Shown here: in pieces, positions 1 to 64,000 of the stretch
How the letters are laid out: each line of letters starts with the position of its first letter
How positions within the stretch are numbered: position 1 is the first letter of the stretch
NCBI GenBank assembly: GCA_001781415.1
Contig: MFLT01000001.1
Location: 51,600-115,599 of the forward strand
Length of the DNA stretch: 64,000 bases
DNA from: Candidatus Kaiserbacteria bacterium RIFCSPLOWO2_01_FULL_45_25
Lineage (GTDB): Bacteria; Patescibacteriota; Minisyncoccia; Phycocordibacterales; UBA918
Direction: 5' to 3'
Program-made: the position numbers and the translations under genes
The notes under the pieces: model-generated
What the model was told of the DNA's origin: nothing
Databases searched by the model: none
The model's input: the letters and a program-made list of their open reading frames with translations, nothing else

Positions 1-202
1 GAAGGGGAGTATCGCGAGGAGATAGTTAGTAAAGAAGTGTGGCATGAATGGCGACCAGTGTGGATTTCAGTTTCTTAAACCTAGCCATCGCAACTACTTC
101 GTTGTAACCCCACACACCTCGGAGCTGCTTCGTAATGGGCACCCATGACCCCCGTCGTACGTCTAGGTACACCATCTTTAATTTCCATCGTCCACAACAT
201 CT

Positions 203-271
203 ACTTATCATCGATGATAAGTAGATGTTTAAATTAACGCATTCACTTAACTTATCATCGATGATAAGTAG
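203..271. promoter_or_regulatory. Two copies of a perfect 22-bp palindrome ACTTATCATCGATGATAAGTAG (203-224 and 250-271), about 130 bp upstream of the HAD hydrolase gene
   Basis: Read directly: identical self-complementary 22-mers 47 bp apart, centre ATCGAT; candidate operator pair for a dimeric DNA-binding protein. Confidence 0.5.
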
Positions 272-398
272 AACGTGGTTGATATTATCTTCGTATTCTT
301 TTGACTTGTCTTTTTCCTCTAACCAACCCACAAAACGGGAGGGTCATACTATCGCTATAGTCATACATGATTTTTAATGTGGTACCATTAGTCTATCT

Positions 399-1085
399 AT
401 GCAGAAAATAGCCTTTTTTGATATTGACGGTACGGTATTTCGCTCTAGCTTACTCATTGAATTAGTTGGGGCTCTTATTGATAGGGGACATTTTCCCCCT
501 GATGCCAAAGAAGAATTTAGGGCAGAGCACGAAGCGTGGCTTAATCGTGAGGGAACCTACGAAGATTATATTGATGCGGTTGTGCAGACTTTTCGGAGTC
601 ATTTACAGGGCGTGCACTATGGCGACATGGCTGATGTTGGGCGACAAGTGGTGGCTGTACAAAGACGTCGAGTATATCGCTACACCCGTGATTTGATTGC
701 TGATCTTCAGAAAGATAATTACCACATCATCGCCATCTCACAGTCGCCAAAGACAGTACTTGATGATTTTTGTATGCAGTATGGTTTTCATAAAGTCTAT
801 GGTCGTCTCTATGAGATTGGCCCTCAAGATAGATTTACTGGCGTGGTAACCGATGAACATTGGATCAAGAATAAAGCCAACATCGTGAAGCGGGTCCTAG
901 ATCATAATCCCGAATTCACACTTAAGGATTCCGTGGCGGTTGGCGATACCGAAGGGGATATTTCACTTCTTGAGAGTGTTGAACATCCAATTTGTTTTAA
1001 TCCCAACCAAGCGCTATACACACACGCCAAACGCATGAAGTGGGAAGTGGTGGTGGAGCGAAAAGATGTTATCTATCATTTATAA
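399..1085 (+). CDS. HAD-superfamily hydrolase, subfamily IB (SerB-like phosphatase)
   Basis: N-terminal FFDIDGTVF (DxDGT motif I) and C-terminal VAVGDTEGD (motif III); 228 aa. Confidence 0.75.
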   Translation: MQKIAFFDIDGTVFRSSLLIELVGALIDRGHFPPDAKEEFRAEHEAWLNREGTYEDYIDAVVQTFRSHLQGVHYGDMADVGRQVVAVQRRRVYRYTRDLIADLQKDNYHIIAISQSPKTVLDDFCMQYGFHKVYGRLYEIGPQDRFTGVVTDEHWIKNKANIVKRVLDHNPEFTLKDSVAVGDTEGDISLLESVEHPICFNPNQALYTHAKRMKWEVVVERKDVIYHL

Positions 1086-1093
1086 AATATATT

Positions 1094-1120
1094 AAAAAGG
1101 CTCCCAAATGGGAGCCTTTT
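1094..1120. terminator. Bidirectional rho-independent terminator between convergent HAD and MFS genes
   Basis: Hairpin GGCTCCCAAATGGGAGCC flanked by A-run and T-run. Confidence 0.6.
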
Positions 1121-1201
1121 GATTGGGTTCAAACAGGACAGATAAACCCCTCCTTGGGGCGGTTTTGGAGCTGTGGGAGGGGTATAAATAACAAGTCCTG
1201 G

Positions 1202-2401
1202 TTATCTGCTGTCGGTGAGTCGTAGGGTACTAAATGCACCTAAGACCATAAGCAGAGCCAATACTATAAAAGCGAGGTTAAAGGGAACAAAGAAGAGAGA
1301 GATACTGGCCACCAATGTGCCGACCAAGATACCTAACGGTCGCGTTAGTCTAAACAGACTAATGAGATTTGAGTCACGCCCTTTCACCTGCTTAAAGAAA
1401 TAACTCTCGGTAGTAACTTCAACTAGGCTGGCTCCAAATCGACTAAAGAACATTACGGACATCCAGGTGGCTATGCTAGAAGATGACATGGCATAAATGC
1501 TAGCTGAAGCAATAGCGAGGACAACAAAACCAAGGGCCATCATTTCTTTTTCACCAATTAATTTGTCGGCTAGAACACCGGTTGGATATTCAAAAATCAC
1601 AAACGCTAGCAATCCAACCGCAATAATTTTACTGATGGTTTCCCAATCAAATCCAACTACAGTAGCTAAGAATAATGGTATGTAGATAATCGCCCAAGTG
1701 TAAAATATTTGTAGTAAAAATTGAGTGAACATAACGGTCGAGACGTCTCTATTTACAAAAGCCGCTTTAACGAGGTCGCGGACGCGAATGGTGACATATT
1801 CGGGGTCGTAGAAGTTTCTAAACTTAGCTATTAAGACACCAATAAATAAAAATCCAATGGCGGCTGAGACGAAATAGACACCAGCTAGGTTGTCTGTATC
1901 ACCAATGATATAGCCCATGGCGATGGGTGAACAAAATGCCGCTAAACTCATTAAAGTTAGGATGAGACCACGCTTACTGCCAGTAGAGCCTTCAGCATCG
2001 CCAATTAGAGTCTCGAGAAAAATATCAACGTTAAAATAAATTTGCGGAAAGAGGGCGGTGTAAATAATAAACGCGATAATGGTGATGGTTGGACTAGGAG
2101 CTGAGCCCACAATAGTGAGCATGAACATGATGGTTAACATCATTGATATAGTGGCGGCGACGTTACCAATAGTACGCAAGATTCTCGGGAGCAATAGTGT
2201 GATTATGATTGCCAAAAAAGCCGAGACCGCAAACACCAAACCAACAAACTCTGGTCTGATGAATTGCTCCAGGTAGGTAGAGCCGACGTAAGCCGTTACT
2301 AGCGACTGGAAGGTAAAGATAATTGATATTATGTATACCAGCGTAAATGATATCGCTTTACCTGGTCCATCATTCGTAAAAAGGTGACGATAAAAATCCA
2401 T
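1202..2401 (-). CDS. MFS-type membrane transporter
   Basis: 399 aa, about 12 hydrophobic helices, typical MFS length and topology. Confidence 0.6.
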   Translation of the reverse strand: MDFYRHLFTNDGPGKAISFTLVYIISIIFTFQSLVTAYVGSTYLEQFIRPEFVGLVFAVSAFLAIIITLLLPRILRTIGNVAATISMMLTIMFMLTIVGSAPSPTITIIAFIIYTALFPQIYFNVDIFLETLIGDAEGSTGSKRGLILTLMSLAAFCSPIAMGYIIGDTDNLAGVYFVSAAIGFLFIGVLIAKFRNFYDPEYVTIRVRDLVKAAFVNRDVSTVMFTQFLLQIFYTWAIIYIPLFLATVVGFDWETISKIIAVGLLAFVIFEYPTGVLADKLIGEKEMMALGFVVLAIASASIYAMSSSSIATWMSVMFFSRFGASLVEVTTESYFFKQVKGRDSNLISLFRLTRPLGILVGTLVASISLFFVPFNLAFIVLALLMVLGAFSTLRLTDSR

Positions 2402-2428
2402 AGTACTAGTGTACTATGGATTTTTATC
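2389..2428. repeat. 40-bp near-perfect palindrome (18-bp arms, 4-nt centre) spanning the MFS start codon, in the RNase J to MFS intergenic region
   Basis: GATAAAAATCCATAGTAC-tagt-GTACTATGGATTTTTATC; the arms are exact reverse complements. Confidence 0.6.
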
Positions 2429-2457
2429 ATATCTCGGTTGTGCTTGTGGGTTGTGCC

Positions 2458-4440
2458 TTATACTCCGATTAGAACGGGAATTACCATCGGTGTCTTTTGG
2501 GTCTTTTGCATCAAGAAACCACTAACAACATCGGTAAGTTGGTCTTTGACCAAATCAAGATCAATTGGGTTCATGTTTTCAGTTTCTTTCTCGACGGTAC
2601 GCTTGATGAGTACTCGGGCTTCAGAAAGTAGTTGCTGGTTTTCACGTAGGTACACAAAGCCACGAGAGATGATGTCTGGTGATTTGCGAAGCTTACCAGT
2701 CTTGCTGTTTACAGTCGCAATAATCACAAACATACCATCTTGGGCCAAGGTGAGACGGTCACGAAGTACCACTTCTTGTTTGATACCAACAGTGAAGCCG
2801 TCCACCATCATGAGTTCAGTTGGAATCTTCACTGAGTGACGGATAAGTTCAGTTCCGTTCTTGATATCAATGATTGTTCCGTTATCTGGAACGACAATGT
2901 GATCCTTTGGGAAACCGTTTTCTACAGCGGCGTACATGTGACTCTTGAGGTGGTAGTGGTGTCCATGAACTGGTACCAAGAACTTTGGTTTAACAGCTTG
3001 GTGTACCCAAACTAGTTCGCCGGCGTTACCGTGACCTGAAGAGTGAACGTGTGAACCTTTGTAGTTAATTACGCGGACGTTCTTGCGGTAGATATTGTCC
3101 TTAAGTTTTTGTACAGCAATTTCGTTTCCAGGAATAATTGAAGAGGAGAGGACGACCGTATCGCGTTCGGTAAGGATAATTTGCTTGTGCTTGTCAGTCG
3201 CCATACGCATCAGGGCAGCAAATTCTTCTCCCTGGGCTCCAGTTGAGAGGATAACAATCTTGTCACTTGGGTAATCACCAATATCTCCTGCATTGATGAA
3301 GGTGTGTGGCTTTACTTCAAGTAGTTTAGCAGCAATGGCAATGTCGATGTTGGTCTTGATACTGCGACCTTCCATTACTACCTTCTTACCAGTGTCTTCA
3401 CAGGTCTTGATGATACTAATGAGGCGGTCGAATTGTGACGCAAAGGTACCAATGATGAGACGTCCAGTGGCAGCGCGGATGATGTTATCTAGTGTTTCGT
3501 ACACTAGATTTTCTGAAGCAGAAAAGCCTTCACGGTCGGCGTTAGTTGAGTCACACAAGAGTACAAGGTTGTTGTTTAGACCAACCTTTTCCCAAGAAGC
3601 ACGCTCTTCAACAACGACTTTACCACCTTCGTGAACGAGCTTGATGTCTCCGGTAATAACCACGTCACCCCACTTAGTTTCAATAGCTACTCCCATCGCG
3701 TCTGGAATAGAGTGAGTAACCGGGAAGGTCTTTACTTTCATGCCACCAACAGTAAAGCTTTCGCCTTCTTTAACGACCTGCATAGTCACAGGGTCCATGT
3801 GTGGGAACTCTTCCTGACGCTTCAAAATCATCAGTGAGGTGAGGTATTGAGTGTAGATTGGTGGATTACCAATACGTTCCATAATAAATGGAATACCACC
3901 AATGTGGTCGAGGTGACCATGAGTCACAATGAGGGCTCGCAACTTGTGTTTACGCTCCTCGATGTACTGGGTGTTTGGAAGAATGTAGTTGATGCCTGGA
4001 GCATTACTTTCTTCAGACACGAATTGGAAACCGGCGTCAATAACAACCATATCGTCTTTGGTTTCGACGATAATCATGTTGCGACCAATTTCTTCTACTC
4101 CAGAAACTGGAATAACACGTACGGTGTTGTCATCAATTACTTCTGGTAGTACAGGGTTCTTTTCGTTAGTAAGGGTCATGCGGTGAGTCAGGGCTGGAGC
4201 AGTATTGCTGCGACGGCGGTGTTGTTGTCCGCCACGGCGCTTGCCACGTCCACCTTCGGCTTTGTTGCGTCCGCCACCGTTTCCGCCGGTGTTCGGTCGG
4301 CCACCTTGTGGGCGAGTCTGAGGGCCGTAGCCACCACTGCGTGGGGTACGTGGTCGTCCACCATACTCACGACGAGCAGGTGGTCGGCTACCAGTTGATG
4401 GCGTGGCTGAATTTTGGATTGGTTGTGAATTTGGGTTCAT
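2458..4440 (-). CDS. rnj: Ribonuclease J (metallo-beta-lactamase / beta-CASP RNase) with an about 87-aa Gly/Arg-rich N-terminal extension
   Basis: THGHLDHIGG zinc motif, beta-CASP region, 660 aa; start is 4 nt after the stop of the upstream SBP gene (possible coupling); an alternative internal Met lies at 4177-4179. Confidence 0.85.
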   Translation of the reverse strand: MNPNSQPIQNSATPSTGSRPPARREYGGRPRTPRSGGYGPQTRPQGGRPNTGGNGGGRNKAEGGRGKRRGGQQHRRRSNTAPALTHRMTLTNEKNPVLPEVIDDNTVRVIPVSGVEEIGRNMIIVETKDDMVVIDAGFQFVSEESNAPGINYILPNTQYIEERKHKLRALIVTHGHLDHIGGIPFIMERIGNPPIYTQYLTSLMILKRQEEFPHMDPVTMQVVKEGESFTVGGMKVKTFPVTHSIPDAMGVAIETKWGDVVITGDIKLVHEGGKVVVEERASWEKVGLNNNLVLLCDSTNADREGFSASENLVYETLDNIIRAATGRLIIGTFASQFDRLISIIKTCEDTGKKVVMEGRSIKTNIDIAIAAKLLEVKPHTFINAGDIGDYPSDKIVILSTGAQGEEFAALMRMATDKHKQIILTERDTVVLSSSIIPGNEIAVQKLKDNIYRKNVRVINYKGSHVHSSGHGNAGELVWVHQAVKPKFLVPVHGHHYHLKSHMYAAVENGFPKDHIVVPDNGTIIDIKNGTELIRHSVKIPTELMMVDGFTVGIKQEVVLRDRLTLAQDGMFVIIATVNSKTGKLRKSPDIISRGFVYLRENQQLLSEARVLIKRTVEKETENMNPIDLDLVKDQLTDVVSGFLMQKTQKTPMVIPVLIGV

Positions 4441-4444
4441 ATGT

Positions 4445-6184
4445 TTAATTTATTTCGTTAATTGTATCGGTTGAATCATTTTGAAAAATTGGCCACACAA
4501 CCTCTGTCTTGGCGTACCAGTTTGATACGTTCATGAATCGGTCTGATGGTTTGCCGAGTGTGCTCATCGGTGTCGTCGTAATCGTCTTGTCTATCACGTA
4601 CGCAATCGTTGGTGCAAAAAGGAATATGGCAGGAGTCTCTTGATTGATGGCGTTACTGACTTCATTCTGCAATTGTGCTCGTTCAGCGGGGTCCTTTGAA
4701 TTTCTGGTCTTCTCTAATAGTCTGTCCACAGCGATGTTGGTGTACTGGGCAATATTGAGTCCCGGGTCATCTTTTTGGGATGAGTGCCAAAATGGATAGA
4801 GGTCTTCAGTACGGTTGGTGTCTAATCCAAAGAGTACAGCTTGAAAATCACGAGACCGGATAACTGATTGTACGAGACCGGCCTGCTCATATTGTTCAAC
4901 TTGAATTTCAACTCCAAGTTCGCGCCAGATGGCGGCAATACGGGTCGCTGTTTTATCAAATAACTCGCTGTTACTTGTCTTTAAGGTGAAACTGAGTGTT
5001 TCAACAGTATCGTCTATTTCCTTTTCCCAGAAACCAGCGGCATTTTGTTCCCACCCTCCGTCTACGAGGATATTTTTGGCGGTTTCAATAGGAGAGATGA
5101 TGCTTTCTTCTGTCTCAGTACTCTCTGATTCTAACTCACTACTACTTGATAGGGTAGGTTTAGTGATGGGGACACCGTAGCCGTTAAGGATTTCATCTAC
5201 TAGGGCATCTCGGTCGATAGCTACATTTAATGCTTCGCGAGCAGCTTTGTCACGGAGTGAAGCAGAGCGGTTTTGATTAAAAAAGACCCCAAAGATACGT
5301 GGTAGTGGTTCTGTTAGGACGCGAGTATCGTCAGTGATAAAGTTTTGAATCTCAGCTGTGGGTAGGTAGACAGTAGCACTCAGCTCCTTGTTGGCAAAAG
5401 CAGTTTTGAGTTGGTCTTCATTTTGGAAAAATCGGAGTTCAATACCAGATAGGTTTGGATTGTTTTGGTTGTTTGGGGCTGGCTTCAGAGAATAGCCACT
5501 GATAAGTCCAGAGGCATCACGTCGTACTTCTTTAATACTAAATGGTCCAGAACCAATTGGTTCAGTGTTGTATTGGCTAAATGGCAATTGCTCAATCGGG
5601 AGATTGCTCCAGATGTGGCGTGGCATGATGCCGAGGGTAAAGTTTTCGATAAACGGAGAGTAAGCTTCAGCTAAGTTAACAGTTAGTTCATATTCGTTAA
5701 CTTCTGTAATAGTGACATCACTCCAGTTGCCTCGCAGTGGACTCTTGAGGTCTCCGTCTTGCACTAGGCTGTAAGTGTAGACCACATCACGGGCAGTCAG
5801 GGGTGTGCCGTCGTGGAAAGTACGATCTTTGCGAACAACAATGGTGTAGGTTTTACCGTCTTCAGATAGGGTAATACTTTCAGCGATATCTGGCACCAAT
5901 GTACCCTCTACGTCGATTTTCATGAGGCCACTATAGACCAGAGCAACGGTGTCTTGGTCGGCGCGTGTGATAGCGAGCGCTGGGTTAATGAAACGGGGAA
6001 TTCCAACAATACCTTCGGTCAATATACCACCACGGGCTGGGGTTGGGTTAGAGTTTTCTTGATTCATTGAATACAGGAAGAAGATGCCCGAAAAAATAGT
6101 CAGGAAAAACAAACTACGAAGGAGAAGACGGTCGCTTGGTTTGCGACGTTCAATTAATCCAAATAATCCATCAAGAGTAAGCAT
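4445..6184 (-). CDS. ABC transporter substrate-binding protein, family 5 (OppA/DppA-like), N-terminal membrane anchor
   Basis: 579 aa, N-terminal TM helix, overall similarity to peptide/nickel SBPs. Confidence 0.55.
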   Translation of the reverse strand: MLTLDGLFGLIERRKPSDRLLLRSLFFLTIFSGIFFLYSMNQENSNPTPARGGILTEGIVGIPRFINPALAITRADQDTVALVYSGLMKIDVEGTLVPDIAESITLSEDGKTYTIVVRKDRTFHDGTPLTARDVVYTYSLVQDGDLKSPLRGNWSDVTITEVNEYELTVNLAEAYSPFIENFTLGIMPRHIWSNLPIEQLPFSQYNTEPIGSGPFSIKEVRRDASGLISGYSLKPAPNNQNNPNLSGIELRFFQNEDQLKTAFANKELSATVYLPTAEIQNFITDDTRVLTEPLPRIFGVFFNQNRSASLRDKAAREALNVAIDRDALVDEILNGYGVPITKPTLSSSSELESESTETEESIISPIETAKNILVDGGWEQNAAGFWEKEIDDTVETLSFTLKTSNSELFDKTATRIAAIWRELGVEIQVEQYEQAGLVQSVIRSRDFQAVLFGLDTNRTEDLYPFWHSSQKDDPGLNIAQYTNIAVDRLLEKTRNSKDPAERAQLQNEVSNAINQETPAIFLFAPTIAYVIDKTITTTPMSTLGKPSDRFMNVSNWYAKTEVVWPIFQNDSTDTINEIN

Positions 6185-6269
6185 AAAATGCGTGCAAAAT
6201 AACTAGGCAGAGATTAGCTCTGCTTAATTAATTTGAAAAATCGATTCAGTTAATAAGACTCAGGAAGAC

Positions 6270-6509
6270 TTATACAAGTATGTTCAAGAAAGTAGCAAAG
6301 ACAAAGAGAACAGCCATTCCTGCTGCAAATTTGAAGAGGAATAGTTCTGCTCCGCGACGCTTGTGAAAAGCGGAACTAAAATTGTCGCCACCGAAAGCTC
6401 CTCCTAGACTTGAGCCGCGTTGCTGAAGCAAAATAGCAGCCACAAGTAGAATAGAGAGAGTTATCTGAACGTAAGGCAGTGCCGGTTGCACTGTTTGTAT
6501 GATTTCCAT
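6270..6509 (-). CDS. secG: Preprotein translocase subunit SecG
   Basis: 79 aa, two TM helices with a Gly-rich loop (LLQQRGSSLGGAFGG). Confidence 0.6.
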   Translation of the reverse strand: MEIIQTVQPALPYVQITLSILLVAAILLQQRGSSLGGAFGGDNFSSAFHKRRGAELFLFKFAAGMAVLFVFATFLNILV

Positions 6510-6571
6510 GTGAGGCGATGATACCAGAAACCCTGCTTTGTGGCAAGATGAGGCGGTTGGGTTAAAGAAGT

Positions 6572-6705
6572 ATCACCTTAGGTGGTGGTTTTCCGAGTAC
6601 GAGGCAGGCTGCTGCAGCCGACCGCTCCCTTTGGGGTCGCGGCTCGGCTAAGCATCTGCCAAAGCAAAGCATAGTCGACACTTCGTGTCTCTTTGCTTAT
6701 GCTTT
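6572..6705 (+). ncRNA. Candidate structured RNA or cis-regulatory element, copy 1 (homologous to 46443-46610)
   Basis: About 78% identity to the second copy over about 100 nt; compensatory changes in two predicted stems (AGCCGA/TCGGCT vs AGCTGA/TCAGCT; GACAC..GTGTC vs GACGC..GCGTC); inner GC hairpin CCGACCGCTCCCTTTGGGGTCGCGGCTCGG. Confidence 0.45.
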
Positions 6706-7124
6706 ATACTACATATATACTCATGAAATCATCGCTATCCACTTTTGTTACCAAACTTCAGAATAATCCCTGGTATGCCGCTACGATGGTGGTCCTCGCT
6801 TTTGTCGGGGCTGGACTCTTGGGGTATGAGTTCACCGCGTACGCTAGGCCGGAAATTGTCGTGATTACCGTTCGTCTCGACATATTTATCGCTTGTATCT
6901 TCATGACTGATTTCTTCCTTGGGTTATTTTTTAATACTAAGTACACCAAAGCTGACTACTGGAAGAAAAACTGGCTCGACTTCATTTCTTCTATTCCAGT
7001 GACGGCCGACATGGCTCGAGCTCTGCGTATCTTGCGTGCCTTACGTGCGCTGCGCGTTATCTCATCCACGCTTGATGTGTACTTCACACGACGCAGGTAT
7101 TTGAGTATTAAAAGTAAAAAATAA
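6693..7124 (+). CDS. Voltage-sensor-domain-only ion transport family protein (S1-S4, no pore domain); real start possibly the Met at 6723
   Basis: Four TM helices; fourth helix with a regularly spaced Arg ladder RALRILRALRALRVIS (S4-like); stop followed by a terminator, no S5-S6 coding downstream. Confidence 0.5.
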   Translation: MLMLYTTYILMKSSLSTFVTKLQNNPWYAATMVVLAFVGAGLLGYEFTAYARPEIVVITVRLDIFIACIFMTDFFLGLFFNTKYTKADYWKKNWLDFISSIPVTADMARALRILRALRALRVISSTLDVYFTRRRYLSIKSKK

Positions 7125-7132
7125 GTTCATCG

Positions 7133-7154
7133 GCCACCGCTGGTGGCCTTTTTT
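7133..7154 (+). terminator. Rho-independent terminator after the ion-transport gene
   Basis: GGCCACCGCTGGTGGCC hairpin plus TTTTTT. Confidence 0.7.
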
Positions 7155-7182
7155 GACACCCCTGTTGGCTGCACAGTATAAT
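7153..7182 (+). promoter_or_regulatory. Sigma70-type promoter for groES-groEL (TTGACA-N18-TATAAT)
   Basis: Consensus -35 at 7153-7158 and -10 at 7177-7182; no CIRCE inverted repeat visible. Confidence 0.55.
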
Positions 7183-7275
7183 ACGGTCATCACGTGGGAA
7201 AGATAACGGCTGAAACGGATTTTTTGCGTGGTCAAATCTAGATTAATGTTAATAACGTAAAGTATTTATAAAAAT

Positions 7276-7611
7276 ATGTCAGAAAATAGTAAGACAAACG
7301 AAAGTCCAATCAAGCCTCTAGGAGACAAGGTCATTGTCCGACCGCTCGCTGAAGAGGAGTTTGGTGCAGTATCTCCTTCAGGCATAATTATTCCGGATAC
7401 CGCCAAGAAAGATAAACCAGAACAAGGTATTGTAATTGCGGTTGGTCCAGGTAAATGGGACGAGGACGGTGAAAAGCGTCTTCCACTTGATGTAAAAGTC
7501 GGTGATCGAATTATCTTTTCTAAATACGGATACGACGAAGTAAAGATTGATAAGAACGACTACTTCATTGTCGGAGAGAACAGTATTCTTGGAGTGTTCC
7601 TTACAAACTAA
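7276..7611 (+). CDS. groES: Co-chaperonin GroES
   Basis: 111 aa, typical GroES sequence, immediately upstream of groEL. Confidence 0.9.
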   Translation: MSENSKTNESPIKPLGDKVIVRPLAEEEFGAVSPSGIIIPDTAKKDKPEQGIVIAVGPGKWDEDGEKRLPLDVKVGDRIIFSKYGYDEVKIDKNDYFIVGENSILGVFLTN

Positions 7612-7621
7612 ATTTTCAGCT

Positions 7622-9268
7622 ATGGCTAAACAAGTAATTTTCGGAGAAGAAGTAAAGAAGAAGCTACAGAAAGGAGTAGATACGGTAGCAAACGCAGTGA
7701 AAGTCACTCTCGGCCCTCGCGGACGAAACGTCATCTTGGATAAAGGTTACGGTGGTCCAACTATTACCAATGATGGTGTATCTATTGCACGTGAGATTAC
7801 GCTCAAGGATAAGTTTGAGAACATGGGCGCTGAGCTCACCAAAGAAGTAGCCAACAAGACCAATGAACTCGCGGGAGACGGTACAACCACCGCTACGGTA
7901 CTTATGCAGGCCTTGGTAACCGAAGGACTGAAGCAAACCACTATGGGCTTGAACTCAATGGCGGTGCGGACTGGTATGGAGCACGCTGCCGCTGATGTGG
8001 TAGAAGCGCTCCGTGGTATGGCGACCAAGATCAGTTCAATTGATGAAATCAAGCAAGTAGCGACCATCTCAGCTGAAAGCGCTGAGCTCGGTGAAAAAAT
8101 TGCTGAGACTATCGACCGTGTCGGAAAGGACGGAGTGGTGACGGTAGAAGAGTCACAATCATTTGGAATTGAAACTGAATTTACTGAAGGAATGGAATTT
8201 GATAAGGGTTATGTCTCACCGTACATGGTGACAAACCCAGAGCGAATGGAAGCTGAATACAAGAGTGTCCAGATTCTTCTCACTGATAAGAAAATCACTT
8301 CAATTCAAGATATCCTGCCTCTTCTCGAGAAAATCGCTGCTACCGGCAAGAAGGAGTTGGTGATTGTGGCTGACGATGTCGACGGGGAAGCGTTGGCAAC
8401 CTTTGTGGTTAATAAGCTTAAGGGAGGTTTCTCAGTCTTGGCAGTAAAAGCTCCAGGCTATGGTGACCGTAAGAAGGAACTTCTCGCTGACCTCGCTATC
8501 ACAACTGGAGGACAGGTTATCTCTGAAGATCTCGGACTTAAACTCGAAAACACTGAGCTCGCTCAACTCGGACGAGCTGATCGGGTAGTGTCTACTAAGG
8601 ACAGCACGGTAGTAGTTGGTGGAGCTGGTGATAAGAGTGAAATTGCTGCGCGTGTTACAGCCCTTAAGGCTCAACTAGAAACCACTACTTCAAAGTTTGA
8701 TAAAGAAAAGCTTGAAGAAAGAATCGCTAAGCTTTCAGGCGGAGTAGCCGTTATCCGAGTAGGAGCAGCTACCGAAGCTGAGATGAAGTATCTCAAGCTC
8801 AAGATTGAAGATGCGGTAAATGCTACCAAGGCGGCAATTGACGAAGGAATTGTGCCAGGCGGAGGAACTTCTCTTGCACTAGCCGGAGCAATTGTTGAAA
8901 AGGTGATGTTGACTAAGAAGAACCTCAGTCCTGAGGAACTAGTTGGATACAACATCGTGCTCAAGGCACTTGATGTACCACTTAAGCAAATTGCAGACAA
9001 TACCGGAAAGGTAGATGGTTCAGTAATTGTCTCTAAGGTCAAAGAAGCGGGTGGCAACGCTGGTTATGATGCAGCCAAGGGTGAGATGGTGGCTGACATG
9101 ATTAAGGCTGGTATCATCGACCCAGTAAAGGTAGAACGTGCCGGAGTACAACATGCAGTCTCTGCCGCAGGAATTCTCCTCACTACTGAATGCGCGATTG
9201 CGGACGAACCAGAAGAAGGAAAGCCAGCTATGCCGGATATGGGGGGTATGGGCGGAGGAATGTACTAA
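7622..9268 (+). CDS. groEL: Chaperonin GroEL (true start MAKQVIFGEE at 7622; the track ORF 7547.. is an in-frame upstream extension)
   Basis: Canonical GroEL sequence including the C-terminal GGM repeat (MGGMGGGMY). Confidence 0.95.
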   Translation: MAKQVIFGEEVKKKLQKGVDTVANAVKVTLGPRGRNVILDKGYGGPTITNDGVSIAREITLKDKFENMGAELTKEVANKTNELAGDGTTTATVLMQALVTEGLKQTTMGLNSMAVRTGMEHAAADVVEALRGMATKISSIDEIKQVATISAESAELGEKIAETIDRVGKDGVVTVEESQSFGIETEFTEGMEFDKGYVSPYMVTNPERMEAEYKSVQILLTDKKITSIQDILPLLEKIAATGKKELVIVADDVDGEALATFVVNKLKGGFSVLAVKAPGYGDRKKELLADLAITTGGQVISEDLGLKLENTELAQLGRADRVVSTKDSTVVVGGAGDKSEIAARVTALKAQLETTTSKFDKEKLEERIAKLSGGVAVIRVGAATEAEMKYLKLKIEDAVNATKAAIDEGIVPGGGTSLALAGAIVEKVMLTKKNLSPEELVGYNIVLKALDVPLKQIADNTGKVDGSVIVSKVKEAGGNAGYDAAKGEMVADMIKAGIIDPVKVERAGVQHAVSAAGILLTTECAIADEPEEGKPAMPDMGGMGGGMY

Positions 9269-9336
9269 AACCCGCTCTAAACCCTAGCTACTTTGTTGCT
9301 TCCTGCACTAAAACATTCATCGTATACAAATACGCC

Positions 9337-9377
9337 TCATGTTTTCGTTCAGTCGCGCCTCGTATCTAGAGGTTTAT
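9337..9377. repeat. 41-bp conserved motif, copy 1 (TCATGTTTTCGTTCAGTCGCGCCTCGTATCTAGAGGTTTAT), second copy at 40544-40584
   Basis: 33 of 37 core positions identical between copies; both lie about 80-120 bp upstream of a TGTGATATAAT extended -10 element. Confidence 0.5.
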
Positions 9378-9423
9378 AGACAAGTTTTAGTTAGAGTGAA
9401 AGAGCAATATAAAGATAGCAAAA

Positions 9424-9448
9424 AGCCTGGTCTAGACCAGGCTTTTTG
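9424..9448 (+). terminator. Rho-independent terminator after groEL
   Basis: AGCCTGGTCTAGACCAGGCT hairpin plus TTTTT. Confidence 0.7.
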
Positions 9449-9518
9449 CTATCTAAAGTAACTTTTGTGATATAATTTAAGCGCTTAAAAGCAAACGGTA
9501 ATAACGTAACTAAAATTT

Positions 9519-10097
9519 ATGACTTGGATTATTATTTCGATAGTAGGAGTAGTGGTGGTGTACGTTATCTTTGCGTACAACCATTTCGTTCGCCTAACAC
9601 AACGAACCAAAGAAGCATGGGCTGATATAGATGTGCAGCTCAAGCGTCGTTATGACCTTATCCCAAACTTGATTGAAACAGTTAAGGGATATGCCGCCCA
9701 TGAACGAGGAGTTTTTGAAGAAGTGACCAATGCCCGAGCCAAGGCAACTCAGATTCACGTTGACCCAAGTAACATCACTGCGGAACAAATCACAGCCATG
9801 GCTGGTGCAGAATCAGCCCTTGGTGCTTCACTAGGTAAATTGCTCGCAGTAGCAGAAGCCTACCCAGACCTCAAGGCCAACCAAAACTTCGCACAGCTCC
9901 AGACAGAACTTACAGACACTGAAAACAAGATTCAAGCTGCACGTCGTTTCTATAACGGTAATGTCCGTGACCTGAAGATTGCACTCCAATCATTCCCTTC
10001 AAATATTGTTGGAAGTACTTTCAACTTCAAAGAAGAACAATTCTTTGAACTAGCTGAGGGAAGTGAGGAACGAGAACCAGTTAAGGTTAGCTTCTAA
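9519..10097 (+). CDS. lemA: LemA family protein
   Basis: N-terminal TM helix plus conserved LemA region (RRYDLIPNLIETVKGYAAHE). Confidence 0.8.
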   Translation: MTWIIISIVGVVVVYVIFAYNHFVRLTQRTKEAWADIDVQLKRRYDLIPNLIETVKGYAAHERGVFEEVTNARAKATQIHVDPSNITAEQITAMAGAESALGASLGKLLAVAEAYPDLKANQNFAQLQTELTDTENKIQAARRFYNGNVRDLKIALQSFPSNIVGSTFNFKEEQFFELAEGSEEREPVKVSF

Positions 10098-10108
10098 CAA
10101 TCTCTATC

Positions 10109-10492
10109 ATGTCTGACATATCTCGCATCTATTACAACAAACTTGTCCGGGACAATATTCCAGACAAGATTACGTCCAAGGGTGAACAGTGTGAGGTAAG
10201 GCAGATTAATGATGTTCAAGAGTTTCAGCAAGAATTGTTTAAGAAGATACGAGAGGAGGCTACTGCTCTCTCAATGGCTCGCACCAAAAAAGATTTTTTG
10301 GGAGAATACTCAGATTTAATGGCGGTGTTTGAGGCTATCATTGAGCAGCTAGAAATTACTCCCGAAGAAATCCTGGCCGCCAGAGAAGAAAACAATCTCA
10401 AGAAAGGTGGCTACAAACATCAGCACTTCTTGATTTGGTCTGAAGATACAGACTACCAATCAAACGAAACTCCACAAGGAATATCAAATTAA
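10109..10492 (+). CDS. Small all-alpha NTP pyrophosphohydrolase-like protein (MazG/HisE-like), tentative
   Basis: KLVRDNIPD N-terminal motif and helical EExxE-rich core resembling MazG/PRA-PH family. Confidence 0.35.
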   Translation: MSDISRIYYNKLVRDNIPDKITSKGEQCEVRQINDVQEFQQELFKKIREEATALSMARTKKDFLGEYSDLMAVFEAIIEQLEITPEEILAAREENNLKKGGYKHQHFLIWSEDTDYQSNETPQGISN

Positions 10493-10532
10493 TTATTGAT
10501 ATATAACAAAACCCAGTCTCAACGACTGGGTT

Positions 10533-12227
10533 TTGTTATATACTAATGTTATGCGTACTTTCTTTGTGGCGGTGTTCAGTTTTTTATTCTTTACATTACC
10601 GGGAGTAGTCTTGGCTGAGGAGATTATTAGTTTCTCTGTGGAGTACCAAATAAACGCTGACGCTTCAGTCGATGTAGAAGAAACGATTGTGTATGATTTT
10701 GAATCTGAGTATCGTCACGGAATTTTTCGGACAATTAAAACTGCTCATGCCGAGCCAGCTACCGTCTGGTACAAAAATCGCTCGGTAGAAATAACCGATA
10801 TCATGGTCGAGCAGAACGGGGAACCAGTACCATTTGAAGTTAGTGGTGGAAGTAGTCGCGAGATTAAAATCGGTGATCCAGATACTACTATCACTGGCTC
10901 CCATGTATACAGTATTAGCTACACTTTAGTTGGCGCTTTGTCGTACTTGAGTGGTGACGAAGTAGAGTTTTACTGGAATGTCACTGGAAATGAGTGGCCT
11001 GTCTTTATGCAAGAGGTGGCAGTCACCGCTAGTAGTGAAAGTCCAATTGTATCAAGTAGCTGCTATGTAGGTGAATTTGGTTCTACTGATGCTTGTACAG
11101 CGCCACAGCCTCATATATATCTAACAAACAATCTTCCAGCTGGAGCGGGAGTTACTGTGGCGTACCTGTTGTCGGCAGAGAATATGCCAGTAGTAGTGAA
11201 TGAAGAAATTAATTACATACCGTTCTTACTCGGACTCTTTGCGGTAGCGCTCGTGGGTATGATTGCTCACGTCTGGCGGCATCAGACTTACCATCACAAG
11301 GATAGACCAGTAATTGCCGAGTATGAGCCGTATCCTGGAACGACACCCATGATGGCTGGCGTACTATTTGACGATAATCTAGACGCCAAAGATATTTCGG
11401 CTGGGGTAGTGTATTTAGCTGAACAAGGTTTCCTTAAAATTAAAAAGACTGAGCATAAAGTCGCGTGGCTCTTTGACGTCACTGATTATGAAGTGGAGTT
11501 GCTAAAGTCCGTTAGTGAAATACCGGGTGAGTTTTTACCAAAAGTAATTTCACTCTTCTTTAAAGATAGTGTTGAGGTGGGTACAGTAGTGGCGCTCTCA
11601 AGTATTAAGAATGACAATGCCAAAAAGCAGAGTAATGCAGTCATCTTATCTGAACTCAACACGGCTATTCGAGCGGACTTACGCCAGAGCGGTTTCTTTG
11701 AAAACGAAACGTATACCTTCTCAACCTTCATGATTCCAAGTGCGGCATTAGCTGCTGCTATATTCCTAGGAACGATTAATGTAATTCCTGTTTCGGTTGT
11801 AGTGTTCTTGGGTGCGGTATACCTACTGTGGCTTATCAGTGTGGCCATCAAACACCGCAGACGAACCGCCAAAGGTTATGAGGCGATGTATCACCTCAAG
11901 GGATTCAAACACTTCTTATCTGTGACTGATAAAGAGCGTTTTGATTTCCATAATGCGCCCGAACGGAGTCCAGAGCAGTTTATGCAGTATCTCCCGTACG
12001 CGATTGCGTTTGGTGTAGAGGAGAAGTGGGCTGCCGTGTTTGCTGATATGCAAATTTCTAACCCAAGTTGGTATGAAGGTAACGGAGCCCATGGCGCTTT
12101 TGCGGCCGGTGCGTTTACTCACGACTTAACTTCATTTACCAGTGCTGTGACCACATCAACTCAAGCTTCATCTGGTGGTGGTAGTTCAGGCGGTGGCGGG
12201 GGAGGCGGAGGTGGTGGTAGCTGGTGA
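10533..12227 (+). CDS. DUF2207-type membrane protein with C-terminal poly-Gly tail
   Basis: Signal peptide, large N-terminal domain, TM helices, C-terminal SSGGGSSGGGGGGGGGGSW; sits next to LemA, the usual LemA-DUF2207 pairing. Confidence 0.5.
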   Translation: MLYTNVMRTFFVAVFSFLFFTLPGVVLAEEIISFSVEYQINADASVDVEETIVYDFESEYRHGIFRTIKTAHAEPATVWYKNRSVEITDIMVEQNGEPVPFEVSGGSSREIKIGDPDTTITGSHVYSISYTLVGALSYLSGDEVEFYWNVTGNEWPVFMQEVAVTASSESPIVSSSCYVGEFGSTDACTAPQPHIYLTNNLPAGAGVTVAYLLSAENMPVVVNEEINYIPFLLGLFAVALVGMIAHVWRHQTYHHKDRPVIAEYEPYPGTTPMMAGVLFDDNLDAKDISAGVVYLAEQGFLKIKKTEHKVAWLFDVTDYEVELLKSVSEIPGEFLPKVISLFFKDSVEVGTVVALSSIKNDNAKKQSNAVILSELNTAIRADLRQSGFFENETYTFSTFMIPSAALAAAIFLGTINVIPVSVVVFLGAVYLLWLISVAIKHRRRTAKGYEAMYHLKGFKHFLSVTDKERFDFHNAPERSPEQFMQYLPYAIAFGVEEKWAAVFADMQISNPSWYEGNGAHGAFAAGAFTHDLTSFTSAVTTSTQASSGGGSSGGGGGGGGGGSW

Positions 12228-12275
12228 CCTAGTCTTTATCTATTTGGTGGTTTTGCGTTATACTACTCTCTACAT

Positions 12276-13172
12276 ATGGCTACCTTATATACACACCAAG
12301 CGAGTAATGTTCGAAAGACGTGGTTTTTAATGACCGGATTTTTGGTCACAATTGTAGCCATTGGCTACGCTGCTTCCTGGTACATGGGTAATCCATCCCT
12401 CATCTACATAGCGTTTGGTTTTGCAATTCTAATGAATATCGGTAGTTACTGGTTTTCAGACAAGCTAGTACTTAGTATGACTGGCGCTCGCCTAGCTACT
12501 AAGGAAGAAGCGAGAGAGCTGTACAATGTGGTTGAGAATCTTTCAATCACCGCGGGCCTCCCAATGCCAAAGGTTTATATTGTAGAAGACCCGTCGCCAA
12601 ACGCCTTTGCAACTGGTCGCGACCCTGAGCATGCAGTAGTAGCGGCTACTACTGGTTTGCTACAAATCCTTGATCGAAACGAACTTGAAGGCGTGATGGC
12701 TCATGAGTTATCACACGTTGGTAACCGAGACATGCTCGTTATGACTGTGGCTGTGGTACTGGCTGGTTTTGTGGCCATGCTCGCAGACTTTCTGTCTCGT
12801 TCTATGTTTATGGGTGGAAACGATCGTGACCGTAGTCCTATTTTCTTGATACTAGGTATCGCTGGCATCATCCTTGCTCCGATTGCAGCCAAGATGATTC
12901 AACTCGCTATCTCACGTAAGCGTGAGTACTTGGCTGATGCTTCTGCAGCTCTTCTTACTCGCTACCCAGAAGGCCTCGCTTCAGCACTGGAGAAAATCAG
13001 TAGCTCACATCGTCCGATGAAGCGTGCCTCTCACGCCACTGCCCATCTATTTATCTCAGACCCATATGCAGCTGAAGGCAAACGTTCCTTCGGCGAAAAG
13101 CTGAGTAGTCTATTTGCAACTCATCCACCAGCAGCTGACCGCATCCGCCTTCTTCGCGAAATGGGGAAGTAG
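12276..13172 (+). CDS. htpX: Zinc metalloprotease HtpX (M48 family)
   Basis: HELSHVGNRD (HExxH) motif, 4 TM helices, 298 aa. Confidence 0.8.
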   Translation: MATLYTHQASNVRKTWFLMTGFLVTIVAIGYAASWYMGNPSLIYIAFGFAILMNIGSYWFSDKLVLSMTGARLATKEEARELYNVVENLSITAGLPMPKVYIVEDPSPNAFATGRDPEHAVVAATTGLLQILDRNELEGVMAHELSHVGNRDMLVMTVAVVLAGFVAMLADFLSRSMFMGGNDRDRSPIFLILGIAGIILAPIAAKMIQLAISRKREYLADASAALLTRYPEGLASALEKISSSHRPMKRASHATAHLFISDPYAAEGKRSFGEKLSSLFATHPPAADRIRLLREMGK

Positions 13173-13185
13173 GAGAGGTGATTAC

Positions 13186-13272
13186 GGAGGGGTGGCAGAG
13201 TGGTTGAACGCGCTACCTTGGAAAGGTAGTATATGCGAAAGCGTATCGGGAGTTCGAATCTCCCTCCCTCCG
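13186..13272 (+). tRNA. tRNA-Ser (anticodon GGA), type II with long variable arm
   Basis: Acceptor GGAGGGG/TCCCTCC, anticodon stem CTACC/GGTAG with loop TTGGAAA (GGA), variable arm TATATGCGAAAGCGTATC, T-arm GGGAGTTCGAATCTCCC. Confidence 0.8.
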
Positions 13273-13470
13273 CAGAGAACGAAGTGAGTAAGAAAAGGGA
13301 TTAATTAATGAAAAAGTAAAAGATTTTTCATGATTGTTGTCTGAATTACAACTTGGACAGCAACATATTTTCAATGTCACGGATAGATTGACAAAACACA
13401 AAGAATGTAGTTTATTAGCGGTAGATTACACTTCTTTTACAACTGAATATCATATCGGAGAAACAAACTC

Positions 13471-14613
13471 ATGGTACTAGACATTTGTGTCGTGGTCCCT
13501 GCGCGGAATGAAGCAGCGGTGATTGAAGCTACTTTGCGTAGTCTCATCGCTGCTGGAATACCGCCAGGGCACATCTATCTGGTGGACGATTGTTCATCAG
13601 ACAACACTGGTGATATCGGGCGAACGCTCGGTGTCATTGTGCTACGAAACGACCCCAACTTGGGCAAGGCTCACGCTATTGCTCGGGCGGTCGGAATGTT
13701 CAAGCTCAATGAGCGCTTTGAACTGATTTCGCTCATGGATGCAGACACAATCGTCAACGAAGATTATTTCGCAGTAATGCGGAAGGCTTTCGACGATTCG
13801 GAGGTAGTTACAGCGTGTGGTCGACATAAAAGTCGTCCCTGTAACTGGATCACTGCCTATCGTGCGTACGGCTACAGCTTCACCCACTTTGTCTACCGTG
13901 GTGCTCAGAGCAAGATGCGTGTCATCAATGTGGCGCCGGGGTGTTCAACAACCTATCGGTCCTCAATTTGGCATAAGCTTGATTGGAACAAAGATACGAT
14001 CGTTGAGGATATGGACGTAACAATCCAGATTCACAAAAACAAGCTCGGCCGTATTGTGTACGTACCTGACGCTATTGTGCACACCCAGGACCCGCAAACA
14101 TTGGCTGACTACGGAAAGCAAATGTTCCGCTGGAATACTGGATCTTGGCAGGTAATCAAAAAACACAAGCTGTTTGGCTTCAAGAGCAAGATTGACTGGG
14201 AGTGCGCATTTCTCTTCGGAGAAGGGTTGCTATTTTCGTCTCTCTACCTCTTGCTGCCGCTCTTGTTGCTATACGACGTGTTTTACGACATGCCGTACAG
14301 TTTTCGCTTCGGCTATATGGCCCTGATTGATGCTGGGTTCTCGTTCGTTATTGCGCTTTTTGTGGCCGCAGCTGAACGTCGGAAGGATATCCTCTTTTCG
14401 GCACCGCTGTTTCCATTGATGCGTGTCTTTGATGCTTGGCTTTTTATTAAAGGATTCTGGAAGGTCATTATTCGCAGACAAGCGGTAACCACTTGGTTTA
14501 CCCCGGCCCGCTACATACAGGAGAAAATTGAATGGAAAAGTGCTTTACTCTCATCGTGGCGTTCGTTACTTTCGTTTTCGGCTTTGCGGCACCTGCTTCG
14601 GCAGAGGTTGTAA
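13471..14613 (+). CDS. Family 2 glycosyltransferase, processive membrane type (PgaC/IcaA/NodC-like poly-N-acetylglucosamine synthase)
   Basis: DDCSSD..., DAD motif, QMFRW (QxxRW) motif, C-terminal TM helices; GC about 50%, above the local background. Confidence 0.75.
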   Translation: MVLDICVVVPARNEAAVIEATLRSLIAAGIPPGHIYLVDDCSSDNTGDIGRTLGVIVLRNDPNLGKAHAIARAVGMFKLNERFELISLMDADTIVNEDYFAVMRKAFDDSEVVTACGRHKSRPCNWITAYRAYGYSFTHFVYRGAQSKMRVINVAPGCSTTYRSSIWHKLDWNKDTIVEDMDVTIQIHKNKLGRIVYVPDAIVHTQDPQTLADYGKQMFRWNTGSWQVIKKHKLFGFKSKIDWECAFLFGEGLLFSSLYLLLPLLLLYDVFYDMPYSFRFGYMALIDAGFSFVIALFVAAAERRKDILFSAPLFPLMRVFDAWLFIKGFWKVIIRRQAVTTWFTPARYIQEKIEWKSALLSSWRSLLSFSALRHLLRQRL

Positions 14614-15287
14614 AGAAGCCGTATGCGGTCGTGACCTTCACCTTCGACGACGCTCCCCGGAGTGTCTATACGCAGGCTTATCCGCTCCTTAAAGCGGTTG
14701 GCCTGCCGGCCACCATCTACCTTTCAACAGGGTTCGTTGAAGTGTATGGTTATATCAAATGGACAGACATCAAAGAGCTCGAAGCTAACGGCTGGGAAAT
14801 TGGTGCGCATACCCATACGCACGCAGACCTGACCAAACTTGCGCCGGGTGACATGGTGACAGAAATAGCGAAATCTCAGCAGCTCTTCAGTGAGCATGGG
14901 TATCGTCCCGTTTCTTTTTCTGCGCCATATGGTGAATATGGTGAGCGCGAGCTCACGGAACTCAAGAGGGTCTACAGCAGCAATCGCGCCGCCTGGGGCA
15001 ATGGTGGCATCAACAACTACCACAACCGTGACGCCTACAACTTGGTGTCTCTCGGGGTAACGCTCGAGACAACACTTGATGAAGTGCAGAAGCAAATAAA
15101 AGCTATCAAAAAAGATGGCGGCTGGCTGATTTTGCAGTTTCATCAAATCGACAATGGGCAAAACGAGCCAATGGCTTTTTCAAAGGAGAGTATCTTTACC
15201 ACGAAAATTTTCCCGGAAATTCTGAAAATTATTTTGAAAGAGGAGGTGCCGGTTCGTACCGTTCGTGACATCATCGAAAACCCGTAA
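14532..15287 (+). CDS. Polysaccharide deacetylase (CE4 / NodB domain; PgaB/IcaB-like), secreted
   Basis: Signal peptide, TFTFDDAP (TFDDG-type) motif, His-rich metal site; overlaps the GT2 gene by 82 nt in another frame. Confidence 0.7.
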   Translation: MEKCFTLIVAFVTFVFGFAAPASAEVVKKPYAVVTFTFDDAPRSVYTQAYPLLKAVGLPATIYLSTGFVEVYGYIKWTDIKELEANGWEIGAHTHTHADLTKLAPGDMVTEIAKSQQLFSEHGYRPVSFSAPYGEYGERELTELKRVYSSNRAAWGNGGINNYHNRDAYNLVSLGVTLETTLDEVQKQIKAIKKDGGWLILQFHQIDNGQNEPMAFSKESIFTTKIFPEILKIILKEEVPVRTVRDIIENP

Positions 15288-15304
15288 ACAGTCAAGGAAT
15301 TCAC

Positions 15305-16036
15305 ATGAAAAAGTTTTTGTCTCTCATGGCCACTTTGCTGGCCTTTGCTTTCTACATGCAACCCGCGTTTGCGGACGGCAGTACCTGGGGTTCGATCGAG
15401 AACTCGCCGGCCGAGGACGACAACGTCATCGGTACGGCCTACGCGGAAAAGAGCTGGCCGGTCTTGCAAAAAGACAAGCTGAAGCTCTCGCCGTTCCTGA
15501 GCGGCATGGTCGTCGTCGATGACAAGGGCTACAACTGGAACAACAAGGCCGTCGCGCGAGCTGGCGGCAAGTTGGACTACCAAGTCGGACCCTTGGGCAC
15601 TCTGACGTTCCGCCTCGGCGCGGCCTACGAACATCAGTTCAAATCTGGTGACTCGTATACCGAACCATTCGCATCGGCCGAGTACTGGTTTGGTTGGGGC
15701 TACGGCACCAGCTTGCCCGGCTCGTCCTGGGGGGTGGTCGGCAATACCTCTCCTTCGGAAAAGGGGAACGTGATTGCCATGGTCCATGCCGAACAGGGGT
15801 TTCTGGCGTTCAATGCAGGCAAAGGAAGGGTCACACCTTTCATTGACTTCACGATCGCCCGGGATACCAAGGACTTCGTCTGGAACAACAAAGAGGTCTA
15901 TGGCCTCGGCGTGAAGTACGTTCATCCCGTCGGCAACGGCGTGGTGAATGTCGGCACCAAGTACCAGCACGAAGAACGTGAGGCGGGCCGCGGAAGCGGC
16001 GCTGTCTTGTTTCTGACCTACTGGTTCCCACTGTAA
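15305..16036 (+). CDS. High-GC (about 60%) secreted protein, Gly/aromatic-rich with C-terminal ...FLTYWFPL; outer-membrane beta-barrel-like
   Basis: Signal peptide ending AFA-DG; strongly GC3-biased codons unlike the rest of the window; C-terminal aromatic residues. Confidence 0.5.
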   Translation: MKKFLSLMATLLAFAFYMQPAFADGSTWGSIENSPAEDDNVIGTAYAEKSWPVLQKDKLKLSPFLSGMVVVDDKGYNWNNKAVARAGGKLDYQVGPLGTLTFRLGAAYEHQFKSGDSYTEPFASAEYWFGWGYGTSLPGSSWGVVGNTSPSEKGNVIAMVHAEQGFLAFNAGKGRVTPFIDFTIARDTKDFVWNNKEVYGLGVKYVHPVGNGVVNVGTKYQHEEREAGRGSGAVLFLTYWFPL

Positions 16037-16055
16037 GAAAAGGAAGGAAGTCATC

Positions 16056-16805
16056 ATGAGCTCAATCATTGGAGGTGCTTGGTCCACCGCCTGTCACCTC
16101 TTCGTCCAATACCCGTTCACTACTGCCTGCGCCGTTGTCCTTGGGGTCGGAACGTATAACGTCCTGACCGATGAACAAAAGGCCGAATGCAACAAGATTG
16201 TCGCGGCCTGCCAAACGGTACCCACTCCGCCACCACCTGTGGTCATTGCGCCTGTTGCCCCTCCGGCACCGGTCGTGGTGGTCCCGGCCAAGCCGGCGGT
16301 GGTTGACCCGTGCGCTGATGCGCCGGTGATGACCACTGCCGACCTGTTCGTTTCGACGGGCAAGCCCTTCCTGTGGAAGAACCCGGGCATCGATCCGGTT
16401 CGTGGCAAGGCTCCTGGGCCCTACCTCGCGCAGTTGAAGTTCACTCCGGCCGAGCAGGCGATTTTCCTCAAGAAGATCGCCGAGCAGGACGGGGAGGTGA
16501 TCAACCTCAAGAAGGGTGATGTCATCGGGCTCATGACCAGCGGGTCGGGCAAGCTGAAGACCAACACCACGGTGGCCTTCGACCCGGTCTTCCGGACGAC
16601 GGGCAGCGGCGACTACAAGAACGACGGCCGGATGCGGATTTACATCCACGAACAGCATGTTCGCCTGAATGGCGACTGCGTGCTGAGGCAGATGGTTCTC
16701 CTCGAACCGTTCGTCTGCCAGAACTGGTCTCGTATCTCCGACATGATTTCGCCCCTGCGGCGCGTACCCGACGCTGTCACTCCGGCGACCAAAGAAGCGA
16801 AGTAA
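16056..16805 (+). CDS. High-GC (about 62%) hypothetical protein with Pro/Val-rich linker
   Basis: N-terminal hydrophobic segment, PPPVVIAPVAPPAPVVVVPAKP linker, foreign codon usage. Confidence 0.45.
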   Translation: MSSIIGGAWSTACHLFVQYPFTTACAVVLGVGTYNVLTDEQKAECNKIVAACQTVPTPPPPVVIAPVAPPAPVVVVPAKPAVVDPCADAPVMTTADLFVSTGKPFLWKNPGIDPVRGKAPGPYLAQLKFTPAEQAIFLKKIAEQDGEVINLKKGDVIGLMTSGSGKLKTNTTVAFDPVFRTTGSGDYKNDGRMRIYIHEQHVRLNGDCVLRQMVLLEPFVCQNWSRISDMISPLRRVPDAVTPATKEAK

Positions 16806-16826
16806 AAGTTCTTTGACCGCCCGCCC

Positions 16827-16858
16827 CCGCCGTGCCTAACAAGCACGGCGGTTTTTTT
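16827..16858 (+). terminator. Strong rho-independent terminator closing the GC-rich segment
   Basis: CCGCCGTGC-ctaacaa-GCACGGCGG plus TTTTTTT. Confidence 0.8.
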
Positions 16859-16908
16859 ATATCTAGAACGATAGAAGATGTAGTATACTAAGCACAATAA
16901 AGCTACAT

Positions 16909-17427
16909 ATGGTGCATCAAGACAAAATCAGTATTTTAATTACGTTTGCGGTGGGATTGGCGGCGGGGATGTATCTTTACCTAACGGGGTTTGCAACTAC
17001 TTTTAAGTTGCCGGAAGTTACTACCGAAAATGTCTATACAGAGTTTGTGGTGACGGCCGAAAATTACGGTGCTTGCCGTGAAGAGCGAACCTGTCTGACC
17101 TTCCAAGTACTAGAAAACGGCACATACCGTGCTCTATACGATGACCCGCTCGGGGGTGAGACTGTTGTGAAAGAAGGGAGAATTCCGCGTTCGATTCGTA
17201 ATGAACTTTTAAAATCACTCACTACCGAACAATTACTTTCTGATACTCGTACTTGGTCTGTACCAAACTGTCGAGATGGTGCTCTTGGCACCAACCATAA
17301 GTTCCGTATTACCCGCGATGAGGTTAATTATGAGATAGATACCTGCCAATCGGTTATTGATTATGAGGGTCCTGGCTGGAAGTCCCTTGCCAAATTGTGG
17401 AATTATTTTGCAGCTCTCGAGCGGTGA
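16909..17427 (+). CDS. Hypothetical membrane-anchored protein
   Basis: 172 aa ORF with N-terminal TM helix; no recognisable domain. Confidence 0.4.
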   Translation: MVHQDKISILITFAVGLAAGMYLYLTGFATTFKLPEVTTENVYTEFVVTAENYGACREERTCLTFQVLENGTYRALYDDPLGGETVVKEGRIPRSIRNELLKSLTTEQLLSDTRTWSVPNCRDGALGTNHKFRITRDEVNYEIDTCQSVIDYEGPGWKSLAKLWNYFAALER

Positions 17428-17508
17428 AATAAGTGATTATAGTAAACGTATGAATTAATGTGAGCAAGAGCTCACAATGAATTTTTCTAGTTAATTGGAA
17501 TCTTACAC

Positions 17509-18126
17509 ATGCCATCTAAATCATTACTTATTGCCATTGCGGCGTTTGCAGTTACTGCAACCGGTGCCCAGGCATACGTAGGGACACATTATTCACAACA
17601 ACTCGGCCTATCATCTGTACAAGTCCAGGCCTTTCACCAAGCTCGAGACCTAAGACGTAAGGGAGAGGTAGAAAAGGCTCGCGATGTGCTAGTGAAAGCT
17701 GGAGTAGATGAAGAGACAATGTCTTCACTGCGCCACGCTTCACATGAAGCTATTCGTGAGGCAGTTGAAGACAACGACTTTGCTGCTTTCCAAGCAGCGG
17801 TTGAGGGTACTCCACTTTATGACCTTGTAAACACTGAAGCGGACTTTGCGCTATTTAGGCAAGCGCACGAACTAAAGGAAGAGGGTAAGTTTATCGAAGC
17901 CAAGCTTATTTTGGACGACCTTGGTCTCCAGGCTAAGCCAGGTATGCGACATGGCCATGGTCATTTATACGGAGGAGCATTTCCTGGTTTAACAAATGAG
18001 CAAAAAGATGCTCTTCGGGCTGCCAAAGAGGCCAACGACAAGGAAACTGTAGAAGCGATTCTTCGTGAAGCAGGAATTAGTGAAACTAGAATTGAGAAGG
18101 TGCTAAATCGGCACACTTGGGAATAA
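17509..18126 (+). CDS. Hypothetical secreted alpha-helical protein with three internal ~40-aa repeats
   Basis: Signal peptide (AQA-YV); repeated R/E/K-rich helical segments; followed by terminator 18138-18169. Confidence 0.4.
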   Translation: MPSKSLLIAIAAFAVTATGAQAYVGTHYSQQLGLSSVQVQAFHQARDLRRKGEVEKARDVLVKAGVDEETMSSLRHASHEAIREAVEDNDFAAFQAAVEGTPLYDLVNTEADFALFRQAHELKEEGKFIEAKLILDDLGLQAKPGMRHGHGHLYGGAFPGLTNEQKDALRAAKEANDKETVEAILREAGISETRIEKVLNRHTWE

Positions 18127-18137
18127 TCTTTTATTAA

Positions 18138-18169
18138 GCAGCGCGTCCTTTAGGACGCGCTGCTTTTTT
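18138..18169 (+). terminator. Rho-independent terminator
   Basis: AGCAGCGCGTCC-ttta-GGACGCGCTGCT plus TTTTTT. Confidence 0.75.
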
Positions 18170-18188
18170 GGTATGATATAAAGAATTT

Positions 18189-18851
18189 ATGAATACACGC
18201 TTTCTCCCGCTCATAGTACTTACGGTTTTTTTGTTGCCCATTATTTCTCATGCTTACAATCCAACACTAAACTCAACAATTGTTCCGTACGAGCCGCAGA
18301 TTATCGATAGTACAATTAGTAATCAAGCGGAGTACCTGGGACTCTTGGCTGGCGACCCACACATGTATGAATTTACTATTGGGGAAACCGCTACGCTCAC
18401 CCTACGGGTATCACAACTAGCAACTGATACTCCAATCCCATTTTCACTCATTGCGGTGCGTGAAAACACACAGAATGCCGGAGTAGTAGAGGTTGGTCGC
18501 TTGCGAGCTGAGGACATAACTTGGGAAGAGAAGCGGGATGGGGGATTGGGGCTCACACTGGCTCATAGTTCAGTTTTTGAGACGGAGATTGGTCCAGGAG
18601 TTTACCGAGTTGAGGTTAGTACTCCAGAAAATGCCGGTGCATACATGCTCACGGTGGGAACTCTGGAAGTACCAGCTGGATATTTCAAGACTATAGCTGA
18701 TGTACGGATGGTTCAGAAATTCTTTGGAATCTCAATATTTGGAATGTTGCTCTCAACTTACGTACTCTACCCACTGGGTATTCTGGTTCTCATTGGGCTC
18801 TTTTATTACACCTGGCGTAATCGGACTCGAATTCAAAAATATGCTGCTTAA
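18189..18851 (+). CDS. Hypothetical secreted protein with C-terminal TM anchor
   Basis: Signal peptide, C-terminal hydrophobic helix plus RNRTRIQK tail. Confidence 0.4.
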   Translation: MNTRFLPLIVLTVFLLPIISHAYNPTLNSTIVPYEPQIIDSTISNQAEYLGLLAGDPHMYEFTIGETATLTLRVSQLATDTPIPFSLIAVRENTQNAGVVEVGRLRAEDITWEEKRDGGLGLTLAHSSVFETEIGPGVYRVEVSTPENAGAYMLTVGTLEVPAGYFKTIADVRMVQKFFGISIFGMLLSTYVLYPLGILVLIGLFYYTWRNRTRIQKYAA

Positions 18852-18927
18852 ATTTCTAGTTATAGCCGCCGCCGCTGCAGTTTTTGCGTACTACATGAAC
18901 CAAGCCTTTCAGGGTAATCTCTAATTC

Positions 18928-19188
18928 ATGGAAACTAACTGGTTTGTGTACATAGTGCGCTGCAAAGACGCCACACTCTACACTGGGGTTACTACTGACC
19001 CAGAAAAGCGGGTGATAGCACATAACGCCGCCAAGGCCGGAGCCAAGTACACCAAGATGAGGCGACCAGTTGAACTAGTGTATGTTGAGTCGGGATTTAA
19101 CCGTAGTGACGCCCATAAGCGGGAAGCGGTCATCAAAAAGCTAAGTAAAGCCGCCAAAGAGGAGCTTGTCTTAGGGGTGGACAAATAG
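18928..19188 (+). CDS. GIY-YIG nuclease family protein (UPF0213-like)
   Basis: WFVYIVRCKDATLYTGVTTD...R motif pattern of GIY-YIG; 86 aa. Confidence 0.65.
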   Translation: METNWFVYIVRCKDATLYTGVTTDPEKRVIAHNAAKAGAKYTKMRRPVELVYVESGFNRSDAHKREAVIKKLSKAAKEELVLGVDK

Positions 19189-19290
19189 GCATTTTATAGG
19201 TATTCTATTCAACGTTTCTGGGCGCGCCCATTTCATGAGTGCGCTCTTCTCGTTTATACGAAGCGAGTTTATTATTTTAAAATTATTTCA

Positions 19291-21078
19291 ATGTCAAAGG
19301 AGATTCGCAATATCGCCATTATTGCTCACGTGGACCATGGCAAGACTACACTTACAGATGCTCTCATGGAGCAAACTGGAGCCCGCGAAAAGGGTGCTTC
19401 AATGGATAGTAACGCGCTAGAGTTAGAGCGTGGTATTACTATTTATGCCAAGAACACCTCAGTTGAATACAAGGGTACCAAGATCAATATCGTAGACACT
19501 CCAGGCCACGCGGACTTCGGTTCAGAAGTGGAGCGTGTGCTTCGATCTATTGACTCAGTGCTTCTAGTGGTAGACGCGCAGGAAGGTCCAATGCCGCAAA
19601 CTCGCTTCGTACTCAAGAAGTCTCTTGAACTTGGTCTTAAGCCAATTGTAGTTATCAATAAGATCGATAAGCCAGCCGCTGATCCGGCTCGGGCCGAAGA
19701 ACAAGTACTTGAACTCTTTCTTGAACTTGGTGCTAATGACGAACAATCAGACTTCACTGTTGTATACGCTGTTGGACGAGATGGTACAGCTAAGCGCAAA
19801 ATGGAAGATGAGCTAAAGGACCTCTCTCCACTGCTTGATGTAATCATTGAGCAAGTTCCACCAGCTCGGGCGTACGTTCCAGGCGAAGGACTCCGTGCTC
19901 AGGTGTTTAACCTCGGCTACGACAACTTCCTTGGCCGTTTGGCTGTGGCCCGTATTTACGAAGGCTCAATGAAAGCTAATCAGCAGCTTATCGTTATGCA
20001 CGAAGGTCAGGATGAAAAGAAGAAGGGTAAGATTGTAAAGCTCTCAACCTTTAAGGGAATTTCAAAACTTGAAACTGACGAAGCTTTTGCTGGAGACATT
20101 GTGATGATTGCTGGTTTTACCGACATCAATATCGGTGACACTATGACTGATTCTGAGTCAGCAGAACCACTACCATCTATCAAGGTGGATGAGCCAACTA
20201 TTGCACTTCAATTCATGCCAAACTCATCTCCGTTTGCGGGACGAGAAGGAAAGTATGTAACATCACGACAAATCCGTGAACGACTTGAGCGTGAGCTTGA
20301 AATCAACGTAGGACTACAAGTGGACTTCTCACAGGGAGATAGTTACGAAGTACGTGGTCGTGGTGAAATGCACATTGCGATTTTGCTCGAAAACATGCGA
20401 CGTGAAGGCTATGAACTCGCCGTGTCTCAACCACAAGTAATTGTGAAGGAGATTGACGGAGTTAAGTCTGAACCGTTTGAAGAAGTTACTGTTGACGTAC
20501 CGTCTGAATTCCAGGGTGCTGTTATTGAACGTCTTGGAAACCGTGCCTTTATCATGACCAACATGATCATGCACGAAAACCAAGTTCGTATGATGTTTGA
20601 AGGACCAACTCGTGGTCTCCTTGGTTACAAGAACCAATTCATTGTTGATACTAAGGGTGAAGGTATCTTGGCTTCACGCGTGCTAGGCTTTAAGCCATAC
20701 GCTGGTGAGATTAAGAAGCGCCAAGTCGGTTCTATGATCTCTATGATTCAAGGCAAGGCTCTGGCGTTTGCACTCTTCAGTCTCCAAGACCGTGGACAGC
20801 TCTACATTGGAGCCGGTACTGAGGTATACGAAGGTATGGTGATTGGAAATACTAGTAAGGGTGAGGAAATGGTGGTAAACCCAACTAAGGGTAAGCAGCT
20901 CACCAACATGCGTGCTTCTGGTACAGATGAAGCGGTAGTGCTTGTTAATCCAAGACTTATCTCAATTGAAGTTGGGCTTGAAATCATGTCTGAAGACGAA
21001 TATCTCGAAATCACTCCACAAAGTGTCCGCCTCCGAAAGGCAAAGTTGAAGGAAGGAGAACGAAAGAAGGGAAGTTAA
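19291..21078 (+). CDS. typA: Translational GTPase TypA/BipA
   Basis: [14 protein letters not shown]1 motif, EF-G-like architecture, 595 aa. Confidence 0.9.
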
Positions 21079-21099
21079 AACTCCACTTAACACTAATTA

Positions 21100-21133
21100 A
21101 AAAGCACCGCACCCCGTAGGGGTGCGGTGTTTT
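21100..21133 (+). terminator. Rho-independent terminator after typA
   Basis: GCACCGCACCCC-gta-GGGGTGCGGTG plus TTTT. Confidence 0.75.
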
Positions 21134-21162
21134 GTAATACTCCATTTTAAATGGAGTATTAC
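21134..21162. repeat. Perfect 29-bp palindrome GTAATACTCCATTT-T-AAATGGAGTATTAC containing the TTTAAATGGA motif (related copies at 21792-21817 and 39342-39361)
   Basis: Base-by-base check: 14-bp arms fully complementary; lies immediately 3' of the typA terminator. Confidence 0.6.
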
Positions 21163-21231
21163 AATCAATTTGAATACTGGCAAAAATTATTTTAATAGGC
21201 TCATACCAGTATCGGGTGTAGACTTAGTGTT

Positions 21232-21750
21232 ATGCAATTAATTGGACTATTATTGACCGTCATCATCATAGGTGTGGTTTTTGCCTGGTACTCACCCAGT
21301 ACGACCACAACACCGGGAGTAGAAGAAAATACCACTACTTACAGTGAAGCGATTAATGCTGCTAAAGAAGTGGTTGAAAAAACAAATGAAGGTGGTGGCA
21401 CACAAGTGGAGGTGTACGCCGGCATTAGTGTTGGAGATTGGAGTACTGTCCTAGATTTGTCCGGCAGACAACTGACAGGCTCACTAAAAGCAGAAGTGAG
21501 ATTACTTACAGCACTGACCAAACTTAATCTTAGTGACAATCAATTTACTGGTATTCCAGCGGAGATTGGTCAGCTTAGTGAATTACGGGTACTTAATCTA
21601 GCCGGTAATCCAGTAACTGGTTTGCCACATGAGCTTGGTAATTTGCAAAAGCTTGAGGTGCTCGACCTGCGAAATACTTCATACTCGAAGCAAGACTTGG
21701 ATGTGATTGTGTCCAGGTTACCTGAAACGACAACTGTTTTAGTTGACTAG
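21232..21750 (+). CDS. Leucine-rich repeat (LRR) protein with N-terminal TM anchor
   Basis: Repeated LxxLxLxxNxxTGIP segments (LNLSDNQFTGIP, LNLAGNPVTGLP). Confidence 0.6.
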   Translation: MQLIGLLLTVIIIGVVFAWYSPSTTTTPGVEENTTTYSEAINAAKEVVEKTNEGGGTQVEVYAGISVGDWSTVLDLSGRQLTGSLKAEVRLLTALTKLNLSDNQFTGIPAEIGQLSELRVLNLAGNPVTGLPHELGNLQKLEVLDLRNTSYSKQDLDVIVSRLPETTTVLVD

Positions 21751-21760
21751 ATGGCTAACT

Positions 21761-21792
21761 AAAAACCGGCACCAAAATGTGCCGGTTTTTTG
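21761..21792. terminator. Bidirectional terminator between the convergent LRR and pseudouridine synthase genes
   Basis: AAAAA-CCGGCACcaaaatGTGCCGG-TTTTTT. Confidence 0.75.
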
Positions 21793-21813
21793 TTATTACA
21801 TTTAAATGGAATA

Positions 21814-22536
21814 CTACAGTTTGTTTTGTAGACCAAGAGTGGTCATGAGCTCCTTGAGCTCAGCTCCAGCTATCTTGCGGTACTGGTTTGGCTTGAGATC
21901 ACCTAGTTCAATATTCATAACACGCAGACGCTTGAGGGTCTGGACTTGATAGCCGAGGGCGGCACACATGCGACGAATTTGGTGCTTCTTACCTTCAGTA
22001 ATTACTAGGGTAAACTTCTTTTGGTTGCGGGGTGAGGCTACTACTGTCGCTGGTTTGGTGCGGTAGCCTTCGATGTCTACTCCGAGAGCCATTAACTTCA
22101 CAAACATGCCAGTAACTGGCTTGTCTACAGTTACTTCATATTCTTTCTCGTGATTGGCTTCTGGATCTAGGACTGGTCCAGTGATACGTCCGTCGTTAGT
22201 GAGGAGGATGAGTCCTTCTGAGTCTTTGTCTAGACGACCAAGTGGCGCTACTCCAGTAATACTGTAGTCCTTCTTGAGGCGAGTGATGATATCAACTTCA
22301 CCTTCACTTGGTGAGTGAGTGATAATACCGCGGCCTTTGTAGTAGGCGAGGTAGAGATACTTTTTGGTAGCTCCAACTACTTCTACCTTGTCTCCAGAAT
22401 TGATGTGTTGGCCTAGTACGGCTACTTTGCCGTTAACCAAGACCTTCTTATCACTAATGAGTGTATCTGCTTCACGACGTGAGGCGATTTTTTGGTCAGC
22501 GAGGTATTTATTGATACGGATAGGGGAATCTGTCAT
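21814..22536 (-). CDS. Pseudouridine synthase, RsuA/RluB family, with S4 RNA-binding domain
   Basis: N-terminal S4 domain, GRLDKDSEGLILLTNDG catalytic Asp motif. Confidence 0.75.
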   Translation of the reverse strand: MTDSPIRINKYLADQKIASRREADTLISDKKVLVNGKVAVLGQHINSGDKVEVVGATKKYLYLAYYKGRGIITHSPSEGEVDIITRLKKDYSITGVAPLGRLDKDSEGLILLTNDGRITGPVLDPEANHEKEYEVTVDKPVTGMFVKLMALGVDIEGYRTKPATVVASPRNQKKFTLVITEGKKHQIRRMCAALGYQVQTLKRLRVMNIELGDLKPNQYRKIAGAELKELMTTLGLQNKL

Positions 22537-22659
22537 AGGTCAAGATTATAGCACAAAAATTGTATTTTTCAAGGCATTCGTAATGGTTCAATAGCTTGTG
22601 AACGCTAAAGGTATAAAAAAGCGCCGGGTGGGTACCGACGCGAGTGTGGGTGGACAGAG

Positions 22660-23142
22660 TCATCTGTCAGGGTGCTTGACCTGAATGTTGATGTATCGCT
22701 CGTCGGGGTCGACCCGGCAACGACCAACTAAACCAGGTGCAACAGCTTTTTTAATCACGTCAGTCATGTCGACATCTGTGTAGTACATGCGGTTGCCCTT
22801 GAAATAGCTGAGCCTGATGTTGTATGTGGTGAACAACCTCCGGTGGCGTTGGCTATATGCGCGGGTGCACATATCGCCAGTGAACAGAGTCACTTCCCGG
22901 CCACGAGCTTTGTCCTTGAACTCATTGAACCCTAGCCAAGTTACTGAGGGATTGTCAGGATTGATTCTCTGGTCTATGGCTTGTTGCATTTCAGCCGGAT
23001 AACGCACCACAATGTGGAACGGAATCTCGGTCGGGAAGGGAACTCGCACAAACGCAGTCTGCGCTTGGGCCTCAGGCGCATCCGTAAACACGGCAAGGGT
23101 CAGGGCAAAGGCGGCGAAGAGAGAGCGGGCAAAGGTGGTCAT
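22660..23142 (-). CDS. Hypothetical secreted protein (moderately GC-elevated gene)
   Basis: Signal peptide ending AQA-QT; about 50% GC against a 42% background. Confidence 0.4.
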   Translation of the reverse strand: MTTFARSLFAAFALTLAVFTDAPEAQAQTAFVRVPFPTEIPFHIVVRYPAEMQQAIDQRINPDNPSVTWLGFNEFKDKARGREVTLFTGDMCTRAYSQRHRRLFTTYNIRLSYFKGNRMYYTDVDMTDVIKKAVAPGLVGRCRVDPDERYINIQVKHPDR

Positions 23143-23322
23143 GGCAAATCTCCAAAGGTGAAAAGAAGGAACGAGACTTTCTGAGTTTCATAGTGGGATA
23201 CTTATATGGATATGTCAATAACTTTTGTTGAGACAAAGTGCTAAAAATGGTTAAAATCACTCAAAAAATTTGCCTGGTATCTCTAATTTAGCCAAAGGTG
23301 GTAGAATTAACTCTACGCACAT

Positions 23323-23904
23323 ATGGACAATACAGAGTTCCAACTCAGTGATGAAGAAATAGTGGCTATGACTCTCCGTGAGCATAGCTCATTTGGTTTT
23401 ATTATTGAGCGCTATGAAGCCAAACTAAAGCGATACATTGGTCGACTTGGTGTGCGTAACTATGATGATCAAGCTGATGTCTTGCAGGAGATTTTTATTA
23501 AAGCCTACAAGAATTTAAACAGCTTTGATACCTCACTATCCTTTTCATCGTGGATTTATCGCATCGCCCACAATGAGGCGATTAGTTGGTACCGCAAACA
23601 CAATGTTCGTCCCGAAGGTCACCTTATAGCTGATGGTGAAGAAGTGTTGGCTCTCCTCAAGAGTAAAGAAGAGGGGGTCGAAGCAGCTTATGATAAAGAG
23701 GTAAACGCTGAGGAACTCGGGCGAGCCATGGAGGAAATTGATGAAAAGTACCGTGAGGTGCTGATTTTGCGGTATTTTGAACACAAAGAATACGAGGAAA
23801 TATCAGATATTTTGAAGATTCCAACTGGTTCGGTCGGAACCCTTATTTCCCGCGGCAAGAAACAGCTTTATAATGTACTAAACCAAAACGCCCTACGTAT
23901 ATAA
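23323..23904 (+). CDS. RNA polymerase sigma factor, sigma-70 family (ECF-like)
   Basis: Region 2 and region 4 helix-turn-helix features, 193 aa. Confidence 0.7.
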   Translation: MDNTEFQLSDEEIVAMTLREHSSFGFIIERYEAKLKRYIGRLGVRNYDDQADVLQEIFIKAYKNLNSFDTSLSFSSWIYRIAHNEAISWYRKHNVRPEGHLIADGEEVLALLKSKEEGVEAAYDKEVNAEELGRAMEEIDEKYREVLILRYFEHKEYEEISDILKIPTGSVGTLISRGKKQLYNVLNQNALRI

Positions 23905-23909
23905 CAGAT

Positions 23910-24773
23910 ATGGAAACATCACAGACAAACCAGCCAGATTTAAAGAATCAAATTCTGAGTAGAATTGAGAAGGATGCACTCTGTCCAGACTCCAGGCTCA
24001 TAATAAGTAGTAAGGAATACGCTATGTGGGGGCTGTGGTTTTTGACCGTTCTCCTCGGCGCTCTGTCTGTAGCGGTGACACTCTTTGTGCTGATGCATCG
24101 CCAGTATTCGTTCTATCAGGTCACACATACATCGTTTTTAACCTTTATGGTTGATGTCTTGCCATATCTGTGGATCGCTATGTTTTCTGTCATGGTCATC
24201 TTTGCGGTGTATAACTTTCGGCATACCAAACACGGCTATCGCTATCCGTTATGGAAGATTCTTGGTAGTAGTGTGATTTTGAGCTTGGCCGGCGGGGCTT
24301 TGCTGCACTTAGGTGGAGTTGGGTTTAGTCTAGACAGAACCATCGGTAATTTTTCTAAAGAATATACCTCACAAGAGAAGTTAGAGATGCGTTTCTGGCA
24401 AAACCCAGAAGAAGGTCGGCTGGTCGGTGTATTTCTGGGTGCTGAAGACGGCGTTCCGTTACCACTAGTGGTCCTTGAGGATGCGCGCGGTACTCGCTGG
24501 GAGATGAATGTTGCTGAATTAAATGATGTTGATATCAGAATAATTGAAAGTGGTAAGCGGGTGCGAGTGCTTGGTGTACTTGAAAATGCTTTACCAGCTC
24601 AGTTTTATGCTTGCGCCGTCTTTCCATGGATTTATGAACAGAGGTATTCAATGCACGAGCTCGGTGAAATGAAGCGGTCTATGCAGGAACGTATTTTGCG
24701 ACATACGCAGGCTTTACCTGGAGTGGTGGAAGAAGGAAAGTGCAGTCACTTGGTACTTAAAGGTGCGTTTTAA
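23910..24773 (+). CDS. Membrane protein downstream of the sigma factor; possible anti-sigma factor (by position only)
   Basis: Short cytoplasmic N-terminus, 3-4 TM helices, C-terminal soluble domain; starts 6 nt after the sigma gene. Confidence 0.3.
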   Translation: METSQTNQPDLKNQILSRIEKDALCPDSRLIISSKEYAMWGLWFLTVLLGALSVAVTLFVLMHRQYSFYQVTHTSFLTFMVDVLPYLWIAMFSVMVIFAVYNFRHTKHGYRYPLWKILGSSVILSLAGGALLHLGGVGFSLDRTIGNFSKEYTSQEKLEMRFWQNPEEGRLVGVFLGAEDGVPLPLVVLEDARGTRWEMNVAELNDVDIRIIESGKRVRVLGVLENALPAQFYACAVFPWIYEQRYSMHELGEMKRSMQERILRHTQALPGVVEEGKCSHLVLKGAF

Positions 24774-24929
24774 ATAAAAGGGCACAATTTGCTTTTATAA
24801 AAATCTGTGTCCTGAATTTACAATTGTGAAATAGAGGAGTACTATTATGCGTATCACGCGGCTCCAAACAAACCACGTGGAATTGTTAGCGTTTATCCGA
24901 GGTTTTTAGCATTTAATCTTATTATATTT

Positions 24930-27900
24930 ATGAATAATTTATACGTACAAAATAGTTCGCTCGCTCGACTTTGGGCAGCCCTTACTATGTTAGCTGTTGT
25001 TTTAAGCGCCTTCAGTGCGCCTTTTTCTGTGTTTGCACAGGAAGTGCCAGAGGTAGTAGATCCAACTCCAATTGTTGACCCAGCACCAACAGATCTTCCT
25101 GATGGAGATGTAGATGGTGACGAAGATGAAGGAGATGGATTGCCGACGACCGGAGAAGAGTCGCTTCGAACGTTTAATATGTCTACGCCAAACGGCGGAC
25201 CAAGTCCAAAGGTGACTATTTGCCATGCTAACGAAAGTAACGAGCAGGCGAACAACCCATTTACGGACAATGATGTTGATGAGGATGGTCTAAATGGTCA
25301 CGGTGACCATGCTGATGATATTATTCCAGTAACTGATGATTTTCCGAATGGTCAAAACCTAACAACAGTTTATGCTGAGTTTGGTGGATTGACTGGTCAG
25401 CAAATTCTTGATGATGAATGTGATACACCAGAAAAGGAAGTAAAAATTTCAATCACCAAGATTATCTGTGAAGATGAGACCTTGCTTCCAAATGACGGCT
25501 ATACTGAAATTACAGCCGCTACTGCCGCTAATTTCTTGGCTGAAAATCCATCTTGTTATGAAGGTGAAGGTTTTGAGTTTCAATGGGCCAAGGGTGGAGT
25601 AAATACCACTGAAGATAACAGTGGTGAACTTGGTTCACCGTGGACAACCACAGACGAAACAGACAGTAATGGTAACGTAGTCATAACTCTATCTGAAAAG
25701 GATGTCAAAAATCAAAGTAAAATTTCAGTGCGAGAAGTTTGGAGCGCAGACTACATTCCATTTACTGGAAAGAACGGCAGTAATGTTTCAGCTGAACTAT
25801 ACTGTGCCAATGATGCAGCTAATTTCGATAACTTGGAATGGGTTGGTCAGAACGGAACTCTAGCACTTGATGAGACCTATCACTGTGTAGCCTGGAATGT
25901 TCCTGTACTTGAGGAGATTGAAATGTGTAAATTTAATGCACTAGAAGCTCCAATTGCCGGCTGGGAGATGACACTAACTAATGGAGACCAGTCATACACT
26001 CTTGAAACTGGAGAAAACGGTTGTGTATCAAAGATGGTTAATCCAAATATTGGTCCATGGACAACAAGTGAAGAGATGCAAAAAGATTGGGAACAAGTTG
26101 ATGTTTCTGTTCAAAACGGTTTTATTGATACAGAAGATGAAGTAACAGAGTACTGTGTATTCTTTGATGGTGAAGTAAAGCTTCCTATCACTAACTTCGT
26201 AGAAATTCCTGATACAGATAAGAGTTGTACATTCACTAATGAATATGTTGAACCTTGTGAAGATAAGCTTGATGGGGATTGGGCTAATAGTGTAGTGACG
26301 TCTGATCAGGGACTAAAGAAGAACGGTGCAGCTATAACTGACCCAAACCGCACTGATGATGAAAAGGTGCTAGGAGTAGAGGATTGGGTAGTTAACGGTT
26401 CAACTGGTTTCTTTTCTCTTGGATTTGGAGGTTCTGTCACTGTAGAGTTTGATAACTTTGTGCCAAATGTGCTTGGTAACGACATTGCTGTGTATGAAGC
26501 AACAAACGGCACCTATCCAGCTGAAACAGCAAAGGTAGAGGTTAGTCAGAACGGTACAGATTGGGAAGAGGTTGGTACGGCAAGTAATCTAAATGTAGAT
26601 CGAATTTCAAACTTTGATTTTGATTCAACTGGATTGGCTTGGATTAAGTTTGTTCGTGTCACTGACACTTCAAACCCAGCTCTCCATGTTAATGATGCTG
26701 ACGGATTTGATGTAGACGCAATTTCTGCCACGGAGTCACTTTGTGATGAACCAGAAGGACCAAAGTTTTCTGATGTGACTATGTGTAAGATTGATGGAAA
26801 TCAAAATGCACTTTCAGGTTGGAATCTCATGCTCCTCGGAGCCGAGGTAGATACTGTTAGTGTTTCAGCTACTAATGGTGCTGGTACAGACGTAGCTTTA
26901 GCTGCTGGGCCATACGTAGCCATTGCTTCAGGTACTTGGGAAAACCACCGTACTCCGCTTAACACTGTTGATGCGGAATACTCAACTGAAGACAATTGGG
27001 CTACTAACATGGACGGATTTACTGGTTATGGAACTGAAATTCTAGAACTAAAAGTCGGTGGAGCCTTTGGAGATTGGGGTGTTTACAATAGTTTGCATCG
27101 CTACGCTCGCGCTTTCGCTCAAGTAGCGGACGGAGTTACAAACTTTGCCGTTTCTGACAGTTATTATGGCGATAACACTGGCTCACTAAACGTGGCTGTG
27201 TATGAAGGCTACGCTGGTCTAACTGGTGCAAATGGCTGCGTAGTATTTGAAGATGTACCATTTGGCACTTATAACGTCGATGAAATCATGCAAGACGGTT
27301 GGCTTAATGCTTCGGGCCTTGGTGAGGTAACAGTTGATTCTGAAACAGAAAGTTTCACTGTTATTAATCGACCTGTAGATACTCCAGCTGAGGAAGTCGC
27401 TACCGTAGTGGCACACAAGATTGTGTGTACCGACGAAGCTGAGTTGCCAAACTGGGGTGCTGCAAACCTTAATAACATCTCTTCTTCAACAGCAGCTGAT
27501 TGGGTAGCCACTCACGACTCTTGCGAATTTGAAGCTGGTTGGGAATTTGAATGGGCCCCACAAGGCACTTCAAATCCAGACAACAACCTACCAACTAGTG
27601 GCCTTTATGGTGCGGCTGGTGGAAGCTGGACAACCTTTGGTCCAACAGACGTAAATGGAAAGACTCAAGTTTCTCTCTCTGCTGCGCAAATTGCTGGTAT
27701 GAGTAACATTTGGATGCGTGAAGTGCTTAAGGATGGATATATTCCTTTCACTTATGGTCCAGGTAATCTAACTAACGAAGACGACTACTCTGCCGAAATC
27801 TACTGTCATACTGACGCGTTGAATTATGACAACTACGACCGCGTAGACGGTATTGCGGTAGATAATACTTACTACTGTGTGGCGTGGAATCACGCTGAAG

Positions 27901-29087
27901 TACCAGCACCGGTTTGTGAAGCTGAGGTGGACTTGCTTACAAACGGTTCATTTGAAGATCCAGTAGTTACCAATAGTGGATTGTGGCAAAAATTCCCTAG
28001 TGTGACTGGTTGGTTGATTCAAAAAGTGGCAGATTTAACCGCCACTACACTTGAAATTCATAAAGGCTGGAGCGGTAATCAAGCCGCTGCTGGACTGCAG
28101 TATGTGGAGCTAGATGGTGACCATAGTACACAAGTTAGTCAGACTGTAGCAGTAATTCCTGGCGAAACCTATGACTTATCATGGGCTTTTGCTCCACGAC
28201 AAAACATCGCTGCTGAACAAAATCAGCTTGGAGTTTATGTTGATGGTGTACAAGTGGAGTCAGATGGACCAAGCTCAATTGGTACCGCTCTAACTATTGC
28301 TGATTGGCAAAATGGTACTGTGAGTTTTGTAGCCACAACCAGTTCAGTAACTATCTCTATGGTTGATGCTGGGCCAAGTAATTCATTTGGTACTTTCCTT
28401 GATGATGTATCGCTTAAGTGTAATCCAGATGGTGGAGATGATGAGGGTGATGGAGACGGTGATAATGACGAAGATGATACTTATCGTCTAGAGGGATATA
28501 TCTGGAATGACGACGATAGAAACACTCTGTGGGGTGAAGGTGAGCTTTCACTCGCTGGTTGGACTGTAACAGCCACCAAGGGTGCAACTACCTACTCAAC
28601 AACTACTGATGAGTCTGGCTACTACTACTTTGATGTACCAGCTGGTACCTGGACTATTTCTCAAGAAGTTCAAACTGATTGGGAACAAACCACGACTCCT
28701 GAATCATATGAGGTAATTGTGCCATCTCTAGTAACTCAAAGTTTGGTAGAACGAGTATTGGCGTACATTATCCCAGTAGCACACGCTGCAGTTGTAGAAA
28801 TAATCGATGACCTAGACTTTGGTAATGATTTTATTGGTACTACACCAAATCCTACTTCAAACGGTGGTGGCGGTGGCGGAGGTGGACGACTAGTTCGATC
28901 TACTCCAACCGTAGCTGGAGATTCAATCTCTACACCAACACCAATGCCGCTAGTATTGGGTGAGCAGGTATCAGTAGTGCCTTATGGTGCTCCTGGTACA
29001 GGACATGGTGGAACTTCTTCATCTATGAACGTTCTATCATTATTACAAATCCTTTTTACTAACCGAAAGACAGAACTCGTTAAGTAA
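24930..29087 (+). CDS. Large (1385 aa) secreted multidomain surface protein with candidate C-terminal sorting signal
   Basis: Signal peptide, acidic region, repeated prealbumin/Cna-B-like modules (GWEMTL../GWTVTATKG..YYFDVPAGTWTISQ), poly-Gly, then hydrophobic stretch plus a Lys/Arg-containing tail NRKTELVK. Confidence 0.6.
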   Translation: MNNLYVQNSSLARLWAALTMLAVVLSAFSAPFSVFAQEVPEVVDPTPIVDPAPTDLPDGDVDGDEDEGDGLPTTGEESLRTFNMSTPNGGPSPKVTICHANESNEQANNPFTDNDVDEDGLNGHGDHADDIIPVTDDFPNGQNLTTVYAEFGGLTGQQILDDECDTPEKEVKISITKIICEDETLLPNDGYTEITAATAANFLAENPSCYEGEGFEFQWAKGGVNTTEDNSGELGSPWTTTDETDSNGNVVITLSEKDVKNQSKISVREVWSADYIPFTGKNGSNVSAELYCANDAANFDNLEWVGQNGTLALDETYHCVAWNVPVLEEIEMCKFNALEAPIAGWEMTLTNGDQSYTLETGENGCVSKMVNPNIGPWTTSEEMQKDWEQVDVSVQNGFIDTEDEVTEYCVFFDGEVKLPITNFVEIPDTDKSCTFTNEYVEPCEDKLDGDWANSVVTSDQGLKKNGAAITDPNRTDDEKVLGVEDWVVNGSTGFFSLGFGGSVTVEFDNFVPNVLGNDIAVYEATNGTYPAETAKVEVSQNGTDWEEVGTASNLNVDRISNFDFDSTGLAWIKFVRVTDTSNPALHVNDADGFDVDAISATESLCDEPEGPKFSDVTMCKIDGNQNALSGWNLMLLGAEVDTVSVSATNGAGTDVALAAGPYVAIASGTWENHRTPLNTVDAEYSTEDNWATNMDGFTGYGTEILELKVGGAFGDWGVYNSLHRYARAFAQVADGVTNFAVSDSYYGDNTGSLNVAVYEGYAGLTGANGCVVFEDVPFGTYNVDEIMQDGWLNASGLGEVTVDSETESFTVINRPVDTPAEEVATVVAHKIVCTDEAELPNWGAANLNNISSSTAADWVATHDSCEFEAGWEFEWAPQGTSNPDNNLPTSGLYGAAGGSWTTFGPTDVNGKTQVSLSAAQIAGMSNIWMREVLKDGYIPFTYGPGNLTNEDDYSAEIYCHTDALNYDNYDRVDGIAVDNTYYCVAWNHAEVPAPVCEAEVDLLTNGSFEDPVVTNSGLWQKFPSVTGWLIQKVADLTATTLEIHKGWSGNQAAAGLQYVELDGDHSTQVSQTVAVIPGETYDLSWAFAPRQNIAAEQNQLGVYVDGVQVESDGPSSIGTALTIADWQNGTVSFVATTSSVTISMVDAGPSNSFGTFLDDVSLKCNPDGGDDEGDGDGDNDEDDTYRLEGYIWNDDDRNTLWGEGELSLAGWTVTATKGATTYSTTTDESGYYYFDVPAGTWTISQEVQTDWEQTTTPESYEVIVPSLVTQSLVERVLAYIIPVAHAAVVEIIDDLDFGNDFIGTTPNPTSNGGGGGGGGRLVRSTPTVAGDSISTPTPMPLVLGEQVSVVPYGAPGTGHGGTSSSMNVLSLLQILFTNRKTELVK

Positions 29088-29103
29088 TTAGTGAAAGTAC
29101 AAC

Positions 29104-29134
29104 AAAAGCCCGTTGCCGCAGGCAACGGGCTTTT
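29104..29134 (+). terminator. Rho-independent terminator
   Basis: GCCCGTTGCC-gca-GGCAACGGGC plus TTTT. Confidence 0.75.
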
Positions 29135-29177
29135 GTCTTGCTAAATGAATTAAATAAGCCTACTATTAAAACGTTAT

Positions 29178-29819
29178 ATGGACACTAAGGCAAAAACTGA
29201 CGTAATAGTAAAGGCAGTCACCTCGCGGCGAGGCAGGGCCCTACTATTTGGTGTTATCGTCGGCTCCCTAATTGGCCTATATCTATTTACTACCGATAAT
29301 CAGCCAACTGCAGAGTTGGTGGTTGAGGAGGCAGCAGCGCCACAAGAAGCGTATGCTTTGGCTCCATCAGAACCAACTAGGTTGCGGATTCCTAAGCTAG
29401 ATATTGATACTACTTTTGTGCCGCCGCTAGGTTTACTACCAAACGGTGAAGTGGCCGTGCCTGATTCTGATACAGAAGTAGGTTGGTATAAACACAGCCC
29501 AACTCCTGGCGCTCTTGGACCGGCGGTTATTTTGGGACATATAGATTCATATACTGGTCCAGCCGTGTTTTTCTATCTAGGCCAACTTGAACCTGGTGAC
29601 GATGTGTTTGTAGATCGTGCTGACGGCAGCACCGCTCACTTCAAGGTAGAGTCACTGGAACGACCACGTCAGTCTGAGTTTCCAACGGAGCGAGTGTATG
29701 GAAATATTGATCATGCTGGCTTACGACTCATTACTTGTTCGGGTATTTATGTAAAGGGTAATCAACGCTACACCCACAATTTGGTAGTGTACGCACGTTT
29801 GGTAAGTGAGGGTGGTTAA
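29178..29819 (+). CDS. Sortase family transpeptidase (class E/F-like), membrane anchored
   Basis: N-terminal TM, catalytic His (VILGHID), TLxTC-type Cys (LRLITC), conserved Arg. Confidence 0.75.
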   Translation: MDTKAKTDVIVKAVTSRRGRALLFGVIVGSLIGLYLFTTDNQPTAELVVEEAAAPQEAYALAPSEPTRLRIPKLDIDTTFVPPLGLLPNGEVAVPDSDTEVGWYKHSPTPGALGPAVILGHIDSYTGPAVFFYLGQLEPGDDVFVDRADGSTAHFKVESLERPRQSEFPTERVYGNIDHAGLRLITCSGIYVKGNQRYTHNLVVYARLVSEGG

Positions 29820-29842
29820 TTTGTTGCTATAATACACACATT

Positions 29843-31024
29843 ATGAATTGGCGTAGATTATTCCTTCCAAGTGCCGAAAACGACTATACACCGCACCTGC
29901 TTCAGCGGGCGGCGGTGGTTATGATGGCGGTATTAGTACTGCTGTCTTTTGTTGCTACAAATCTACAGGCACTCTTGTGGCAGTCTTCTGATTGGTTGGT
30001 TGGAACTATTCTGCCAGCTGTAGTGGTGGATTTAACCAATGAAGAGCGAGCCGATGAGGCAGCTGTACCCTTGGTACGAAATTCACTGCTAGATGAGGCT
30101 GCCCGTCTTAAGGCTGAGCATATGGCCAAGAACAGCTACTTTGCACACCATAGTCCAGACGGCGTATCACCATGGTATTGGTTTGAACGGGTGGGCTACA
30201 CTTATGCTCATGCTGGTGAAAATCTAGCTATTCATTTTACTGATTCCAGTGCAGTAGTAGAGGCTTGGATGCAGTCTCCGACCCATCGAGCTAATATTGT
30301 AAATAATAACTACACTGAGATTGGTGTCGGTACAGCTAAAGGAACGTATGATGGCTTTTCAACCGTGTTTGTGGTTCAGCTCTTTGGTACACCAGCCGCG
30401 CCAGTAGTGGCCCCTGCACCCGCACCGGCCGTAACTCCAGCTCCAGTGGCGGTAGTGGCGCCAACACCAGTGCCAGCACCGCTCACTACAGAAGAAGTGG
30501 AGGAAACTCCAGCCGTAGAGCTGGTCCGAGCTCCTGAACCGGCCTTTGCTGCCGATACTCCAGTAGAAGTGCTGGGTAGTACTGAAGATGTAACTGAAGT
30601 TGAGGCTGCTCCAGCCCCAGCGGCTGAGGAGTCAGTAGTGCCAGAACAAATAGAGGTAGCTGAAGTGGTTACAGATGCTTCACAAACTTCAATCTTTTCA
30701 ACACACTTTGCGACCAGTTCTGGATTGGAACCAGTCAGTATTGGAAGTGTGAGCGGCACCACCGCAGATAATTTTTCATTTGTTGAAGTAGCAGCTACCC
30801 AACCAAGTACTATTTTGCAGGCGGTGTACTTAGGTATTGGAATGTTAGTAGCGACTCTCCTGCTCCTCTCAATAATTATTGGTATTAATCACACGAGACC
30901 ACTGCAGGTGGTTTATGGTGTGGGACTTATGTTGCTCATGAGTGGATTGTTTTATCTACATGTAACCCTCACTACTAGTGTAGTGATTGCTGCTACTCCG
31001 GACGTTGTTGAATTAGTCCCATAA
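29843..31024 (+). CDS. CAP/SCP/PR1-like domain protein with Pro/Ala/Val-rich linker and C-terminal TM segments
   Basis: YFAHHSPDG ... HAGENLA ... WMQSPTHRANI CAP signature; PAxPV repeats. Confidence 0.6.
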   Translation: MNWRRLFLPSAENDYTPHLLQRAAVVMMAVLVLLSFVATNLQALLWQSSDWLVGTILPAVVVDLTNEERADEAAVPLVRNSLLDEAARLKAEHMAKNSYFAHHSPDGVSPWYWFERVGYTYAHAGENLAIHFTDSSAVVEAWMQSPTHRANIVNNNYTEIGVGTAKGTYDGFSTVFVVQLFGTPAAPVVAPAPAPAVTPAPVAVVAPTPVPAPLTTEEVEETPAVELVRAPEPAFAADTPVEVLGSTEDVTEVEAAPAPAAEESVVPEQIEVAEVVTDASQTSIFSTHFATSSGLEPVSIGSVSGTTADNFSFVEVAATQPSTILQAVYLGIGMLVATLLLLSIIIGINHTRPLQVVYGVGLMLLMSGLFYLHVTLTTSVVIAATPDVVELVP

Positions 31025-31027
31025 GGT

Positions 31028-31471
31028 ATGGCTACTCCTGGAGAAAGTAAGGTGGTGGCTATCTCAAGTGCCGAGAAAGGTACCTCTCAAATGCACGATT
31101 TGTATGCTACTCGTCCAGCGGCTGGGTTTCCAGCGCCTGGCGATGACTTAGTGGAAAAACCATTAGATATCAACGACCTACTAATAGACAACCCAACAGC
31201 GACGTTTTTTGTAAAAGTTGAAGGGGATTCAATGGAGGGAGCCAAGATTTTCTCTGGAGATATTTTGGTAGTAGATAGATCAATTATCCCTACAACTGGT
31301 AAGATTGTGGTGGCGGCGGTGTATGGGGAAATGGTGGTTAAGCGCCTCGTTATACAATCTAATGGCACTTTTCTCATGTCTGAAAAGGATGGATATGAGC
31401 CAATTGTGGTTAGTGATAATGATGATTGTTTTGTGTGGGGTGTGATAGTTGGGAGTGTAAGGGTACTTTAA
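31028..31471 (+). CDS. umuD: UmuD-like S24 peptidase (translesion polymerase V accessory subunit); start may be the Met at 31091
   Basis: GFPAPGDDLVEKPLDINDLLIDNPTATFFVKVEGDSM aligns closely with E. coli UmuD ([37 protein letters not shown]); Ser/Lys dyad present. Confidence 0.75.
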   Translation: MATPGESKVVAISSAEKGTSQMHDLYATRPAAGFPAPGDDLVEKPLDINDLLIDNPTATFFVKVEGDSMEGAKIFSGDILVVDRSIIPTTGKIVVAAVYGEMVVKRLVIQSNGTFLMSEKDGYEPIVVSDNDDCFVWGVIVGSVRVL

Positions 31472-31532
31472 GAAGTGTAAGATGTTCCACATACTGGCGT
31501 CATAAAAAGATAAGAGGAAATTTAAATATCAT

Positions 31533-32726
31533 ATGGTTCAAAAAATAACAAAATTCAGTCAAAGACTGGCGCTAGCAGCGCTTATTGCTGTTTTGGTAGT
31601 GCCAAGTCCGGTCACTGCTGCAACTGTGGATGTAGCAGGATGGATTCCGTGGTGGCAGGCAGAGGAAGGTATAGAGAGCGCTACCAAGAATATCGATAAA
31701 TTAGATACGGTCTATCCATTTGTCTATGAGGTGGATGAGGACGGAGATATTGAGTCAAAGACCAGCCTCACTACTCGTACCTGGAGAAACTTCTTTAAAC
31801 TGGCTGATAAGGAAGATGTAGAGATTATCCCAACCATTGCTTGGTTTGATGGAGAGCAAATTCATGAAATCCTGAGTGATAGACGTGACAGAACTGCACA
31901 CATTAATGATATTTATGACCTTGTCCAAAAAGGTAAGTACGATGGAATTAATATCGACTACGAGCAGAAGTTAGCTGAAACCAATAAATACTTTTCGCTA
32001 TTCCTTAAAGAATTAAACAAGAAACTAGGTCGCAAGCTGTTGACCTGTGCTATTGAGGCTCGGACTCCAGCAGAATCACGCTTCAAACAAGTACCAGCTG
32101 TACTTGAGTTTGCCAATGATTATGAAGAAATCGAGAAGTACTGTGACCGGATAGAAATCATGACCTACGACCAACAACGGGCGGACTTGAAATTAAACGA
32201 AGAGCGAACGGGAGTGCCATACATGCCGGTCGCTGATAAAGACTGGGTAGAAAAGGTGATTGACTTAGCGCTTGAGGATTTTTCTAGCGATAAGGTATAT
32301 CTTGGGGTTCCGACCTACGGCCGAGCTTGGGATGTAAAGGTGTCACCGAACTGGTACCGTGACTATGTGCTAGCAGGTACTCTCAACGTGCCACGTCTAC
32401 GTGAATTAACTAAAGAATATAAAGTAACAGAAGGACGCTCAGCTGGTGGTGAAGCAGTGTTTAGTTACTTCCCAACCACCTCTCCTTTTGCGCTTTTGGC
32501 TTCTCTCCCAACTCCTCCGGGAACAGCCAAGGGCTATGAGAATGCTGCCAAAGCGCTTCTATTCGCCAATATGACTGGTATGGAAGTGCCGGTAAGGTTT
32601 GCTACCTACTCAGACTCTGAGGCGATTGAAGATAAGGTTAAGTTGGCGGAAAAGCACAACTTGGCCGGCATCGCCATCTTTAAGATTGATGGGGAGGAGG
32701 ATCAGGATGTCTGGAAACTGTTTTAG
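31533..32726 (+). CDS. Secreted glycoside hydrolase family 18-like protein
   Basis: Signal peptide; YDGINIDYE (DxxDxDxE GH18 catalytic motif). Confidence 0.6.
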
Positions 32727-32736
32727 AAGTATAAGA

Positions 32737-32826
32737 AAACAGCTTTATGTATCACAAGTGATACATAAAGCTGTTTTAAGAAGCATTGTAAATATAAAAA
32801 CCGCACGGCCAGGCCGTGCGGTTTTT
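32737..32826. terminator. Two bidirectional hairpins between the convergent GH18 and NUDIX genes
   Basis: Perfect palindrome CAGCTTTATGTATCAC-aa-GTGATACATAAAGCTG flanked by A/T runs; then CCGCACGGCC-a-GGCCGTGCGG plus TTTTT. Confidence 0.7.
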
Positions 32827-32830
32827 ATAT

Positions 32831-33304
32831 TTAATTCTTAATGTGTTTGGCGAAGTAATCAGACAAAGCTCGAAATACATCGTGTTTAAAAGTATCTGGC
32901 AGAGATAGCAGGTGATCAAAGGTAGACCACTTTACCTCTAGGAACTCTTTATCTACAGCTTTCTCTAAGTCTACTTCGACTCCCGGCTTTAGTTTGAGGA
33001 AGTACCACTGGTGGGCTTGCCCGAAGCAATTAGGGTCTTTGAGAGTGTGGCGGAGGTTTGGGGTGTATTCATATAGTAACCAGTCTGGGTACTTGGTGAC
33101 TTGTTCGATGTCATTTGGAGTCAGACCTGTCTCCTCCAGAAGTTCACGCCAGAGGTTTTCTTCACTGGTTTCGCCGGGGTCCATGCCACCCTGTTGGAAC
33201 TGCCAGAGGTCGGGGAAGTCGGCTCGGGAGAAGAGGAGAATCTCACCTTGGTCGTTGTAAATTACACTACCGGCTCCTACTCTGAAATACTGGTTTTGTG
33301 ACAT
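32831..33304 (-). CDS. NUDIX hydrolase (RppH-like)
   Basis: Nudix box GGMDPGETSEENLWRELLEETGL. Confidence 0.8.
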   Translation of the reverse strand: MSQNQYFRVGAGSVIYNDQGEILLFSRADFPDLWQFQQGGMDPGETSEENLWRELLEETGLTPNDIEQVTKYPDWLLYEYTPNLRHTLKDPNCFGQAHQWYFLKLKPGVEVDLEKAVDKEFLEVKWSTFDHLLSLPDTFKHDVFRALSDYFAKHIKN

Positions 33305-33331
33305 AATGGTAAGAGTGTATCACATCATTTT

Positions 33332-34588
33332 ATGAAGTATATCGCCCTCTTAGATTGTAATAATTTCTTTGTTTCGTGCGAACGGTTGTTTCGACCTGAC
33401 TTACTGGGGAAGCCGGTCGTGGTACTTTCTAGTAATGATGGCTGTGTGGTGGCACGCTCAAAAGAGATAAAAGACAGAGGGATTGGAATGGGTGTCCCTT
33501 ACTTTCAGATAAAGGACACGTTAAATGAAATAGGGGCGACAGTTTTCTCCTCACACTTCGCACTGTATCGGGACGTCTCCAGGCGTGTCTTTGAGGTGGT
33601 GCGCACCTGCCAGTCTGAGATTGAGCAGTATTCTATTGATGAATGTTTCTTCACCTTTGAATCTTACGATCCCCACACCCTAGTGGCGGCGATTAAGCAG
33701 CAGGTAGAACAGGAAGTAGGGATACCGGTTTCGATTGGAGTAGCGTCTTCAAAGACACAAGCCAAGTACGTAAATACCGTCGCCAAAAAGACAACTGGTA
33801 TTGCCATCTGGGGAGAAGAAGAGTGGGAGAGGGCCGCTGCCGATATTCGGCTTTCAGAGATTTGGGGAGTGGGCCGTGGGCGAGCTAGGCAGTTTGATGA
33901 GAAGGGAATTAGAACCGTAGCTGATTTACTCAAGTGCTCTAGATCAAGGATTGATGCCCTTTTTGGAATAGAAGGGGTGCGTTTGCAAGCAGAACTGAGA
34001 GGGGAGCCGGTCCTTGGTATTAAAGCCAGTCGGCCATTACAAAAAAGCCTGATGAGTACGCGCTCGTTTGCCAAAGAGACTAGTGATTATGATGTGCTTC
34101 TAAATGCCATCAAATACCACCTCTACCAGGTGGTTAAAGATTTAGAGAGTATGGACGCCAAAACCAACGTTATTCGCGTGATGATTACCCCAAGTCGTTA
34201 TGGTGATTATGCGTTTTATGGTGCTAGCAAGGAAGCGTTACTTACCGCCCCAACTAGAGACTTATTTACCTTACAGCAGGCCGCTGTGGGTCTATTAAAA
34301 CAATGCTTTAATCCAGAAGTACCATACAAAAAAGCCGGGGTTGTTTTATCGGGAATTTCAAGCACTGAGGCTGAAACTGGATCGTTGTTTGATAATTTTG
34401 AATCAGCAGACAATAACGGAAAAAACTCGCTGTCCGCAACGATTTTTTCTATCAATAAAAAACATGGTAAACCACTAGTGCAGCTAGGCAGTGTGAGTGG
34501 CACAAATAAAAAATGGGAGTCAAGAAAGGACGCTGTCTCACCGTCGTATACCACCAGTTGGTCTGACCTAAAGGTGGTCAGAACATAG
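33332..34588 (+). CDS. umuC: Y-family DNA polymerase UmuC (Pol V catalytic subunit)
   Basis: N-terminus LLDCNNFFVSCERLFRPDLLGKPVVVLSSNDGCVVARS almost collinear with E. coli UmuC (CDVNAFYASCETVFRPDLWGKPVVVLSNNDGCVIARN). Confidence 0.85.
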   Translation: MKYIALLDCNNFFVSCERLFRPDLLGKPVVVLSSNDGCVVARSKEIKDRGIGMGVPYFQIKDTLNEIGATVFSSHFALYRDVSRRVFEVVRTCQSEIEQYSIDECFFTFESYDPHTLVAAIKQQVEQEVGIPVSIGVASSKTQAKYVNTVAKKTTGIAIWGEEEWERAAADIRLSEIWGVGRGRARQFDEKGIRTVADLLKCSRSRIDALFGIEGVRLQAELRGEPVLGIKASRPLQKSLMSTRSFAKETSDYDVLLNAIKYHLYQVVKDLESMDAKTNVIRVMITPSRYGDYAFYGASKEALLTAPTRDLFTLQQAAVGLLKQCFNPEVPYKKAGVVLSGISSTEAETGSLFDNFESADNNGKNSLSATIFSINKKHGKPLVQLGSVSGTNKKWESRKDAVSPSYTTSWSDLKVVRT

Positions 34589-34900
34589 GCTCTTGGACAA
34601 GTGTTCTTGATGAACTATACAACCACTGTCCGCAACCTTTATTTAAAAGCTATACCGCACAACAAAATAATTAGAGTCTTGTCTGTAACTTACTGAGTTA
34701 TCAACACGAGATAACAGACACTCTGTCTCTTGTCACGGTATAATGTATGCAGACGATTGAAGTGGTGTCGTAAAAATTGGCTGAGCTTTTTCAAAAAATT
34801 CTCACGCACCTTCTCCACAGAAACTTCAGTCGGGTAGTTCTGCAAAGCTTCGTGCATCGCAAAACTTTAGTTATTTAATAAAATTTAATACAAACACAAC

Positions 34901-36013
34901 ATGTTCGTAATACCAACACACGTTGGCTTTACGCACCGGGTAGTCGCGATGCTCGTTGCGTGTGCAGTTATACTCGGTTCAATCGGAGTATATACCACAG
35001 CACAAGCAGCTAACCTTACTTTTATTAGCGACACTTTGACTGACTCAAGTCCAAGTGCACAGTCAGGACATGACATCAGTTTCACAATTGCAACTGGTTC
35101 AGCTCTGGTAAACACTGAGGACATCAGTATTACGTTTCCATCTGGATTCACTACTGTAGCTTCAACTACTGTTGGTGATATCACTGTTACAGTTGACGGG
35201 GGTGCTGATACAGCTACCAACTTCTCTGCAGTGGGACAAGTCGTTTCCTTCGATGGAATTGATGCCACCCAAGGTCAAGTGGTACGTATCGTCATTGCAG
35301 CTGATGCAATCACAAACCCAGCATCACCTCAGTCATATGAAATAGTTGTTCAGTTGGCAAACGCCGACTCAGATACTGGACGACCTCGAGTGGCGATTGT
35401 ACAAAACGTAACTGTTTCAGCAGTTGTTGAAACTACTTTCGTATTTACAGTTAATTCTACTGCTAGCTCAACCGCAATCAACGGTGAGACAACAACTGGA
35501 AGTACAACTGCTACAACTATTCCTTTCGGAGTTCTACAGGCAGATACAGAGTACACACTTGGTCAACAGCTGACCGTTCAGACTAACGCAGCTAATGGAT
35601 TTGTGGTAACTGTCGAACAAGACGGAAACCTAGAATCATCAACAGGAGCTGATATCGATGGATTCCTAAATGGTGAGTATACAAATACACCAACTGCTTG
35701 GGCTGCACCTTCAGACAGTCTCCTACAGGAAAACACCTGGGGACACTGGGGACTTACTACCAACGACTCTGACCTTGGAGGTACCTTTGGTACACCAAAC
35801 ACAGGAGAGTTTGCCAATGGCGGCAGCGGGGATCGTTGGGTCGCGGCAAGTACTACACCACGTGAGATCTTTTCACACGATGGTCCATCTGATGGAACTT
35901 CTCAAAACACAGGTCTAGCTAGTGTTGCTTACAAGGTAGAAATCACTCCACTTCAGGAAGCGGGAGATGACTACACCACAACACTCATGTACATCGCTAC
36001 TCCTACTTTCTAA
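34901..36013 (+). CDS. Hypothetical Thr/Ser-rich secreted surface protein
   Basis: N-terminal TM/signal segment, T/S/A/G-rich beta-type composition, 370 aa. Confidence 0.4.
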   Translation: MFVIPTHVGFTHRVVAMLVACAVILGSIGVYTTAQAANLTFISDTLTDSSPSAQSGHDISFTIATGSALVNTEDISITFPSGFTTVASTTVGDITVTVDGGADTATNFSAVGQVVSFDGIDATQGQVVRIVIAADAITNPASPQSYEIVVQLANADSDTGRPRVAIVQNVTVSAVVETTFVFTVNSTASSTAINGETTTGSTTATTIPFGVLQADTEYTLGQQLTVQTNAANGFVVTVEQDGNLESSTGADIDGFLNGEYTNTPTAWAAPSDSLLQENTWGHWGLTTNDSDLGGTFGTPNTGEFANGGSGDRWVAASTTPREIFSHDGPSDGTSQNTGLASVAYKVEITPLQEAGDDYTTTLMYIATPTF

Positions 36014-36061
36014 GTAAGAATACTTTGCACAACAATAAAACCACCTTCGGGTGGTTTTATT

Positions 36062-39000
36062 GTGTTATCATATTTTGTATATTCATTAATTTTCCGCACC
36101 ATGTCTCACACGTTTCATGTAAAAGTTTTAATACAGGTCGTTTTTGTTTTACTTGCCTTTGTAAGTTTTCTTTTTATCAATACTAAGGATGTTTTTGCTT
36201 CTGCAACATCTACACCACGTCTGGAGCAACTCGTTAAAGATACTCAAAATACCCTATATACTGGGCAGAGACAACATCTCTCATGCGATGACCTGAGTGG
36301 ACACATTGAGTCAGTGACTATTTCTATGGCTAATATCTATCCGAATACAGACGGACAATATCGGATGAGTGTTCTTGGAGGTGTTGGTCCTACCCGCATA
36401 AGTGAAAACATAGTTGTTTTGGATGGAGATGACTATAGCGTTCAGCGAGACGTGACATTCACTTTCAATCCGGCCATTGATGTTGACACTGATCTGTGTG
36501 CCAATGGTGGGACAGTGAGGTTTGAACTCGTGAATTTGAGCCTATCAGGGGCAATTGTTTTTGGCTCGGCTGCAGACACATACCCAGGCGGTTTTTTCTC
36601 AAAGGGTTCAATCACACCAAAAATTGCCGATATGTATTTCATTATTAACGGAAATGCAGAGGTGAATCATCTACCTGTTCTGAATGAAGTTGGAGACAAG
36701 GCTGCTACTGAAGGATCGTTACTAACTTTCAGTTTGAGCGCGACGGATCAAGATCAGTTTGCAAAGCCAACATACAGTGTCACTGGACTTCCAGAGCACG
36801 CAGTCTTTATTGGTGATACCTTTTATTGGGTGCCTGGATTTGATCAGGCTGGCAGTTATTCAATTGAACTAAAAGCAACGGACGCTGGAAATGCTGGTAT
36901 GCCATCTGAATTTGACACAGAGACCATATCTATAATTGTTTCTGAAGCAACACCAGAACTTAATAATCTAAGCCAACTCGTTAAAGATACTCAAAGTCTC
37001 TTATACACTAACCTAAGACAATCTCTCTCGTGCGATGACTTGAGTGGACATATTGAGTCGTTGACTATTTCTATGGCTAATAACTCTACGGTAACGGATG
37101 GACGATATCAAATGCAAGTTTCTGGAGGTATTGGTCCTATTTATGTTAGTGAAAACATAGTTGTTTTGGATACAGATGAGTATAACGTTCAGCAAGATGT
37201 GACGTTTACTTTCAATCCGGCGATTGATGTTGATACAGATTTGTGTGCTGGTGCTGGGACAGTGAGGTTTGGTCTCGTGACTTTAGACACATCAGGGGCA
37301 ATTGTTTTTGGCTCGGCAGCAGACACATACCTGGGTGGCATTGTCTCGCAGAGTGTACAGACACGAAAAATTGCCGATATGTATTTCATTATTAACGGAA
37401 ATGCAGAAGTGAATCATTCTCCTGTTTTGGATGAAGTTGGAGACAAGGCTACTACTGAAGGGTCTTTGTTAACTTTAAAGTTGAGCGCGACGGATCAAGA
37501 TCAGTATGCCAAACCAACATACGGTGTTACCGGACTTCCAGAACATGCAGTCTTCATCGATGATACCTTTTATTGGGTGCCTGGATTTGATCAGGCTGGC
37601 AGTTATTCAATTGAACTAAAAGCAACGGACGCTGGAAACGCTGGCATACCGCCTGAATCTGACACGGAGACTATATCCATCACTGTCTCTGAAGCAACAC
37701 CAGAACTAAATAGTCTCAGCCAACTCGTTAAAGATACTAAAACTATCCTATACCCTGGGCAAAGACAATCTCTCTCATGCGATGACCTGAGTGGACATAT
37801 TGAGTCGTTGACTGTTTCTATGGTTAATATCTCTCCGAATACGGACGGACAATATCAGATGAATGTTCTTGGTGGTATTAGTCCTACCTATATTAGTGAA
37901 AACATAGCCGTTTTGGATGCAGATGACTATAACGTTCAGCAAGATGTGACGTTTACTTTCAATCCGGCTATTGATGTTGATACAGATCTTTGCGCCAATG
38001 GTGGGACAGTGAGGTTTTCTCTCGTGAATTTAAGCACAGCAAGTGCAAGTGTTTTTGGCTCGGCGGCAGACACATACCCGGGGGGTATTGTCTCACAGAG
38101 TGTATATCCACTACCAAAAATTGCCGATATGTATTTCATTATTAACGGAAATGCAGTTAGTAACAGTGCCCCTACCTTAACTACTATTGGAAATCAAATA
38201 GGAACAGAAGGAGAAACTCTTCAGTTTACTGTGGTTGGTAACGACATCGATGGTGATGCGCTAACTTATAGTGCTTCTGGAACTCCAACAGGAGCGACGT
38301 TCGATGCAAATACTGGTTTGTTCTCTTGGACTCCCGGATATTCAGATGCTGGAATATATGATGTAACATTTACTGTAACTGAAGATACACCCGAAATGCT
38401 TTCTGCTTCTGAGACTGTTTCTATTGAAGTCCTCAATACAAACCGTGCACCAGTCCTTGAACCAATTGGCAATCAATCAACTGCCGAAAACCAAAACCTC
38501 TCATTCACTATCTCAGCAACCGACCCCGATGGAGACAGTCTCACATACTCCGCAGCAAACCTTCCGTCAGGAGCAACCTTTGACGCACAGACACAGACAT
38601 TTAGCTGGACACCAGGATTCAACGATGCAGGGAACTATAGCGACATTGAATTCACTGTCATAGACAGTGGTAGTCCAATGGAGTTGGATATTGAGCTTAT
38701 TACTATCACAGTGGGCAATGTGAACCGCGCTCCAGTTATCGACAATCCAGGACCGCAAGAAGTCTTGGAAACAGAGACATTGTCATTTAGTGTTTCAGCA
38801 GTTGATCCAGATGGCGATGCTGTTACATATAGCGCAAGTAACACACCGGCAGGAAGTACATTTAGTCCTGCAACTGGAGTATTTTCTTGGACACCTAGTC
38901 TCTCAGATGAGGGTGTCTACATGGTGACTTTTATTGCCAGTGATGACGGGTCACCACAGGAATCAGCAGAACTTACAGTAGTTATCACTGTTGGTGATAA

Positions 39001-39265
39001 CCCAACACCAACTGAACAGGCAGAAGATTTAGTTGAAGATATTGTTGTCTTTGCTTTTCCGGCAAACGTAGAAAACTCTTATTTGGCAAATCTTCATAAG
39101 GTTGAGCAATTTATTCTTGATGGAAAAATTAATGCTGCCTTAAATCAATTAGATGCCTTTGTTAATAAGCTTAATCAAGACTACAATCAGGGTGTTATCA
39201 CTCAACAAGAGTATGATAGTCTTCTTGGTGCAGCCAATAACTTAATCGCAGATTTGCAGAATTAA
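36062..39265 (+). CDS. Large surface protein: three about 249-aa tandem repeats followed by He_PIG/cadherin-like Ig domains and a C-terminal coiled segment
   Basis: N-terminal TM; repeated xPxLExIGNQ..E.Q.LSF.ISA.DPDGD.LTYSA..LP.GATFD...FSWTPG modules. Confidence 0.65.
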   Translation: MLSYFVYSLIFRTMSHTFHVKVLIQVVFVLLAFVSFLFINTKDVFASATSTPRLEQLVKDTQNTLYTGQRQHLSCDDLSGHIESVTISMANIYPNTDGQYRMSVLGGVGPTRISENIVVLDGDDYSVQRDVTFTFNPAIDVDTDLCANGGTVRFELVNLSLSGAIVFGSAADTYPGGFFSKGSITPKIADMYFIINGNAEVNHLPVLNEVGDKAATEGSLLTFSLSATDQDQFAKPTYSVTGLPEHAVFIGDTFYWVPGFDQAGSYSIELKATDAGNAGMPSEFDTETISIIVSEATPELNNLSQLVKDTQSLLYTNLRQSLSCDDLSGHIESLTISMANNSTVTDGRYQMQVSGGIGPIYVSENIVVLDTDEYNVQQDVTFTFNPAIDVDTDLCAGAGTVRFGLVTLDTSGAIVFGSAADTYLGGIVSQSVQTRKIADMYFIINGNAEVNHSPVLDEVGDKATTEGSLLTLKLSATDQDQYAKPTYGVTGLPEHAVFIDDTFYWVPGFDQAGSYSIELKATDAGNAGIPPESDTETISITVSEATPELNSLSQLVKDTKTILYPGQRQSLSCDDLSGHIESLTVSMVNISPNTDGQYQMNVLGGISPTYISENIAVLDADDYNVQQDVTFTFNPAIDVDTDLCANGGTVRFSLVNLSTASASVFGSAADTYPGGIVSQSVYPLPKIADMYFIINGNAVSNSAPTLTTIGNQIGTEGETLQFTVVGNDIDGDALTYSASGTPTGATFDANTGLFSWTPGYSDAGIYDVTFTVTEDTPEMLSASETVSIEVLNTNRAPVLEPIGNQSTAENQNLSFTISATDPDGDSLTYSAANLPSGATFDAQTQTFSWTPGFNDAGNYSDIEFTVIDSGSPMELDIELITITVGNVNRAPVIDNPGPQEVLETETLSFSVSAVDPDGDAVTYSASNTPAGSTFSPATGVFSWTPSLSDEGVYMVTFIASDDGSPQESAELTVVITVGDNPTPTEQAEDLVEDIVVFAFPANVENSYLANLHKVEQFILDGKINAALNQLDAFVNKLNQDYNQGVITQQEYDSLLGAANNLIADLQN
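36200..38150 (+). repeat. Three tandem about 747-bp near-identical coding repeats inside the 36062-39265 gene
   Basis: Repeat starts at about 36200, 36955 and 37690 share long identical stretches (…CAACTCGTTAAAGATACTCAAA…TCATGCGATGACCTGAGTGGACA…); the reverse-strand artefact ORFs MKYISAIFG recur at a 747-750 bp period. Confidence 0.8.
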
Positions 39266-39303
39266 GAGAAGGAAAAACTCCCGAAATGATCTGACCACAA
39301 CCA

Positions 39304-39334
39304 AACCCTCTCAAGACTGGGTCTTGAGAGGGTT
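39304..39334 (+). terminator. Rho-independent terminator, followed by TTTAAATGGA motif copy C (39342-39361)
   Basis: AACCCTCTCAAGA-ctgg-GTCTTGAGAGGGTT then TGGTTGTGTTT. Confidence 0.7.
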
Positions 39335-39399
39335 TGGTTGTGTTTATAAAATTTAAATGGACGGTTGGCGGGTGGTAATATAAGCTGTATATCTCACTT

Positions 39400-40497
39400 A
39401 TGAATTCACAATACTTTCCACGAACAGCGGTTGTTTTATTTGCGTTATTAGCCTTCATTTTCTTCATATTTAGTCCCGCCCAGGCGTTTGCTCAGGGAGC
39501 GGGTGTGGGAATCGTTCCAGCGGTAATTGATCCAGCCAAACAATTTGAACCTGGTGATGTGGCTCAGTTCTCCATTCGGGTTACGAACCTCACTGACGGT
39601 GACATGACGTACTACTTATATAAGAGAGACATTGTCGGTGTACGTGATCAGGGAATTCCGATTTTTGCTGATAGTTCATCTGGTACTACTGGGTATGAAC
39701 TTTCTGATTGGATTACTCTACCAAGTGACAGTATATTTATTGAAGCTGGAAAAGAAATTGAGGTGCCGTTTACTATGACTGTGCCGCAAGATGTTTCACC
39801 TGGGGCTCACTTCGGAAGTATTGCTGTCACTGCTGAGCCGCCAAAGCTGCGTGAGTCTGGTGCAGGGATTGGTTATGAAGTAGCCAACATCATCACCATT
39901 CGAATTGCTGGAGACGCGGTTGACCAAGCGCGCATTCGTCAGTTCTCAACCTCAAAATATATTTATGGTTCAACCAATGTTGAGTTTAGCGCTCGTATTG
40001 AAAATGAAGGAAATACACTAATTAGTCCAACGGGACCACTTGAAGTCATCAATATGTTTGGTGAGCGAGTAGCGATACTTACTTTTAATGAGTCAAAGGC
40101 TGGAATTTTCCCAAAGACTTCACGAAGTGATGGACTGCGAGATTTTAAAGTGACTTGGGCTGATGAATCTCCAGGCTTTGGTCGTTATGAAGCGATCTTG
40201 AGTGCTGTCTACGGTCCAGAAGGCAAGATGAATACTATTTCTAGTACAGTTACCTTTTGGATTTTGCCGATGAATATTATTACTCCGGCTTTGATAGTGC
40301 TTGGTGTACTATTCTTAGTAATATATGTATCGGTCAAGATGTATGTCCGTCGCTCAATGGCCGTAGCAACTTCAGGAGTGACTCGTCGCTTGGTGCGTTC
40401 ACGTCGTCAGAATGAGTTCCCGACCTTGTTGGTCCTTATCTCGATGTTGGCACTTGGAGCTCTCTTCTTTATAATCCTGCTCCTCATTTTTGCCTAG
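39400..40497 (+). CDS. Hypothetical cell-surface protein with signal peptide and C-terminal double TM anchor (DUF916-like architecture, tentative)
   Basis: Signal peptide AFA-QG, about 270-aa beta-rich domain, C-terminal TM plus Arg-rich segment. Confidence 0.4.
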   Translation: MNSQYFPRTAVVLFALLAFIFFIFSPAQAFAQGAGVGIVPAVIDPAKQFEPGDVAQFSIRVTNLTDGDMTYYLYKRDIVGVRDQGIPIFADSSSGTTGYELSDWITLPSDSIFIEAGKEIEVPFTMTVPQDVSPGAHFGSIAVTAEPPKLRESGAGIGYEVANIITIRIAGDAVDQARIRQFSTSKYIYGSTNVEFSARIENEGNTLISPTGPLEVINMFGERVAILTFNESKAGIFPKTSRSDGLRDFKVTWADESPGFGRYEAILSAVYGPEGKMNTISSTVTFWILPMNIITPALIVLGVLFLVIYVSVKMYVRRSMAVATSGVTRRLVRSRRQNEFPTLLVLISMLALGALFFIILLLIFA

Positions 40498-40543
40498 AGC
40501 ATATCCACAAACCTCTGAACCCATCTCATATAGAAAAGATGCT

Positions 40544-40584
40544 TCATGTTTTCGTTCGGTCGCGCCTCGTATCTGTGGGTTTGT
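40544..40584. repeat. 41-bp conserved motif, copy 2 (see 9337-9377), upstream of extended -10 TGATATAAT at about 40597-40605
   Basis: TCATGTTTTCGTTCGGTCGCGCCTCGTATCTGTGGGTTTGT. Confidence 0.5.
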
Positions 40585-40615
40585 GAATGCGCTCTTAGTG
40601 ATATAATTATCATAA

Positions 40616-41034
40616 TGAAATCTATCGAAAACAGTCTGTACCATAGCTTTCTCAAGATTGCGGTCTGTGTCTTTGCGCTTACCTTGGTGTTTGATAGTGG
40701 GTTTGCTATTCCAGCTACCGAAGGCATGTCTAGTCTGACCCAGCAACACTTAGCTAGTGTGGTTGGAGTTACTCTCGGTGTGGCACCAAATGATGTCAAT
40801 GTATTAACTACTCGTATAACTGAACTAGAAACTGAACTAGAGGCCAAAGAGCGATTAATTGCCGTTAATCTTCAAGATGCAAACTCTGCCGGTAGCTTTG
40901 ATGTTTCTACTTTTGTGCTTAGTATCATCGTCTTTATCTTACTGGTGCTCATTGTATTAAATTACGCACTTGATTATGTCCGCCAGAAAAAGGTAACTTC
41001 AAACTATGAATCGACTACTTCACAAATGGCCTAA
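40616..41034 (+). CDS. Hypothetical membrane protein with coiled-coil segment (start chosen downstream of the repeat/promoter; the track ORF begins at 40546)
   Basis: MKSIENSLYHSFLKIAVCVFALTLVF signal/TM, ITELETELEAKERL coiled coil, C-terminal TM. Confidence 0.4.
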
Positions 41035-41818
41035 GGGAATATTAGTTGGCCTTGGTGCAGTTATTCTCTCAACTTTGGCTATACAAGCCAGCGACTCACT
41101 CTCTGGTGTGTCTGGCCAACTAGCATCATCTATTACTGGTAATAACTCAGTTTGTGGTGAAGGAGCGGAGATTATTTTGTTTGGTACACATTCGGTGTGT
41201 ATGGATATATTTGAAGCTAGTCCAAGTAAAAGCTGTACTTATGAGATGCCTAAGAGTGAAGTTGAGACACAAGTGAACGTTTCCAAAGATTCTTGTGTGG
41301 CAGTGTCCAAGGAAGGTGCGGAACCATGGCGATTTGTAACTTACACTGAAGCTAGTCAGCTTTGTGCTCGTGACGGTAAGCGGCTGCCGACGGCTGAGGA
41401 GTGGTACAAAGTGGCACTTGGACATACCGATGTAACAGCTTGTTTTACTGCTACATTGGCTAAGACTGGCGCTAATAATTGTGTGACTCCAACTGGTATT
41501 CATGATTTGGTGGGTAATGTTTGGGAGTGGACGGCTGACACTGTTACTGGTGGGATGTATAACAATAATGAACTACCAAATTCTGGCTACGTGGCTTTAG
41601 TAGATGGGTCGGGGTTGGTAATTGAAACAACTGAGACACCAAACCCACAGTTTGGTGAAGATTATGCCTGGATAGATAAGTCTGGTGTGCGGGGTCTACT
41701 GCGTGGCGGATTTTATGGTAGTGGGGACGACGGCGGTGTGTTTGCTCAAAACATCGCGGTACCACTTAACTTTACCGCTACTGGTGTTGGCTTTCGTTGT
41801 GTAAAGGATGTGTGGTAG
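41006..41818 (+). CDS. FGE-sulfatase / SUMF1 domain protein, N-terminal TM anchor (paralog 1)
   Basis: RLPTAEEWYKVALG, HDLVGNVWEWTAD, LRGGFYGS motifs typical of the formylglycine-generating-enzyme fold. Confidence 0.6.
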   Translation: MNRLLHKWPKGILVGLGAVILSTLAIQASDSLSGVSGQLASSITGNNSVCGEGAEIILFGTHSVCMDIFEASPSKSCTYEMPKSEVETQVNVSKDSCVAVSKEGAEPWRFVTYTEASQLCARDGKRLPTAEEWYKVALGHTDVTACFTATLAKTGANNCVTPTGIHDLVGNVWEWTADTVTGGMYNNNELPNSGYVALVDGSGLVIETTETPNPQFGEDYAWIDKSGVRGLLRGGFYGSGDDGGVFAQNIAVPLNFTATGVGFRCVKDVW

Positions 41819-41864
41819 TAGCTTATTCTGACGGAACGGTACGATATACTTAGTCTATAAAGTT

Positions 41865-42677
41865 ATGAAACGGCTGCTCAAAAATGGAGCAAGATTTTTA
41901 CTGGTTACTGTTGGTATTGTCTTACTGACCAGTTTGGCTATTAATGCGTCTGATTCTTTAACTGGTAATGGTGGGAATTTTTTGGCGCAGTTGGTGGGAA
42001 TAGAACAATCAGTGTGTCCAACGGGAATGGTACATGTACCAGCCGCCCTGACGTTTTCGTGTGTGGACGAATATGAGGCGACACCAAATAAAGATTGCCC
42101 GGTCTCACTGACTGCTAGTCAGCTAGACACCGATATCAATCTTGGACAAAATACTTGCATGGCCGCAAGTCAATCTGAGCTACAGCCGTGGCGGCATGTT
42201 ACTCGTGAACAGGCAGTAGTGCTTTGTACTAGAGCTGGTAAACGTCTACCCAGTGCGGCCGAGTGGTATCAAGCCGCTCTTGGAACTGAGGCTGGTGTCT
42301 GTAATGTCAGTAGTGGAGAAGTTGCTACTGGAGAGCAGTTTGCAGAATGTCGTTCAGCTGTCGGAATTAAAAACGCGGTGGGAAATGTCTGGGAGTGGGT
42401 GAGTGACGATGTAATTGATGGCATGTATCAAGGTAGGAGTCTTCCGGCCACTGGATATGTAGCGCAGGTTGATGCTGGTGGCGTGGCTACAGTGACTGGT
42501 GAAAATTTAACCGATGAAATGCTCGGAGGGTATTTCTGGTCTAAGGGAGAAGGGGCTTTTGGGATAATCCGCGGCGGGTTTTATGGTAGTAAAGCGGATG
42601 CGTCGTCATATACTATGCACGCCTACACCGTCCCAACTTTCCGTGGGGCAGCCGTCGGCTTTCGCTGTGTGAAATAG
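41865..42677 (+). CDS. FGE-sulfatase / SUMF1 domain protein (paralog 2; same 270-aa length and architecture)
   Basis: RLPSAAEWYQAALG, KNAVGNVWEWVSDD, IRGGFYGS motifs; collinear with the upstream paralog. Confidence 0.6.
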   Translation: MKRLLKNGARFLLVTVGIVLLTSLAINASDSLTGNGGNFLAQLVGIEQSVCPTGMVHVPAALTFSCVDEYEATPNKDCPVSLTASQLDTDINLGQNTCMAASQSELQPWRHVTREQAVVLCTRAGKRLPSAAEWYQAALGTEAGVCNVSSGEVATGEQFAECRSAVGIKNAVGNVWEWVSDDVIDGMYQGRSLPATGYVAQVDAGGVATVTGENLTDEMLGGYFWSKGEGAFGIIRGGFYGSKADASSYTMHAYTVPTFRGAAVGFRCVK

Positions 42678-42702
42678 TCTAATTCTGGTATAGTGTCTGG
42701 CC

Positions 42703-44472
42703 ATGAAATTAAACCCCTCCACAATTGAACAAGTGAACATACCAAACACCCCGTACCGGTTTTTTGTACATATAATTGGTAAACACAAGGGCTGGGCGAC
42801 TTTGGCAGTGCTCGCGGTAGTGGTAGCGGCTGGAGCCAGTGCCGCTTCAAGTTACTTTTTTAAGTTAATTATTGATGCAGTTGAGTCGTCTGACCTCGAG
42901 GCTGCTTTGATGTGGGGACTTTTGTATCCGTTTTATATACTCATAACTCAATTGGTATATCGTATTAGTGGTTATGCTGGAGCTCATCTAACAAATGACA
43001 GTAATAGAACAGCCACCAATGTCTTGATGTCCTACATCTTAAAGCATAGCCATAGCTACTTTATCGATCGCTTTGCTGGTTCAATTAGCAATAAGATAAA
43101 GAATGTCACTTCAGCGTTTGATGAGATGATTCCAGATATTTTGTGGGCACACCTTAATGCTGTGGTGGCGTTTTTGGTGACCTTTGGATTGATTCTAAGT
43201 GTAGATTTACAGTCTGGCTTGATATTTGTTGGGCTGATTCTTTTGTTATTAGCAGTTAATCAACGCTTTTCAAAAACTAAAGCCCTGGTGGCTAAAGAAA
43301 ATGCTGCAGCTGGTTCGTTGTTACAAGGCTACTTAGTTGACGCTCTTTCAAATATTCATACCATACGACAATACGTGCGTCGGGACTTTGAATTTACTGA
43401 AGTGCAAAAGTTAACTCAAAACAAATTTGAGAAAGGAGTGAGAAATTGGCTGTATACGGAGAAGCTACTTACCGTAAATAGTTTAATATTATTCGTATTT
43501 GCGACCATGATGTTTTGGCGCTTAGTTACACAGTGGGGTGAAGGAGTTGTTTCTACGGGAGAATTTGTGCTGGTGTTAGCGCTTATGTCTAACATTACCG
43601 GCACACTTCTTTTTATTGGACGAGCCTTTAACGCCACCGCTCGAACGGCCGGAGAATTACGCGAGGGCCTTGATGATATTTTGGTTCCTTACGAGATAGT
43701 GGATGTAAAGGGTGCCAAGCCGCTAGTGGCAGAAGGTGGGCAGATTGAATGGAGTGACGTCACCTTTAAGTTTGGTGAGTTAGCGGTATTTGAGAACTTT
43801 AACCTCACTATTAAACCCAAGCAGAAACTTGGCTTGGTTGGTTCGTCTGGAGCTGGCAAGAGTACGTTTGTATCACTGCTTTTACGTCAGCATGATATTT
43901 TGGCTGGTCAGATAACTATTGATGGTCAAGATATTTCAACCATCACTCAAGATTCACTTCGTGAAGCCATTGCGCTAGTACCGCAAGAACCATCTTTGTT
44001 CCATCGGACTATTAAAGAGAACATTGCCTACGGTAAGCCTGAGGCAACTCTAGATGAGATTATTGAAGTAGCCAAAAAAGCTGAGGCTCACGACTTCATT
44101 ATGCGACTGCCGTTAGGGTATGACACTTTGGTGGGTGAGCGTGGGGTGAAGCTTTCTGGTGGACAGAAGCAGCGGGTTGCCATCGCTCGGGCGATGCTTA
44201 AAAATGCTCCAATCCTTATTCTTGATGAAGCTACTTCAGCTTTGGATAGTACTAGCGAGCAAGCAATTCAAAAGGCGCTCCACACACTAATGGAAGGGAA
44301 GACAGTAATTGCTATTGCGCACAGACTCTCAACTTTGCGCGAGATGGATAGAATTGTGGTTTTAGAAAATGGTGAAATTACTGAAGATGGTAACCATAAT
44401 GAGTTGCTAGCCAGGAAGGGACACTATGCGCAATTATGGGAGCACCAGGCTGGCGGATTTATTGTTGAATAG
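42703..44472 (+). CDS. ABC transporter permease/ATPase fusion (MsbA-like exporter)
   Basis: Six TM helices, Walker A GSSGAGKST, signature LSGGQKQRVAIARA, Walker B ILILDEATSALD. Confidence 0.85.
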   Translation: MKLNPSTIEQVNIPNTPYRFFVHIIGKHKGWATLAVLAVVVAAGASAASSYFFKLIIDAVESSDLEAALMWGLLYPFYILITQLVYRISGYAGAHLTNDSNRTATNVLMSYILKHSHSYFIDRFAGSISNKIKNVTSAFDEMIPDILWAHLNAVVAFLVTFGLILSVDLQSGLIFVGLILLLLAVNQRFSKTKALVAKENAAAGSLLQGYLVDALSNIHTIRQYVRRDFEFTEVQKLTQNKFEKGVRNWLYTEKLLTVNSLILFVFATMMFWRLVTQWGEGVVSTGEFVLVLALMSNITGTLLFIGRAFNATARTAGELREGLDDILVPYEIVDVKGAKPLVAEGGQIEWSDVTFKFGELAVFENFNLTIKPKQKLGLVGSSGAGKSTFVSLLLRQHDILAGQITIDGQDISTITQDSLREAIALVPQEPSLFHRTIKENIAYGKPEATLDEIIEVAKKAEAHDFIMRLPLGYDTLVGERGVKLSGGQKQRVAIARAMLKNAPILILDEATSALDSTSEQAIQKALHTLMEGKTVIAIAHRLSTLREMDRIVVLENGEITEDGNHNELLARKGHYAQLWEHQAGGFIVE

Positions 44473-44526
44473 TTGTGCACGAGCCTTGGTTTAGGGCACT
44501 GCTTCACAAGGTATACTATATAAGTA

Positions 44527-46437
44527 ATGACCATAGTGGCCAAAGCTTGGGCGTTTTTCTTCCTCTGCCTCTCACTGGTGCTTTTGGTGGTGTATCTAAT
44601 TAATCCCTCTACTCTCTTTGCTCGCAATATCACACAGTATAAAGACACTATTTCTGATTCTGCTCCAGAGTTTGCTTCAAACCATACTTTGGCGTTTCGT
44701 TTGGGTACTACTATTTCACCGGGTGCATATATTGAAGTAACGCCACCGACTGGGTTTGAGGTCTTGGGTACAAGTACGTTTGTGGCTGAAAGAAACGTTG
44801 AGTTATACGTGAACGGTGCGCTGCGTGATTCTAGCGACACGCTCTCGGCCAGTACTGACTTGGTAGAAATTTTCCCTGGTACTCCTGGGATGATTCGTTA
44901 CACTTTAAATACTTCTTCGGGAATTGCTGAAGGTGCAAATCTTGAACTACGTATCGGCAACAATACCTCAAAGGCATTAGAGTACAGTGTGGAAGTTAGT
45001 ACTACCACTGGAACCACAACCACTGAAGCTGATATTAAACCAATTATTAACGATACCAGTATCGGCACTAAGGAGGTTTTGGTAGAAATTTATGATGGGG
45101 GACTGGTGGCTGAGGCAGGTTTTTTGATTGCGCTTATTGATCAAGTGAGTGTTGGTCCGGCTGACACTCGTGAAGACATTCCGCCGTACCGTTTTAATGG
45201 TGCACCAAGTAGTACAGTGACGGGTGTGACTCTAAATGTGGAACTATTTCTTGAGACAGATGAATTGGCGGTTTGTAAGTACGATCTGGTAGCAGGAACG
45301 GACTATAATAGTATGCCAAATACCTTCACTGGTACTGGTCTCATTTACCACACGATGGTGGTCGCCGTCACACCAGAAACACAACATACATATTATGTGC
45401 GTTGTGTTGACGATGAAGGAAACTTCAACACAGACGATTACATAATTACCTTTTACGTAAGTGCAGTTCCGACTGGAGAATCAAATACTGACGGAAACGT
45501 TGATGGTGATGGTACTGGATCAGGAAACGAAGGAGGCGGTGATGGTTCTGGCGGTGGCGGAGAAACTGGTTCATCAGACGGTGTAGCACCTACAGAAGGC
45601 GGTACTTCAGGAGGCGGTGGATCAGGTGGGGGAGGCGGCGGTGGATCAGGTGGAGATTCTGGTAGTACCGCTGGTGGTGGATTTGAAACATCCGATGCAC
45701 CGTACCGTAGTGGTGACGCCCGAGTAGTTATTAGTGGTTACGCTTTTCCGGGCAGTACAGTTACTGCCTTAGTTGATGGTAAAAGTGTTACCACCGATAG
45801 AGCTGATAATAGTGGTAACTACTCAGTTACCATAGATGCTATTGCTCGTGGTGTATATACCTTTGGAGTGTATGCCACTGACTCTGCTGGCACCAAGTCA
45901 TCAACCTTCAGTACCTCATTTACTGTTACTGGTGCACGTACTTCAACACTTTCAAACATCAACCTGTCACCGACTGTGAAGGCGACACCAGATCCGGTTA
46001 ATCCTGGGCAATCATTGACTCTAAGTGGTTATGCGTTACCAAACTCAACGGTGACAATTGAAAACGAGAAGGATAAAGTGGCGGCATCAAGACAGAGTTT
46101 CACTGCTACCGCAGCGGGCAATGGCTCATGGTCAATTAATGTACCAACTAGTGGCTTCACTAACGGTACCTACAAAGCTCGTGCCAAATCAGCTCAGACT
46201 GATGGTGCTACTACCAATTTCTCAAACTACACATTATATGGAGTGGGACAGCAGGCCACTAGACCAATTAATGCTGACTTAAATCGCGACAGCAAAGTCA
46301 ATCTTACCGACTTTTCTATTCTTCTATTCTGGTGGAATACCAATGGAGGAACTTCTAATCCATCTGCTGATATAAATTCTGATGGAAAAGTTAATCTGAC
46401 GGACTTTTCTATTTTGTTGTTTAATTGGACTGGGTAA
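44527..46437 (+). CDS. Secreted protein with Gly-rich linker, two Ig-like domains and a C-terminal dockerin module
   Basis: Duplicated Ca-binding segment DLNRDSKVNLTDFSILLF / DINSDGKVNLTDFSILLF at the extreme C-terminus (type I dockerin pattern). Confidence 0.6.
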   Translation: MTIVAKAWAFFFLCLSLVLLVVYLINPSTLFARNITQYKDTISDSAPEFASNHTLAFRLGTTISPGAYIEVTPPTGFEVLGTSTFVAERNVELYVNGALRDSSDTLSASTDLVEIFPGTPGMIRYTLNTSSGIAEGANLELRIGNNTSKALEYSVEVSTTTGTTTTEADIKPIINDTSIGTKEVLVEIYDGGLVAEAGFLIALIDQVSVGPADTREDIPPYRFNGAPSSTVTGVTLNVELFLETDELAVCKYDLVAGTDYNSMPNTFTGTGLIYHTMVVAVTPETQHTYYVRCVDDEGNFNTDDYIITFYVSAVPTGESNTDGNVDGDGTGSGNEGGGDGSGGGGETGSSDGVAPTEGGTSGGGGSGGGGGGGSGGDSGSTAGGGFETSDAPYRSGDARVVISGYAFPGSTVTALVDGKSVTTDRADNSGNYSVTIDAIARGVYTFGVYATDSAGTKSSTFSTSFTVTGARTSTLSNINLSPTVKATPDPVNPGQSLTLSGYALPNSTVTIENEKDKVAASRQSFTATAAGNGSWSINVPTSGFTNGTYKARAKSAQTDGATTNFSNYTLYGVGQQATRPINADLNRDSKVNLTDFSILLFWWNTNGGTSNPSADINSDGKVNLTDFSILLFNWTG

Positions 46438-46442
46438 GAATA

Positions 46443-46610
46443 ATCACCTTGGTGAAGCGGCGGACTCGACGGCGGACCACATACCCTATTTCCTCTTTGC
46501 AGACCTGCTTTCGCAGGCCGCTACAGCTGACCGCTCCCTTGGGGGTCGCGGCTCAGCTAAGCGTCTGCGTAAGTTCGCAATAGTCGACGCGTTGCGTCTC
46601 GTTTGCTCAC
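46443..46610 (+). ncRNA. Candidate structured RNA or cis-regulatory element, copy 2 (see 6572-6705), directly upstream of hsp20
   Basis: Shares the ATCACCTT start, the core GC(A/T)GCAGC(C/T)GACCGCTCCCTT(T)GGGGTCGCGGCTC(G/A)GCTAAGC(A/G)TCTGC and the 3' hairpin with compensatory substitutions. Confidence 0.45.
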
Positions 46611-46663
46611 TTGTGTGGGTAACATACACAAATGTAAATTAAACAATACTATAATGTAGTGGT

Positions 46664-47134
46664 ATGTCCTTTCTACAAAGACTAAAAAATCGAGGAGTCC
46701 GTTCCGGGCAAACTTCCTTGCAGTCTGAATCCGAGGAGACAGCTGTCGACAAAGTCGCACAGCTGAATGTTGATGTCTATCAGACTGAAAACAAAATTGT
46801 TATTTACGCCCAGGCCGCTGGAGCTGACATGAACGACGTCAATGTCTCGATTGAAGGCGATGCGGACATTGTACTTATTGAAGGGCGACGGATTCGTCCT
46901 GAGTATATTGTATTTCCTAAGAGTAAAGAACAAGGTGCTTACTTCGCATCTGAATGTATTTGGGGAGATTTTTATCGACGAATTATTTTGCCTGAAAGTG
47001 TAGAGATAGAAAAGGCTGAAGCAAAAATTAAAAACGGCGTACTGATTTTGGTTCTTCCTCTACTCAAATCTTCAGAGAAAGAAAAAGTACGTTTGCGAGT
47101 AAAGCAGGAGCGTCGTCAACCAAGTAGTAAATAA
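46664..47134 (+). CDS. Small heat-shock protein (Hsp20/alpha-crystallin family)
   Basis: Alpha-crystallin domain pattern (..DVYQTENKIVIYA..GV.ILVLP), 156 aa. Confidence 0.8.
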   Translation: MSFLQRLKNRGVRSGQTSLQSESEETAVDKVAQLNVDVYQTENKIVIYAQAAGADMNDVNVSIEGDADIVLIEGRRIRPEYIVFPKSKEQGAYFASECIWGDFYRRIILPESVEIEKAEAKIKNGVLILVLPLLKSSEKEKVRLRVKQERRQPSSK

Positions 47135-47148
47135 GTTCTTCAAGTACC

Positions 47149-48705
47149 TTGATACCTATGCAAAAAACAAAAATTAACACCATTACGTTTTTTAAAAACT
47201 TTTCACTAGTTATATTAGTCGCAGTCTTCTTTTTTGTTGGTACTGCTATTGCCAGTGCTGCCACTCTGCAGCTAAATCCAAGTACAGGTTCATACAGCGC
47301 TGGGCAAACCTTTACTTCATCATTGCGGGTAGTGCCAGCTGGGCAAAATATAAATGCCGTTGAAGCCACCCTTAAATTTGATCCAAGTGTCGTCTCGGTG
47401 GTTAGTATCTCAAAAGATGGATCAGCCTTCTCACTCTGGACTGTTGAACCATCATTTTCAAATAGTGCTGGAACTATCACCTTTGGTGGCGGAAGTCCTT
47501 CACCGTTCTCAGCTACTTCAAACCTAGTTAATATCACCTTCAGAGCCCTTAAGGCTGGCTCCGCTTCAGTAAGTTTTACCGAGGCTTCAGTATTGGCAGC
47601 TGATGGGCAGGGAACTAATGTATATCAGAATTCTAGTCCAGGAACATTTACCATTGCCGCCGCTTCTACTCCAACTCCGACACCAACTACACCAACTCCA
47701 ACCCCGACCACCCCAAAGCCAGAAGCAGAAGATGATAGTGAAGAGGCACTCATCTTTGGAGATCCACCACGAGCACCGGAAATTGGTTCACCAGCTTTCC
47801 TTGATCCAGAAGTTTGGTATTCTAATACTGAAGGACTATTTAGTTGGACACTGCCATTTGACGTAAACGCAATGGCGATTGAAATTGCCACTTCAGCTGA
47901 CAACGTACCAAATTTAAATGAAGATGCGATTCTTGAACCGCCAGTAGATGAATTTAGAATTACCAAGGACATAGTTTCTGATGGTATTCAGTACCTCAGT
48001 ATTCGATTTAAGAACCAGGTTGATTGGGGTGTTACTTTGAACCGAAAGCTACAGATAGACACGACTGCACCAGAAAAGTTTGAGATAGTTATTAGAACTG
48101 GCACCACACCGTCTGACTTCCCACTTCTAAACTTTGAAGCCCAAGACAAGACTTCAGGAATTGCGTTCTATGAGCTAACCATTGCTGATAAAGAACCGTT
48201 TAGAGTCACTCCAGACGAAGCTAGATTGGGTTACTTACTGCGAGAACTTGAAGATGGTACTTACACTGTAAAGGTCGTAGCGCACGACATGGCTGGCAAC
48301 AAGCGTGAGAGCACTAAGCCAGTTCTGATTACCGCAGGATGGGTGAAACCAGCTGAGGTGGTAGAAGAAAAATCATTCTGGGATTTCTTTACTCCAGCTA
48401 ATCTCTTTATCTTCTTCCTCATTGTTATCATAATCCTACTCAGCATCTTTATTTGGTACGAACGAAAGCAATTAAAGATTAAGGAAGAAAAATTGCGACG
48501 CGAGACACGAGAAGTTCAAGACCAAATGGAGAAAATCTTCTCAGCGCTACGTGATGAAATCTACGATCAAATCAACATGATAACCAAGCGAAAGCGTTTG
48601 TCTAAGAGCGAGAAGGAGGCCGTTGAAGGACTCAACCAAGCACTCGAAGTTTCCGAGACCTTGATTGAAAAGGAAATCAATGATGTAAAGGCAATATTGA
48701 AGTAA
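47149..48705 (+). CDS. Membrane-anchored protein with N-terminal cohesin-like domain, PT-rich linker, second beta domain, TM helix and cytoplasmic coiled-coil tail
   Basis: Signal peptide; ATLQLNPSTGSYSAGQTFTSSLRVVPAGQNINAVEATLKFDPSVVSVVSI...LVNITFRALKAGSASV matches the cohesin fold pattern; (TPTPTTP)n linker; TM FIFFLIVIIILLSIFIWY. Confidence 0.5.
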   Translation: MIPMQKTKINTITFFKNFSLVILVAVFFFVGTAIASAATLQLNPSTGSYSAGQTFTSSLRVVPAGQNINAVEATLKFDPSVVSVVSISKDGSAFSLWTVEPSFSNSAGTITFGGGSPSPFSATSNLVNITFRALKAGSASVSFTEASVLAADGQGTNVYQNSSPGTFTIAAASTPTPTPTTPTPTPTTPKPEAEDDSEEALIFGDPPRAPEIGSPAFLDPEVWYSNTEGLFSWTLPFDVNAMAIEIATSADNVPNLNEDAILEPPVDEFRITKDIVSDGIQYLSIRFKNQVDWGVTLNRKLQIDTTAPEKFEIVIRTGTTPSDFPLLNFEAQDKTSGIAFYELTIADKEPFRVTPDEARLGYLLRELEDGTYTVKVVAHDMAGNKRESTKPVLITAGWVKPAEVVEEKSFWDFFTPANLFIFFLIVIIILLSIFIWYERKQLKIKEEKLRRETREVQDQMEKIFSALRDEIYDQINMITKRKRLSKSEKEAVEGLNQALEVSETLIEKEINDVKAILK

Positions 48706-48738
48706 TTTCACTCTTCAATCCACATAAATGATATTTAT

Positions 48739-48766
48739 ACCGCGCGTTCCGAAAGGAACGCGCGGT
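48739..48766. terminator. GC-rich hairpin between the cohesin gene and the giant gene (weak terminator; no clean T-run)
   Basis: ACCGCGCGTTCC-gaaa-GGAACGCGCGGT. Confidence 0.35.
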
Positions 48767-48818
48767 ATAATATAATAAACCTATTTCTGTCTTGGGAAGA
48801 CAGAGGGGTTGTTATGTA

Positions 48819-51800
48819 ATGTATTTAAAGGCTTTTTTCACTAAAACTACATTGTGGTCAGTAGCGGCTTTTTGCCTACTTGTGGGTGTTTTTGTGTACG
48901 CCACAATTGACCGTACGGTCTACGTTACTGAACAGCTCGTTGTGATTCCTGATACGGTGGTGTCTGATACTTGGCTTGGGGTGGAAAACATTCTAGTTAG
49001 TGACATATCTGGAGAATCTTTGTACCAAGAATTTACACTTTCAAACGCTGCCGTGCTGGATGAGGGACTTATGAATGCAAATCCACCAGCAGAAACTTCT
49101 GCTGATAATTTGCCAACAGCTGAAGTTGGTGCACCAACAGAAGGTGAAAATAATAATGGCGCTGCTGATGACTCACCAGTAGTGGAAGGGGATGCAGAAG
49201 TAGAGCCAGCTCAAACAGATGCTGGAATTCAAACAGATGAAAATGCGACAGTACCAACTGACGGAACTACAGAGGAGGTGGCACCGGTACCGACTGTGGA
49301 CGAGGTTGAGACAGCCCCTGAACCCGAGACTGTATCTGAACCAGAGCCCGAGCCGGTTGATGAGCCAGAACCTGCGCCTGCACCTGAGCCAGCAGCTGAA
49401 CCAGAAGTTTCTGCAAACTCAAATTCTATTTATTGGGGTTTGTTACCGTTGTCTACAAATTCATATCGACTTACTCAAGAGACTATTACAGAGGAAGTTA
49501 CTCCTGCACCTGTTGCGGAAGAGGCAGAGCCTGTAGCTGAACCTGAACCAGTGGTAGATGAGCCAGCGGCTGAAGAGCCTGTTGTCGAAGAAGTTCCGAC
49601 AGAAACAGCTCCTGAACCAGTGGTTGAAGGGGAAGCGACAGTAGAGGTGGAGACAGAACCAGTAGTTGAAGAAGAACAGTTGCTAGACACTACAGAAGAG
49701 TCCTCTAATGAAGAAGGCTCTGAAACAGGGGTGGAGGGGGATGAAGTATTAACTGAAGAAGAAATCAATAATGTTGAAGAAGGTGAAACGGAAGAGGAGT
49801 TTGAAGAAGAAATAGTTACAACTATTTACGACGTTTGTGTTGGTAACGAAGAGTGTAAACTTTACAGTACAACTTTTACTGGATTCTCAGTACCAGAATT
49901 TGAGGAGGGAAAGTTTTTGGCCTCAGCGCAACTACGACTATCACTGGCTGCCAAGACCAAGTCATCTTACACAGAAGGTCCGCAGCGGTTTGTGGTTGAG
50001 TATTCATATGAAGCGACTGGAGAGTGGCGTACTGCTACCATTATTGATATTGAAGAAGAAATTGCCAACAGTATTAATGGCGACTATTTCCTCGTGTCTC
50101 TTGATAAGCCGCTTAATCAAGCTCAGTTGGCCAACCTTCAAGTACGAGTTTCATATCAAGGTGACATCAGTGATCTTGACCGAGCCTACATTGAAAGTCT
50201 CTGGCTTGAAGTAACCTCGGCTTCATTTTATGAGGAGACTGATCCTCAGTATCTATCGGGAGCTATTGATTATTCTCGAGATTTGCTTAGTCCAGAACTT
50301 CATGAGCTTAATAATCCAGACTTAGATCCGGCCATGAGTGAATTACCATCATTTACTCTAAGTTATTCTCCACAACAAAACTTCATCAAGCGTGCTCTGA
50401 CCGCCGTATTTAGTGAAAACGAATACGCGGTTGATTCGGTACGAATTATTGATGCTTTAGGTGATGTCATCACCGTGCCTGTTGATGTTGAGTATTATGA
50501 CGATAAAACTTGGACTGTGCAGTTCTTGGAGCAGCCGCAAAAGATGGTGCCTGGAAAATACACGGTGGAACTGGTCATTAACGAAAACGAAACCCTATAT
50601 ACAGACAGCTTTGAGTTTTACTGGGGAGTGTTGGCGGTCAATACCACTAAGAGTATGTACTTCCCAGGCGAAGATGTTACTTTGAACTTAGCTGCCCTAA
50701 CGGAAAAGGGAGATACTATTTGTGATGCAGCACTACTCCTCAAAGTAATTGATCCGTCTTACACAATTTCTGAAATTCCGGTGGAACAGTCTGGTGCTTG
50801 TGGTAAAAACAACGTCACTGACATCCCCGACTACCTAGCGTACTTTAACGATGCCGACGAACTCGGAGAGTACACCATTCAACTTCAACACTTAAATCGT
50901 GAAGGGGAAGTGGTACATAGTATCCAAGATCACTTTGAGGTACGAGAATACATTCCGTATGATATTGAACGAACGGCTCCAACTCGTATTTATCCACTGG
51001 CTCCATATGATGTAACTCTTAAGGTGGAAGCCAATCGAGTTTTCACTGGCGATATTGTGGAGCGGGTACCACGTGGCTTTACCTTCATTAATACCAGTGG
51101 AGCGGAGGTAGTGACATTACCAGAATACACTGAACTTATTTGGCGTAATATCTCACTGGAAGAAGGTGATGATATTGAACTCTCGTATCAATTTGACGCT
51201 CCTGATATCAGTCCTTACATGTATTTGCTTGGTCCACTCAATATGGACGGCTTTACTGAATTACGTCAGTGGCAGATTGCCTCTGACGCTCTTACTGCCA
51301 TGGGTGTTTTCACTGGTACTAGGTCAGTCGCTAGCACTAACCTCAACCAAGCAGCTAGTCCGCTGCAGTGGAGCGGTTCTGATATTGATCCATTTTATTT
51401 TGATCATTCAACTTCAACTAATTCTCACGAAGTCACTTTTAGACAAGCTGGTGATTACTATTTAGCGGTTAATGTACCGCAGGTACGAACTGACGGAAAC
51501 AGTAGTCGTACCCGTGTGGGAGTTGAAGTGCGAGTAAATGGTGTCCCAGTACCTCAAGGTTTAGGACGAAGTTCATATATTAGAAATACCAGTGGTCACG
51601 CTGAATCTTCTGCCTACGCCAACATATTGCTCACTGATATACAGGTGGATGATATTGTCGAGGTGTATGTAGAAGGTCTTACAACGGTTGATGCTGGAGA
51701 TATAGTAAACGTTTCTGGACAAGCCTCGTTATCCCTTGAGTATGTGGGAGTGGGAGCTGGTGTGTTTGCGGCTACTACTACACAGACAACAAATTCGACT

Positions 51801-54800
51801 AACCTCAACCAGATAACAGCTTATCCGCTTGAGTGGACTGAAACTCGTCAAGATACTGGTTTTGTGCACTCTGATGCCATTAACCCAGAGCAAATTATTA
51901 TTTCTGATCCGGGTATTTACCATGTGACAATTAACGTACCGCTAACAAACAACATCGCCCAGACTAACGTTCGTGGTGAAGTGCTCCTCGATGGTGTTCT
52001 TGTGCCGGGAGGAGTTTTTGCACAAGGGTATGCCCAAAACTCAGGAACTGAGAGTGATGGAGATTCTTCAATTCACTGGACTGGAGTAATTGAAACTACA
52101 GCTGTTAATCAGGTCTTATCTGTTACAGCCGAGCGAGAAGCAAGAGCCGGTACGGTTACTGTAACTTCGGGATTTTTTGGTTCAATTTTTGTGCGTGAAT
52201 TGCCAGTTGATGATGTACTTGTTCTTCGAGGTACAAACTTGGTTGGTGGTACTAACTGGAACCCGGCCGCTGCGGCTGCGGTTCAGTGGGTCACTGAGGA
52301 TTTTATGGATGCAACTGTATTTACTCATTCAACTACTTCAAACAGTCATCAAATTACAGTTAATGAAGACGGGGATTATTATTTATCATACAACGATGTT
52401 CTTAATGGAGCAGTATTTCGTAGCAATTCACGTGTCGAAGTTCTTAAGAATGGTACACCAATATCAGGAGCGCAAACAAAATCACATTACATTAGAAATC
52501 AAAACGGCCATACTGAATCTTCAGGTGCTTTAGCTATTGTACTTCAAGGTCTTCTAAATGGTGATGTTATAACTGTTACAACACAACAAGAAGCGGCCGC
52601 TGGTACGGTAAATGATACTAGTGATGCGATTATTATGATGTGGAAGAAAGCCACTCTCGATCTTCGTCCAGATGCTCCAGTCACTACTACTCCGTTTGAT
52701 AACATTCGTTTCGCTTCATCGACTCCGCACTTTGATTTTTCTGCTACTGACCCAGACGGTACTTCAGATATTGAATATGAATTTTCAATTGCTACCAGTA
52801 CTGGCTTTACTGCTTCAACCACCTTTAATTCAGTTACTGATAGTGAGTTCTTTAATACCTCTTCGTCCACAGATACTTCACCATTTACCGAAGGGAATAC
52901 CATCCGACTTCAACTTACTTCTGGAGATGTTTTGTCAGACCAGACAACTTACTATTGGCGCGTCCGAGCCAAGGACACCACTGGCTCGGGCGAATTCAGT
53001 GATTGGTCTACTACCAAGAGCTTGACGGTTGATATGGCGGCCCCGGCTGATAGTTGGTTCCAGTCCTATAGTGGTCAATTCGAGGGAGATTCTTTGGTCG
53101 GTGCGTCAAGTAATAATGACCAAGTGCAGGTTGATGCTAGTGTCAGTTCAGAAGTTTTGATTGCTTATGGAGAGGGGACAAATACTACTCCTAGATATCG
53201 CTTCTGGAATGGTTCTTCTTGGGGTCTTGAGGGCGGAGCACAGACAGTATCTGGAACAATTAACTGGGTACGCACTGCCGCATCTGTAACTCGTGATGAG
53301 TATGCGCTCATTACGCTTGATTCTGCCAGTGACTCATTTGTGCAAATTTACAGCGCCTCAACTTCAGCTTGGGGTAACCAAGTGTTGATGTCACCGGCAG
53401 TGACTGGTCCACAGTATCGTGGAATAGCGGTTGGCTATGAAAGCACATCAGGCGATTTGATGGCCATATCATGTACTAATAGTCCAAATCCAGTTTATCG
53501 TATTTGGAACGGCACTACTTGGTCTGCTACTAGTACCATTACAGTTAGCTCACTTAATAACTGTAACTTCCTTGAGCTGGCTTCAGATCCAGCTTCAGAT
53601 GAAATGATTTTGGTAGTTCGTGATACTGGAACTCAGTATGAAGCCTTGGTGTGGGATGGTTCAGCTTGGGTTGAGAGTCGAGTAATCGGTTCATCAGCAA
53701 AAGTAGCGCGTGAAGGTATGTCGGTAGCTTATGAAGCGTCTGGAGACCAGGCTGTTGTTATTGTTAGTAATGGAACGGCAAATAGTTTTGCCTATACTAC
53801 CTGGAACGGGGTTGAGTTTAGTACAAATGATACTCAAACTCTCGGTAATGACTTTGAGTTTGGACGTTTGGCGGCTGATACCGACTCTGACAATTTAGCT
53901 CTTTGTTATATTGATGAAGATAATGACGTTGGAGCCATTCGTTGGAATGGTGGAGTGTGGTCAGCTACTACTGAGCTTGATACTGGCGGTAATATCGATA
54001 CTGGTCGTCCAGTGGATTGTGAATTTGAAACTACGGCCGGACGCAGTGAGTACTTAATGGCCGCTTACAGTGACACTGTTAATGTGCGCCATCGCTCCGG
54101 TACTTCGACTGTGTATTCGACTGAGGCAACAATCGGCACAATGGAAGACTCTTTCTGGGTGCAAACTGAACGAGCTGGTGACGGTATAGTTCTAGCGGTT
54201 GCTCTTGATGATACGGTAGACAACCTAAATTCTTCATACTGGAATGGTACGTCATGGGCAGCTCAAGATACACTTGAAACCAGTCCATCATCAGTTATTG
54301 CTTCTCCGTACGAAATGTATGACATGTCTGCTAAGCGTTTCCAGTTTGCAGAAGGAGTAGTACAAACCCCGCCTATTAACTTTACTGATGTTCCAAACCA
54401 ACCAACTTGGGGAGATATAAACTTTAGTACTACTGAACCGTTTGGTACGGATGTTTTGGTCCGTGTTAAATATTCAAATGTTGGCACTTGTGATGCTTAT
54501 GTTCCGGATTTGGCGTTGCCAGGCAACAGTACTGGCTTTGACGCTGCTAACTCACCAATTGACTTGGTTTCAGTTTCCACAACTACCTATGATCAAATCT
54601 GTCTTGAGGCCACTCTTACCACCCTTGGTGATTCATCTGCTTCGCTCGATGAGTGGACCTTGGCGTGGGTGCGACAGCCAAAACTAATTCAGAATCGCTA
54701 TCGCTGGTATGTAAATGGAAGTTTCTTAACACCAACTGACCCGTGGCCAGCCGGGGTGGATGATACAGCAGAAAATACCTCAATCAATTCTTCAATTGCC

Positions 54801-57800
54801 ATTAATAACAGTGAAGCTATTCGTCTGCGAATGTCACTCCAGGGCAGTAATGTTGAACTCCCTGCTTTTGCAGAAGCGTTTAAGTTGCAGTACGCAGAAG
54901 GCTTTACTTGTAGCAATGCCTTAACTTGGCATGATGTTGGCGACACAGCTTCAACTACTGCGCTTTGGCGTGGGTTTGAAAACTCAATTGTAGGCGATGA
55001 TTGGTATAGTGCTAGCTGGGGCAAGCGAGTCAAGGTTATTATTGATAGTGCGCTCGTGTCTGACAGTCAAACTAATTTCCCGGTCTATCTAAACCTAGCT
55101 GATTTCCCAGCAGCATTTTTTGATAACGTACAAGCCGATGGAGATGATATTCGTATCACTCGAGCTGATGGTGTGACTGAAGTACCGTTTGAACTTGTGA
55201 CCATTGATACTTCAGCTGATACTGGAGAACTACACTTCAAAGCTGATGTGTCATCTACTACTGACACCTCTTTCTTTGTCTACTATGGTAACGGTAGTGC
55301 TTCTGGTTATTCTAATACTGCTACCTATGGTCGTAATAATGTATGGACCAATGGGTTCTTGGCTGTGTACCATTTGGATCAAAGTCCGACAGCTAGTGCT
55401 CCACAGTTTATCGATAGTACAGGCAATAATACTGGTACAGCCGTGAACCTAGAAGCCGGAGATAGGCTTACTGGAGTGGTTGGCCGAGCCATTGATGTGG
55501 ATGGAGCGGATGAGTACATTGATACCAACATAAATCAGAATGTCCTACGTTCAACTTGGTCTCTTTGGATTAATCCAGACGGAGCGCAAGGAGCTTACGA
55601 CGGTGTCATGATGTCACGAGGAACTCTCACTCACGGTATTAACATAAACAGTGGAGCTAATAGATTAGGCTACCACTGGCGAGACGCTTCAAATACCTGG
55701 AGCTGGAATGGAGGGCCAATTTATCCAACCAATCAGTGGTTTATGGCTTCTTTGGTGATAGAACCATCTCTGGCTACGCTATACGCACATACTGGTGGAG
55801 GAGTAACTAGTGCTACCAACGCTGTTACCCATGCTACAGCTACAGTTGATGCACTTGATATTGGACGCGACCCACTCGGCGGACGTTCATTTAACGGTAT
55901 AGTAGACGAGGCTACTTTGTCTAGTGTCGCACGCAGTGCTTCTTGGTTATCGACAACATATAACAACAAATCAAATCCAACCGGCTTTTATAGTGTGTCG
56001 AGTGAGGAGCTCATTAGTGACGGTCGCTTGTTGCCGTCAGTGGTTTTGTCTGAATCAGATGTTTCTGAAACCTACGAAGAAGAAAATCCAACTCGTGATA
56101 ATCAAAATACACTTCCAGTAGGGGATGATGCTGAGTGGGACTTTGTCCTAGAGAACAACGGTGCTACCCCAGCCACCAATTACTGTTTCCGGTTGGTGTA
56201 TGAAGACGGTGCTCTTTTGAATACCTATCAAAACTATCCACGATTAATTACTAACGCTCCGCCACTGGTGCCGACACTAATTGCTCCATTTGATAATGAA
56301 CGATTGGCTTCCACTACACCATCGTTTGAGTTTTCAGCGGACGATGAACTTGAAGATGAGGTAGCGTACGAAATTCAAGTATCAACTGACTATGCTTTTG
56401 GTAGCACGGTAATTAACAACAATTCGGTTGCTAGCTTCGCTTTGTTTACAAACTTGATTCAACCTTCTGAAAAGGGTCAGTTTACTAGTGCTGATACTAT
56501 TCAATTTATTTCACCAACTGCTTTATCGAGCGGTACTACTTATTGGTGGCGAGTGCGAGCTCAGGATCCAGATGGTTCAGGTTCTTATAGTGAGTGGTCT
56601 ACTCCAGAAAGCTTTACTGTGACAACTGGAACAACAATTACTACTTGGTACCAAACCACAGGCGAGCAGTTTGCTACTAACAACTTGCTTGATGCAATAG
56701 CAAACTCAGGTGATACCGGTATTGATTCTGGCTTTACGGCGGCAACTACCACCAGTACGGTCATTGATTATGACGATCGTGACACTGGAAACGCTTGGGG
56801 AGATTTTAGTTTTACTCATAATGTCACCTCAGGTTCTATTCGGTATCGTGTTGAATATAGAGTCTCTGGTGAGACGTTTGAACTGGTGCCGGATGTAGAC
56901 CTGGCTGGTAATAGTACTGGCTTCACTACTTCACCGGTTTCTTTGGCTGCACTTAATACCACTACTTATAACGAGCTCCGATTAGTGGCGGTATTGTCTG
57001 GTAACGCAACGTTACCAAGACTGCAGGACTGGACAGTGACTTGGAGTGAGACGATTGAATCACCAACTCATGTTGATCCATTTGATAATGCTAAAGTCTC
57101 TACTACCACTCCGGCCCTTAAATTCTTTACCTCTGATCCAGAAAATGAAGATTTACAGTACGAAGTGCAACTATCAAGTACTTATGACTTTGCCTCACCG
57201 TCAACCTTTACTTCTGGAGTTGAAGCTGGATTTAGTAACACTGAAGATGCGCTCGACACCTCTCCATTTACTACTGATGAGCAAATTCAGTATTTGGTGC
57301 AAACACCACTCACAAACGGTAATACTTACTGGTGGCGTACCCGAGCTCGTGACCCACTAGGCGCCAACAGTTGGTCAGACTATTCAACTCCAGAAAGCTT
57401 TACGGTTGATACATCAATTACTACTTCAGTCTGGTATCAAACAACCGGTGAACAATTTGAGACAGATGAGCTGGTAGATATTGAAACTACAGCTGGGGCT
57501 GCCCAAATTACTTCCACTATTACTGAGGTGATATCTGTCTATGGTGAAGGTACTGGTCAGTCGCCGCAGTATCGTTTATGGAATGGTACTAGTTGGAGCG
57601 CCCCATTTTCAGCGCAATCAGTTGGAGCACAGATTCGTTGGCTCGAACTTAAGGCTTCACCAGCTCGGCCAGAGTATGCGCTCGGAACTTTGGGTACTGA
57701 CCTAGATGTAAATTTCCAAATTTACAACTCAGAGACAGATACCTGGGGTGATGTGGAAGAGCTGCAAACTAATAGTGTCGCAACCGATAAGCGTACCTTT

Positions 57801-60800
57801 AATTTGACCTACGAGAGTCAGTCAGGAGATCTATTGGCTGTCGCCTGCAATGGAACTGAGGCGGTATATAGTGTTTGGAACGGTACTAGTTGGTCTGCAA
57901 CCAGTACTCTTTCACTAACTAACGCTAATAACTGCGAATTTGTGCAAATGGCATCAGACCCAACCTCTGACGAAATTATAGTTGTCTTTAGGCATGCTGT
58001 TACTAGTGCTAATGACTTTGAAGCCTTTGTTTGGAATGGTAGTTCATTTGGTAACGCTACTCAATTTGGTGAGTTGGTGCAGTCTGCTCATGAGGGTATG
58101 GCAGTGGCTTATGAAGAGTCGGGTGGACAAGCGATTGTGGCAGTTTCAAACGATGCCAATACTACACTGCTCTACAATATCTGGAACGGCACTAGTTGGT
58201 CTGGTACAGCTACCCATGCTCTAGGTGATCACTTTGAGTGGGCAACTCTGAAAGCTGATGTTGGTACTGATAGATTGGCTTTCTGTTACCTAGATAACGA
58301 TACTGATGTGGGAGTACTAATTTGGGATGGTTCCGCTTGGAATACTGTCACTGAACTAGATATTGACGGCAATGACATTCGTGGCCGGGCTATTGATTGT
58401 GAGTGGCAGGTCGGCACTAATGATGGGGAATTGGTCGTTGCGTATTCAGATACAATCGGTACTCGCTATCAGACCTACAACGGTACAACTTTTTCTGGTG
58501 AATTTAGCTTATCAATTATAAATGACACCTTCGAGATTAATACGGTACGAGCTGGAGACGGACTTATCCATCTCTCTGCCTACGATGATGCCCTAACTCC
58601 AGACCGCATCGATCATAGTCGCTGGGATGGAGCTGCTTGGTCAACCCGCGAGCGGTTCTCAGACAACGCGTCTCTAAATAATGTACTTCCGTACGTCGGT
58701 GGCGTTAGTATGGCGCCGCAGATTTATCCAAACTTTGTGAGTGGTTCAATTCGCTCTACCCCAATTGCTTTTGCAGATGGTACTGGTCCGCGTTGGGACA
58801 CAGTTTCTTGGAGCGACACTACCCCTGGCGCTAGTGAGATTTTGTATCGTTTGTACTATGAAAGTGCACCAGGAGTGTATAGTCTAATTCCTGATATTGA
58901 TTTACCTGGTAACAGTGCTGGTTTTGTAACTTCACCACTAGATATTTCTGATGTAAGTCGCACTACCTACAGTGTGCTACAGCTTGATGCACAGTTTGCT
59001 TGTGTGACAGGCGATTGTCCAACTCTTCAGGATTGGTCTGTGGCGTGGTCTGAAGGAATTACCATGTCTGGAACAGCTAAAGAATTTGATGGTATTGCTT
59101 CCACTACTAGTGGCACAGTTGGTGTAGCGGTAAATGGCGTGATTCAATCTGGTAAGACTGGTGCCATTCAAGCCAATGGTACTTGGTCAATTGCTAATGT
59201 GACGGCCTTCCCTGGCGATACCTTGGTGGCCTTTGTCGACGGTGCCGCCGACGCTGATGAGGCTGTTGGTATCGCTACCTATGATGGAGTTGGAAACGTG
59301 ACTGGGGTGGAACTTACTAAGCGTCACGTGACGATTGGTTACAGTAGTGTGTCTACTACCACTATTGCCGGCTTTGCTGGTTACGATAACGCCGACGACG
59401 AAGATATCTTCTTTACAGTTGGAGCTGGTAATGCTTTTGCCTTATGTGCTGAAGTGGCTTGTGCTGATGGACAGCTAAAAATTAAAACTGGAACTACTTT
59501 TATACCTGGAGCCACTTTAACTACTCACGACTTCTTGAACCAAGGTTCTTTTGAGCCGGCCACAAACACTGTGCGGGTCAGTGGCGGTTGGGATAATCAA
59601 GGAACATTCGTCTCTGATACTTCAACTGTTATTTTCTCAGCTACATCAACAGCGGAATCTATCACCACTTCAAGTAGTACCCTTGGCTTCTATAATGTCA
59701 CCTTTGGTGAGGGAAGTGGCACTGCAACTTGGACTGTGGCTAAGCCACTCTCGACCACCAATAACTTGGCAGTCACTTTTGGTACGCTAGCGCGTGGTAC
59801 GTCAACTATTGCCATTGGTGGCAATCTACAAGTTGGTGCCACTGCTTACTTTACTGGACTGGCTACTACCACCTTTAATGGTAGTGGTAGTCATACTTGG
59901 TCTGATGCTAAGTCAGCAACCACAAGTAGCAACGTTGGGTACGTAGTAATTGATGGTACTACTAAGACAATCACACTGGCTGGTAACGTGGGTGCGCAGT
60001 CAATCACAATCGGTGCTGATGATACGCTTAATGCGTCGGGTTCTGGCTTTAATATCAATGTGGTTAGTTCTTGGATAAATAATAACGCTTTTATTCCACA
60101 AAGTGGCACCGTTACTTTTGTGGGTACCACAACTGGCGTAATTGCTCGCGGTACTTCGTCCTTCAATAACCTTGCCTTTACTGGAGTGGGTGGTAACTGG
60201 TCATTCTCAACATCAACCTTGGCTCTTAATGGTAACCTAACTATTGCTACTGGTACTGTGACCTTCCCAACTGGAACTACCACTATTGCTGGTTCATTTA
60301 GCAACACTGGCGGTACCTTCTTGCACAATAATGGTGAAGTTCGAATGACTAGCACCGCTGGTGGTCGGACCATTACCCAAAGCGGTACGCCATTCCTAAA
60401 TGCTTTCTATGATTTGGTATTTACTGGCAGTGGAGCGTGGAGTTATTCTGAGGCATCTGCTACTACTACCCGTAACTTCCGTATTCAATCTGGAACAGTA
60501 ACGCTTCCAAGCAGTACCTTAACTGTGGGTGGTGATTATTCAGTAACTGGTACTGGTGCCTTTATTCATAACAATGGTGAGGTAATTCTGATTGTACAAA
60601 ATACTAATTTTGTTCGAGGTAATGGCTCAAACTTCAACAACTTGCGCACTACCGGCTCAGGCTCAGAGGGTTGGTATGATGACTCATTTAGCTACCGGAT
60701 TCCTATAACAGTTATGGCTTCGTCAGCAGCTGCGACATTGACTGATTATCCAATGTATATAGATTTATCGACTTTAGGAAATCAATTTTTCCAAAATGTT

Positions 60801-63800
60801 GGTGCGGCCGGAAAAGATATTCGCGTCACCAGTGCTGATGGTGTGACTGAACTTCCTGTGGAAGTAATAAATGTGAGTACGAGTACCCAAACCGGAGAAT
60901 TATATTTCAAAGCTCCTACCTTATCATCAATAACCGACTCAACCTTCTATATTTATTATGGAAACCAAAGTGCGATAGCGTATGCGGAGAATGCTACCTA
61001 CGGTGCACAAAACGTGTGGAGTAATGGCTATGCTGCGGTCTACCACTTAAACGGACTGCTAGATAGTACTGCAAATAATCGGGATTTGGTGGCAGTAGGG
61101 ACACCAACTTTGTTTGGTAATTCAGCCTATGAATTAGATGGAAACACGGATTTCTTGCGAATGCCAAATAATTTCGGATTGTTTTCTGGAGCAGTTGATT
61201 TTACGACCGAAATTAGTTTTGATGCTGATGCGGTCGCACCATCTACTGATTATTCAACAAGTCCGGTACTCATGATGTTTGGTGATGAAAACAATGCAAT
61301 GCTTACCTTTGGTGACGGGTTGCCTGGAAATACACTTGGCTTCAGGTACCAAGGCTGGGTTACGCCGGTAAGTATTCCAAACATTCAAATTGATACTCCG
61401 TATCAGGTAGGGTTGACGTATGATCAAGGTGGAAGCGGACTAGCTATGTACTTGAATGGAACATCTGTGTCTACCGCCGCTGGTAATATCACTGTTGCTG
61501 CAGGTACATTTGACAGTATTATCGGAGGAACCAATACAGCTGATGCGAACCGCGCCTTTGATGGAGTTGTCAGTAATGTACGAATTTCTTCAGTTGCTCG
61601 TTCTGCAGCTTGGCTACGACTATCAAATATAAATATAGTTAGTCCTACCAGTGTGTACGCAACCAGCAGTCAACAAGGAATAACACTGAGGACATTTGCA
61701 GATACGAACGTAACGGTGTTAGGTAATTTGGTTCATGATCTCGGTGGTGATGTAGTGTATCCAACTGGAGTTCTTAGTGTCCAGGGGTCATTTGATAACA
61801 ATGCTACCTTTGCAGCTAATAATGGTACCGTAAGATTCAATTCAACATCTGGTGCTGAAACAATTGATGCTGGTGATTCTTCATTTGCCACCCTTACCTT
61901 TGATAGCGCAACGGGTGACTTTACGGTAACTGAAAATGCTACTGCGACGGTAGCAATTAATCTCACTAGTGCAGAGCAGTTTACTCTAGCTAGTGGACGA
62001 ACTTTGACTTCACAAGGAACATTTACTCATGCGGCAGACGGTGCCAATACCACCTGGACTGGTTCAACCCTTCGTCTGTTAAGCGGTACAACCGTAACTT
62101 TGAATGCCAAAACTCACGCTGGAGATGTGTATGGCACATTGGAGTCAGCCAGTAGCACCTTGGCAAAAATGTGGAATTCAAGTGCTACCACTTACATCAC
62201 AAGTGGAGCCACTGGAGCAATTTACTCACAAGACCACGCCGGGGTGGACGGTGATTTGAATATTTATGGTAACTACACTCGTAGCAGTGGCACAGAGTAT
62301 TGGAGTTATGCCACCGACTTCGATGGTACTTCATTAACTGGCACAGAGCGACAAGTTGATGTACGGGTGGCTTCAAGTTCTGTATTGAACATCCAAGCCT
62401 CAACACTGTCAGTGGTGGGAGGATCTAGTGCCACCACGACAGTAGATGCAGTGGCTGGTGCTTTTGCGATTACTGCCACAAGTTCAACTTTTAATAGTTC
62501 TTACGCTTCATTTGCTGGTACTGGTGTAAGTGGACTGTCTCTAACCGGCTCAACTACCATCGGCACCTTTGCCAGTACGGACTTTAATGTTGTGCCTGGT
62601 CGTTCTGGTATCACTATTGATGCTTCAACTATTAATACCAATCCAGCTGACCAATTCTTTAATGTTAACTTTGCTACTACTTCAGCTGGACTTGGAACAA
62701 ACGTCACTCTCACTGGTTCACCAGCTTCATACGTATGGTTTAGAAACGGAATCGGTAATCTATATGGAGAAGCGTATGATGCTGGTGACGGTAACCCAGG
62801 CTCAATTCGCTTTGATGATTCATCATACTTAATCACGGTGTCAGGAGTGGTCTATAGTGATGCTGGAACCTCTGTAATGGGAGCACCAACTTGTGATGGT
62901 GTAACACCAAACGTTCGAATTGTGATTGATGGTGGTACTTACACTGACGCGGTGTCATGTAATGCCAGTACCGGTGCATATACATTTAACAACGTTGCCT
63001 ACATCGGTGACCCATCAGTCGTTGTGTATCTAAATACCAATGGTGGCGCTCGCGGTGCGGTGGTGTCAAAGACTCCAACGGCTAATATCACTAACTTTGA
63101 TATTTACGCTAATAGAGTCATTGTTCGTCACGAAGACATATTGTCAATCACCATCGCTGACATGATTGATTATGATGGTAGTGACGACACTGATATCCCA
63201 TTTGTGGCTGCTGTTGGCAGTCCAGATACGTTGACCCTAAACGACAATACTGAACTATATGTATTTACTGGTAAGACCTTCACTCCAACTGGTAACCTAA
63301 CTCTGCTTGGAAATGGCAATGCCAATAGTTATGAAGGAACTTTGCAAATTGGTGCCAGTGCTTCATTTGTAGCAACTAGTACAGAGACTCATACTCTGGC
63401 CGGAAGGTTGGTGCTAGCTAGTACTACTTCATCATTTACAGCGGCGTCCTCTACCTTTGTCTTTAACGCCACTACTACTGGTAAGAGTATTACTGGTACC
63501 AACCCAATCACCTTCAATGAAATTCAATTTACTGGCGTGGGTGGTGGTTGGAACATTACTGCACCACTCATCGTGCAGGCTGATATGCAGGTAAATGCCG
63601 GTACTGTAACTGGTACAAGTGATGTCACTCTACAAAATGGTTCACTTTACGGAAACGGTACACTTTCATTTGGGTCTGGTACTACCACTATTGCCCGCAC
63701 TAACACCTTTGGTGGTACAACCGCTTGGACACTAAATAATCTAGTTCTTGGAAATGGAACAGTAGTTGGTACCACCACACCAGCCACCACTGCTACTACA

Positions 63801-64000
63801 ACTATCCTTGGTCGGTTAACTATTGCGAACGCTCACTTCTTAGATGCTGGAGCAACAGTATGGGACTTGGCTGGTACGGGAACGGTGTTTACTGAAACTG
63901 GAACTTTCCTCGAGGATACTAGTACCATTCGCTACAGTGGAGCTGGTGCCAATGTACTTTCAACCAACTACTACAATCTTCTAGTGTCTGCTGGGGTTGG
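48819..64000 (+). CDS. Giant cell-surface protein, 5' partial within the window (at least 5060 aa, no stop before the window end): N-terminal TM anchor, acidic Pro/Glu-rich linker, repeated Ig/FN3-like modules, two beta-propeller-like W-x-G repeat blocks, two DUF2341 + LamG (concanavalin-like) modules
   Basis: In-frame reading from ATG 48819 reaches position 64000 without a stop; every plus-strand ORF in the track over 48.8-64 kb lies in another frame; hallmark DUF2341 (NFPVYLNL..DIRITRADGVTEVPFE..FFVYYGNGSA) and LamG (..IVDEATLSSVARSASWLSTTYNN) signatures occur at about 55.0-56.0 kb and again at 60.7-61.6 kb. Confidence 0.75.
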   Translation, partial: MYLKAFFTKTTLWSVAAFCLLVGVFVYATIDRTVYVTEQLVVIPDTVVSDTWLGVENILVSDISGESLYQEFTLSNAAVLDEGLMNANPPAETSADNLPTAEVGAPTEGENNNGAADDSPVVEGDAEVEPAQTDAGIQTDENATVPTDGTTEEVAPVPTVDEVETAPEPETVSEPEPEPVDEPEPAPAPEPAAEPEVSANSNSIYWGLLPLSTNSYRLTQETITEEVTPAPVAEEAEPVAEPEPVVDEPAAEEPVVEEVPTETAPEPVVEGEATVEVETEPVVEEEQLLDTTEESSNEEGSETGVEGDEVLTEEEINNVEEGETEEEFEEEIVTTIYDVCVGNEECKLYSTTFTGFSVPEFEEGKFLASAQLRLSLAAKTKSSYTEGPQRFVVEYSYEATGEWRTATIIDIEEEIANSINGDYFLVSLDKPLNQAQLANLQVRVSYQGDISDLDRAYIESLWLEVTSASFYEETDPQYLSGAIDYSRDLLSPELHELNNPDLDPAMSELPSFTLSYSPQQNFIKRALTAVFSENEYAVDSVRIIDALGDVITVPVDVEYYDDKTWTVQFLEQPQKMVPGKYTVELVINENETLYTDSFEFYWGVLAVNTTKSMYFPGEDVTLNLAALTEKGDTICDAALLLKVIDPSYTISEIPVEQSGACGKNNVTDIPDYLAYFNDADELGEYTIQLQHLNREGEVVHSIQDHFEVREYIPYDIERTAPTRIYPLAPYDVTLKVEANRVFTGDIVERVPRGFTFINTSGAEVVTLPEYTELIWRNISLEEGDDIELSYQFDAPDISPYMYLLGPLNMDGFTELRQWQIASDALTAMGVFTGTRSVASTNLNQAASPLQWSGSDIDPFYFDHSTSTNSHEVTFRQAGDYYLAVNVPQVRTDGNSSRTRVGVEVRVNGVPVPQGLGRSSYIRNTSGHAESSAYANILLTDIQVDDIVEVYVEGLTTVDAGDIVNVSGQASLSLEYVGVGAGVFAATTTQTTNSTNLNQITAYPLEWTETRQDTGFVHSDAINPEQIIISDPGIYHVTINVPLTNNIAQTNVRGEVLLDGVLVPGGVFAQGYAQNSGTESDGDSSIHWTGVIETTAVNQVLSVTAEREARAGTVTVTSGFFGSIFVRELPVDDVLVLRGTNLVGGTNWNPAAAAAVQWVTEDFMDATVFTHSTTSNSHQITVNEDGDYYLSYNDVLNGAVFRSNSRVEVLKNGTPISGAQTKSHYIRNQNGHTESSGALAIVLQGLLNGDVITVTTQQEAAAGTVNDTSDAIIMMWKKATLDLRPDAPVTTTPFDNIRFASSTPHFDFSATDPDGTSDIEYEFSIATSTGFTASTTFNSVTDSEFFNTSSSTDTSPFTEGNTIRLQLTSGDVLSDQTTYYWRVRAKDTTGSGEFSDWSTTKSLTVDMAAPADSWFQSYSGQFEGDSLVGASSNNDQVQVDASVSSEVLIAYGEGTNTTPRYRFWNGSSWGLEGGAQTVSGTINWVRTAASVTRDEYALITLDSASDSFVQIYSASTSAWGNQVLMSPAVTGPQYRGIAVGYESTSGDLMAISCTNSPNPVYRIWNGTTWSATSTITVSSLNNCNFLELASDPASDEMILVVRDTGTQYEALVWDGSAWVESRVIGSSAKVAREGMSVAYEASGDQAVVIVSNGTANSFAYTTWNGVEFSTNDTQTLGNDFEFGRLAADTDSDNLALCYIDEDNDVGAIRWNGGVWSATTELDTGGNIDTGRPVDCEFETTAGRSEYLMAAYSDTVNVRHRSGTSTVYSTEATIGTMEDSFWVQTERAGDGIVLAVALDDTVDNLNSSYWNGTSWAAQDTLETSPSSVIASPYEMYDMSAKRFQFAEGVVQTPPINFTDVPNQPTWGDINFSTTEPFGTDVLVRVKYSNVGTCDAYVPDLALPGNSTGFDAANSPIDLVSVSTTTYDQICLEATLTTLGDSSASLDEWTLAWVRQPKLIQNRYRWYVNGSFLTPTDPWPAGVDDTAENTSINSSIAINNSEAIRLRMSLQGSNVELPAFAEAFKLQYAEGFTCSNALTWHDVGDTASTTALWRGFENSIVGDDWYSASWGKRVKVIIDSALVSDSQTNFPVYLNLADFPAAFFDNVQADGDDIRITRADGVTEVPFELVTIDTSADTGELHFKADVSSTTDTSFFVYYGNGSASGYSNTATYGRNNVWTNGFLAVYHLDQSPTASAPQFIDSTGNNTGTAVNLEAGDRLTGVVGRAIDVDGADEYIDTNINQNVLRSTWSLWINPDGAQGAYDGVMMSRGTLTHGININSGANRLGYHWRDASNTWSWNGGPIYPTNQWFMASLVIEPSLATLYAHTGGGVTSATNAVTHATATVDALDIGRDPLGGRSFNGIVDEATLSSVARSASWLSTTYNNKSNPTGFYSVSSEELISDGRLLPSVVLSESDVSETYEEENPTRDNQNTLPVGDDAEWDFVLENNGATPATNYCFRLVYEDGALLNTYQNYPRLITNAPPLVPTLIAPFDNERLASTTPSFEFSADDELEDEVAYEIQVSTDYAFGSTVINNNSVASFALFTNLIQPSEKGQFTSADTIQFISPTALSSGTTYWWRVRAQDPDGSGSYSEWSTPESFTVTTGTTITTWYQTTGEQFATNNLLDAIANSGDTGIDSGFTAATTTSTVIDYDDRDTGNAWGDFSFTHNVTSGSIRYRVEYRVSGETFELVPDVDLAGNSTGFTTSPVSLAALNTTTYNELRLVAVLSGNATLPRLQDWTVTWSETIESPTHVDPFDNAKVSTTTPALKFFTSDPENEDLQYEVQLSSTYDFASPSTFTSGVEAGFSNTEDALDTSPFTTDEQIQYLVQTPLTNGNTYWWRTRARDPLGANSWSDYSTPESFTVDTSITTSVWYQTTGEQFETDELVDIETTAGAAQITSTITEVISVYGEGTGQSPQYRLWNGTSWSAPFSAQSVGAQIRWLELKASPARPEYALGTLGTDLDVNFQIYNSETDTWGDVEELQTNSVATDKRTFNLTYESQSGDLLAVACNGTEAVYSVWNGTSWSATSTLSLTNANNCEFVQMASDPTSDEIIVVFRHAVTSANDFEAFVWNGSSFGNATQFGELVQSAHEGMAVAYEESGGQAIVAVSNDANTTLLYNIWNGTSWSGTATHALGDHFEWATLKADVGTDRLAFCYLDNDTDVGVLIWDGSAWNTVTELDIDGNDIRGRAIDCEWQVGTNDGELVVAYSDTIGTRYQTYNGTTFSGEFSLSIINDTFEINTVRAGDGLIHLSAYDDALTPDRIDHSRWDGAAWSTRERFSDNASLNNVLPYVGGVSMAPQIYPNFVSGSIRSTPIAFADGTGPRWDTVSWSDTTPGASEILYRLYYESAPGVYSLIPDIDLPGNSAGFVTSPLDISDVSRTTYSVLQLDAQFACVTGDCPTLQDWSVAWSEGITMSGTAKEFDGIASTTSGTVGVAVNGVIQSGKTGAIQANGTWSIANVTAFPGDTLVAFVDGAADADEAVGIATYDGVGNVTGVELTKRHVTIGYSSVSTTTIAGFAGYDNADDEDIFFTVGAGNAFALCAEVACADGQLKIKTGTTFIPGATLTTHDFLNQGSFEPATNTVRVSGGWDNQGTFVSDTSTVIFSATSTAESITTSSSTLGFYNVTFGEGSGTATWTVAKPLSTTNNLAVTFGTLARGTSTIAIGGNLQVGATAYFTGLATTTFNGSGSHTWSDAKSATTSSNVGYVVIDGTTKTITLAGNVGAQSITIGADDTLNASGSGFNINVVSSWINNNAFIPQSGTVTFVGTTTGVIARGTSSFNNLAFTGVGGNWSFSTSTLALNGNLTIATGTVTFPTGTTTIAGSFSNTGGTFLHNNGEVRMTSTAGGRTITQSGTPFLNAFYDLVFTGSGAWSYSEASATTTRNFRIQSGTVTLPSSTLTVGGDYSVTGTGAFIHNNGEVILIVQNTNFVRGNGSNFNNLRTTGSGSEGWYDDSFSYRIPITVMASSAAATLTDYPMYIDLSTLGNQFFQNVGAAGKDIRVTSADGVTELPVEVINVSTSTQTGELYFKAPTLSSITDSTFYIYYGNQSAIAYAENATYGAQNVWSNGYAAVYHLNGLLDSTANNRDLVAVGTPTLFGNSAYELDGNTDFLRMPNNFGLFSGAVDFTTEISFDADAVAPSTDYSTSPVLMMFGDENNAMLTFGDGLPGNTLGFRYQGWVTPVSIPNIQIDTPYQVGLTYDQGGSGLAMYLNGTSVSTAAGNITVAAGTFDSIIGGTNTADANRAFDGVVSNVRISSVARSAAWLRLSNINIVSPTSVYATSSQQGITLRTFADTNVTVLGNLVHDLGGDVVYPTGVLSVQGSFDNNATFAANNGTVRFNSTSGAETIDAGDSSFATLTFDSATGDFTVTENATATVAINLTSAEQFTLASGRTLTSQGTFTHAADGANTTWTGSTLRLLSGTTVTLNAKTHAGDVYGTLESASSTLAKMWNSSATTYITSGATGAIYSQDHAGVDGDLNIYGNYTRSSGTEYWSYATDFDGTSLTGTERQVDVRVASSSVLNIQASTLSVVGGSSATTTVDAVAGAFAITATSSTFNSSYASFAGTGVSGLSLTGSTTIGTFASTDFNVVPGRSGITIDASTINTNPADQFFNVNFATTSAGLGTNVTLTGSPASYVWFRNGIGNLYGEAYDAGDGNPGSIRFDDSSYLITVSGVVYSDAGTSVMGAPTCDGVTPNVRIVIDGGTYTDAVSCNASTGAYTFNNVAYIGDPSVVVYLNTNGGARGAVVSKTPTANITNFDIYANRVIVRHEDILSITIADMIDYDGSDDTDIPFVAAVGSPDTLTLNDNTELYVFTGKTFTPTGNLTLLGNGNANSYEGTLQIGASASFVATSTETHTLAGRLVLASTTSSFTAASSTFVFNATTTGKSITGTNPITFNEIQFTGVGGGWNITAPLIVQADMQVNAGTVTGTSDVTLQNGSLYGNGTLSFGSGTTTIARTNTFGGTTAWTLNNLVLGNGTVVGTTTPATTATTTILGRLTIANAHFLDAGATVWDLAGTGTVFTETGTFLEDTSTIRYSGAGANVLSTNYYNLLVSAGV

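Follow-up and report, generated by a model that had tools for sequence, protein, structure and literature searches.

A covarying two-hairpin element in intergenic DNA of a Candidatus Kaiserbacteria genome and its relatives

Two diverged copies of one element, built of two hairpins in series, lie in intergenic DNA of Candidatus Kaiserbacteria bacterium RIFCSPLOWO2_01_FULL_45_25, within a 64,000-nucleotide stretch of contig MFLT01000001.1 that we refer to as the window. The element is structured, and its stems are maintained by compensatory change. It belongs to a family that is new to Rfam and that in kind resembles the REP/BIME, BOX, and attC-like structured repeats. Tentatively, at slightly short of an even chance, we read it as a clade-specific (Paceibacteria/Parcubacteria), modular, non-autonomous structured repeat that spreads by tandem duplication and occasional insertion.

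Architecture of the two copies in the window

Copy A (6572-6705) and copy B (46443-46610) had been recognized from the letters alone as diverged versions of one element, and their positions, their shared core, and a repeat alignment all confirmed this. Both begin with ATCACCTT, found at 6572 and at 46443. The 26-nt core GACCGCTCCCTTNGGGGTCGCGGCTC occurs exactly twice in the 64 kb, with 0 occurrences expected in shuffles, and its pattern was matched in 0 of 100 shuffled sequences. A repeat finder aligned 6604-6694 with 46513-46603 at 79% identity over 91 nt. The extra length of copy B is an additional 5' segment, the orphan half-hairpin at 46471-46495, a decayed fragment whose 3' partner strand is missing.

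The two pairing-preserving stem changes quoted in the initial annotation are real. One exchanges AGCCGA/TCGGCT for AGCTGA/TCAGCT, and the other, in the apical stem, GACAC-ttc-GTGTC for GACGC-gtt-GCGTC; two more were found between the copies (GGCAGG/UCUGCC to CGCAGG/UCUGCG and UGCU/AGCA to CGCU/AGCG). The comparison thus yields four both-sided base-pair differences, with pairing kept in all of them. The minimum free energy fold of copy A (6572-6712) has -63.3 kcal/mol and a z-score of -6.0 against shuffles; for the 112-nt core, the z-scores are -6.9 (A) and -4.4 (B). Model R1 of the unit matched copy A at 6599-6710 with 117 bits and copy B at 46508-46618 with 118.6 bits.

The unit of ~110 nt consists of a bulged 23-bp hairpin (HP1, 58 nt) followed in series by a 14-bp hairpin (HP2, ~42 nt), and the two have no sequence relation to each other. 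In HP1, the 23 bp are distributed over five short helices with fixed bulges between them, above the basal pairs CGCAGG/UCUGCG, and the apex is conserved in sequence as C-UCCC-UNNG-GGGG-UCG. HP2 has the basal pairs AAGUU/ACUU and a basal stem in two covarying variants, a (AAGUUCGCAA/UUUGCUCACUU) and b (AAGCAAAACA/UGUUUCUGCUU). Its 5-bp apex can be described as "barcoded": a conserved G-C/C-G frame, whose first and last pairs are fixed or nearly so, encloses three freely varying pairs that differ in almost every copy. Small open reading frames (ORFs) running through the units were considered and rejected, since stops interrupt the frames and the substitutions come in pairs. Features of the two copies and their surroundings are collected in Table 1.

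Table 1. Features of the element and its flanks; coordinates refer to the window unless a contig is named, and L numbers denote contigs compared with it
Feature	Coordinates	Strand	Basis
Copy A, short 5' stem-loop AUCACC-UUAGGU-GGUGGU	6572-6589	+	MFE fold; sequence not conserved in units of other genomes
Copy A, HP1 with conserved bulges and apical motif CUCCC-UNNG-GGGGUCG	6603-6660	+	Fold, covariation, R1 match
Copy A, HP2 variant b, basal AAAGCAAAGCA/UGCUUAUGCUUU, apical GACAC-UUC-GUGUC	6661-6705	+	Fold, RNAalifold, module scan
TGGACTGGGTAA, final codons (W-T-G-stop) of dockerin-domain gene (Pfam Dockerin_1)	46426-46437	+	ORF, Pfam, junction table
Copy B, short 5' stem-loop UCACC-UU-GGUGA	46443-46455	+	Read from sequence
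Copy B, orphan 5' half of type-2 HP1, GGCGGACCACATACCCTATTTCCTC	46471-46495	+	Comparison with intact type-2 units (L010 2659-2767, L025 7179-7284)
Copy B, HP1	46512-46569	+	Fold, covariation, R1 match
Copy B, HP2 variant a, apical GACGC-GUU-GCGUC	46571-46612	+	Module scan, RNAalifold, fold
TGTGGGTAAC, conserved hsp20-upstream motif; right-hand boundary of the variable array site, outside the element	46614-46623	+	Present in genomes with and without the element
hsp20 -10 box TATAAT, 8 nt 5' of ATG 46664	46650-46655	+	Sequence; conserved in relatives
Family-2 units with GGA loops	L023 3945-4145; L025 6767-7043; L056 12248-12356; L010 2783-2892		

A second, unrelated conserved intergenic string, CATGTTTTCGTTCRGTCGCGCCTCGTATCT, also occurs in the window, at 9328-9375 and 40535-40582 (85% identical). 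Of the two, one is placed between groEL and its terminator, and the other just upstream of a GTGATATAAT promoter. A similar string in L025 (~6590-6550, minus strand) precedes a gene; the string could be another small structured or regulatory element.

Covariation and turnover in relatives

Relatives were found through identical Hsp20 and VSD proteins, through Hsp20 and RNase R homologues, and by a pattern scan of metagenomes. Related copies were present in L010, L012, L023, L024, L025, L047, and L060, and a sister family with an equal two-hairpin plan (family 2) was present in L010, L023, L025, L045, L056, and L060. The element is not confined to the genome of the window. Names carried by relatives of its proteins point to Candidatus Paceibacterota/Parcubacteria.

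Covariation in these sequences bore out the proposal of selection on secondary structure. In the 11-sequence alignment, 95.0% of pair cells are paired, against 31-39% with slid partners, and 17 of 28 pairs show both-sided changes, a count reached in 0 of 500 shuffles. These figures are somewhat inflated, as the alignment was fitted to the model, but a set of nine hand-collected sequences aligned with MAFFT only agrees (94.7% of pair cells paired; both-sided changes in 13 of 28 pairs), as does RNAalifold, which recovered both hairpins without guidance and counted 22 compensatory pairs out of 37. Family 2 has compensatory changes at 15 of 29 pairs (six sequences). Against the 17 of 28 pairs that vary on both sides, variation is wholly or nearly absent from the bulges, the internal loops, and several pairs. 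The constancy of the bulges and apex shows that a specific fold is required, whether it is upheld by selection or by replacement.

The absence of the element from known RNA families, suspected by eye in the initial annotation, held against Rfam 15: neither copy gave a match even at E ≤ 10, none reached the gathering threshold for the element in the window, and the L023 and L025 arrays returned noise only. Elsewhere in the window, Rfam matched only a tRNA of 87 nt (13186-13272) that carries an insertion in the region of its variable arm. A scan of genome contigs with GACCGCTCCCNNNNGGGGTCGCGG gave chance matches in high-GC genomes only, with similarity limited to the pattern, and a degenerate 3'-strand pattern recovered three loci only in the metagenome scan. 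Pattern scans of viral contigs gave no match, and neither did BLAST of copy B against E. coli genomes (including rRNA), phages, and plasmids. A likeness of HP2 to the 23S GCGUAAUAGCUCACUGG region was dropped because of this last result. No description of the element was found in the literature searched.

The apical loops of family 2 are purine-rich and contain GGA or GGGA (UAGGAAAGG, UUAAGGAAAAA, and UUAGGGAAU), whereas type-1 loops lack GGA. The family-2 loops are reminiscent of CsrA-type binding loops or Shine-Dalgarno mimics; CsrA-type sponges, which they suggested, were set aside in view of the type-1 loops.

The content of the hsp20 locus differs from one relative to the next. No recognizable unit is present there in L026, L034, L035, L044, or L050; the dockerin-domain gene is separated from hsp20 by 51 nt in L026 and 71 nt in L044, and by short unrelated sequence in L034 and L035. 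One to two units occupy the locus in the window, L012, L045, and L047, three to four in L010, and several in L060. In L025, an array of ~1.4 kb follows the orthologous dockerin-domain gene, though the gene after it is an unannotated ORF of another kind. Array content differed among all the genomes compared (window, L010, L012, L025, L045, L047, and L060), and no two arrays are colinear, even those of L010 and L012, whose hsp20 genes are 79% identical at four-fold sites. Other loci are occupied as well. The family lies downstream of rnr in L023, where it ends at the stop of a convergent SMC-like gene, and after the rnr terminator in L056, and a copy in L024 sits between two terminators on a contig of 51% GC with unrelated genes. 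Copy B is 89% identical to this L024 copy from a different locus but only 73% and 68% identical to the same-locus units of L012 and L047, respectively. No unit was seen in the ~20-kb flanks of several relatives. In L019, a contig of the same species that encodes an identical VSD protein, copy A is missing upstream of the gene; the flanks there are 97-99% identical to those of the window, and ~170 nt of intergenic DNA are replaced at the copy-A site. Global alignment did not support a decayed remnant of copy A there.

The string TGGACNGGNTA(A/G)G recurs at every internal junction of the hsp20 locus; it encodes the terminal W-T-G-stop of the upstream gene, and 12-20 nt of that gene's end are re-duplicated there. 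Units at other loci lack the junction motif. The arrays therefore grow locally, by tandem duplications that take in the end of the gene. Target-site duplication and an att core were both rejected as explanations of the junction motif TGGACNGGNTAAG, as it corresponds to the upstream gene end (NWTG-stop) and is absent at other loci. Two pairs of exact adjacent duplicate units occur in L023. In L025 (7277-7178, minus strand), a complete 100-nt type-2 unit lies inside the apical loop of an otherwise intact HP1, with no flanking duplication, and in L060 an intact family-2 unit is inverted. HP1 and HP2 variants occur in differing combinations, for example in L060.

Two further structures were noted beside the arrays. 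In L025 (~7650-7520, minus strand), a type-2 hairpin is interrupted by an unrelated insertion of ~135 nt with bounding inverted repeats (CTGCCAAAG...CTTGGCAG), a small element of another kind, which shows that the arrays accumulate insertions. Contig L057 starts just upstream of hsp20 with a perfect palindrome at 1-48 (ATCCGCCAAGGACCATCCTTGGCA/TGCCAAGGATGGTCCTTGGCGGAT). It is a palindromic element with the CCGCCAAGG/CCTTGGCGG motif of type-2 units, or else the assembly folded back there at a repeat.

At four-fold sites of hsp20, the window is 54% identical to L010, 51% to L012, and 29% to L047. With hairpins intact throughout, this low identity means that either purifying selection or continual replacement by fresh copies would maintain the units, and the turnover favors replacement as the probable course. 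The Hsp20 protein itself is 100% identical in the window (46664-47134), L010, and L012 (3001-3471), with DNA 87-88% identical, in a look-up that returns identical proteins only; this points to what may be extreme purifying selection.

Readings of the element

As a modular repeat, the element multiplies in intergenic DNA by tandem duplication, a step shown by the duplicated gene ends at junctions and the identical adjacent L023 units. Now and then units also insert or relocate whole, as the nested unit, the inverted unit, and the copies at unrelated loci show, and afterwards they decay into fragments. The folded single strand would be needed for propagation or persistence, which we propose as the reason why stems covary while bulges stay fixed, and a putative hairpin-recognizing factor may act in trans on single-stranded DNA or on a transcript. 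Beyond tandem duplication, the mechanism of propagation is one that we infer. The orphan half-hairpin in copy B, the exact duplicates, the nested and inverted units, and the empty sites speak for this repeat origin. Counting against it are the low copy number (two in the 64-kb window of a 965-kb scaffold) and the persistence at the hsp20 locus despite 29-54% four-fold identity, with conserved bulges and apex, as a functional RNA would show likewise. Nearly all units found, by model match or by eye, follow the orientation of the flanking genes, with the inverted L060 unit as the one clear exception.

Features of classical transposition were absent from the units. We saw neither terminal inverted repeats nor target-site duplications, and the unit ends are not inverted repeats of each other. 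The family therefore does not have the form of a classical miniature inverted-repeat transposable element (MITE), the junction direct repeat being specific to the hsp20 locus. Nor does it have that of a miniature IS200/IS605 element, as HP1 and HP2 are unrelated rather than similar sub-terminal palindromes. The left flanks of independent copies differ (...GTAAG, ...GAAGT, and ...GCTC), with no fixed IS200/IS605 target. Pfam scans covering 35 of the 42 window ORFs of at least 150 aa, nine of them without a match, revealed no transposase, recombinase, or integrase domain; the seven ORFs left out include those of 1385 and 1067 aa. The 1067-aa ORF (36062-39265) contains three tandem 747-nt repeats (36227-38020) that are 80-87% identical, indicating a probable repeat-domain surface protein. 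An ECF-type sigma factor (Sigma70_r2 and r4_2) at 23323-24773 is followed by a 287-aa ORF without Pfam match, possibly its anti-sigma factor.

Among known repeats, REP/BIME elements share with the family intergenic hairpin units, compensating stem changes, a theme of insertion into hairpin loops, and mosaic clusters that vary between strains, as the clusters do here. REPs, however, are 35-40 nt long, occur in hundreds of copies that bear a GTAG on their 5' side and take alternating orientations within BIMEs, and are accompanied by a RAYT gene, whereas the unit described here has ~110 nt and two unrelated hairpins and occupies few loci in almost always one orientation. No GTAG lies 5' of either hairpin, and no RAYT gene was seen in the 64-kb window. 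The BOX elements of Streptococcus pneumoniae are likewise modular (boxA-boxB(n)-boxC, 100-200 nt, with variable module number), stably folded, intergenic near promoters, and without a transposase of their own. They differ in exceeding 100 copies per genome, in having an unrelated sequence, and in pairing their end modules together, where the present unit has two independent serial hairpins.

Integron attC sites and clusters of attC sites lacking integron-integrases (CALIN) resemble the family in forming same-direction arrays of imperfect hairpins with Watson-Crick stems, in which structure and extra-helical bases are conserved beyond sequence. Conserved structure and extra-helical bases with free sequence were also found here. 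The family differs in that RYYYAAC/GTTRRRY core sites are missing, its hairpins are not separated by ORF cassettes, and an integrase was not seen; its junction repeat is a duplicated gene end rather than a recombination core. Sites that work as folded single-stranded DNA, such as attC and the IS608 ends, have Watson-Crick-only stems and conserved extra-helical bases. In the 11-sequence alignment, G.U makes up ~3% of pair cells, changed cells are one-sided in 5 cases against 51 two-sided, and many swaps are transversions, a pattern that may point to folded single-stranded DNA.

That the units are instead a true small non-coding RNA family, whether of "sibling" sRNAs or of a protein-binding RNA, is a serious if somewhat unlikely rival reading. 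The unit or array would be transcribed, the HP1 bulges and the CUCCC/GGGGUCG apex would bind a protein or target, HP2 would end or stabilize the RNA, and the arrays would be duplicated sRNA genes. Strong covariation together with conserved unpaired positions agrees with such a role, as do retention in lineages with near-saturated synonymous divergence, the stand-alone L024 copy between terminators, and the shared orientation of almost all units and their neighboring genes. Plus-strand pairs include 13 G.U against 4 A.C (loop-closing pair excluded), a weak indication because most of the G.U pairs are one inherited pair. Set against this, there are few G.U pairs overall, and for L047 and L024 the minus strand has the better fold by ~9 kcal/mol, both strands folding equally well for A, B, and L012; the strand indicators, pair counts and folding energies, disagree.

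Transcription signals may also weigh against an sRNA. No canonical promoter was seen 5' of the units, although real promoters here are near-consensus: a consensus scan found no plus-strand sigma-70-type promoter 5' of either window copy, and units elsewhere were inspected by eye. Only weak, A/T-rich -10-like strings follow the junction motif, and junctions as sigma-70 or ECF promoters were rejected for want of a consistent -10. Some L023 units lie <20 nt apart, and no U-run follows HP2. The HP2 apex of copy A with TCTTTGCTTA was flagged as terminator-like, no such site was flagged in copy B, and some family-2 units end in a hairpin with UUUUU. Array content turns over between close relatives and includes fragments and nested and inverted copies. 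Sibling sRNAs (LhrC1-4, OmrA/B, and PrrF1/2) are comparable as structured units of ~100 nt with head-to-tail duplication and strain-variable copy number, but each of their genes has a recognizable promoter, an intrinsic terminator, and a fixed locus. Here neither signal is evident, and units are nested, inverted, and fragmentary.

A cis-acting, REP-like element of 3' UTRs or intercistronic RNA, serving as a block to 3'-to-5' exonuclease, a processing site, or a read-through insulator, is clearly unlikely. Units are very stable (-40 to -56 kcal/mol each), lie downstream of a co-oriented gene in L023, L056, and L024, and at the hsp20 locus start right after the stop of the co-oriented gene with no terminator between. 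Yet copy A has no co-oriented upstream gene (secG is divergent), a terminator-like hairpin with T-run, identified by eye, separates the upstream gene from the element in L023, L056, and L024, conserved bulges and an apical motif would be superfluous in a simple barrier, and relatives manage without the element. Neither this barrier role nor an sRNA family would be mutually exclusive with a repeat origin.

The initial annotation had proposed a 5'-UTR cis-regulatory RNA, a thermometer or riboswitch, for the VSD-only ion channel gene and hsp20. Both copies do end shortly upstream of plus-strand start codons, copy A 18 nt before ATG 6723 and copy B about 52-54 nt before ATG 46664, one of the genes being a small heat-shock gene and the other being followed by groES/groEL. 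Hairpins 5' of an hsp20-family gene also recall the ROSE and fourU thermometers; those, however, lie inside the 5' UTR and pair with the Shine-Dalgarno sequence or AUG. We consider such a function very remote. The hsp20 -10 box lies between the element and the ATG, which, judged from the promoter sequence, places the element outside the hsp20 leader. Its position relative to the ATG is conserved in L026, L034, L035, L044, L045, L047, L050, and L060, including five relatives free of the element (L026, L034, L035, L044, and L050). The last hairpin contains neither the Shine-Dalgarno sequence nor the start codon, VSD and hsp20 orthologues of close relatives lack the element, units also occur at unrelated loci, one of them facing a convergent gene, and there is no Rfam match.

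We infer from the promoter position that the hsp20 mRNA is leaderless or nearly so. A -10 box ~8-13 nt from the start codon with no Shine-Dalgarno sequence was seen for hsp20 (46650-46663) and probably for the VSD-only gene (6705-6722), which suggests that leaderless or near-leaderless mRNAs may occur in this organism. The VSD gene carries its own terminator: at 7132-7182, a strong terminator (GGCCACC-gct-GGTGGCC with T6) is directly followed by a perfect TTGACA-18-TATAAT groES promoter, and then by a leader of ~94 nt. With this terminator and promoter ahead of groES, groESL is not linked to copy A. Any effects on the VSD-only channel gene and hsp20 would be incidental, with the element upstream of their promoters and probably no dedicated regulator of either, and it should not be annotated as an hsp20 thermometer.

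That the copies resemble each other by chance, or come from a recent plain duplication of DNA free of structural constraint, would fit a window with two copies only but is already refuted by the shuffles, by an identity whose differences are concentrated in compensating pairs, and by covariation that holds in 11 sequences from seven sources (the window and six other contigs).

Implications for small bacterial genomes

Genomes of Paceibacteria and other Candidate Phyla Radiation (CPR) bacteria measure ~1 Mb, and very little of this is non-coding. A covarying two-hairpin element with arrays of up to ~1.4 kb in such genomes must act or propagate efficiently. To our knowledge, almost no non-coding RNAs have been characterized in this phylum, and if the element is an RNA, it would be a new and well-supported structured RNA class there. 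If it is a mobile structured repeat, it would offer a handle on movement in organisms without a transposase seen nearby. Because arrays differ in every genome examined, the family would also be a useful strain-level marker.

A bolder form of the repeat reading is a long shot: a new hairpin-guided mobile cassette, or a self-propagating structured RNA, of CPR bacteria. A putative enzyme would recognize HP1 with its bulges and HP2 with its barcode, place complete units in single-stranded loops, and assemble arrays at favored intergenic positions. If true, this would be an integron- or REP-like system with an architecture of its own, in genomes believed to contain hardly any mobile DNA.

Follow-up and report, generated by a model that had tools for sequence, protein, structure and literature searches.

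Four genes between a putative promoter and a terminator

The window, a 64-kb stretch of a Kaiserbacteria genome, contains only one tRNA gene, tRNA-Ser(GGA) (13186–13273, + strand; ARAGORN, and 50.9 bits in Rfam), which is the upstream neighbour of a four-gene cassette and lies outside it. The cassette genes, all on the + strand, encode a processive membrane GT2 synthase of 380 aa (13471–14613), a secreted CE4 (NodB-type) polysaccharide deacetylase of 251 aa (14532–15287), a protein with a signal peptide and a predicted 12-stranded beta-barrel (ORF3, 15305–16036) and a small membrane-associated partner (ORF4, 16056–16805). The same order, GT2-CE4-ORF3-ORF4, is found in three genomic contexts: context A (the window, L006, L009, L015 and L019), context B (L001–5, L008 and L017) and context C (L007/L010). 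It is present in L028 as well.

The segment at 13384–13470 (+) is a putative promoter and leader for the operon. A TTGACA element lies at 13388–13393 and an RBS (GGAG) precedes the ATG at 13471; in an alignment of contexts A, B and C both the TTGACA and the leader are conserved, and the window and L009 are 95% identical across the region. A promoter consensus scan additionally flags 13425–13453, and no Rfam riboswitch was found. The 3' boundary of the cassette is an intrinsic terminator (16827–16861, +; CCGCCGTGCC-loop-GCACGGCGG plus T7), as had been predicted, whose hairpin at 16827–16851 has a 9-bp stem with 8 GC pairs ahead of the T-run and is kept in L009, L001, L004 and L008. Homology with context B ends directly past this T-run, such that the DNA common to the window and context B spans 13384–16862, from conserved TTGACA to conserved terminator. 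Judged by this conservation, the four genes form one block, or operon unit, running from the promoter element at 13384 to the terminator at 16861.

Base composition of the cassette

The GC content of the window is 45.0% (SD 2.7%, 1-kb windows) and reaches its maximum of 59.5% at 15501–16500, about 5.3 SD over the mean. The GT2 and CE4 genes have GC contents of 49.2% and 49.6% (GC3 0.56 and 0.57), rising to 57.5% in ORF3 (GC3 0.754, z 5.3) and 60.8% in ORF4 (GC3 0.764, z 5.4) against a background GC3 of 0.41 ± 0.066. The GC step in the original prediction is therefore real and codon usage is not uniform, but the background is 45% rather than 42% and the deacetylase gene 50% rather than 55%. All synonymous classes are shifted towards G+C in general, with A at 4-fold sites falling to 0.06–0.08 in the biased genes versus 0.30 in the background, and the codon composition of GroEL and BipA is background-like.

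An abrupt change of this kind is the one point in favour of an assembly artefact, in which 15.3–16.8 kb would stem from a GC-rich organism through chimerism or contamination, a concern raised with the original prediction. We regard this as unlikely in the extreme. Identical gene order and GC step recur in independent ENA, JGI, Logan and NCBI assemblies from many samples, and the exact cassette proteins occur on 8–9 contigs of up to 962,580 bp (the exact ORF3 protein on 9 contigs, from several sources). Moreover, the coding frames are continuous, the rise in GC starts already in the GT2 and CE4 genes, and the boundary coincides with the conserved terminator.

A processive synthase paired with a secreted deacetylase

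The synthase/deacetylase pairing in the original prediction is supported, as is the atypical composition. The GT2 protein carries DDCS (residues 39–42), DAD (90–92), VED (178–180) and the expected QxxRW motif as QMFRW (217–221), followed by C-terminal hydrophobic segments at 245–302, the motifs and membrane segments of the processive, membrane-embedded class that includes cellulose, chitin, hyaluronan and PNAG synthases. Four Pfam models (PF13641, PF00535, PF13632 and PF03142) exceed their cut-offs, with 87 bits for Glyco_tranf_2_3, 73 for Glycos_transf_2 and 30 for Chitin_synth_2, and BcsA matches around QxxRW. The window protein is 35 codons longer than its relatives (344–348 aa) because a stop codon has been lost. 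The CE4 protein has a signal peptide, scores 89 bits against PF01522 (cut-off 23) and contains the Asp-His-His metal-binding motif of the NodB-homology class (TFDD 37–40, HTHTH 93–97), as well as SAPYG at 130–134, where Ser replaces the usual Arg of motif 3. In the PDB it matches the chitin/xylan deacetylase-like 7y51 (E 8e-14).

The more specific claim, that the pair is PNAG-like in the manner of Pga/Ica, is not upheld. The GT2 scores 80.3 bits against the PgaC/IcaA equivalog (TIGR03937, cut-off 422), matching through the GT2 domain only, and the CE4 protein scores 32 bits against PgaB (TIGR03938, cut-off 322) and 32.5 against IcaB (TIGR03933, cut-off 248). The best NCBIfam match of the CE4 protein is HfsH (65 bits, cut-off 400), and neither protein comes near any equivalog cut-off. 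The arrangement recalls NodBC, since a GT2 weakly similar to NodC and Chitin_synth_2 sits beside a NodB-homology CE4, but the NodC and NodB scores are likewise far under cut-off (42.7 vs 550 and 34.9 vs 240). NodB is cytoplasmic, whereas the signal peptide of the window CE4 means that it presumably acts outside the cytoplasm; Nod systems also lack the barrel and the partner to which the window GT2 is coupled.

A predicted 12-stranded barrel and its partner

ORF3 is confidently predicted to be an outer-membrane-style 12-stranded pore. Both its signal peptide (cleavage AFA|D) and its ...YWFPL C-terminus had been anticipated; the terminal residue is Leu, and relatives end in ...YWFGW, ...YWLGW or ...FWAPF. 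The predicted barrel is closed and antiparallel, and is built from two 6-strand repeats, each carrying the GSxWG...SPxE..NVI...WNNK pattern. Strand residues alternate between lipid-facing hydrophobic and lumen-facing polar positions, with an out-minus-in hydropathy, computed from sequence parity rather than model coordinates, of 1.96 in Kaiserbacteria, 1.86 in other low-GC CPR-like sequences and 1.92 in diderm ones. ORF3 matches no OMP family in Pfam. Its top fold neighbours include the small solute/oligosaccharide channels PcoB, GalP, NanC, KdgM and Tsx, but identity to 12-stranded channels (PcoB, the KdgM/NanC/GalP porins and autotransporter beta-domains) is 4–10%, the profile search does not place ORF3 in the KdgM/NanC family, and the tandem-repeat architecture and the WNNK and SPxE..NVI motifs are specific to the ORF3 family.

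ORF4 begins with a moderately hydrophobic domain bearing the motif HLFVQYP (residues ~7–36), followed by a Cys-containing helix, a Pro-rich linker (56–85) and a C-terminal alpha/beta domain with a conserved Cys. Only ~29 N-terminal residues align with the diderm partner (hhalign probability 50%), and searches with the C-terminal domain returned no match. ORF4 did not qualify as a TonB-like envelope-spanning protein (N-terminal anchor, Pro-rich spacer and TonB_C).

These two proteins differ from their counterparts in known synthase-dependent exopolysaccharide systems. The exporters of PgaABCD-, Bcs-, Alg- and Pel-type systems are larger barrels (16–18 strands) with TPR scaffolds, that of PgaA lying C-terminal to its TPR domain, whereas ORF3 has 12 strands, a 2x6 internal duplication and no TPR domain. 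ORF4 is unrelated to PgaD in every search run, and PgaABCD is a Gram-negative system while the host here is a CPR bacterium regarded as monoderm. A parallel in gene content is the cryptic yaiS-yaiP-yaiX-yaiO cluster of E. coli K-12, which holds, in one orientation, a PIG-L deacetylase, a GT2 that ends in TM segments and an OM beta-barrel of 257 aa. However, the identity between YaiP and the window GT2 is only 23%, the deacetylase belongs to the PIG-L superfamily rather than CE4, and YaiO falls in a separate Pfam family (PF19413) that matches neither ORF3 nor its diderm homologs (hhalign probability with the ORF3 family 0.7%).

Occurrence in CPR and diderm lineages

Among ~58 metagenome loci with a complete barrel ORF, most have a homologous GT2 gene directly preceding the barrel in the same orientation. 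The pair also occurs in Yanofskybacteria (L024), in Paceibacterota (L011–13) and in a diderm (L022) whose GT2 is 40% identical to that of the window. The GT2 and barrel trees contain the same supported sub-clades, and downstream of the barrel the CPR lineages checked, as well as several of the diderm clades, encode an HLxxxYP partner motif. The original prediction had described ORF3 and ORF4 as two secreted proteins of foreign composition; rather than a separate cargo, they are conserved partners of the GT2 across CPR and diderm lineages. Diderm carrier contigs, soil sequences labelled from their neighbouring genes rather than by taxonomy, have 54–67% GC with barrel GC3 close to that of the flanks, which encode TonB_C, TonB-dependent-receptor-like OMP and CarboxypepD_reg proteins. 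The GC-rich native carriers nearest to the window are only ~30–45% identical to it and the deep nodes of the phylogenies lack resolution, so the donor and the direction of transfer can only be inferred.

The barrel of Yanofskybacteria is part of a fusion protein in which it is preceded by a TM segment, a LysM domain and a long linker rich in Pro and Gln, an arrangement that would place it beyond the wall. This raises a different role for ORF3, not as a polysaccharide exporter but as a tethered pore or adhesin that these episymbionts put into another membrane (e.g. the outer membrane of a host) for attachment or nutrient uptake, with the GT2 product acting as glue or tether. The analogous anchor-plus-Pro-linker architecture of ORF4, the channels among the ORF3 fold neighbours, and a hydrophobic belt kept under purifying selection in a lineage with no known outer membrane are all consistent with such a role. 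Nevertheless, the strict adjacency to GT2 in free-living diderms suggests a function tied to the polymer, and we know of no mechanism by which such barrels are inserted without BAM; we consider the tethered role unlikely.

The tRNA-Ser junction

The original prediction placed the cassette in an insertion at the 3' end of tRNA-Ser. The classical version of this model has a GC-rich mobile element inserted there by a site-specific integrase, with integrase and att repeats since lost. Like tRNA-linked genomic islands, the cassette combines atypical composition (GC3 z 5.3–5.4) directly 3' of a tRNA with a variable junction, at 13274–13383. Homology with the close relative L009 begins only at 13344, and with context-B loci at 13384; upstream of the cassette lie M48 and the tRNA in the window, DUF3137 and the tRNA in L006, GC-rich secreted ORFs in L009 and a zeta toxin region of 30% GC in L015. 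In the unrelated genomes L011 and L012 the GT2-barrel pair lies just 3' of tRNA-His and tRNA-Ala, respectively (the latter is nearby in L013).

Several observations make this origin very unlikely. As the original prediction had itself remarked, the 64-kb window contains no integrase or other site-specific recombinase, and the tRNA 3' end occurs in it just once (≤3 mismatches allowed); an integrase is also missing from the gene tables and Pfam matches of the related cassette loci examined, and a 15-nt repeat at 13314/16800 is at chance level. The syntenic but distant L006 carries the same cassette 3' of the same tRNA-Ser(GGA): the cassette genes are 61–69% identical, within the range of 17 flanking genes (23–92%, most 53–92%), and 4-fold sites are near saturation. 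No empty tRNA-Ser site was found among the relatives examined; what varies between them is the upstream junction alone. The cassette of contexts B and C occupies sites without an adjacent tRNA, and the ends of the shared segment are the promoter and terminator rather than att-like repeats.

Selection, recombination and the persistence of high GC

ORF3 and ORF4 are under purifying selection (dN/dS 0.08–0.11). The locus is also demonstrably recombinogenic: between L001 and L004/L008, dS is 0.83–1.5 over GT2-CE4-ORF3 but only 0.06–0.44 in ORF4 and e1–e4. The GT2 of the window clusters with L001/L017 (100% support), and the window barrel is placed with L004/L009 in an NJ tree, a grouping with under 60% support.

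Amelioration was assessed on the alleles of context-B genomes only. In their GC-rich genes, synonymous changes whose direction was polarised number 51 GC>AT vs 32 AT>GC, against ~55:28 expected from the substitution rates of neighbouring genes; the implied equilibrium GC3 is 0.54 vs 0.65 at present, and synonymous divergence reaches half the level of the housekeeping genes alongside. In the window and L006, however, cassette genes still have a GC3 of 0.63–0.76 at near-saturated synonymous divergence, for which a simple one-time acquisition followed by amelioration fails to account.

This retention could instead mean that Kaiserbacteria have long inherited the genes vertically, with a high GC3 that is actively kept by codon or mRNA selection, or through GC-biased gene conversion at a hotspot of recombination, and is not a foreign trace. 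The recombinogenic locus fits such a view, as does a GC3 of 0.62–0.79 in every Kaiserbacteria-type allele examined (50–70% aa identity, hosts of 44–52% GC), including the near-saturated window/L006 pair. We consider it possible but rather doubtful, as the net loss of GC is in line with the host's ordinary bias, the highly expressed GroEL, BipA and GroES show no such bias, and other CPR (L011–13, L024) carry the module at a native low GC3. Known effects of gBGC in bacteria are, furthermore, far smaller than a 30-point GC3 shift.

A candidate polysaccharide secretion module

On balance, we think it somewhat probable that the cassette is a self-contained four-gene operon encoding a synthase-dependent polysaccharide secretion module of ancient foreign origin. 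The processive membrane GT2 would polymerise and translocate a sugar polymer, presumably of N-acetyl-hexosamine type (chitin- or PNAG-like) given the CE4 partner and similarities of chitin-synthase/NodC/PgaC type, and the secreted CE4 would partly de-N-acetylate it. The ORF3 barrel may then provide an outer conduit or anchor, with ORF4 potentially linking the synthase side to the barrel through its Pro-rich spacer. The trio of GT2, barrel and HLxxxYP partner would be an ancient, uncharacterised module native to GC-rich diderm soil bacteria that probably reached CPR lineages by horizontal transfer, and in Kaiserbacteria appears to have been joined by CE4, with ORF4 becoming longer. The cassette would be exchanged between lineages as an intact transcription unit and also piecewise by recombination, such that the high GC of ORF3 and ORF4 may be the slowly decaying mark of genes re-seeded again and again from a foreign source, as opposed to a scar left when an integrase recently inserted DNA at tRNA-Ser.

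Patescibacteria are described as monoderm, without an outer membrane (PMC11665869, PMC12102498). In keeping with the original prediction of a sortase-bearing genome, a sortase gene lies at 29178–29819, 13 kb from the cassette, and no OM-biogenesis genes are found within the 64-kb window; with the sortase nearby and the phylum so described, an outer-membrane conduit would here lack any known membrane to sit in. A tiny 'single-membrane' CPR bacterium would thus possess an outer-membrane-style pore module that otherwise belongs to GC-rich, two-membrane soil bacteria, a pore without an obvious membrane to occupy.

Composition of the GC-rich block

The four-gene cassette consists of the GT2 synthase gene (13471-14613), the CE4 deacetylase gene (14532-15287), ORF3 (15305-16036) and ORF4 (16056-16805). 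Their GC contents are 49.2, 49.6, 57.5 and 60.8% and their GC3 values 0.56, 0.57, 0.754 and 0.764, respectively, compared to about 45% and 0.41 ± 0.066 for the 35 other ORFs of the window. In 1-kb windows the mean GC is 45.0% (SD 2.7%), and the peak of all 64 kb (59.5%) lies at 15501-16500. The compositional step 3' of tRNA-Ser that had been predicted is therefore confirmed by the GC3 of ORF3 and ORF4 (0.754-0.764 against 0.41), although two of the predicted figures need correction: the background is 45% rather than 42%, and the deacetylase gene 50% rather than 55%. The G+C shift of ORF3 and ORF4 is present in every synonymous class; at four-fold sites, A falls to 0.06-0.08 (background 0.30) and C rises to 0.38-0.57 (background 0.18). 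GroEL and BipA do not display this shift, and translational selection was rejected as the cause of the high GC3 because codon usage in GroEL, GroES and BipA equals background. ORF3 and ORF4 are 100% identical to the hypothetical proteins A2929_01915 and A2929_01920 of Candidatus Kaiserbacteria bacterium RIFCSPLOWO2_01_FULL_45_25, which places the window in a CPR/Patescibacteria genome, and are found on 8-9 contigs of up to 962,580 bp. The composition anomaly is real and not an artefact. Elsewhere in the window, a 160-aa ORF at 22660-23142 on the minus strand (GC3 0.615, z 3.1) is either a second compositional outlier or a hypervariable gene; it has no Pfam match and shares 23% identity with its positional counterpart in the syntenic locus L006.

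The cassette is one transcription unit in several contexts

Exact-protein look-ups of homologs showed that the order GT2-CE4-ORF3-ORF4 is kept in at least three neighbourhoods. In context A (the window and loci L006, L009, L015 and L019) the cassette follows LemA, a 127-aa gene, M48 and tRNA-Ser, and precedes three small genes, GIY-YIG and BipA. In context B (L001-L005 and L008, with a similar arrangement in L017) it lies between SecDF, an AAA gene, an amino-acid kinase and IspA on one side and four more GC-rich envelope genes on the other. In context C (L007/L010) it follows DprA, and the 370-kb contig L028 carries the four genes as well. The DNA match between the window and the context-B loci is confined to 13384 through 16861/16862: it starts at a conserved TTGACA (13388-13393) plus leader and ends at a conserved terminator hairpin, with homology stopping directly after the T-run. 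The strong terminator expected to close the block was indeed located here (16827-16851 plus T-run). Since the shared DNA spans promoter/leader to terminator, the mobile unit is one complete transcription unit. An Rfam search found no riboswitch or other Rfam element in the conserved leader. Among the metagenome loci compared, CE4 belongs to the operon solely in the Kaiserbacteria-type cassette.

The GT2 of the window is 380 aa long, compared to 344-348 aa in all relatives, because it has lost the stop codon that normally follows ...YIQEKIE; the 35 extra codons (14514-14613) create an 82-nt overlap with the start of CE4. The four additional context-B genes (GC3 0.59-0.70; L001 11571-14792, L004 5943-9029, L008 10972-14060 and L017 5135-7313) encode a Gly/Ser/Thr-rich secreted protein, a Cys- and Pro-rich secreted protein, a lipobox lipoprotein and a coiled coil with a C-terminal TM segment. 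None matched Pfam above the curated cut-off, and the coiled-coil gene gave weak sub-threshold matches only.

The tRNA-Ser site is probably an old residence

The tRNA-Ser(GGA) at 13186-13273 is the sole tRNA of the window (ARAGORN, Rfam), and the original prediction had taken its adjacency as the mark of a tRNA-targeted insertion. That reading is largely wrong for this genome. Synteny between L006 (GCA_013565675.1) and the window extends over 17 genes, and in L006, too, the cassette immediately follows a tRNA-Ser(GGA), despite near-saturated divergence (four-fold third-position identity about 0.2-0.5). Most flanking proteins are 53-92% identical between the two, with two more diverged (23% and 41%), and the cassette proteins are 61-69% identical. 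These comparisons are most simply explained if the common ancestor of the window and L006 already had the cassette at this site. The predicted absence of an integrase holds for the 64-kb window, as does that of a direct repeat of the tRNA end, which occurs once in the window. No att-type repeats were found at the cassette boundaries, where the sole repeat, of 15 nt and matching at 87%, is of a quality expected by chance.

The variable part of the locus is the junction upstream of the cassette promoter, which appears as a collecting place for variable genes: the window has M48 and the tRNA there, L006 has an extra DUF3137 gene, L009 has GC-rich secreted ORFs, and the context-A relative L015 has a zeta-toxin gene of 30% GC (292-1107). 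In L009, the closest relative of the window, the GC-rich ORFs lie on the minus strand at 1-2550 and encode two secreted proteins, one of 217 aa with Q-x-G-x-x-N-type repeats and one of 154 aa, as well as a lipoprotein-like protein of 371 aa. A by-eye likeness of these ORFs to curlin/CsgA/CsgG was discarded, there being no Pfam match. GT2-barrel pairs also lie directly 3' of tRNA-Leu/His in L011 (4272-4451) and of tRNA-Ala in L012 (5108-5181), recalling the arrangement in the window; in L013 a tRNA-Ala (6673-6746) is ~2 kb upstream of the pair with another ORF between. No integrase was seen at these loci.

Probable foreign origin and decay of the composition, and recombination

Homologs of ORF3 and ORF4 have a GC3 of 0.62-0.79 in every Kaiserbacteria-type carrier examined, with flanks at 0.24-0.53, and across many diverged alleles the GC-rich genes of the cassette stand 20-35 GC3 points above their host genomes. 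Other CPR carry the module at the low GC3 of the host (0.42 in L011, 0.30 in L012 and 0.32 in L024). For context B we polarised synonymous changes within an ingroup of L001 and L003/L004, L008 serving as outgroup. The GC-rich genes there have undergone 51 GC>AT and 32 AT>GC changes, about 55:28 being expected from the substitution rates of their neighbours, and the implied equilibrium GC3 is 0.54 against a present 0.65. This pattern of substitutions points to a composition that is foreign and still decaying rather than maintained. Synonymous change per site is 0.08-0.095 in the GC-rich genes, about half that of adjacent housekeeping genes in the same genomes (0.20); this second line of evidence points the same way and makes the GC-rich genes the younger residents.

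Recombination at the cassette locus is demonstrable from sequence divergence and tree placement. Between L001 and L004/L008, dS is 0.83-1.5 across GT2-CE4-ORF3 and 0.06-0.44 in ORF4 and e1-e4. In neighbour-joining (NJ) trees the window GT2 groups with L001/L017 (100% support) and the window barrel stands beside L004/L009 (support below 60%), while the flanks of the window are closest to L009 (d1-d3 85-97% identity) and its cassette proteins are about 72-74% identical to those of L009. A GC3 of 0.63-0.76 is retained in both the window and L006, although their synonymous divergence at this shared site is near saturation. Such persistence would reflect either repeated allele replacement from an unsampled GC-rich pool, or selection or gBGC that slows decay. 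Among native GC-rich carriers, the closest that were found are diderms with only about 30-45% identity. With fully ameliorated copies in other CPR, the locus offers a clean natural case for amelioration versus re-seeding.

ORF3 is predicted to form a duplicated outer-membrane-type barrel

Both the signal peptide and the ...YWFPL terminus predicted for ORF3 were found. The best fold neighbours of its predicted 12-stranded barrel (scores in brackets) are PcoB (13.1), the TamA barrel (11.7), the BrkA beta-domain (11.6), GalP (11.6), NanC (10.6), Tsx (10.5), KdgM (10.1), BcsC (9.6), PgaA (8.8) and PelB (8.6). The protein is a six-strand unit duplicated in tandem, in which GSxWG...SPxE..NVI...WNNK occurs twice; the half-versus-half score is 151, compared to 29 ± 5 for shuffles. 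With strand parity fixed on diderm sequences, outward positions differed from inward ones in mean hydropathy by 1.92 for diderms, 1.96 for Kaiserbacteria and 1.86 for other low-GC CPR-like loci. This similarity implies that the lipid-facing belt has not decayed. The close pairs L004-L008 and L006-L019 give dN/dS values of 0.08-0.11 for ORF3 and ORF4, so both genes are under purifying selection. The suspicion of an outer-membrane-like barrel in a monoderm-like genome was right as far as the structural models indicate. In the open-access literature we found no description of beta-barrels or porins in CPR, of this barrel family or of the GT2-barrel-partner trio.

The cassette shares the logic of PgaABCD, namely a QxxRW GT2 (QMFRW here), an extracytoplasmic deacetylase with the predicted CE4 domain, an outer barrel and a small membrane subunit. 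The earlier assignment to a PNAG-like Pga/Ica system therefore stands for the synthase/deacetylase logic but not for family membership: the scores are 80 against a cut-off of 422 bits for PgaC, 32 against 322 for PgaB and 32.5 against 248 for IcaB, and the barrel is a 12-stranded duplicated form lacking the TPR domain. PcoB and KdgM/NanC/GalP are likewise small 12-stranded channels, but ORF3 lies outside their sequence families. The E. coli yaiS-yaiP-yaiX-yaiO genes (deacetylase, GT2, acyltransferase and outer-membrane barrel) are a close architectural analogue, although YaiP shares just 23% identity with the window GT2. Homology of ORF3 to YaiO was rejected (hhalign probability 0.7%, no PF19413 match), leaving an analogue in architecture only.

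The N-terminal domain of ORF4 is moderately hydrophobic and contains an invariant H-L-x-x-x-Y-P; after it come a Cys-containing helix, a linker rich in Pro (residues 56-85) and an alpha/beta domain at the C-terminus in which cysteines are conserved. No structural match was found for its predicted model, which is poor (pLDDT 61). The same motif, in the form G-x-S-[ST]-x-x-H-L-x-x-x-[YH]-P, opens the gene directly 3' of the barrel in several soil clades as well as in L010, L011-13, L024 and L021-23. Between the Yanofskybacteria partner and a diderm partner the match reaches E 7e-11; for ORF4, hhalign aligns only the N-terminal 29 columns with a diderm partner (probability 50%), and because this profile match is weak and N-terminal only, the link rests on the motif and the conserved gene position. 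In one diderm clade (L066, 8840-9988) a 382-aa TonB_C-domain protein directly follows the barrel, replacing the HLxxxYP partner.

The module extends beyond Kaiserbacteria

A profile of ORF3 homologs retrieved 252 representatives from 1.84 billion proteins, in three size classes: a two-repeat form of about 250-290 aa, a single-repeat form of about 130-150 aa, and a form of about 470-550 aa with a TM segment, LysM domain and Pro/Gln-rich linker before the barrel (for example, PJE50517.1 of Candidatus Yanofskybacteria). Fused long forms, in Yanofskybacteria and others, and single-repeat half-barrels are represented by L024 8001-9497 and by proteins P0036, P0037, P0039 and P0044; the long form also contains a coiled coil between TM segment and LysM, and its linker spans 100 aa. 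The half-barrels, at about 130-150 aa, may dimerise.

Of 69 loci in a metagenome scan, ~58 contain a complete barrel ORF, and in most of these the gene directly preceding the barrel, in the same orientation, is a homologous GT2. The pair is also present in Paceibacterota (L011-L013) and Yanofskybacteria (L024); the GT2 beside the barrel in the diderm locus L022 is 40% identical to that of the window, and in a gammaproteobacterial MAG (L014) the two genes are paired divergently. Barrel and GT2 are co-inherited, as both NJ trees give the same supported sub-clades (with light bootstrap, support stopping short of deep nodes). On soil contigs of 54-67% GC the barrel GC3 about equals that of the flanks (0.6-0.85), a native composition, and the flanks encode TonB_C proteins, a TonB-dependent-receptor-like OMP, CarboxypepD_reg proteins and TPR regulators. 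From these neighbouring genes we infer that the GC-rich soil carriers are free-living diderms.

Other surface genes in the window

The sortase predicted for this genome was found at 29178-29819, within a monoderm-style surface-anchoring cluster (24930-31024) that also encodes a 1385-aa SpaA/SdrD_B/DUF642 protein and a CAP-domain protein. The sortase gene adjoins that of the SpaA/SdrD-type surface protein, in a genome that also encodes an outer-membrane-type barrel; the coexistence of the two is the most surprising aspect of the locus. A GH18 (chitinase-like) gene at 31533-32726 on the plus strand, 15 kb from the operon with its chitin-synthase-like GT2 and CE4, may be connected with the turnover of a GlcNAc polymer. 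Large adhesin-like proteins (He_PIG/Big_9/cadherin-like, 1067 aa) follow one another at 36062-48705, together with a dockerin protein (44527-46437) and then a cohesin protein (47149-48705), which look like a cellulosome-like pairing in a CPR genome. A single giant plus-strand ORF of >5,000 aa starts near 48771 and continues past the window end (48771-64000); it is presumably a giant CPR surface protein. An 11-kb ORF-free stretch at 48.7-59.9 kb is only apparent, being covered by this ORF, and no ORF of at least 150 aa is listed there because the giant ORF exceeds the window end.

Implications

Taken as a full statement, the proposal that the cassette is a diderm-derived, recombination-shuffled operon for polysaccharide synthesis and export seems to us somewhat probable; its structural and comparative parts are more secure than polymer identity, export role and donor. 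Soil diderms commonly carry the unannotated three-component module, comprising a GT2 synthase, a Pfam-less duplicated barrel and a small membrane protein with the HLxxxYP motif. It would be a compact addition to the known synthase-dependent exopolysaccharide systems.

The presence of the barrel in several CPR lineages, with purifying selection and an intact lipid-facing belt, runs counter to the idea that such bacteria lack an outer membrane. A bolder proposal, which we regard as rather unlikely, is that a genuine lipid-embedded outer-membrane-type barrel, coupled to a polysaccharide synthase and under purifying selection, is kept by members of three or more CPR lineages (Kaiserbacteria, other Paceibacterota and Yanofskybacteria). 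As a separate part of this bolder proposal, the GT2, duplicated 12-stranded barrel and HLxxxYP partner would constitute a new, widespread class of synthase-dependent secretion in soil diderms. If true, such a barrel in CPR would mean either an unrecognised outer lipid layer or patch in supposedly monoderm ultra-small bacteria, or delivery to a host, in which a barrel on a Pro-rich or LysM tether would be put into the host outer membrane at the episymbiotic interface. The conflict with the monoderm view gives a concrete starting point for tests of CPR envelope architecture or of the interface between symbiont and host.

What the first reader, a model, noticed from the sequence alone, without database searches (positions are those of the whole stretch)
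24930..29819. Sortase with an adjacent 1385-aa surface protein that lacks a canonical LPXTG but has a sorting-signal-like C-terminus
A sortase with His/Cys/Arg catalytic residues (29178-29819) lies immediately downstream of a large secreted protein. That protein ends with a poly-Gly stretch, a motif-like VPYGAPGTGHGG segment, a hydrophobic helix (VLSLLQILF) and a Lys/Arg-containing tail (TNRKTELVK). This is the tripartite architecture of a sortase substrate, but the motif is unconventional. The pairing suggests a dedicated housekeeping-type sortase with a non-LPXTG recognition motif (possibly xAPGTG).
Basis: inference. Interest (0 to 1): 0.55.

Follow-up and report, generated by a model that had tools for sequence, protein, structure and literature searches.

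The report
Class F sortase with private non-LPXTG substrate
In an uncultivated Parcubacteria-type (CPR) bacterium, a class F sortase sits directly after a giant surface protein whose tail carries a conserved non-LPXTG signal (VLGEQVSxVPxGAPx[T/A]GxGG), giving a testable substrate for the least understood sortase class.

Summary
A 1385-aa secreted protein (24930-29087) is followed 90 bp later by a 213-aa membrane-anchored sortase (29178-29819). The sortase passes NCBI's curated class F cut-off.

The protein's C-terminus is not a chance look-alike. It is one copy of a conserved ~22-residue module, [P/G]xVLG[E/D]Q[V/T]SxVPxGAPx[T/A]GxGG, followed by a short hydrophobic stretch and a Lys/Arg tail.
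- A profile of the module finds 390 protein clusters among 1.84 billion, and the 150 best matches are all at the extreme C-terminus.
- 37 to 41 of 46 related sortase genes with enough upstream DNA have such a protein directly upstream.
- 7 of 7 tail-bearing proteins chosen without regard to sortases have a sortase directly downstream.
- Where the syntenic protein ends in a peptidoglycan-binding domain instead, the sortase has moved next to another tail-bearing gene.

Three points need correction:
- The signal is much longer than five residues.
- Thr is replaced by Ala in about one third of tails.
- The sortase has an invariant Asn at the canonical catalytic Arg position. In the fetched loci this Asn goes with non-LPXTG tails.

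NCBIfam's GVDTG-CTERM model is a weak relative and misses this tail. I rate it a new variant of a known kind.

The parts
24930..29087 (+). Gene for the 1385-aa secreted surface protein, the predicted sortase substrate
   Evidence: ORF. Domains: DUF642/choice-of-anchor C (residues 1002-1163), SdrD_B/SpaA (1189-1264), weak F5/8 type C. Homologues are from Parcubacteria/Paceibacterota.
24930..25037 (+). Predicted Sec signal peptide, residues 1-36 (cleavage after VFA). The n- and h-regions are conserved among homologues.
   Evidence: Read from the sequence. N-termini of tail-bearing and PG-binding-terminated homologues share MN.F....AR.FAA.T..SLLLSAFPA.FFVAEA. The cleavage site is an inference.
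28911..28931 (+). Upstream 'VAGDSIS' element (residues 1328-1334). A second V[LA]G[DE]S.S copy sits about 10-15 residues before the main signal in many tails.
   Evidence: e.g. EVLGDSDSAEPLVLGEQV..., QVLGVTNTPQPTPLVLGEQV.... Function unknown.
28947..29012 (+). Conserved core of the sorting signal, residues 1340-1361: PLVLGEQVSVVPYGAPGTGHGG
   Evidence: The core HMM gives 49.5 bits and is the only hit in the window. Position frequencies from 54 unique tails. 390 cluster representatives at E<=1e-3, and the 150 best are all C-terminal.
28989..29003 (+). APGTG (residues 1354-1358), the LPXTG-equivalent pentapeptide. The predicted scissile bond is Thr1357-Gly1358.
   Evidence: The register is inferred from intermediate tails with LPxTG at the same place. 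Variants APNTG, APGTG, APNAG, APDTG and AADAG. The cleavage site itself is an inference.
29025..29057 (+). Short hydrophobic segment MNVLSLLQILF (residues 1366-1376)
   Evidence: Across 160 tails the hydrophobic core has a median of 9 residues, and the distance from GG to the first K/R has a median of 17.
29058..29084 (+). Charged C-terminal tail TNRKTELVK (residues 1377-1385)
   Evidence: A K/R-containing end is present in the tails.
29102..29136 (+). 16-bp GC-rich hairpin with a flanking A-tract and T-tract, terminator-like, between the substrate and sortase genes
   Evidence: RNAfold gives -32.6 kcal/mol for the intergenic stretch. The hairpin is kept with different stem sequences in L001, L003, L010, L014, L024 and L028. 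Sequence.
29138..29166 (+). Promoter-like TTGCTA-N17-TACTAT just upstream of the sortase start codon
   Evidence: CTTGC ... TA[CG]TATT is conserved in the intergenic alignment. It falls below the threshold of the consensus scan. Inference only.
29178..29819 (+). Class F sortase, 213 aa
   Evidence: NF033748 class_F_sortase 176.9 bits against a cut-off of 166. Pfam Sortase. AF2 model and sortase fold. 1122 homologues.
29226..29294 (+). N-terminal membrane anchor of the sortase (helix, residues about 17-39)
   Evidence: Hydrophobic stretch RALLFGVIVGSLIGLYLF. Helix 17-39 in the AF2 model.
29538..29540 (+). His121 codon (ILGHID), catalytic His
   Evidence: Invariant in 54 of 54 CPR-type and 30 of 30 more distant sortases.
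29736..29738 (+). Cys187 codon (RLITCSG), catalytic Cys
   Evidence: Invariant.
29778..29780 (+). Asn201 codon (YTHNLVVYA), at the position where LPXTG-type relatives have the catalytic Arg
   Evidence: 54 of 54 Asn in CPR-type sortases. The same gap-free column is Arg in L061, L073, L075, L077, L080, L085 and L088. The local match to T. fusca SrtE is ...SHRLIVHAELV. The literature notes Asn for Arg in class F (PMC8703055).
23323..24773 (+). ECF sigma factor (23323-23904) and a 287-aa membrane protein (23910-24773, putative anti-sigma) directly upstream of the substrate gene
   Evidence: Pfam Sigma70_r2/r4. The same pair is upstream of the substrate in L001, L089, L092, L094, L095 and L096. 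A regulatory role is an inference.

Best explanation
This is a dedicated class F sortase and its adjacent substrate in a CPR (Parcubacteria/Paceibacteria-type) bacterium.

Proposed mechanism:
1. The 1385-aa protein is exported through Sec using its N-terminal signal peptide.
2. Its C-terminal hydrophobic and basic tail holds it at the membrane.
3. The membrane-anchored sortase recognises the extended signal PLVLGEQVSVVPYGAPGTGHGG.
4. Cys187 attacks the Thr1357-Gly1358 bond of APGTG, which is the LPXTG equivalent.
5. The acyl-enzyme is resolved by an amino group of the cell-wall precursor. The large DUF642/SdrD-like ectodomain ends up covalently displayed on the cell surface.

What is shown:
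- The gene pair and the class of the enzyme.
- The conservation, strictly C-terminal position and recurrence of the signal.
- The two-way genomic linkage of sortase and signal.
- The co-occurrence of Asn at the canonical Arg position with non-LPXTG signals.

What is inferred: the cleavage site, the transpeptidation itself, and peptidoglycan as the acceptor.
For: Enzyme:
- Class F HMM score above the curated cut-off.
- Sortase fold.
- His121 and Cys187 invariant.

Signal:
- About half of the ectodomain homologues end in the same module.
- In 54 unique tails V3, P12, G19 and G21 are invariant, although V3, G19 and part of P12 were constrained by the regex that collected them. MAFFT alignments of the tails, without the regex, also give V, G, P, G, G, G invariant columns.
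- The tail profile finds 390 cluster representatives at E<=1e-3 among 1.84e9 proteins. The best 150 all match within the last residues.
- It is the only hit in the 64-kb window, and in the related loci it lies 15-32 residues from the C-terminus.

Linkage:
- Of 46 unique CPR-type sortases with at least 400 bp of upstream DNA, 37 have a strict-pattern tail gene ending within -200 to +400 bp. Four more have looser variants (L031, L035, L049, L051).
- 7 of 7 tail-bearing proteins picked by ectodomain or by tail alone have a sortase immediately downstream. One of these is in an unrelated neighbourhood (L097).
- In L094 the syntenic large protein ends in PG_binding_1 and has no sortase after it. The sortase lies about 4 kb away, right after a different 598-aa tail-bearing protein.

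Register: relatives carry LPxTG at the aligned place, followed by xGG (LPGLPNTGNG, LPDLPDTGNG, VGLPNTGAGG).

Destination: homologous ectodomains alternatively end in a peptidoglycan-binding domain, PF01471. This points to the wall as the destination.

Specificity: among the fetched sortases, Arg at position 201 goes with [LF]PxTG upstream substrates. Asn goes with GAPx[T/A]G, GGVDGG, GVPTG or AVNTG.
Against: - There is no biochemical evidence for any step.
- The P1 Thr, normally central to sortase recognition, is Ala in about 35% of tails.
- The hydrophobic segment is short: 11 residues here, median 9. As I recall, classical wall-sorting signals have about 15-20.
- An AlphaFold run of sortase domain + poly-Gly + tail gave no confident docking (tail pLDDT below 50).
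- No clean sortase column co-varies with the Thr or Ala variant.
- The CPR envelope and the acceptor are unknown.
- The substrate gene has its own terminator-like hairpin, and the sortase appears to have its own promoter. In this clade the two genes are neighbours rather than a strict operon.
- Only 64 kb of the genome was available, so 'dedicated' cannot be proven genome-wide.
Confidence: 0.72

Rival explanations
1. The sortase does process the tail, but in another register or with another outcome. It might cut at VP-x-G|A, where Pro12 and Gly14 are more conserved than Pro16 and Thr18. Or it might hydrolyse and release the protein, or transfer it to an acceptor other than peptidoglycan, such as another protein, a lipid or a glycan.
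For: P12, G14, G19 and G21 are more conserved than the 'LPXTG-like' P16 (42 of 54) and T18 (33 of 54). Thr is replaced by Ala in one third of tails. The conserved VLGEQVS part has no counterpart in classical signals. The catalytic Arg is replaced by Asn. The CPR wall acceptor is unknown.
Against: Intermediate tails place a canonical LPxTG exactly over AP-x-T-G, not over VP-x-G-A. G19, the position after T/A, is invariant, as expected for P1'. The alternative PG-binding C-termini of homologues point to the wall.
Confidence: 0.15
2. The pair is a pilus or fibre assembly system. The sortase would polymerise the SpaA/CnaB-type protein, or proteins, as class C sortases do.
For: Substrates carry SpaA/SdrD_B (CnaB-like) domains. 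Some loci have two tail-bearing genes in tandem before one sortase (L026/L027 and L091), which resembles pilus clusters.
Against: The window and most loci have a single substrate of very variable size (330-1680 aa) and architecture. The best family match is class F, with no match to class C at E<=0.01. No lid-like ordered segment precedes the catalytic domain in the model (residues 43-54 have pLDDT below 50). I did not search for a pilin motif or E-box.
Confidence: 0.08
3. The C-terminus is only a membrane anchor, and the adjacency to the sortase is inherited synteny without a functional link. The sortase's real substrates would lie elsewhere.
For: The whole neighbourhood is syntenic in this clade: RluB | ECF sigma | anti-sigma | big protein | sortase | CAP | S24 | GH18 | NUDIX | DinB. 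A terminator-like hairpin separates the two genes.
Against: The sortase follows the tail when synteny breaks (L094, L097). The link holds down to about 45% sortase identity on many unrelated contigs. The conserved 22-residue module sits outside the hydrophobic part, which a plain anchor would not need. No LPXTG protein is present in the window.
Confidence: 0.05

Closest known systems
Class F sortases (NCBIfam NF033748 / InterPro IPR042001). The only characterised member is Cutibacterium (Propionibacterium) acnes SrtF.
   Same: The window enzyme and its CPR relatives score above the curated class F cut-off. They have the membrane anchor, His and Cys. They also have Asn at the canonical Arg position, which the literature reports for class F (PMC8703055).
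   Different: The characterised enzyme is described as a housekeeping sortase for LPXTG (PMC8225981). The roles of the other class F sortases are unknown, and a quadruple srtF deletion in Actinoplanes had no phenotype (PMC13251363). Here the enzyme is in a CPR bacterium and is paired one-to-one with an adjacent substrate whose signal is not LPXTG.
NCBIfam NF058571 'GVDTG_CTERM' sorting domain
   Same: It is the only library model that touches these tails. Scores are 15-27 bits on CPR tails, and 24.8 bits on the VLPRGGVDGGDGG tail that precedes a bona fide class F sortase in L058/L059. The layout is the same: P-x-G-(G/A)-(V/P)-x-T-G-x-G-G, then a hydrophobic segment and a basic end.
   Different: All CPR tails tested fall below the 29-bit cut-off, and the window's tail gets no hit even at E<=10. 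The CPR module has AP in place of GV, a conserved VLGEQVS prefix and frequent Thr-to-Ala. I found no paper on GVDTG, and I could not read the model's description.
Class E sortases and the LAXTG signal (Streptomyces SrtE1/E2, T. fusca SrtE)
   Same: This is the precedent for a sortase class with a non-LPXTG motif in high-GC Gram-positives. SrtE structures are among the best fold matches.
   Different: Class E keeps Leu at P4 and the catalytic Arg. It acts on many dispersed substrates such as chaplins. The window enzyme scores only 22 bits on the class E model.
Classical SrtA/LPXTG cell-wall sorting signal (TIGR01167)
   Same: Same tripartite logic: a motif, a hydrophobic segment and a positively charged end within the last ~35 residues, together with an N-terminal signal peptide.
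   Different: There is no TIGR01167 hit. P4 is Ala rather than Leu and P1 is Thr or Ala. A further ~14 conserved residues lie upstream. The hydrophobic core is short.
'Choice-of-anchor' surface proteins (e.g. TIGR04362 choice-of-anchor C / DUF642)
   Same: The substrate carries a DUF642/choice-of-anchor C-like domain. Its homologues do switch anchors, ending either in the sortase tail or in a PG_binding_1 domain.
   Different: It scores below the family cut-off (55 against 120 bits). The anchor used here is not one of the named CTERM domains.

Membership tests
Class F sortase (NF033748) | Score at or above the curated whole-protein cut-off of the class F model, and better than on the other class models | tested here: met
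   176.9 bits against a cut-off of 166. Class E 22 bits, class D 16.3, class GN 21.3. CPR relatives score 167-180 bits.
Class F sortase (NF033748) | Sortase beta-barrel fold with the conserved His and the TLxTC-type Cys | tested here: met
   AF2 pLDDT 85.5. Top Foldseek PDB hits are sortases at E of about 1e-8. H121 and C187 (RLITC) are invariant.
Class F sortase (NF033748) | Asn in place of the canonical catalytic Arg (reported for actinobacterial class F, PMC8703055) | tested here: met
   N201 is invariant in 54 of 54. The same gap-free alignment column is Arg in the LPXTG-type relatives. Spatial proximity to Cys187 could not be measured because no coordinates were available.
Class F sortase (NF033748) | Transpeptidase activity on a defined sorting signal | not testable with these tools
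   Needs enzyme assays.
Sortase substrate (cell-wall sorting signal) | N-terminal signal peptide plus a C-terminal motif, hydrophobic segment and basic tail within about 35-40 residues of the end | tested here: met
   Signal peptide and tail read from the sequence. The core lies 22 residues from the C-terminus. The hydrophobic core is only 11 residues, which is shorter than usual.
Sortase substrate (cell-wall sorting signal) | Genomic co-occurrence of the signal with its sortase | tested here: met
   37-41 of 46 sortases have an adjacent tail. 7 of 7 tails have an adjacent sortase. In L094 the sortase follows the tail.
LPXTG cell wall anchor domain (TIGR01167) | Match to the LPXTG anchor model, with LPXTG in the C-terminal signal | tested here: not met
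   No hit at E<=10. The only LPxTG is at residue 71 and is not conserved.
GVDTG-CTERM sorting domain (NF058571) | Score at or above the 29-bit curated cut-off | tested here: not met
   The window tail gets no hit. Other CPR tails score 12-27 bits. It is a related but distinct variant.
Pilus-type (class C) sortase system | Class C sortase with a lid, and pilin subunits with a pilin-motif Lys and an E-box | tested here: inconclusive
   The window enzyme gets no class C hit at E<=0.01. No ordered lid is seen in the model. I did not search for pilin motifs. Two tandem substrates occur in a few loci.

The most novel reading that the evidence does not exclude
Class F sortases that carry Asn instead of the catalytic Arg would form a separate specificity class. 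They would read an extended signal of about 22 residues (E-x-V-x-V-x-P-x-G-[A/G]-[P/V]-x-[T/A]-G-x-G-G), in which neither the Leu nor the Thr of LPXTG is required.

Each enzyme would be a private partner of the surface protein encoded just upstream. In CPR bacteria that partner is a hypervariable, domain-shuffled giant protein under ECF-sigma control. It is plausibly the host-attachment adhesin of these episymbionts.

The short hydrophobic tail and the loss of Arg could also mean a different acceptor or outcome than classical lipid II transpeptidation.
Probability: 0.3. Interest if true: 0.75.

Novelty: new variant of a known kind. Interest (0 to 1): 0.58.

Why it matters
Class F is the sortase class with the least known biology. 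One enzyme has been characterised, on LPXTG, and a quadruple knockout in Actinoplanes had no phenotype (PMC13251363).

This locus and its ~40 relatives supply three things the field lacks:
- a specific cognate substrate for each enzyme;
- a defined non-LPXTG recognition sequence that can be synthesised and assayed;
- a sequence correlate of specificity (Asn versus Arg after the catalytic Cys).

For CPR/Patescibacteria, whose envelope and host-attachment machinery are largely unknown, it points to a covalently displayed, rapidly diversifying giant surface protein and the enzyme that would anchor it.

A sortase with an orthogonal motif of the type (G)APxTG-xGG, or one with Ala at P1, could also be useful for protein ligation alongside SrtA.

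For annotation, the tail is missed by current LPXTG and GVDTG models. A dedicated HMM would label several hundred protein clusters.

Tried and rejected
1. The search for related loci with the 21-tail alignment failed because no stretch was conserved enough. With 6 tails it returned only 2 confirmed loci out of 67 pattern matches in GTDB genomes.

2. I looked for co-variation between the sortase sequence and Thr or Ala at P1. The top mutual-information columns are all variable, lineage-like sites, and none separates the two groups cleanly.

3. I tried AlphaFold docking of the tail to the sortase.
- An unpaired alignment including tails was misaligned by MAFFT and was not used.
- The accepted run, chimera plus sortase homologues, left the linker and tail below pLDDT 50. 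It gives no information on the binding mode.

4. Sequence searches of the PDB find only weak sortase matches: E = 1e-3 with the single sequence, nothing at 1e-3 with the profile. No class F structure was available for groove comparison.

5. The N-terminal LPTTG at residue 71 was considered as a possible site and rejected. It is not conserved in the closest homologues, and no hydrophobic or basic segment follows it.

6. The downstream CAP-domain membrane protein was considered as a functional partner or substrate and rejected. It has no tail. In L094 it stays with the S24/GH18 genes while the sortase sits elsewhere.

7. Literature searches on class F sortase, sortase with Parcubacteria, Patescibacteria or CPR, and GVDTG found no description of this signal.
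Full report
**What is there.** The window carries a 1385-aa ORF (24930-29087, +) followed after 90 bp by a 213-aa ORF (29178-29819, +).
- The second ORF is a sortase. Pfam Sortase gives E = 6.9e-23. NCBIfam class_F_sortase gives 176.9 bits against a curated cut-off of 166, with all other sortase classes far lower.
- An AlphaFold model built on 26 homologues has mean pLDDT 85.5. It shows an N-terminal helix (17-39, the membrane anchor), a disordered linker and a beta-barrel. Its best Foldseek matches in the PDB are all sortases of classes E, C, A and D, at E of about 1e-8.
- By sequence the PDB holds only marginal relatives, so no class F structure was available for comparison.
- The large protein starts with a Sec-type signal peptide. 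It contains a DUF642/choice-of-anchor C-like domain (residues 1002-1163), an SdrD_B/SpaA (CnaB-like) domain (1189-1264) and a weak F5/8 type C match.
- Homologues of both proteins come from Parcubacteria/Paceibacterota/Nomurabacteria metagenome-assembled genomes. The rest of the window looks like a CPR genome.

**The tail is a conserved module, not a chance resemblance.**
- Among 70 ectodomain homologues, about half end with the same pattern. Most of the others end in a PG_binding_1 domain instead.
- From 54 unique tails the consensus is [P/G]-x-V-L-G-[E/D]-Q-[V/T]-S-x-V-P-x-G-A-P-x-[T/A]-G-x-G-G. In that set V3, P12, G19 and G21 are invariant. V3, G19 and part of P12 were constrained by the regex used to collect the tails, but MAFFT alignments of tails without the regex show the same invariant columns.
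- A profile of 20 tails, searched against 1.84 billion cluster representatives, finds 390 proteins at E<=1e-3. In all 150 best the match ends at or within a few residues of the C-terminus. The proteins range from 300 to 1700 aa with varied architecture.
- In those 137 additional tails the pentapeptide is APNTG (44), APNAG (21), APDTG (17), APDAG (9), APGTG (8), AADAG (8), AANTG (8) and others. The 'Thr' position is Thr in 88 and Ala in 46.
- Many tails have a second V[L/A]G[D/E]S.S element 10-15 residues upstream. Here it is VAGDSIS.
- A core HMM gives 49.5 bits for the window protein and nothing else in the 64-kb window. In all related loci it hits only 15-32 residues from a C-terminus.
- No canonical LPXTG signal is present in the window. 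The single LPTTG at residue 71 lies in an acidic N-terminal linker and is not conserved.

**The sortase and the tail are genomically coupled.** I fetched 80 metagenome loci with related sortases and several contigs by exact protein look-up.
- The nearest upstream same-strand ORF of almost every CPR-type sortase ends in this tail, with gaps of -23 to +126 bp.
- Counted strictly, 37 of 46 unique sortases with at least 400 bp of upstream DNA have it. Four more have looser variants: PVGGVSAGAGG, YPGAPNAGAGG, SLGAANTGAGG, and a tail 560 bp away.
- In the reverse direction, four tail-bearing proteins chosen only by ectodomain homology and three chosen only by the tail profile all have a sortase immediately downstream. 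One of these sits in an unrelated neighbourhood (L097).
- The most telling case is L094. At the syntenic position (ECF sigma, anti-sigma, big protein, CAP, S24, GH18) the big protein ends in PG_binding_1 and no sortase follows it. The sortase sits about 4 kb away, directly after a different 598-aa protein that does carry the tail. So the sortase follows the tail, not the locus.
- A few loci have two tail-bearing genes in tandem before one sortase (L026/L027 and L091).
- In about half a megabase of related DNA, tails occur only in these clusters.

**Register and relation to LPXTG.**
- Several relatives carry a canonical motif at the aligned place: DLPGLPNTGNG, DLPDLPDTGNG, GLPDTGMG and VGLPNTGAGG (L080). 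So A-P-x-T-G corresponds to L-P-x-T-G, and the following x-G-G is shared.
It predicts cleavage between Thr1357 and Gly1358.
- Pro12 and Gly14, upstream of the pentapeptide, are more conserved than Pro16 and Thr18. The VLGEQVS stretch has no counterpart in classical signals. The recognised element is probably much longer than five residues.

**The enzyme differs from canonical sortases at the Arg position.**
- In an HMM alignment of all fetched sortases, His121, Cys187 and Asn201 are invariant in the 54 CPR-type sequences.
It is present in 46 of 54, and it is Ser/Thr/His in more distant class-F-like enzymes.
- Column 201 aligns gap-free from the Cys. It is Arg in L061, L073, L075, L077, L080, L085 and L088. 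The upstream substrates of these carry [L/F]PxTG (ALPNTG, GFPNTG, GLPNTG, GLPTTG, GLPNTG, ELPKTG, ELPKTG).
- The same column is Asn in every sortase whose upstream substrate has a non-canonical tail. These are the CPR GAPx[T/A]G; L057-L059 LPIGGVAAG and LPRGGVDGGDGG; L070, L079 and L084 GVPSG and GVPTG on DUF4397 proteins; and L083 and L086 AVNTG and GVETG.
- The local match YTHNLVVYAKLV to SHRLIVHAELV of T. fusca SrtE points the same way. An alternative HMMER alignment puts Arg197 on the Arg of C. perfringens SrtD instead.
- A published remark says class F enzymes have Asn in place of Arg (PMC8703055).
- In this sample the Arg-to-Asn change and the loss of Leu at P4 go together. The sample is small and not corrected for phylogeny.

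**What is known.**
- The literature I could search describes one class F enzyme, from P. acnes, acting on LPXTG (PMC8225981).
- It states that the physiological roles of class F sortases are unknown. A quadruple srtF deletion in Actinoplanes had no phenotype (PMC13251363).
- CPR papers note that sortases are common (PMC6744442) but give no motif.
- NCBIfam does hold a recent model, NF058571 'GVDTG_CTERM sorting domain'. It weakly matches CPR tails (12-27 bits, cut-off 29). It scores 24.8 bits on the L058 tail. The near-identical tail in L059 sits next to a sortase that passes the class F cut-off (202.5 bits).
- The window's own tail gets no hit at E<=10, and no paper mentions GVDTG in this sense.
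- So the general idea of a non-LPXTG sorting domain of this shape is known at database level. The CPR module, its tight pairing with class F sortases and the Asn/Arg correlate are not described in what I could reach.

**Mechanism proposed.**
1. The protein is exported through Sec.
2. It is retained by the C-terminal hydrophobic and basic tail.
3. The membrane-anchored class F sortase recognises the extended signal.
4. Cys187 attacks the Thr1357-Gly1358 bond.
5. The ectodomain is transferred to a wall-precursor amine.

That homologous ectodomains alternatively carry a peptidoglycan-binding domain supports the wall as destination. Related genomes encode PBP and Mur enzymes. Everything after 'recognises' is inference.

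Points that do not fit comfortably:
- Ala replaces Thr in one third of tails.
- The hydrophobic core is short: 11 residues here, median 9 over 160 tails, and a median of only 17 residues from GG to the first Lys/Arg.
- An AlphaFold chimera gave no confident docking.
- No sortase column tracks the Thr or Ala choice.

**Transcription context.**
- A 16-bp GC-rich hairpin flanked by A and T runs (29102-29136) follows the substrate's stop codon. It is conserved with different stem sequences in six related loci.
- It is followed by a conserved CTTGC...TA[C/G]TATT promoter-like element before the sortase start.
- The sortase is then tightly packed with the CAP-domain and S24 genes (gaps of 23 and 3 bp).
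- In other clades the substrate and sortase genes overlap.
- An ECF sigma and putative anti-sigma pair precedes the substrate gene here and in six related loci.

**Verdict.** This is a class F sortase with a private, adjacent substrate bearing a conserved non-LPXTG sorting module, widespread in Parcubacteria-type CPR bacteria. I rate it a new variant of a known kind. Interest is moderate to good, because it gives the orphan class F a concrete, assayable substrate and a candidate specificity determinant, and it identifies a covalently displayed giant surface protein in CPR.

Noticed in passing
window 48771-64000 (+): A giant ORF starts at 48771 and runs off the end of the window (more than 5076 aa). 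The first 1333 aa give only a weak BclA_C-like hit. Its C-terminus, and so its anchor type, is outside the window.
   Followed up: partly
window 44527-46437 and 47149-48705 (+): A dockerin-domain protein (636 aa, Big_6/Big_13 + Dockerin_1) and a cohesin-domain protein (518 aa) are encoded close together. This could be a cohesin-dockerin surface assembly in a CPR genome.
   Followed up: no
window 29102-29166; L001, L003, L010, L014, L024, L028 intergenic regions: A terminator-like hairpin, conserved in structure but with different stem sequences, lies between the substrate and sortase genes. A conserved promoter-like CTTGC...TA[CG]TATT follows it. The -10-like box ends only 11 nt before the sortase ATG, so the leader would be very short.
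   Followed up: partly
window 24930-25037; N-termini of P0002-P0036 and P0195-P0324: Tail-bearing and PG-binding-terminated homologues share an unusually conserved signal peptide (MN.F....AR.FAA.T..SLLLSAFPA.FFVAEA). This hints at a specialised export or targeting signal, as I recall YSIRK-type signals being in Gram-positives.
   Followed up: partly
window 28911-28931; many tails: A second V[L/A]G[D/E]S.S element lies 10-15 residues upstream of the VLGEQVS core, separated by a Pro/Thr-rich linker. Its function is unknown.
   Followed up: no
L094 7001-10981; P0013, P0017, P0018, P0020, P0025, P0026, P0031 and others: Close ectodomain homologues end in a PG_binding_1 domain with a conserved ...TGWVYQLTRWKINNIVCPG... 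end instead of the sortase tail. This is a natural 'choice of anchor' between non-covalent and presumably covalent wall attachment.
   Followed up: partly
L005 1651-6587 (also L003 1156-5695): Upstream of one sortase lies a cluster with four genes: a camelysin/M73-like N-terminus + DUF642 protein, an S26 signal-peptidase-like gene, a Lamin-tail-domain protein, and a 353-aa protein with a deviant tail (VLGDQISQWPLGGLALGSGG, with Leu at the 'Thr' position).
   Followed up: partly
L070 8805-9638, L081 1148-2152, L084 1005-1802, L079, L083, L086: DUF4397 proteins with GVPTG, GVPSG or AVNTG tails sit directly upstream of Asn-type sortases. These sortases score 105-143 bits on the class F model, which is below the cut-off. 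They probably form another family of non-LPXTG sortase-substrate pairs.
   Followed up: partly
window 31028-31471, 31533-32726, 32831-33304 (-), 33332-34588: An S24 (UmuD/LexA-like) peptidase gene and an IMS-family (DinB/UmuC-like) polymerase gene are separated by a GH18 gene and a NUDIX gene. This order is conserved across the clade.
   Followed up: no
window 40546-42677 (+): Two FGE-sulfatase-domain paralogues (41006-41818 and 41865-42677) are preceded by an overlapping 162-aa ORF (40546-41034) that has no Pfam hit. They lie downstream of a WxLIP_PGBD-like protein (39400-40497) and a 1067-aa He_PIG/Big_9/cadherin-like protein (36062-39265). The same arrangement is seen in L001 and L003.
   Followed up: no
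window 25140-25154 (residues 71-75 of the large protein): An LPTTG lies in the acidic N-terminal linker. It is not conserved in homologues and is not followed by a hydrophobic segment, so it is most likely a chance match.
   Followed up: yes
L061 5842-6033; L075 9567-9815: Small ORFs of 63 and 82 aa end ...ALPNTGGGGAALYK and ...GLPNTGGGGARFIR directly upstream of Arg-type sortases. They have an LPNTG followed by GGGG but almost no hydrophobic tail.
   Followed up: no
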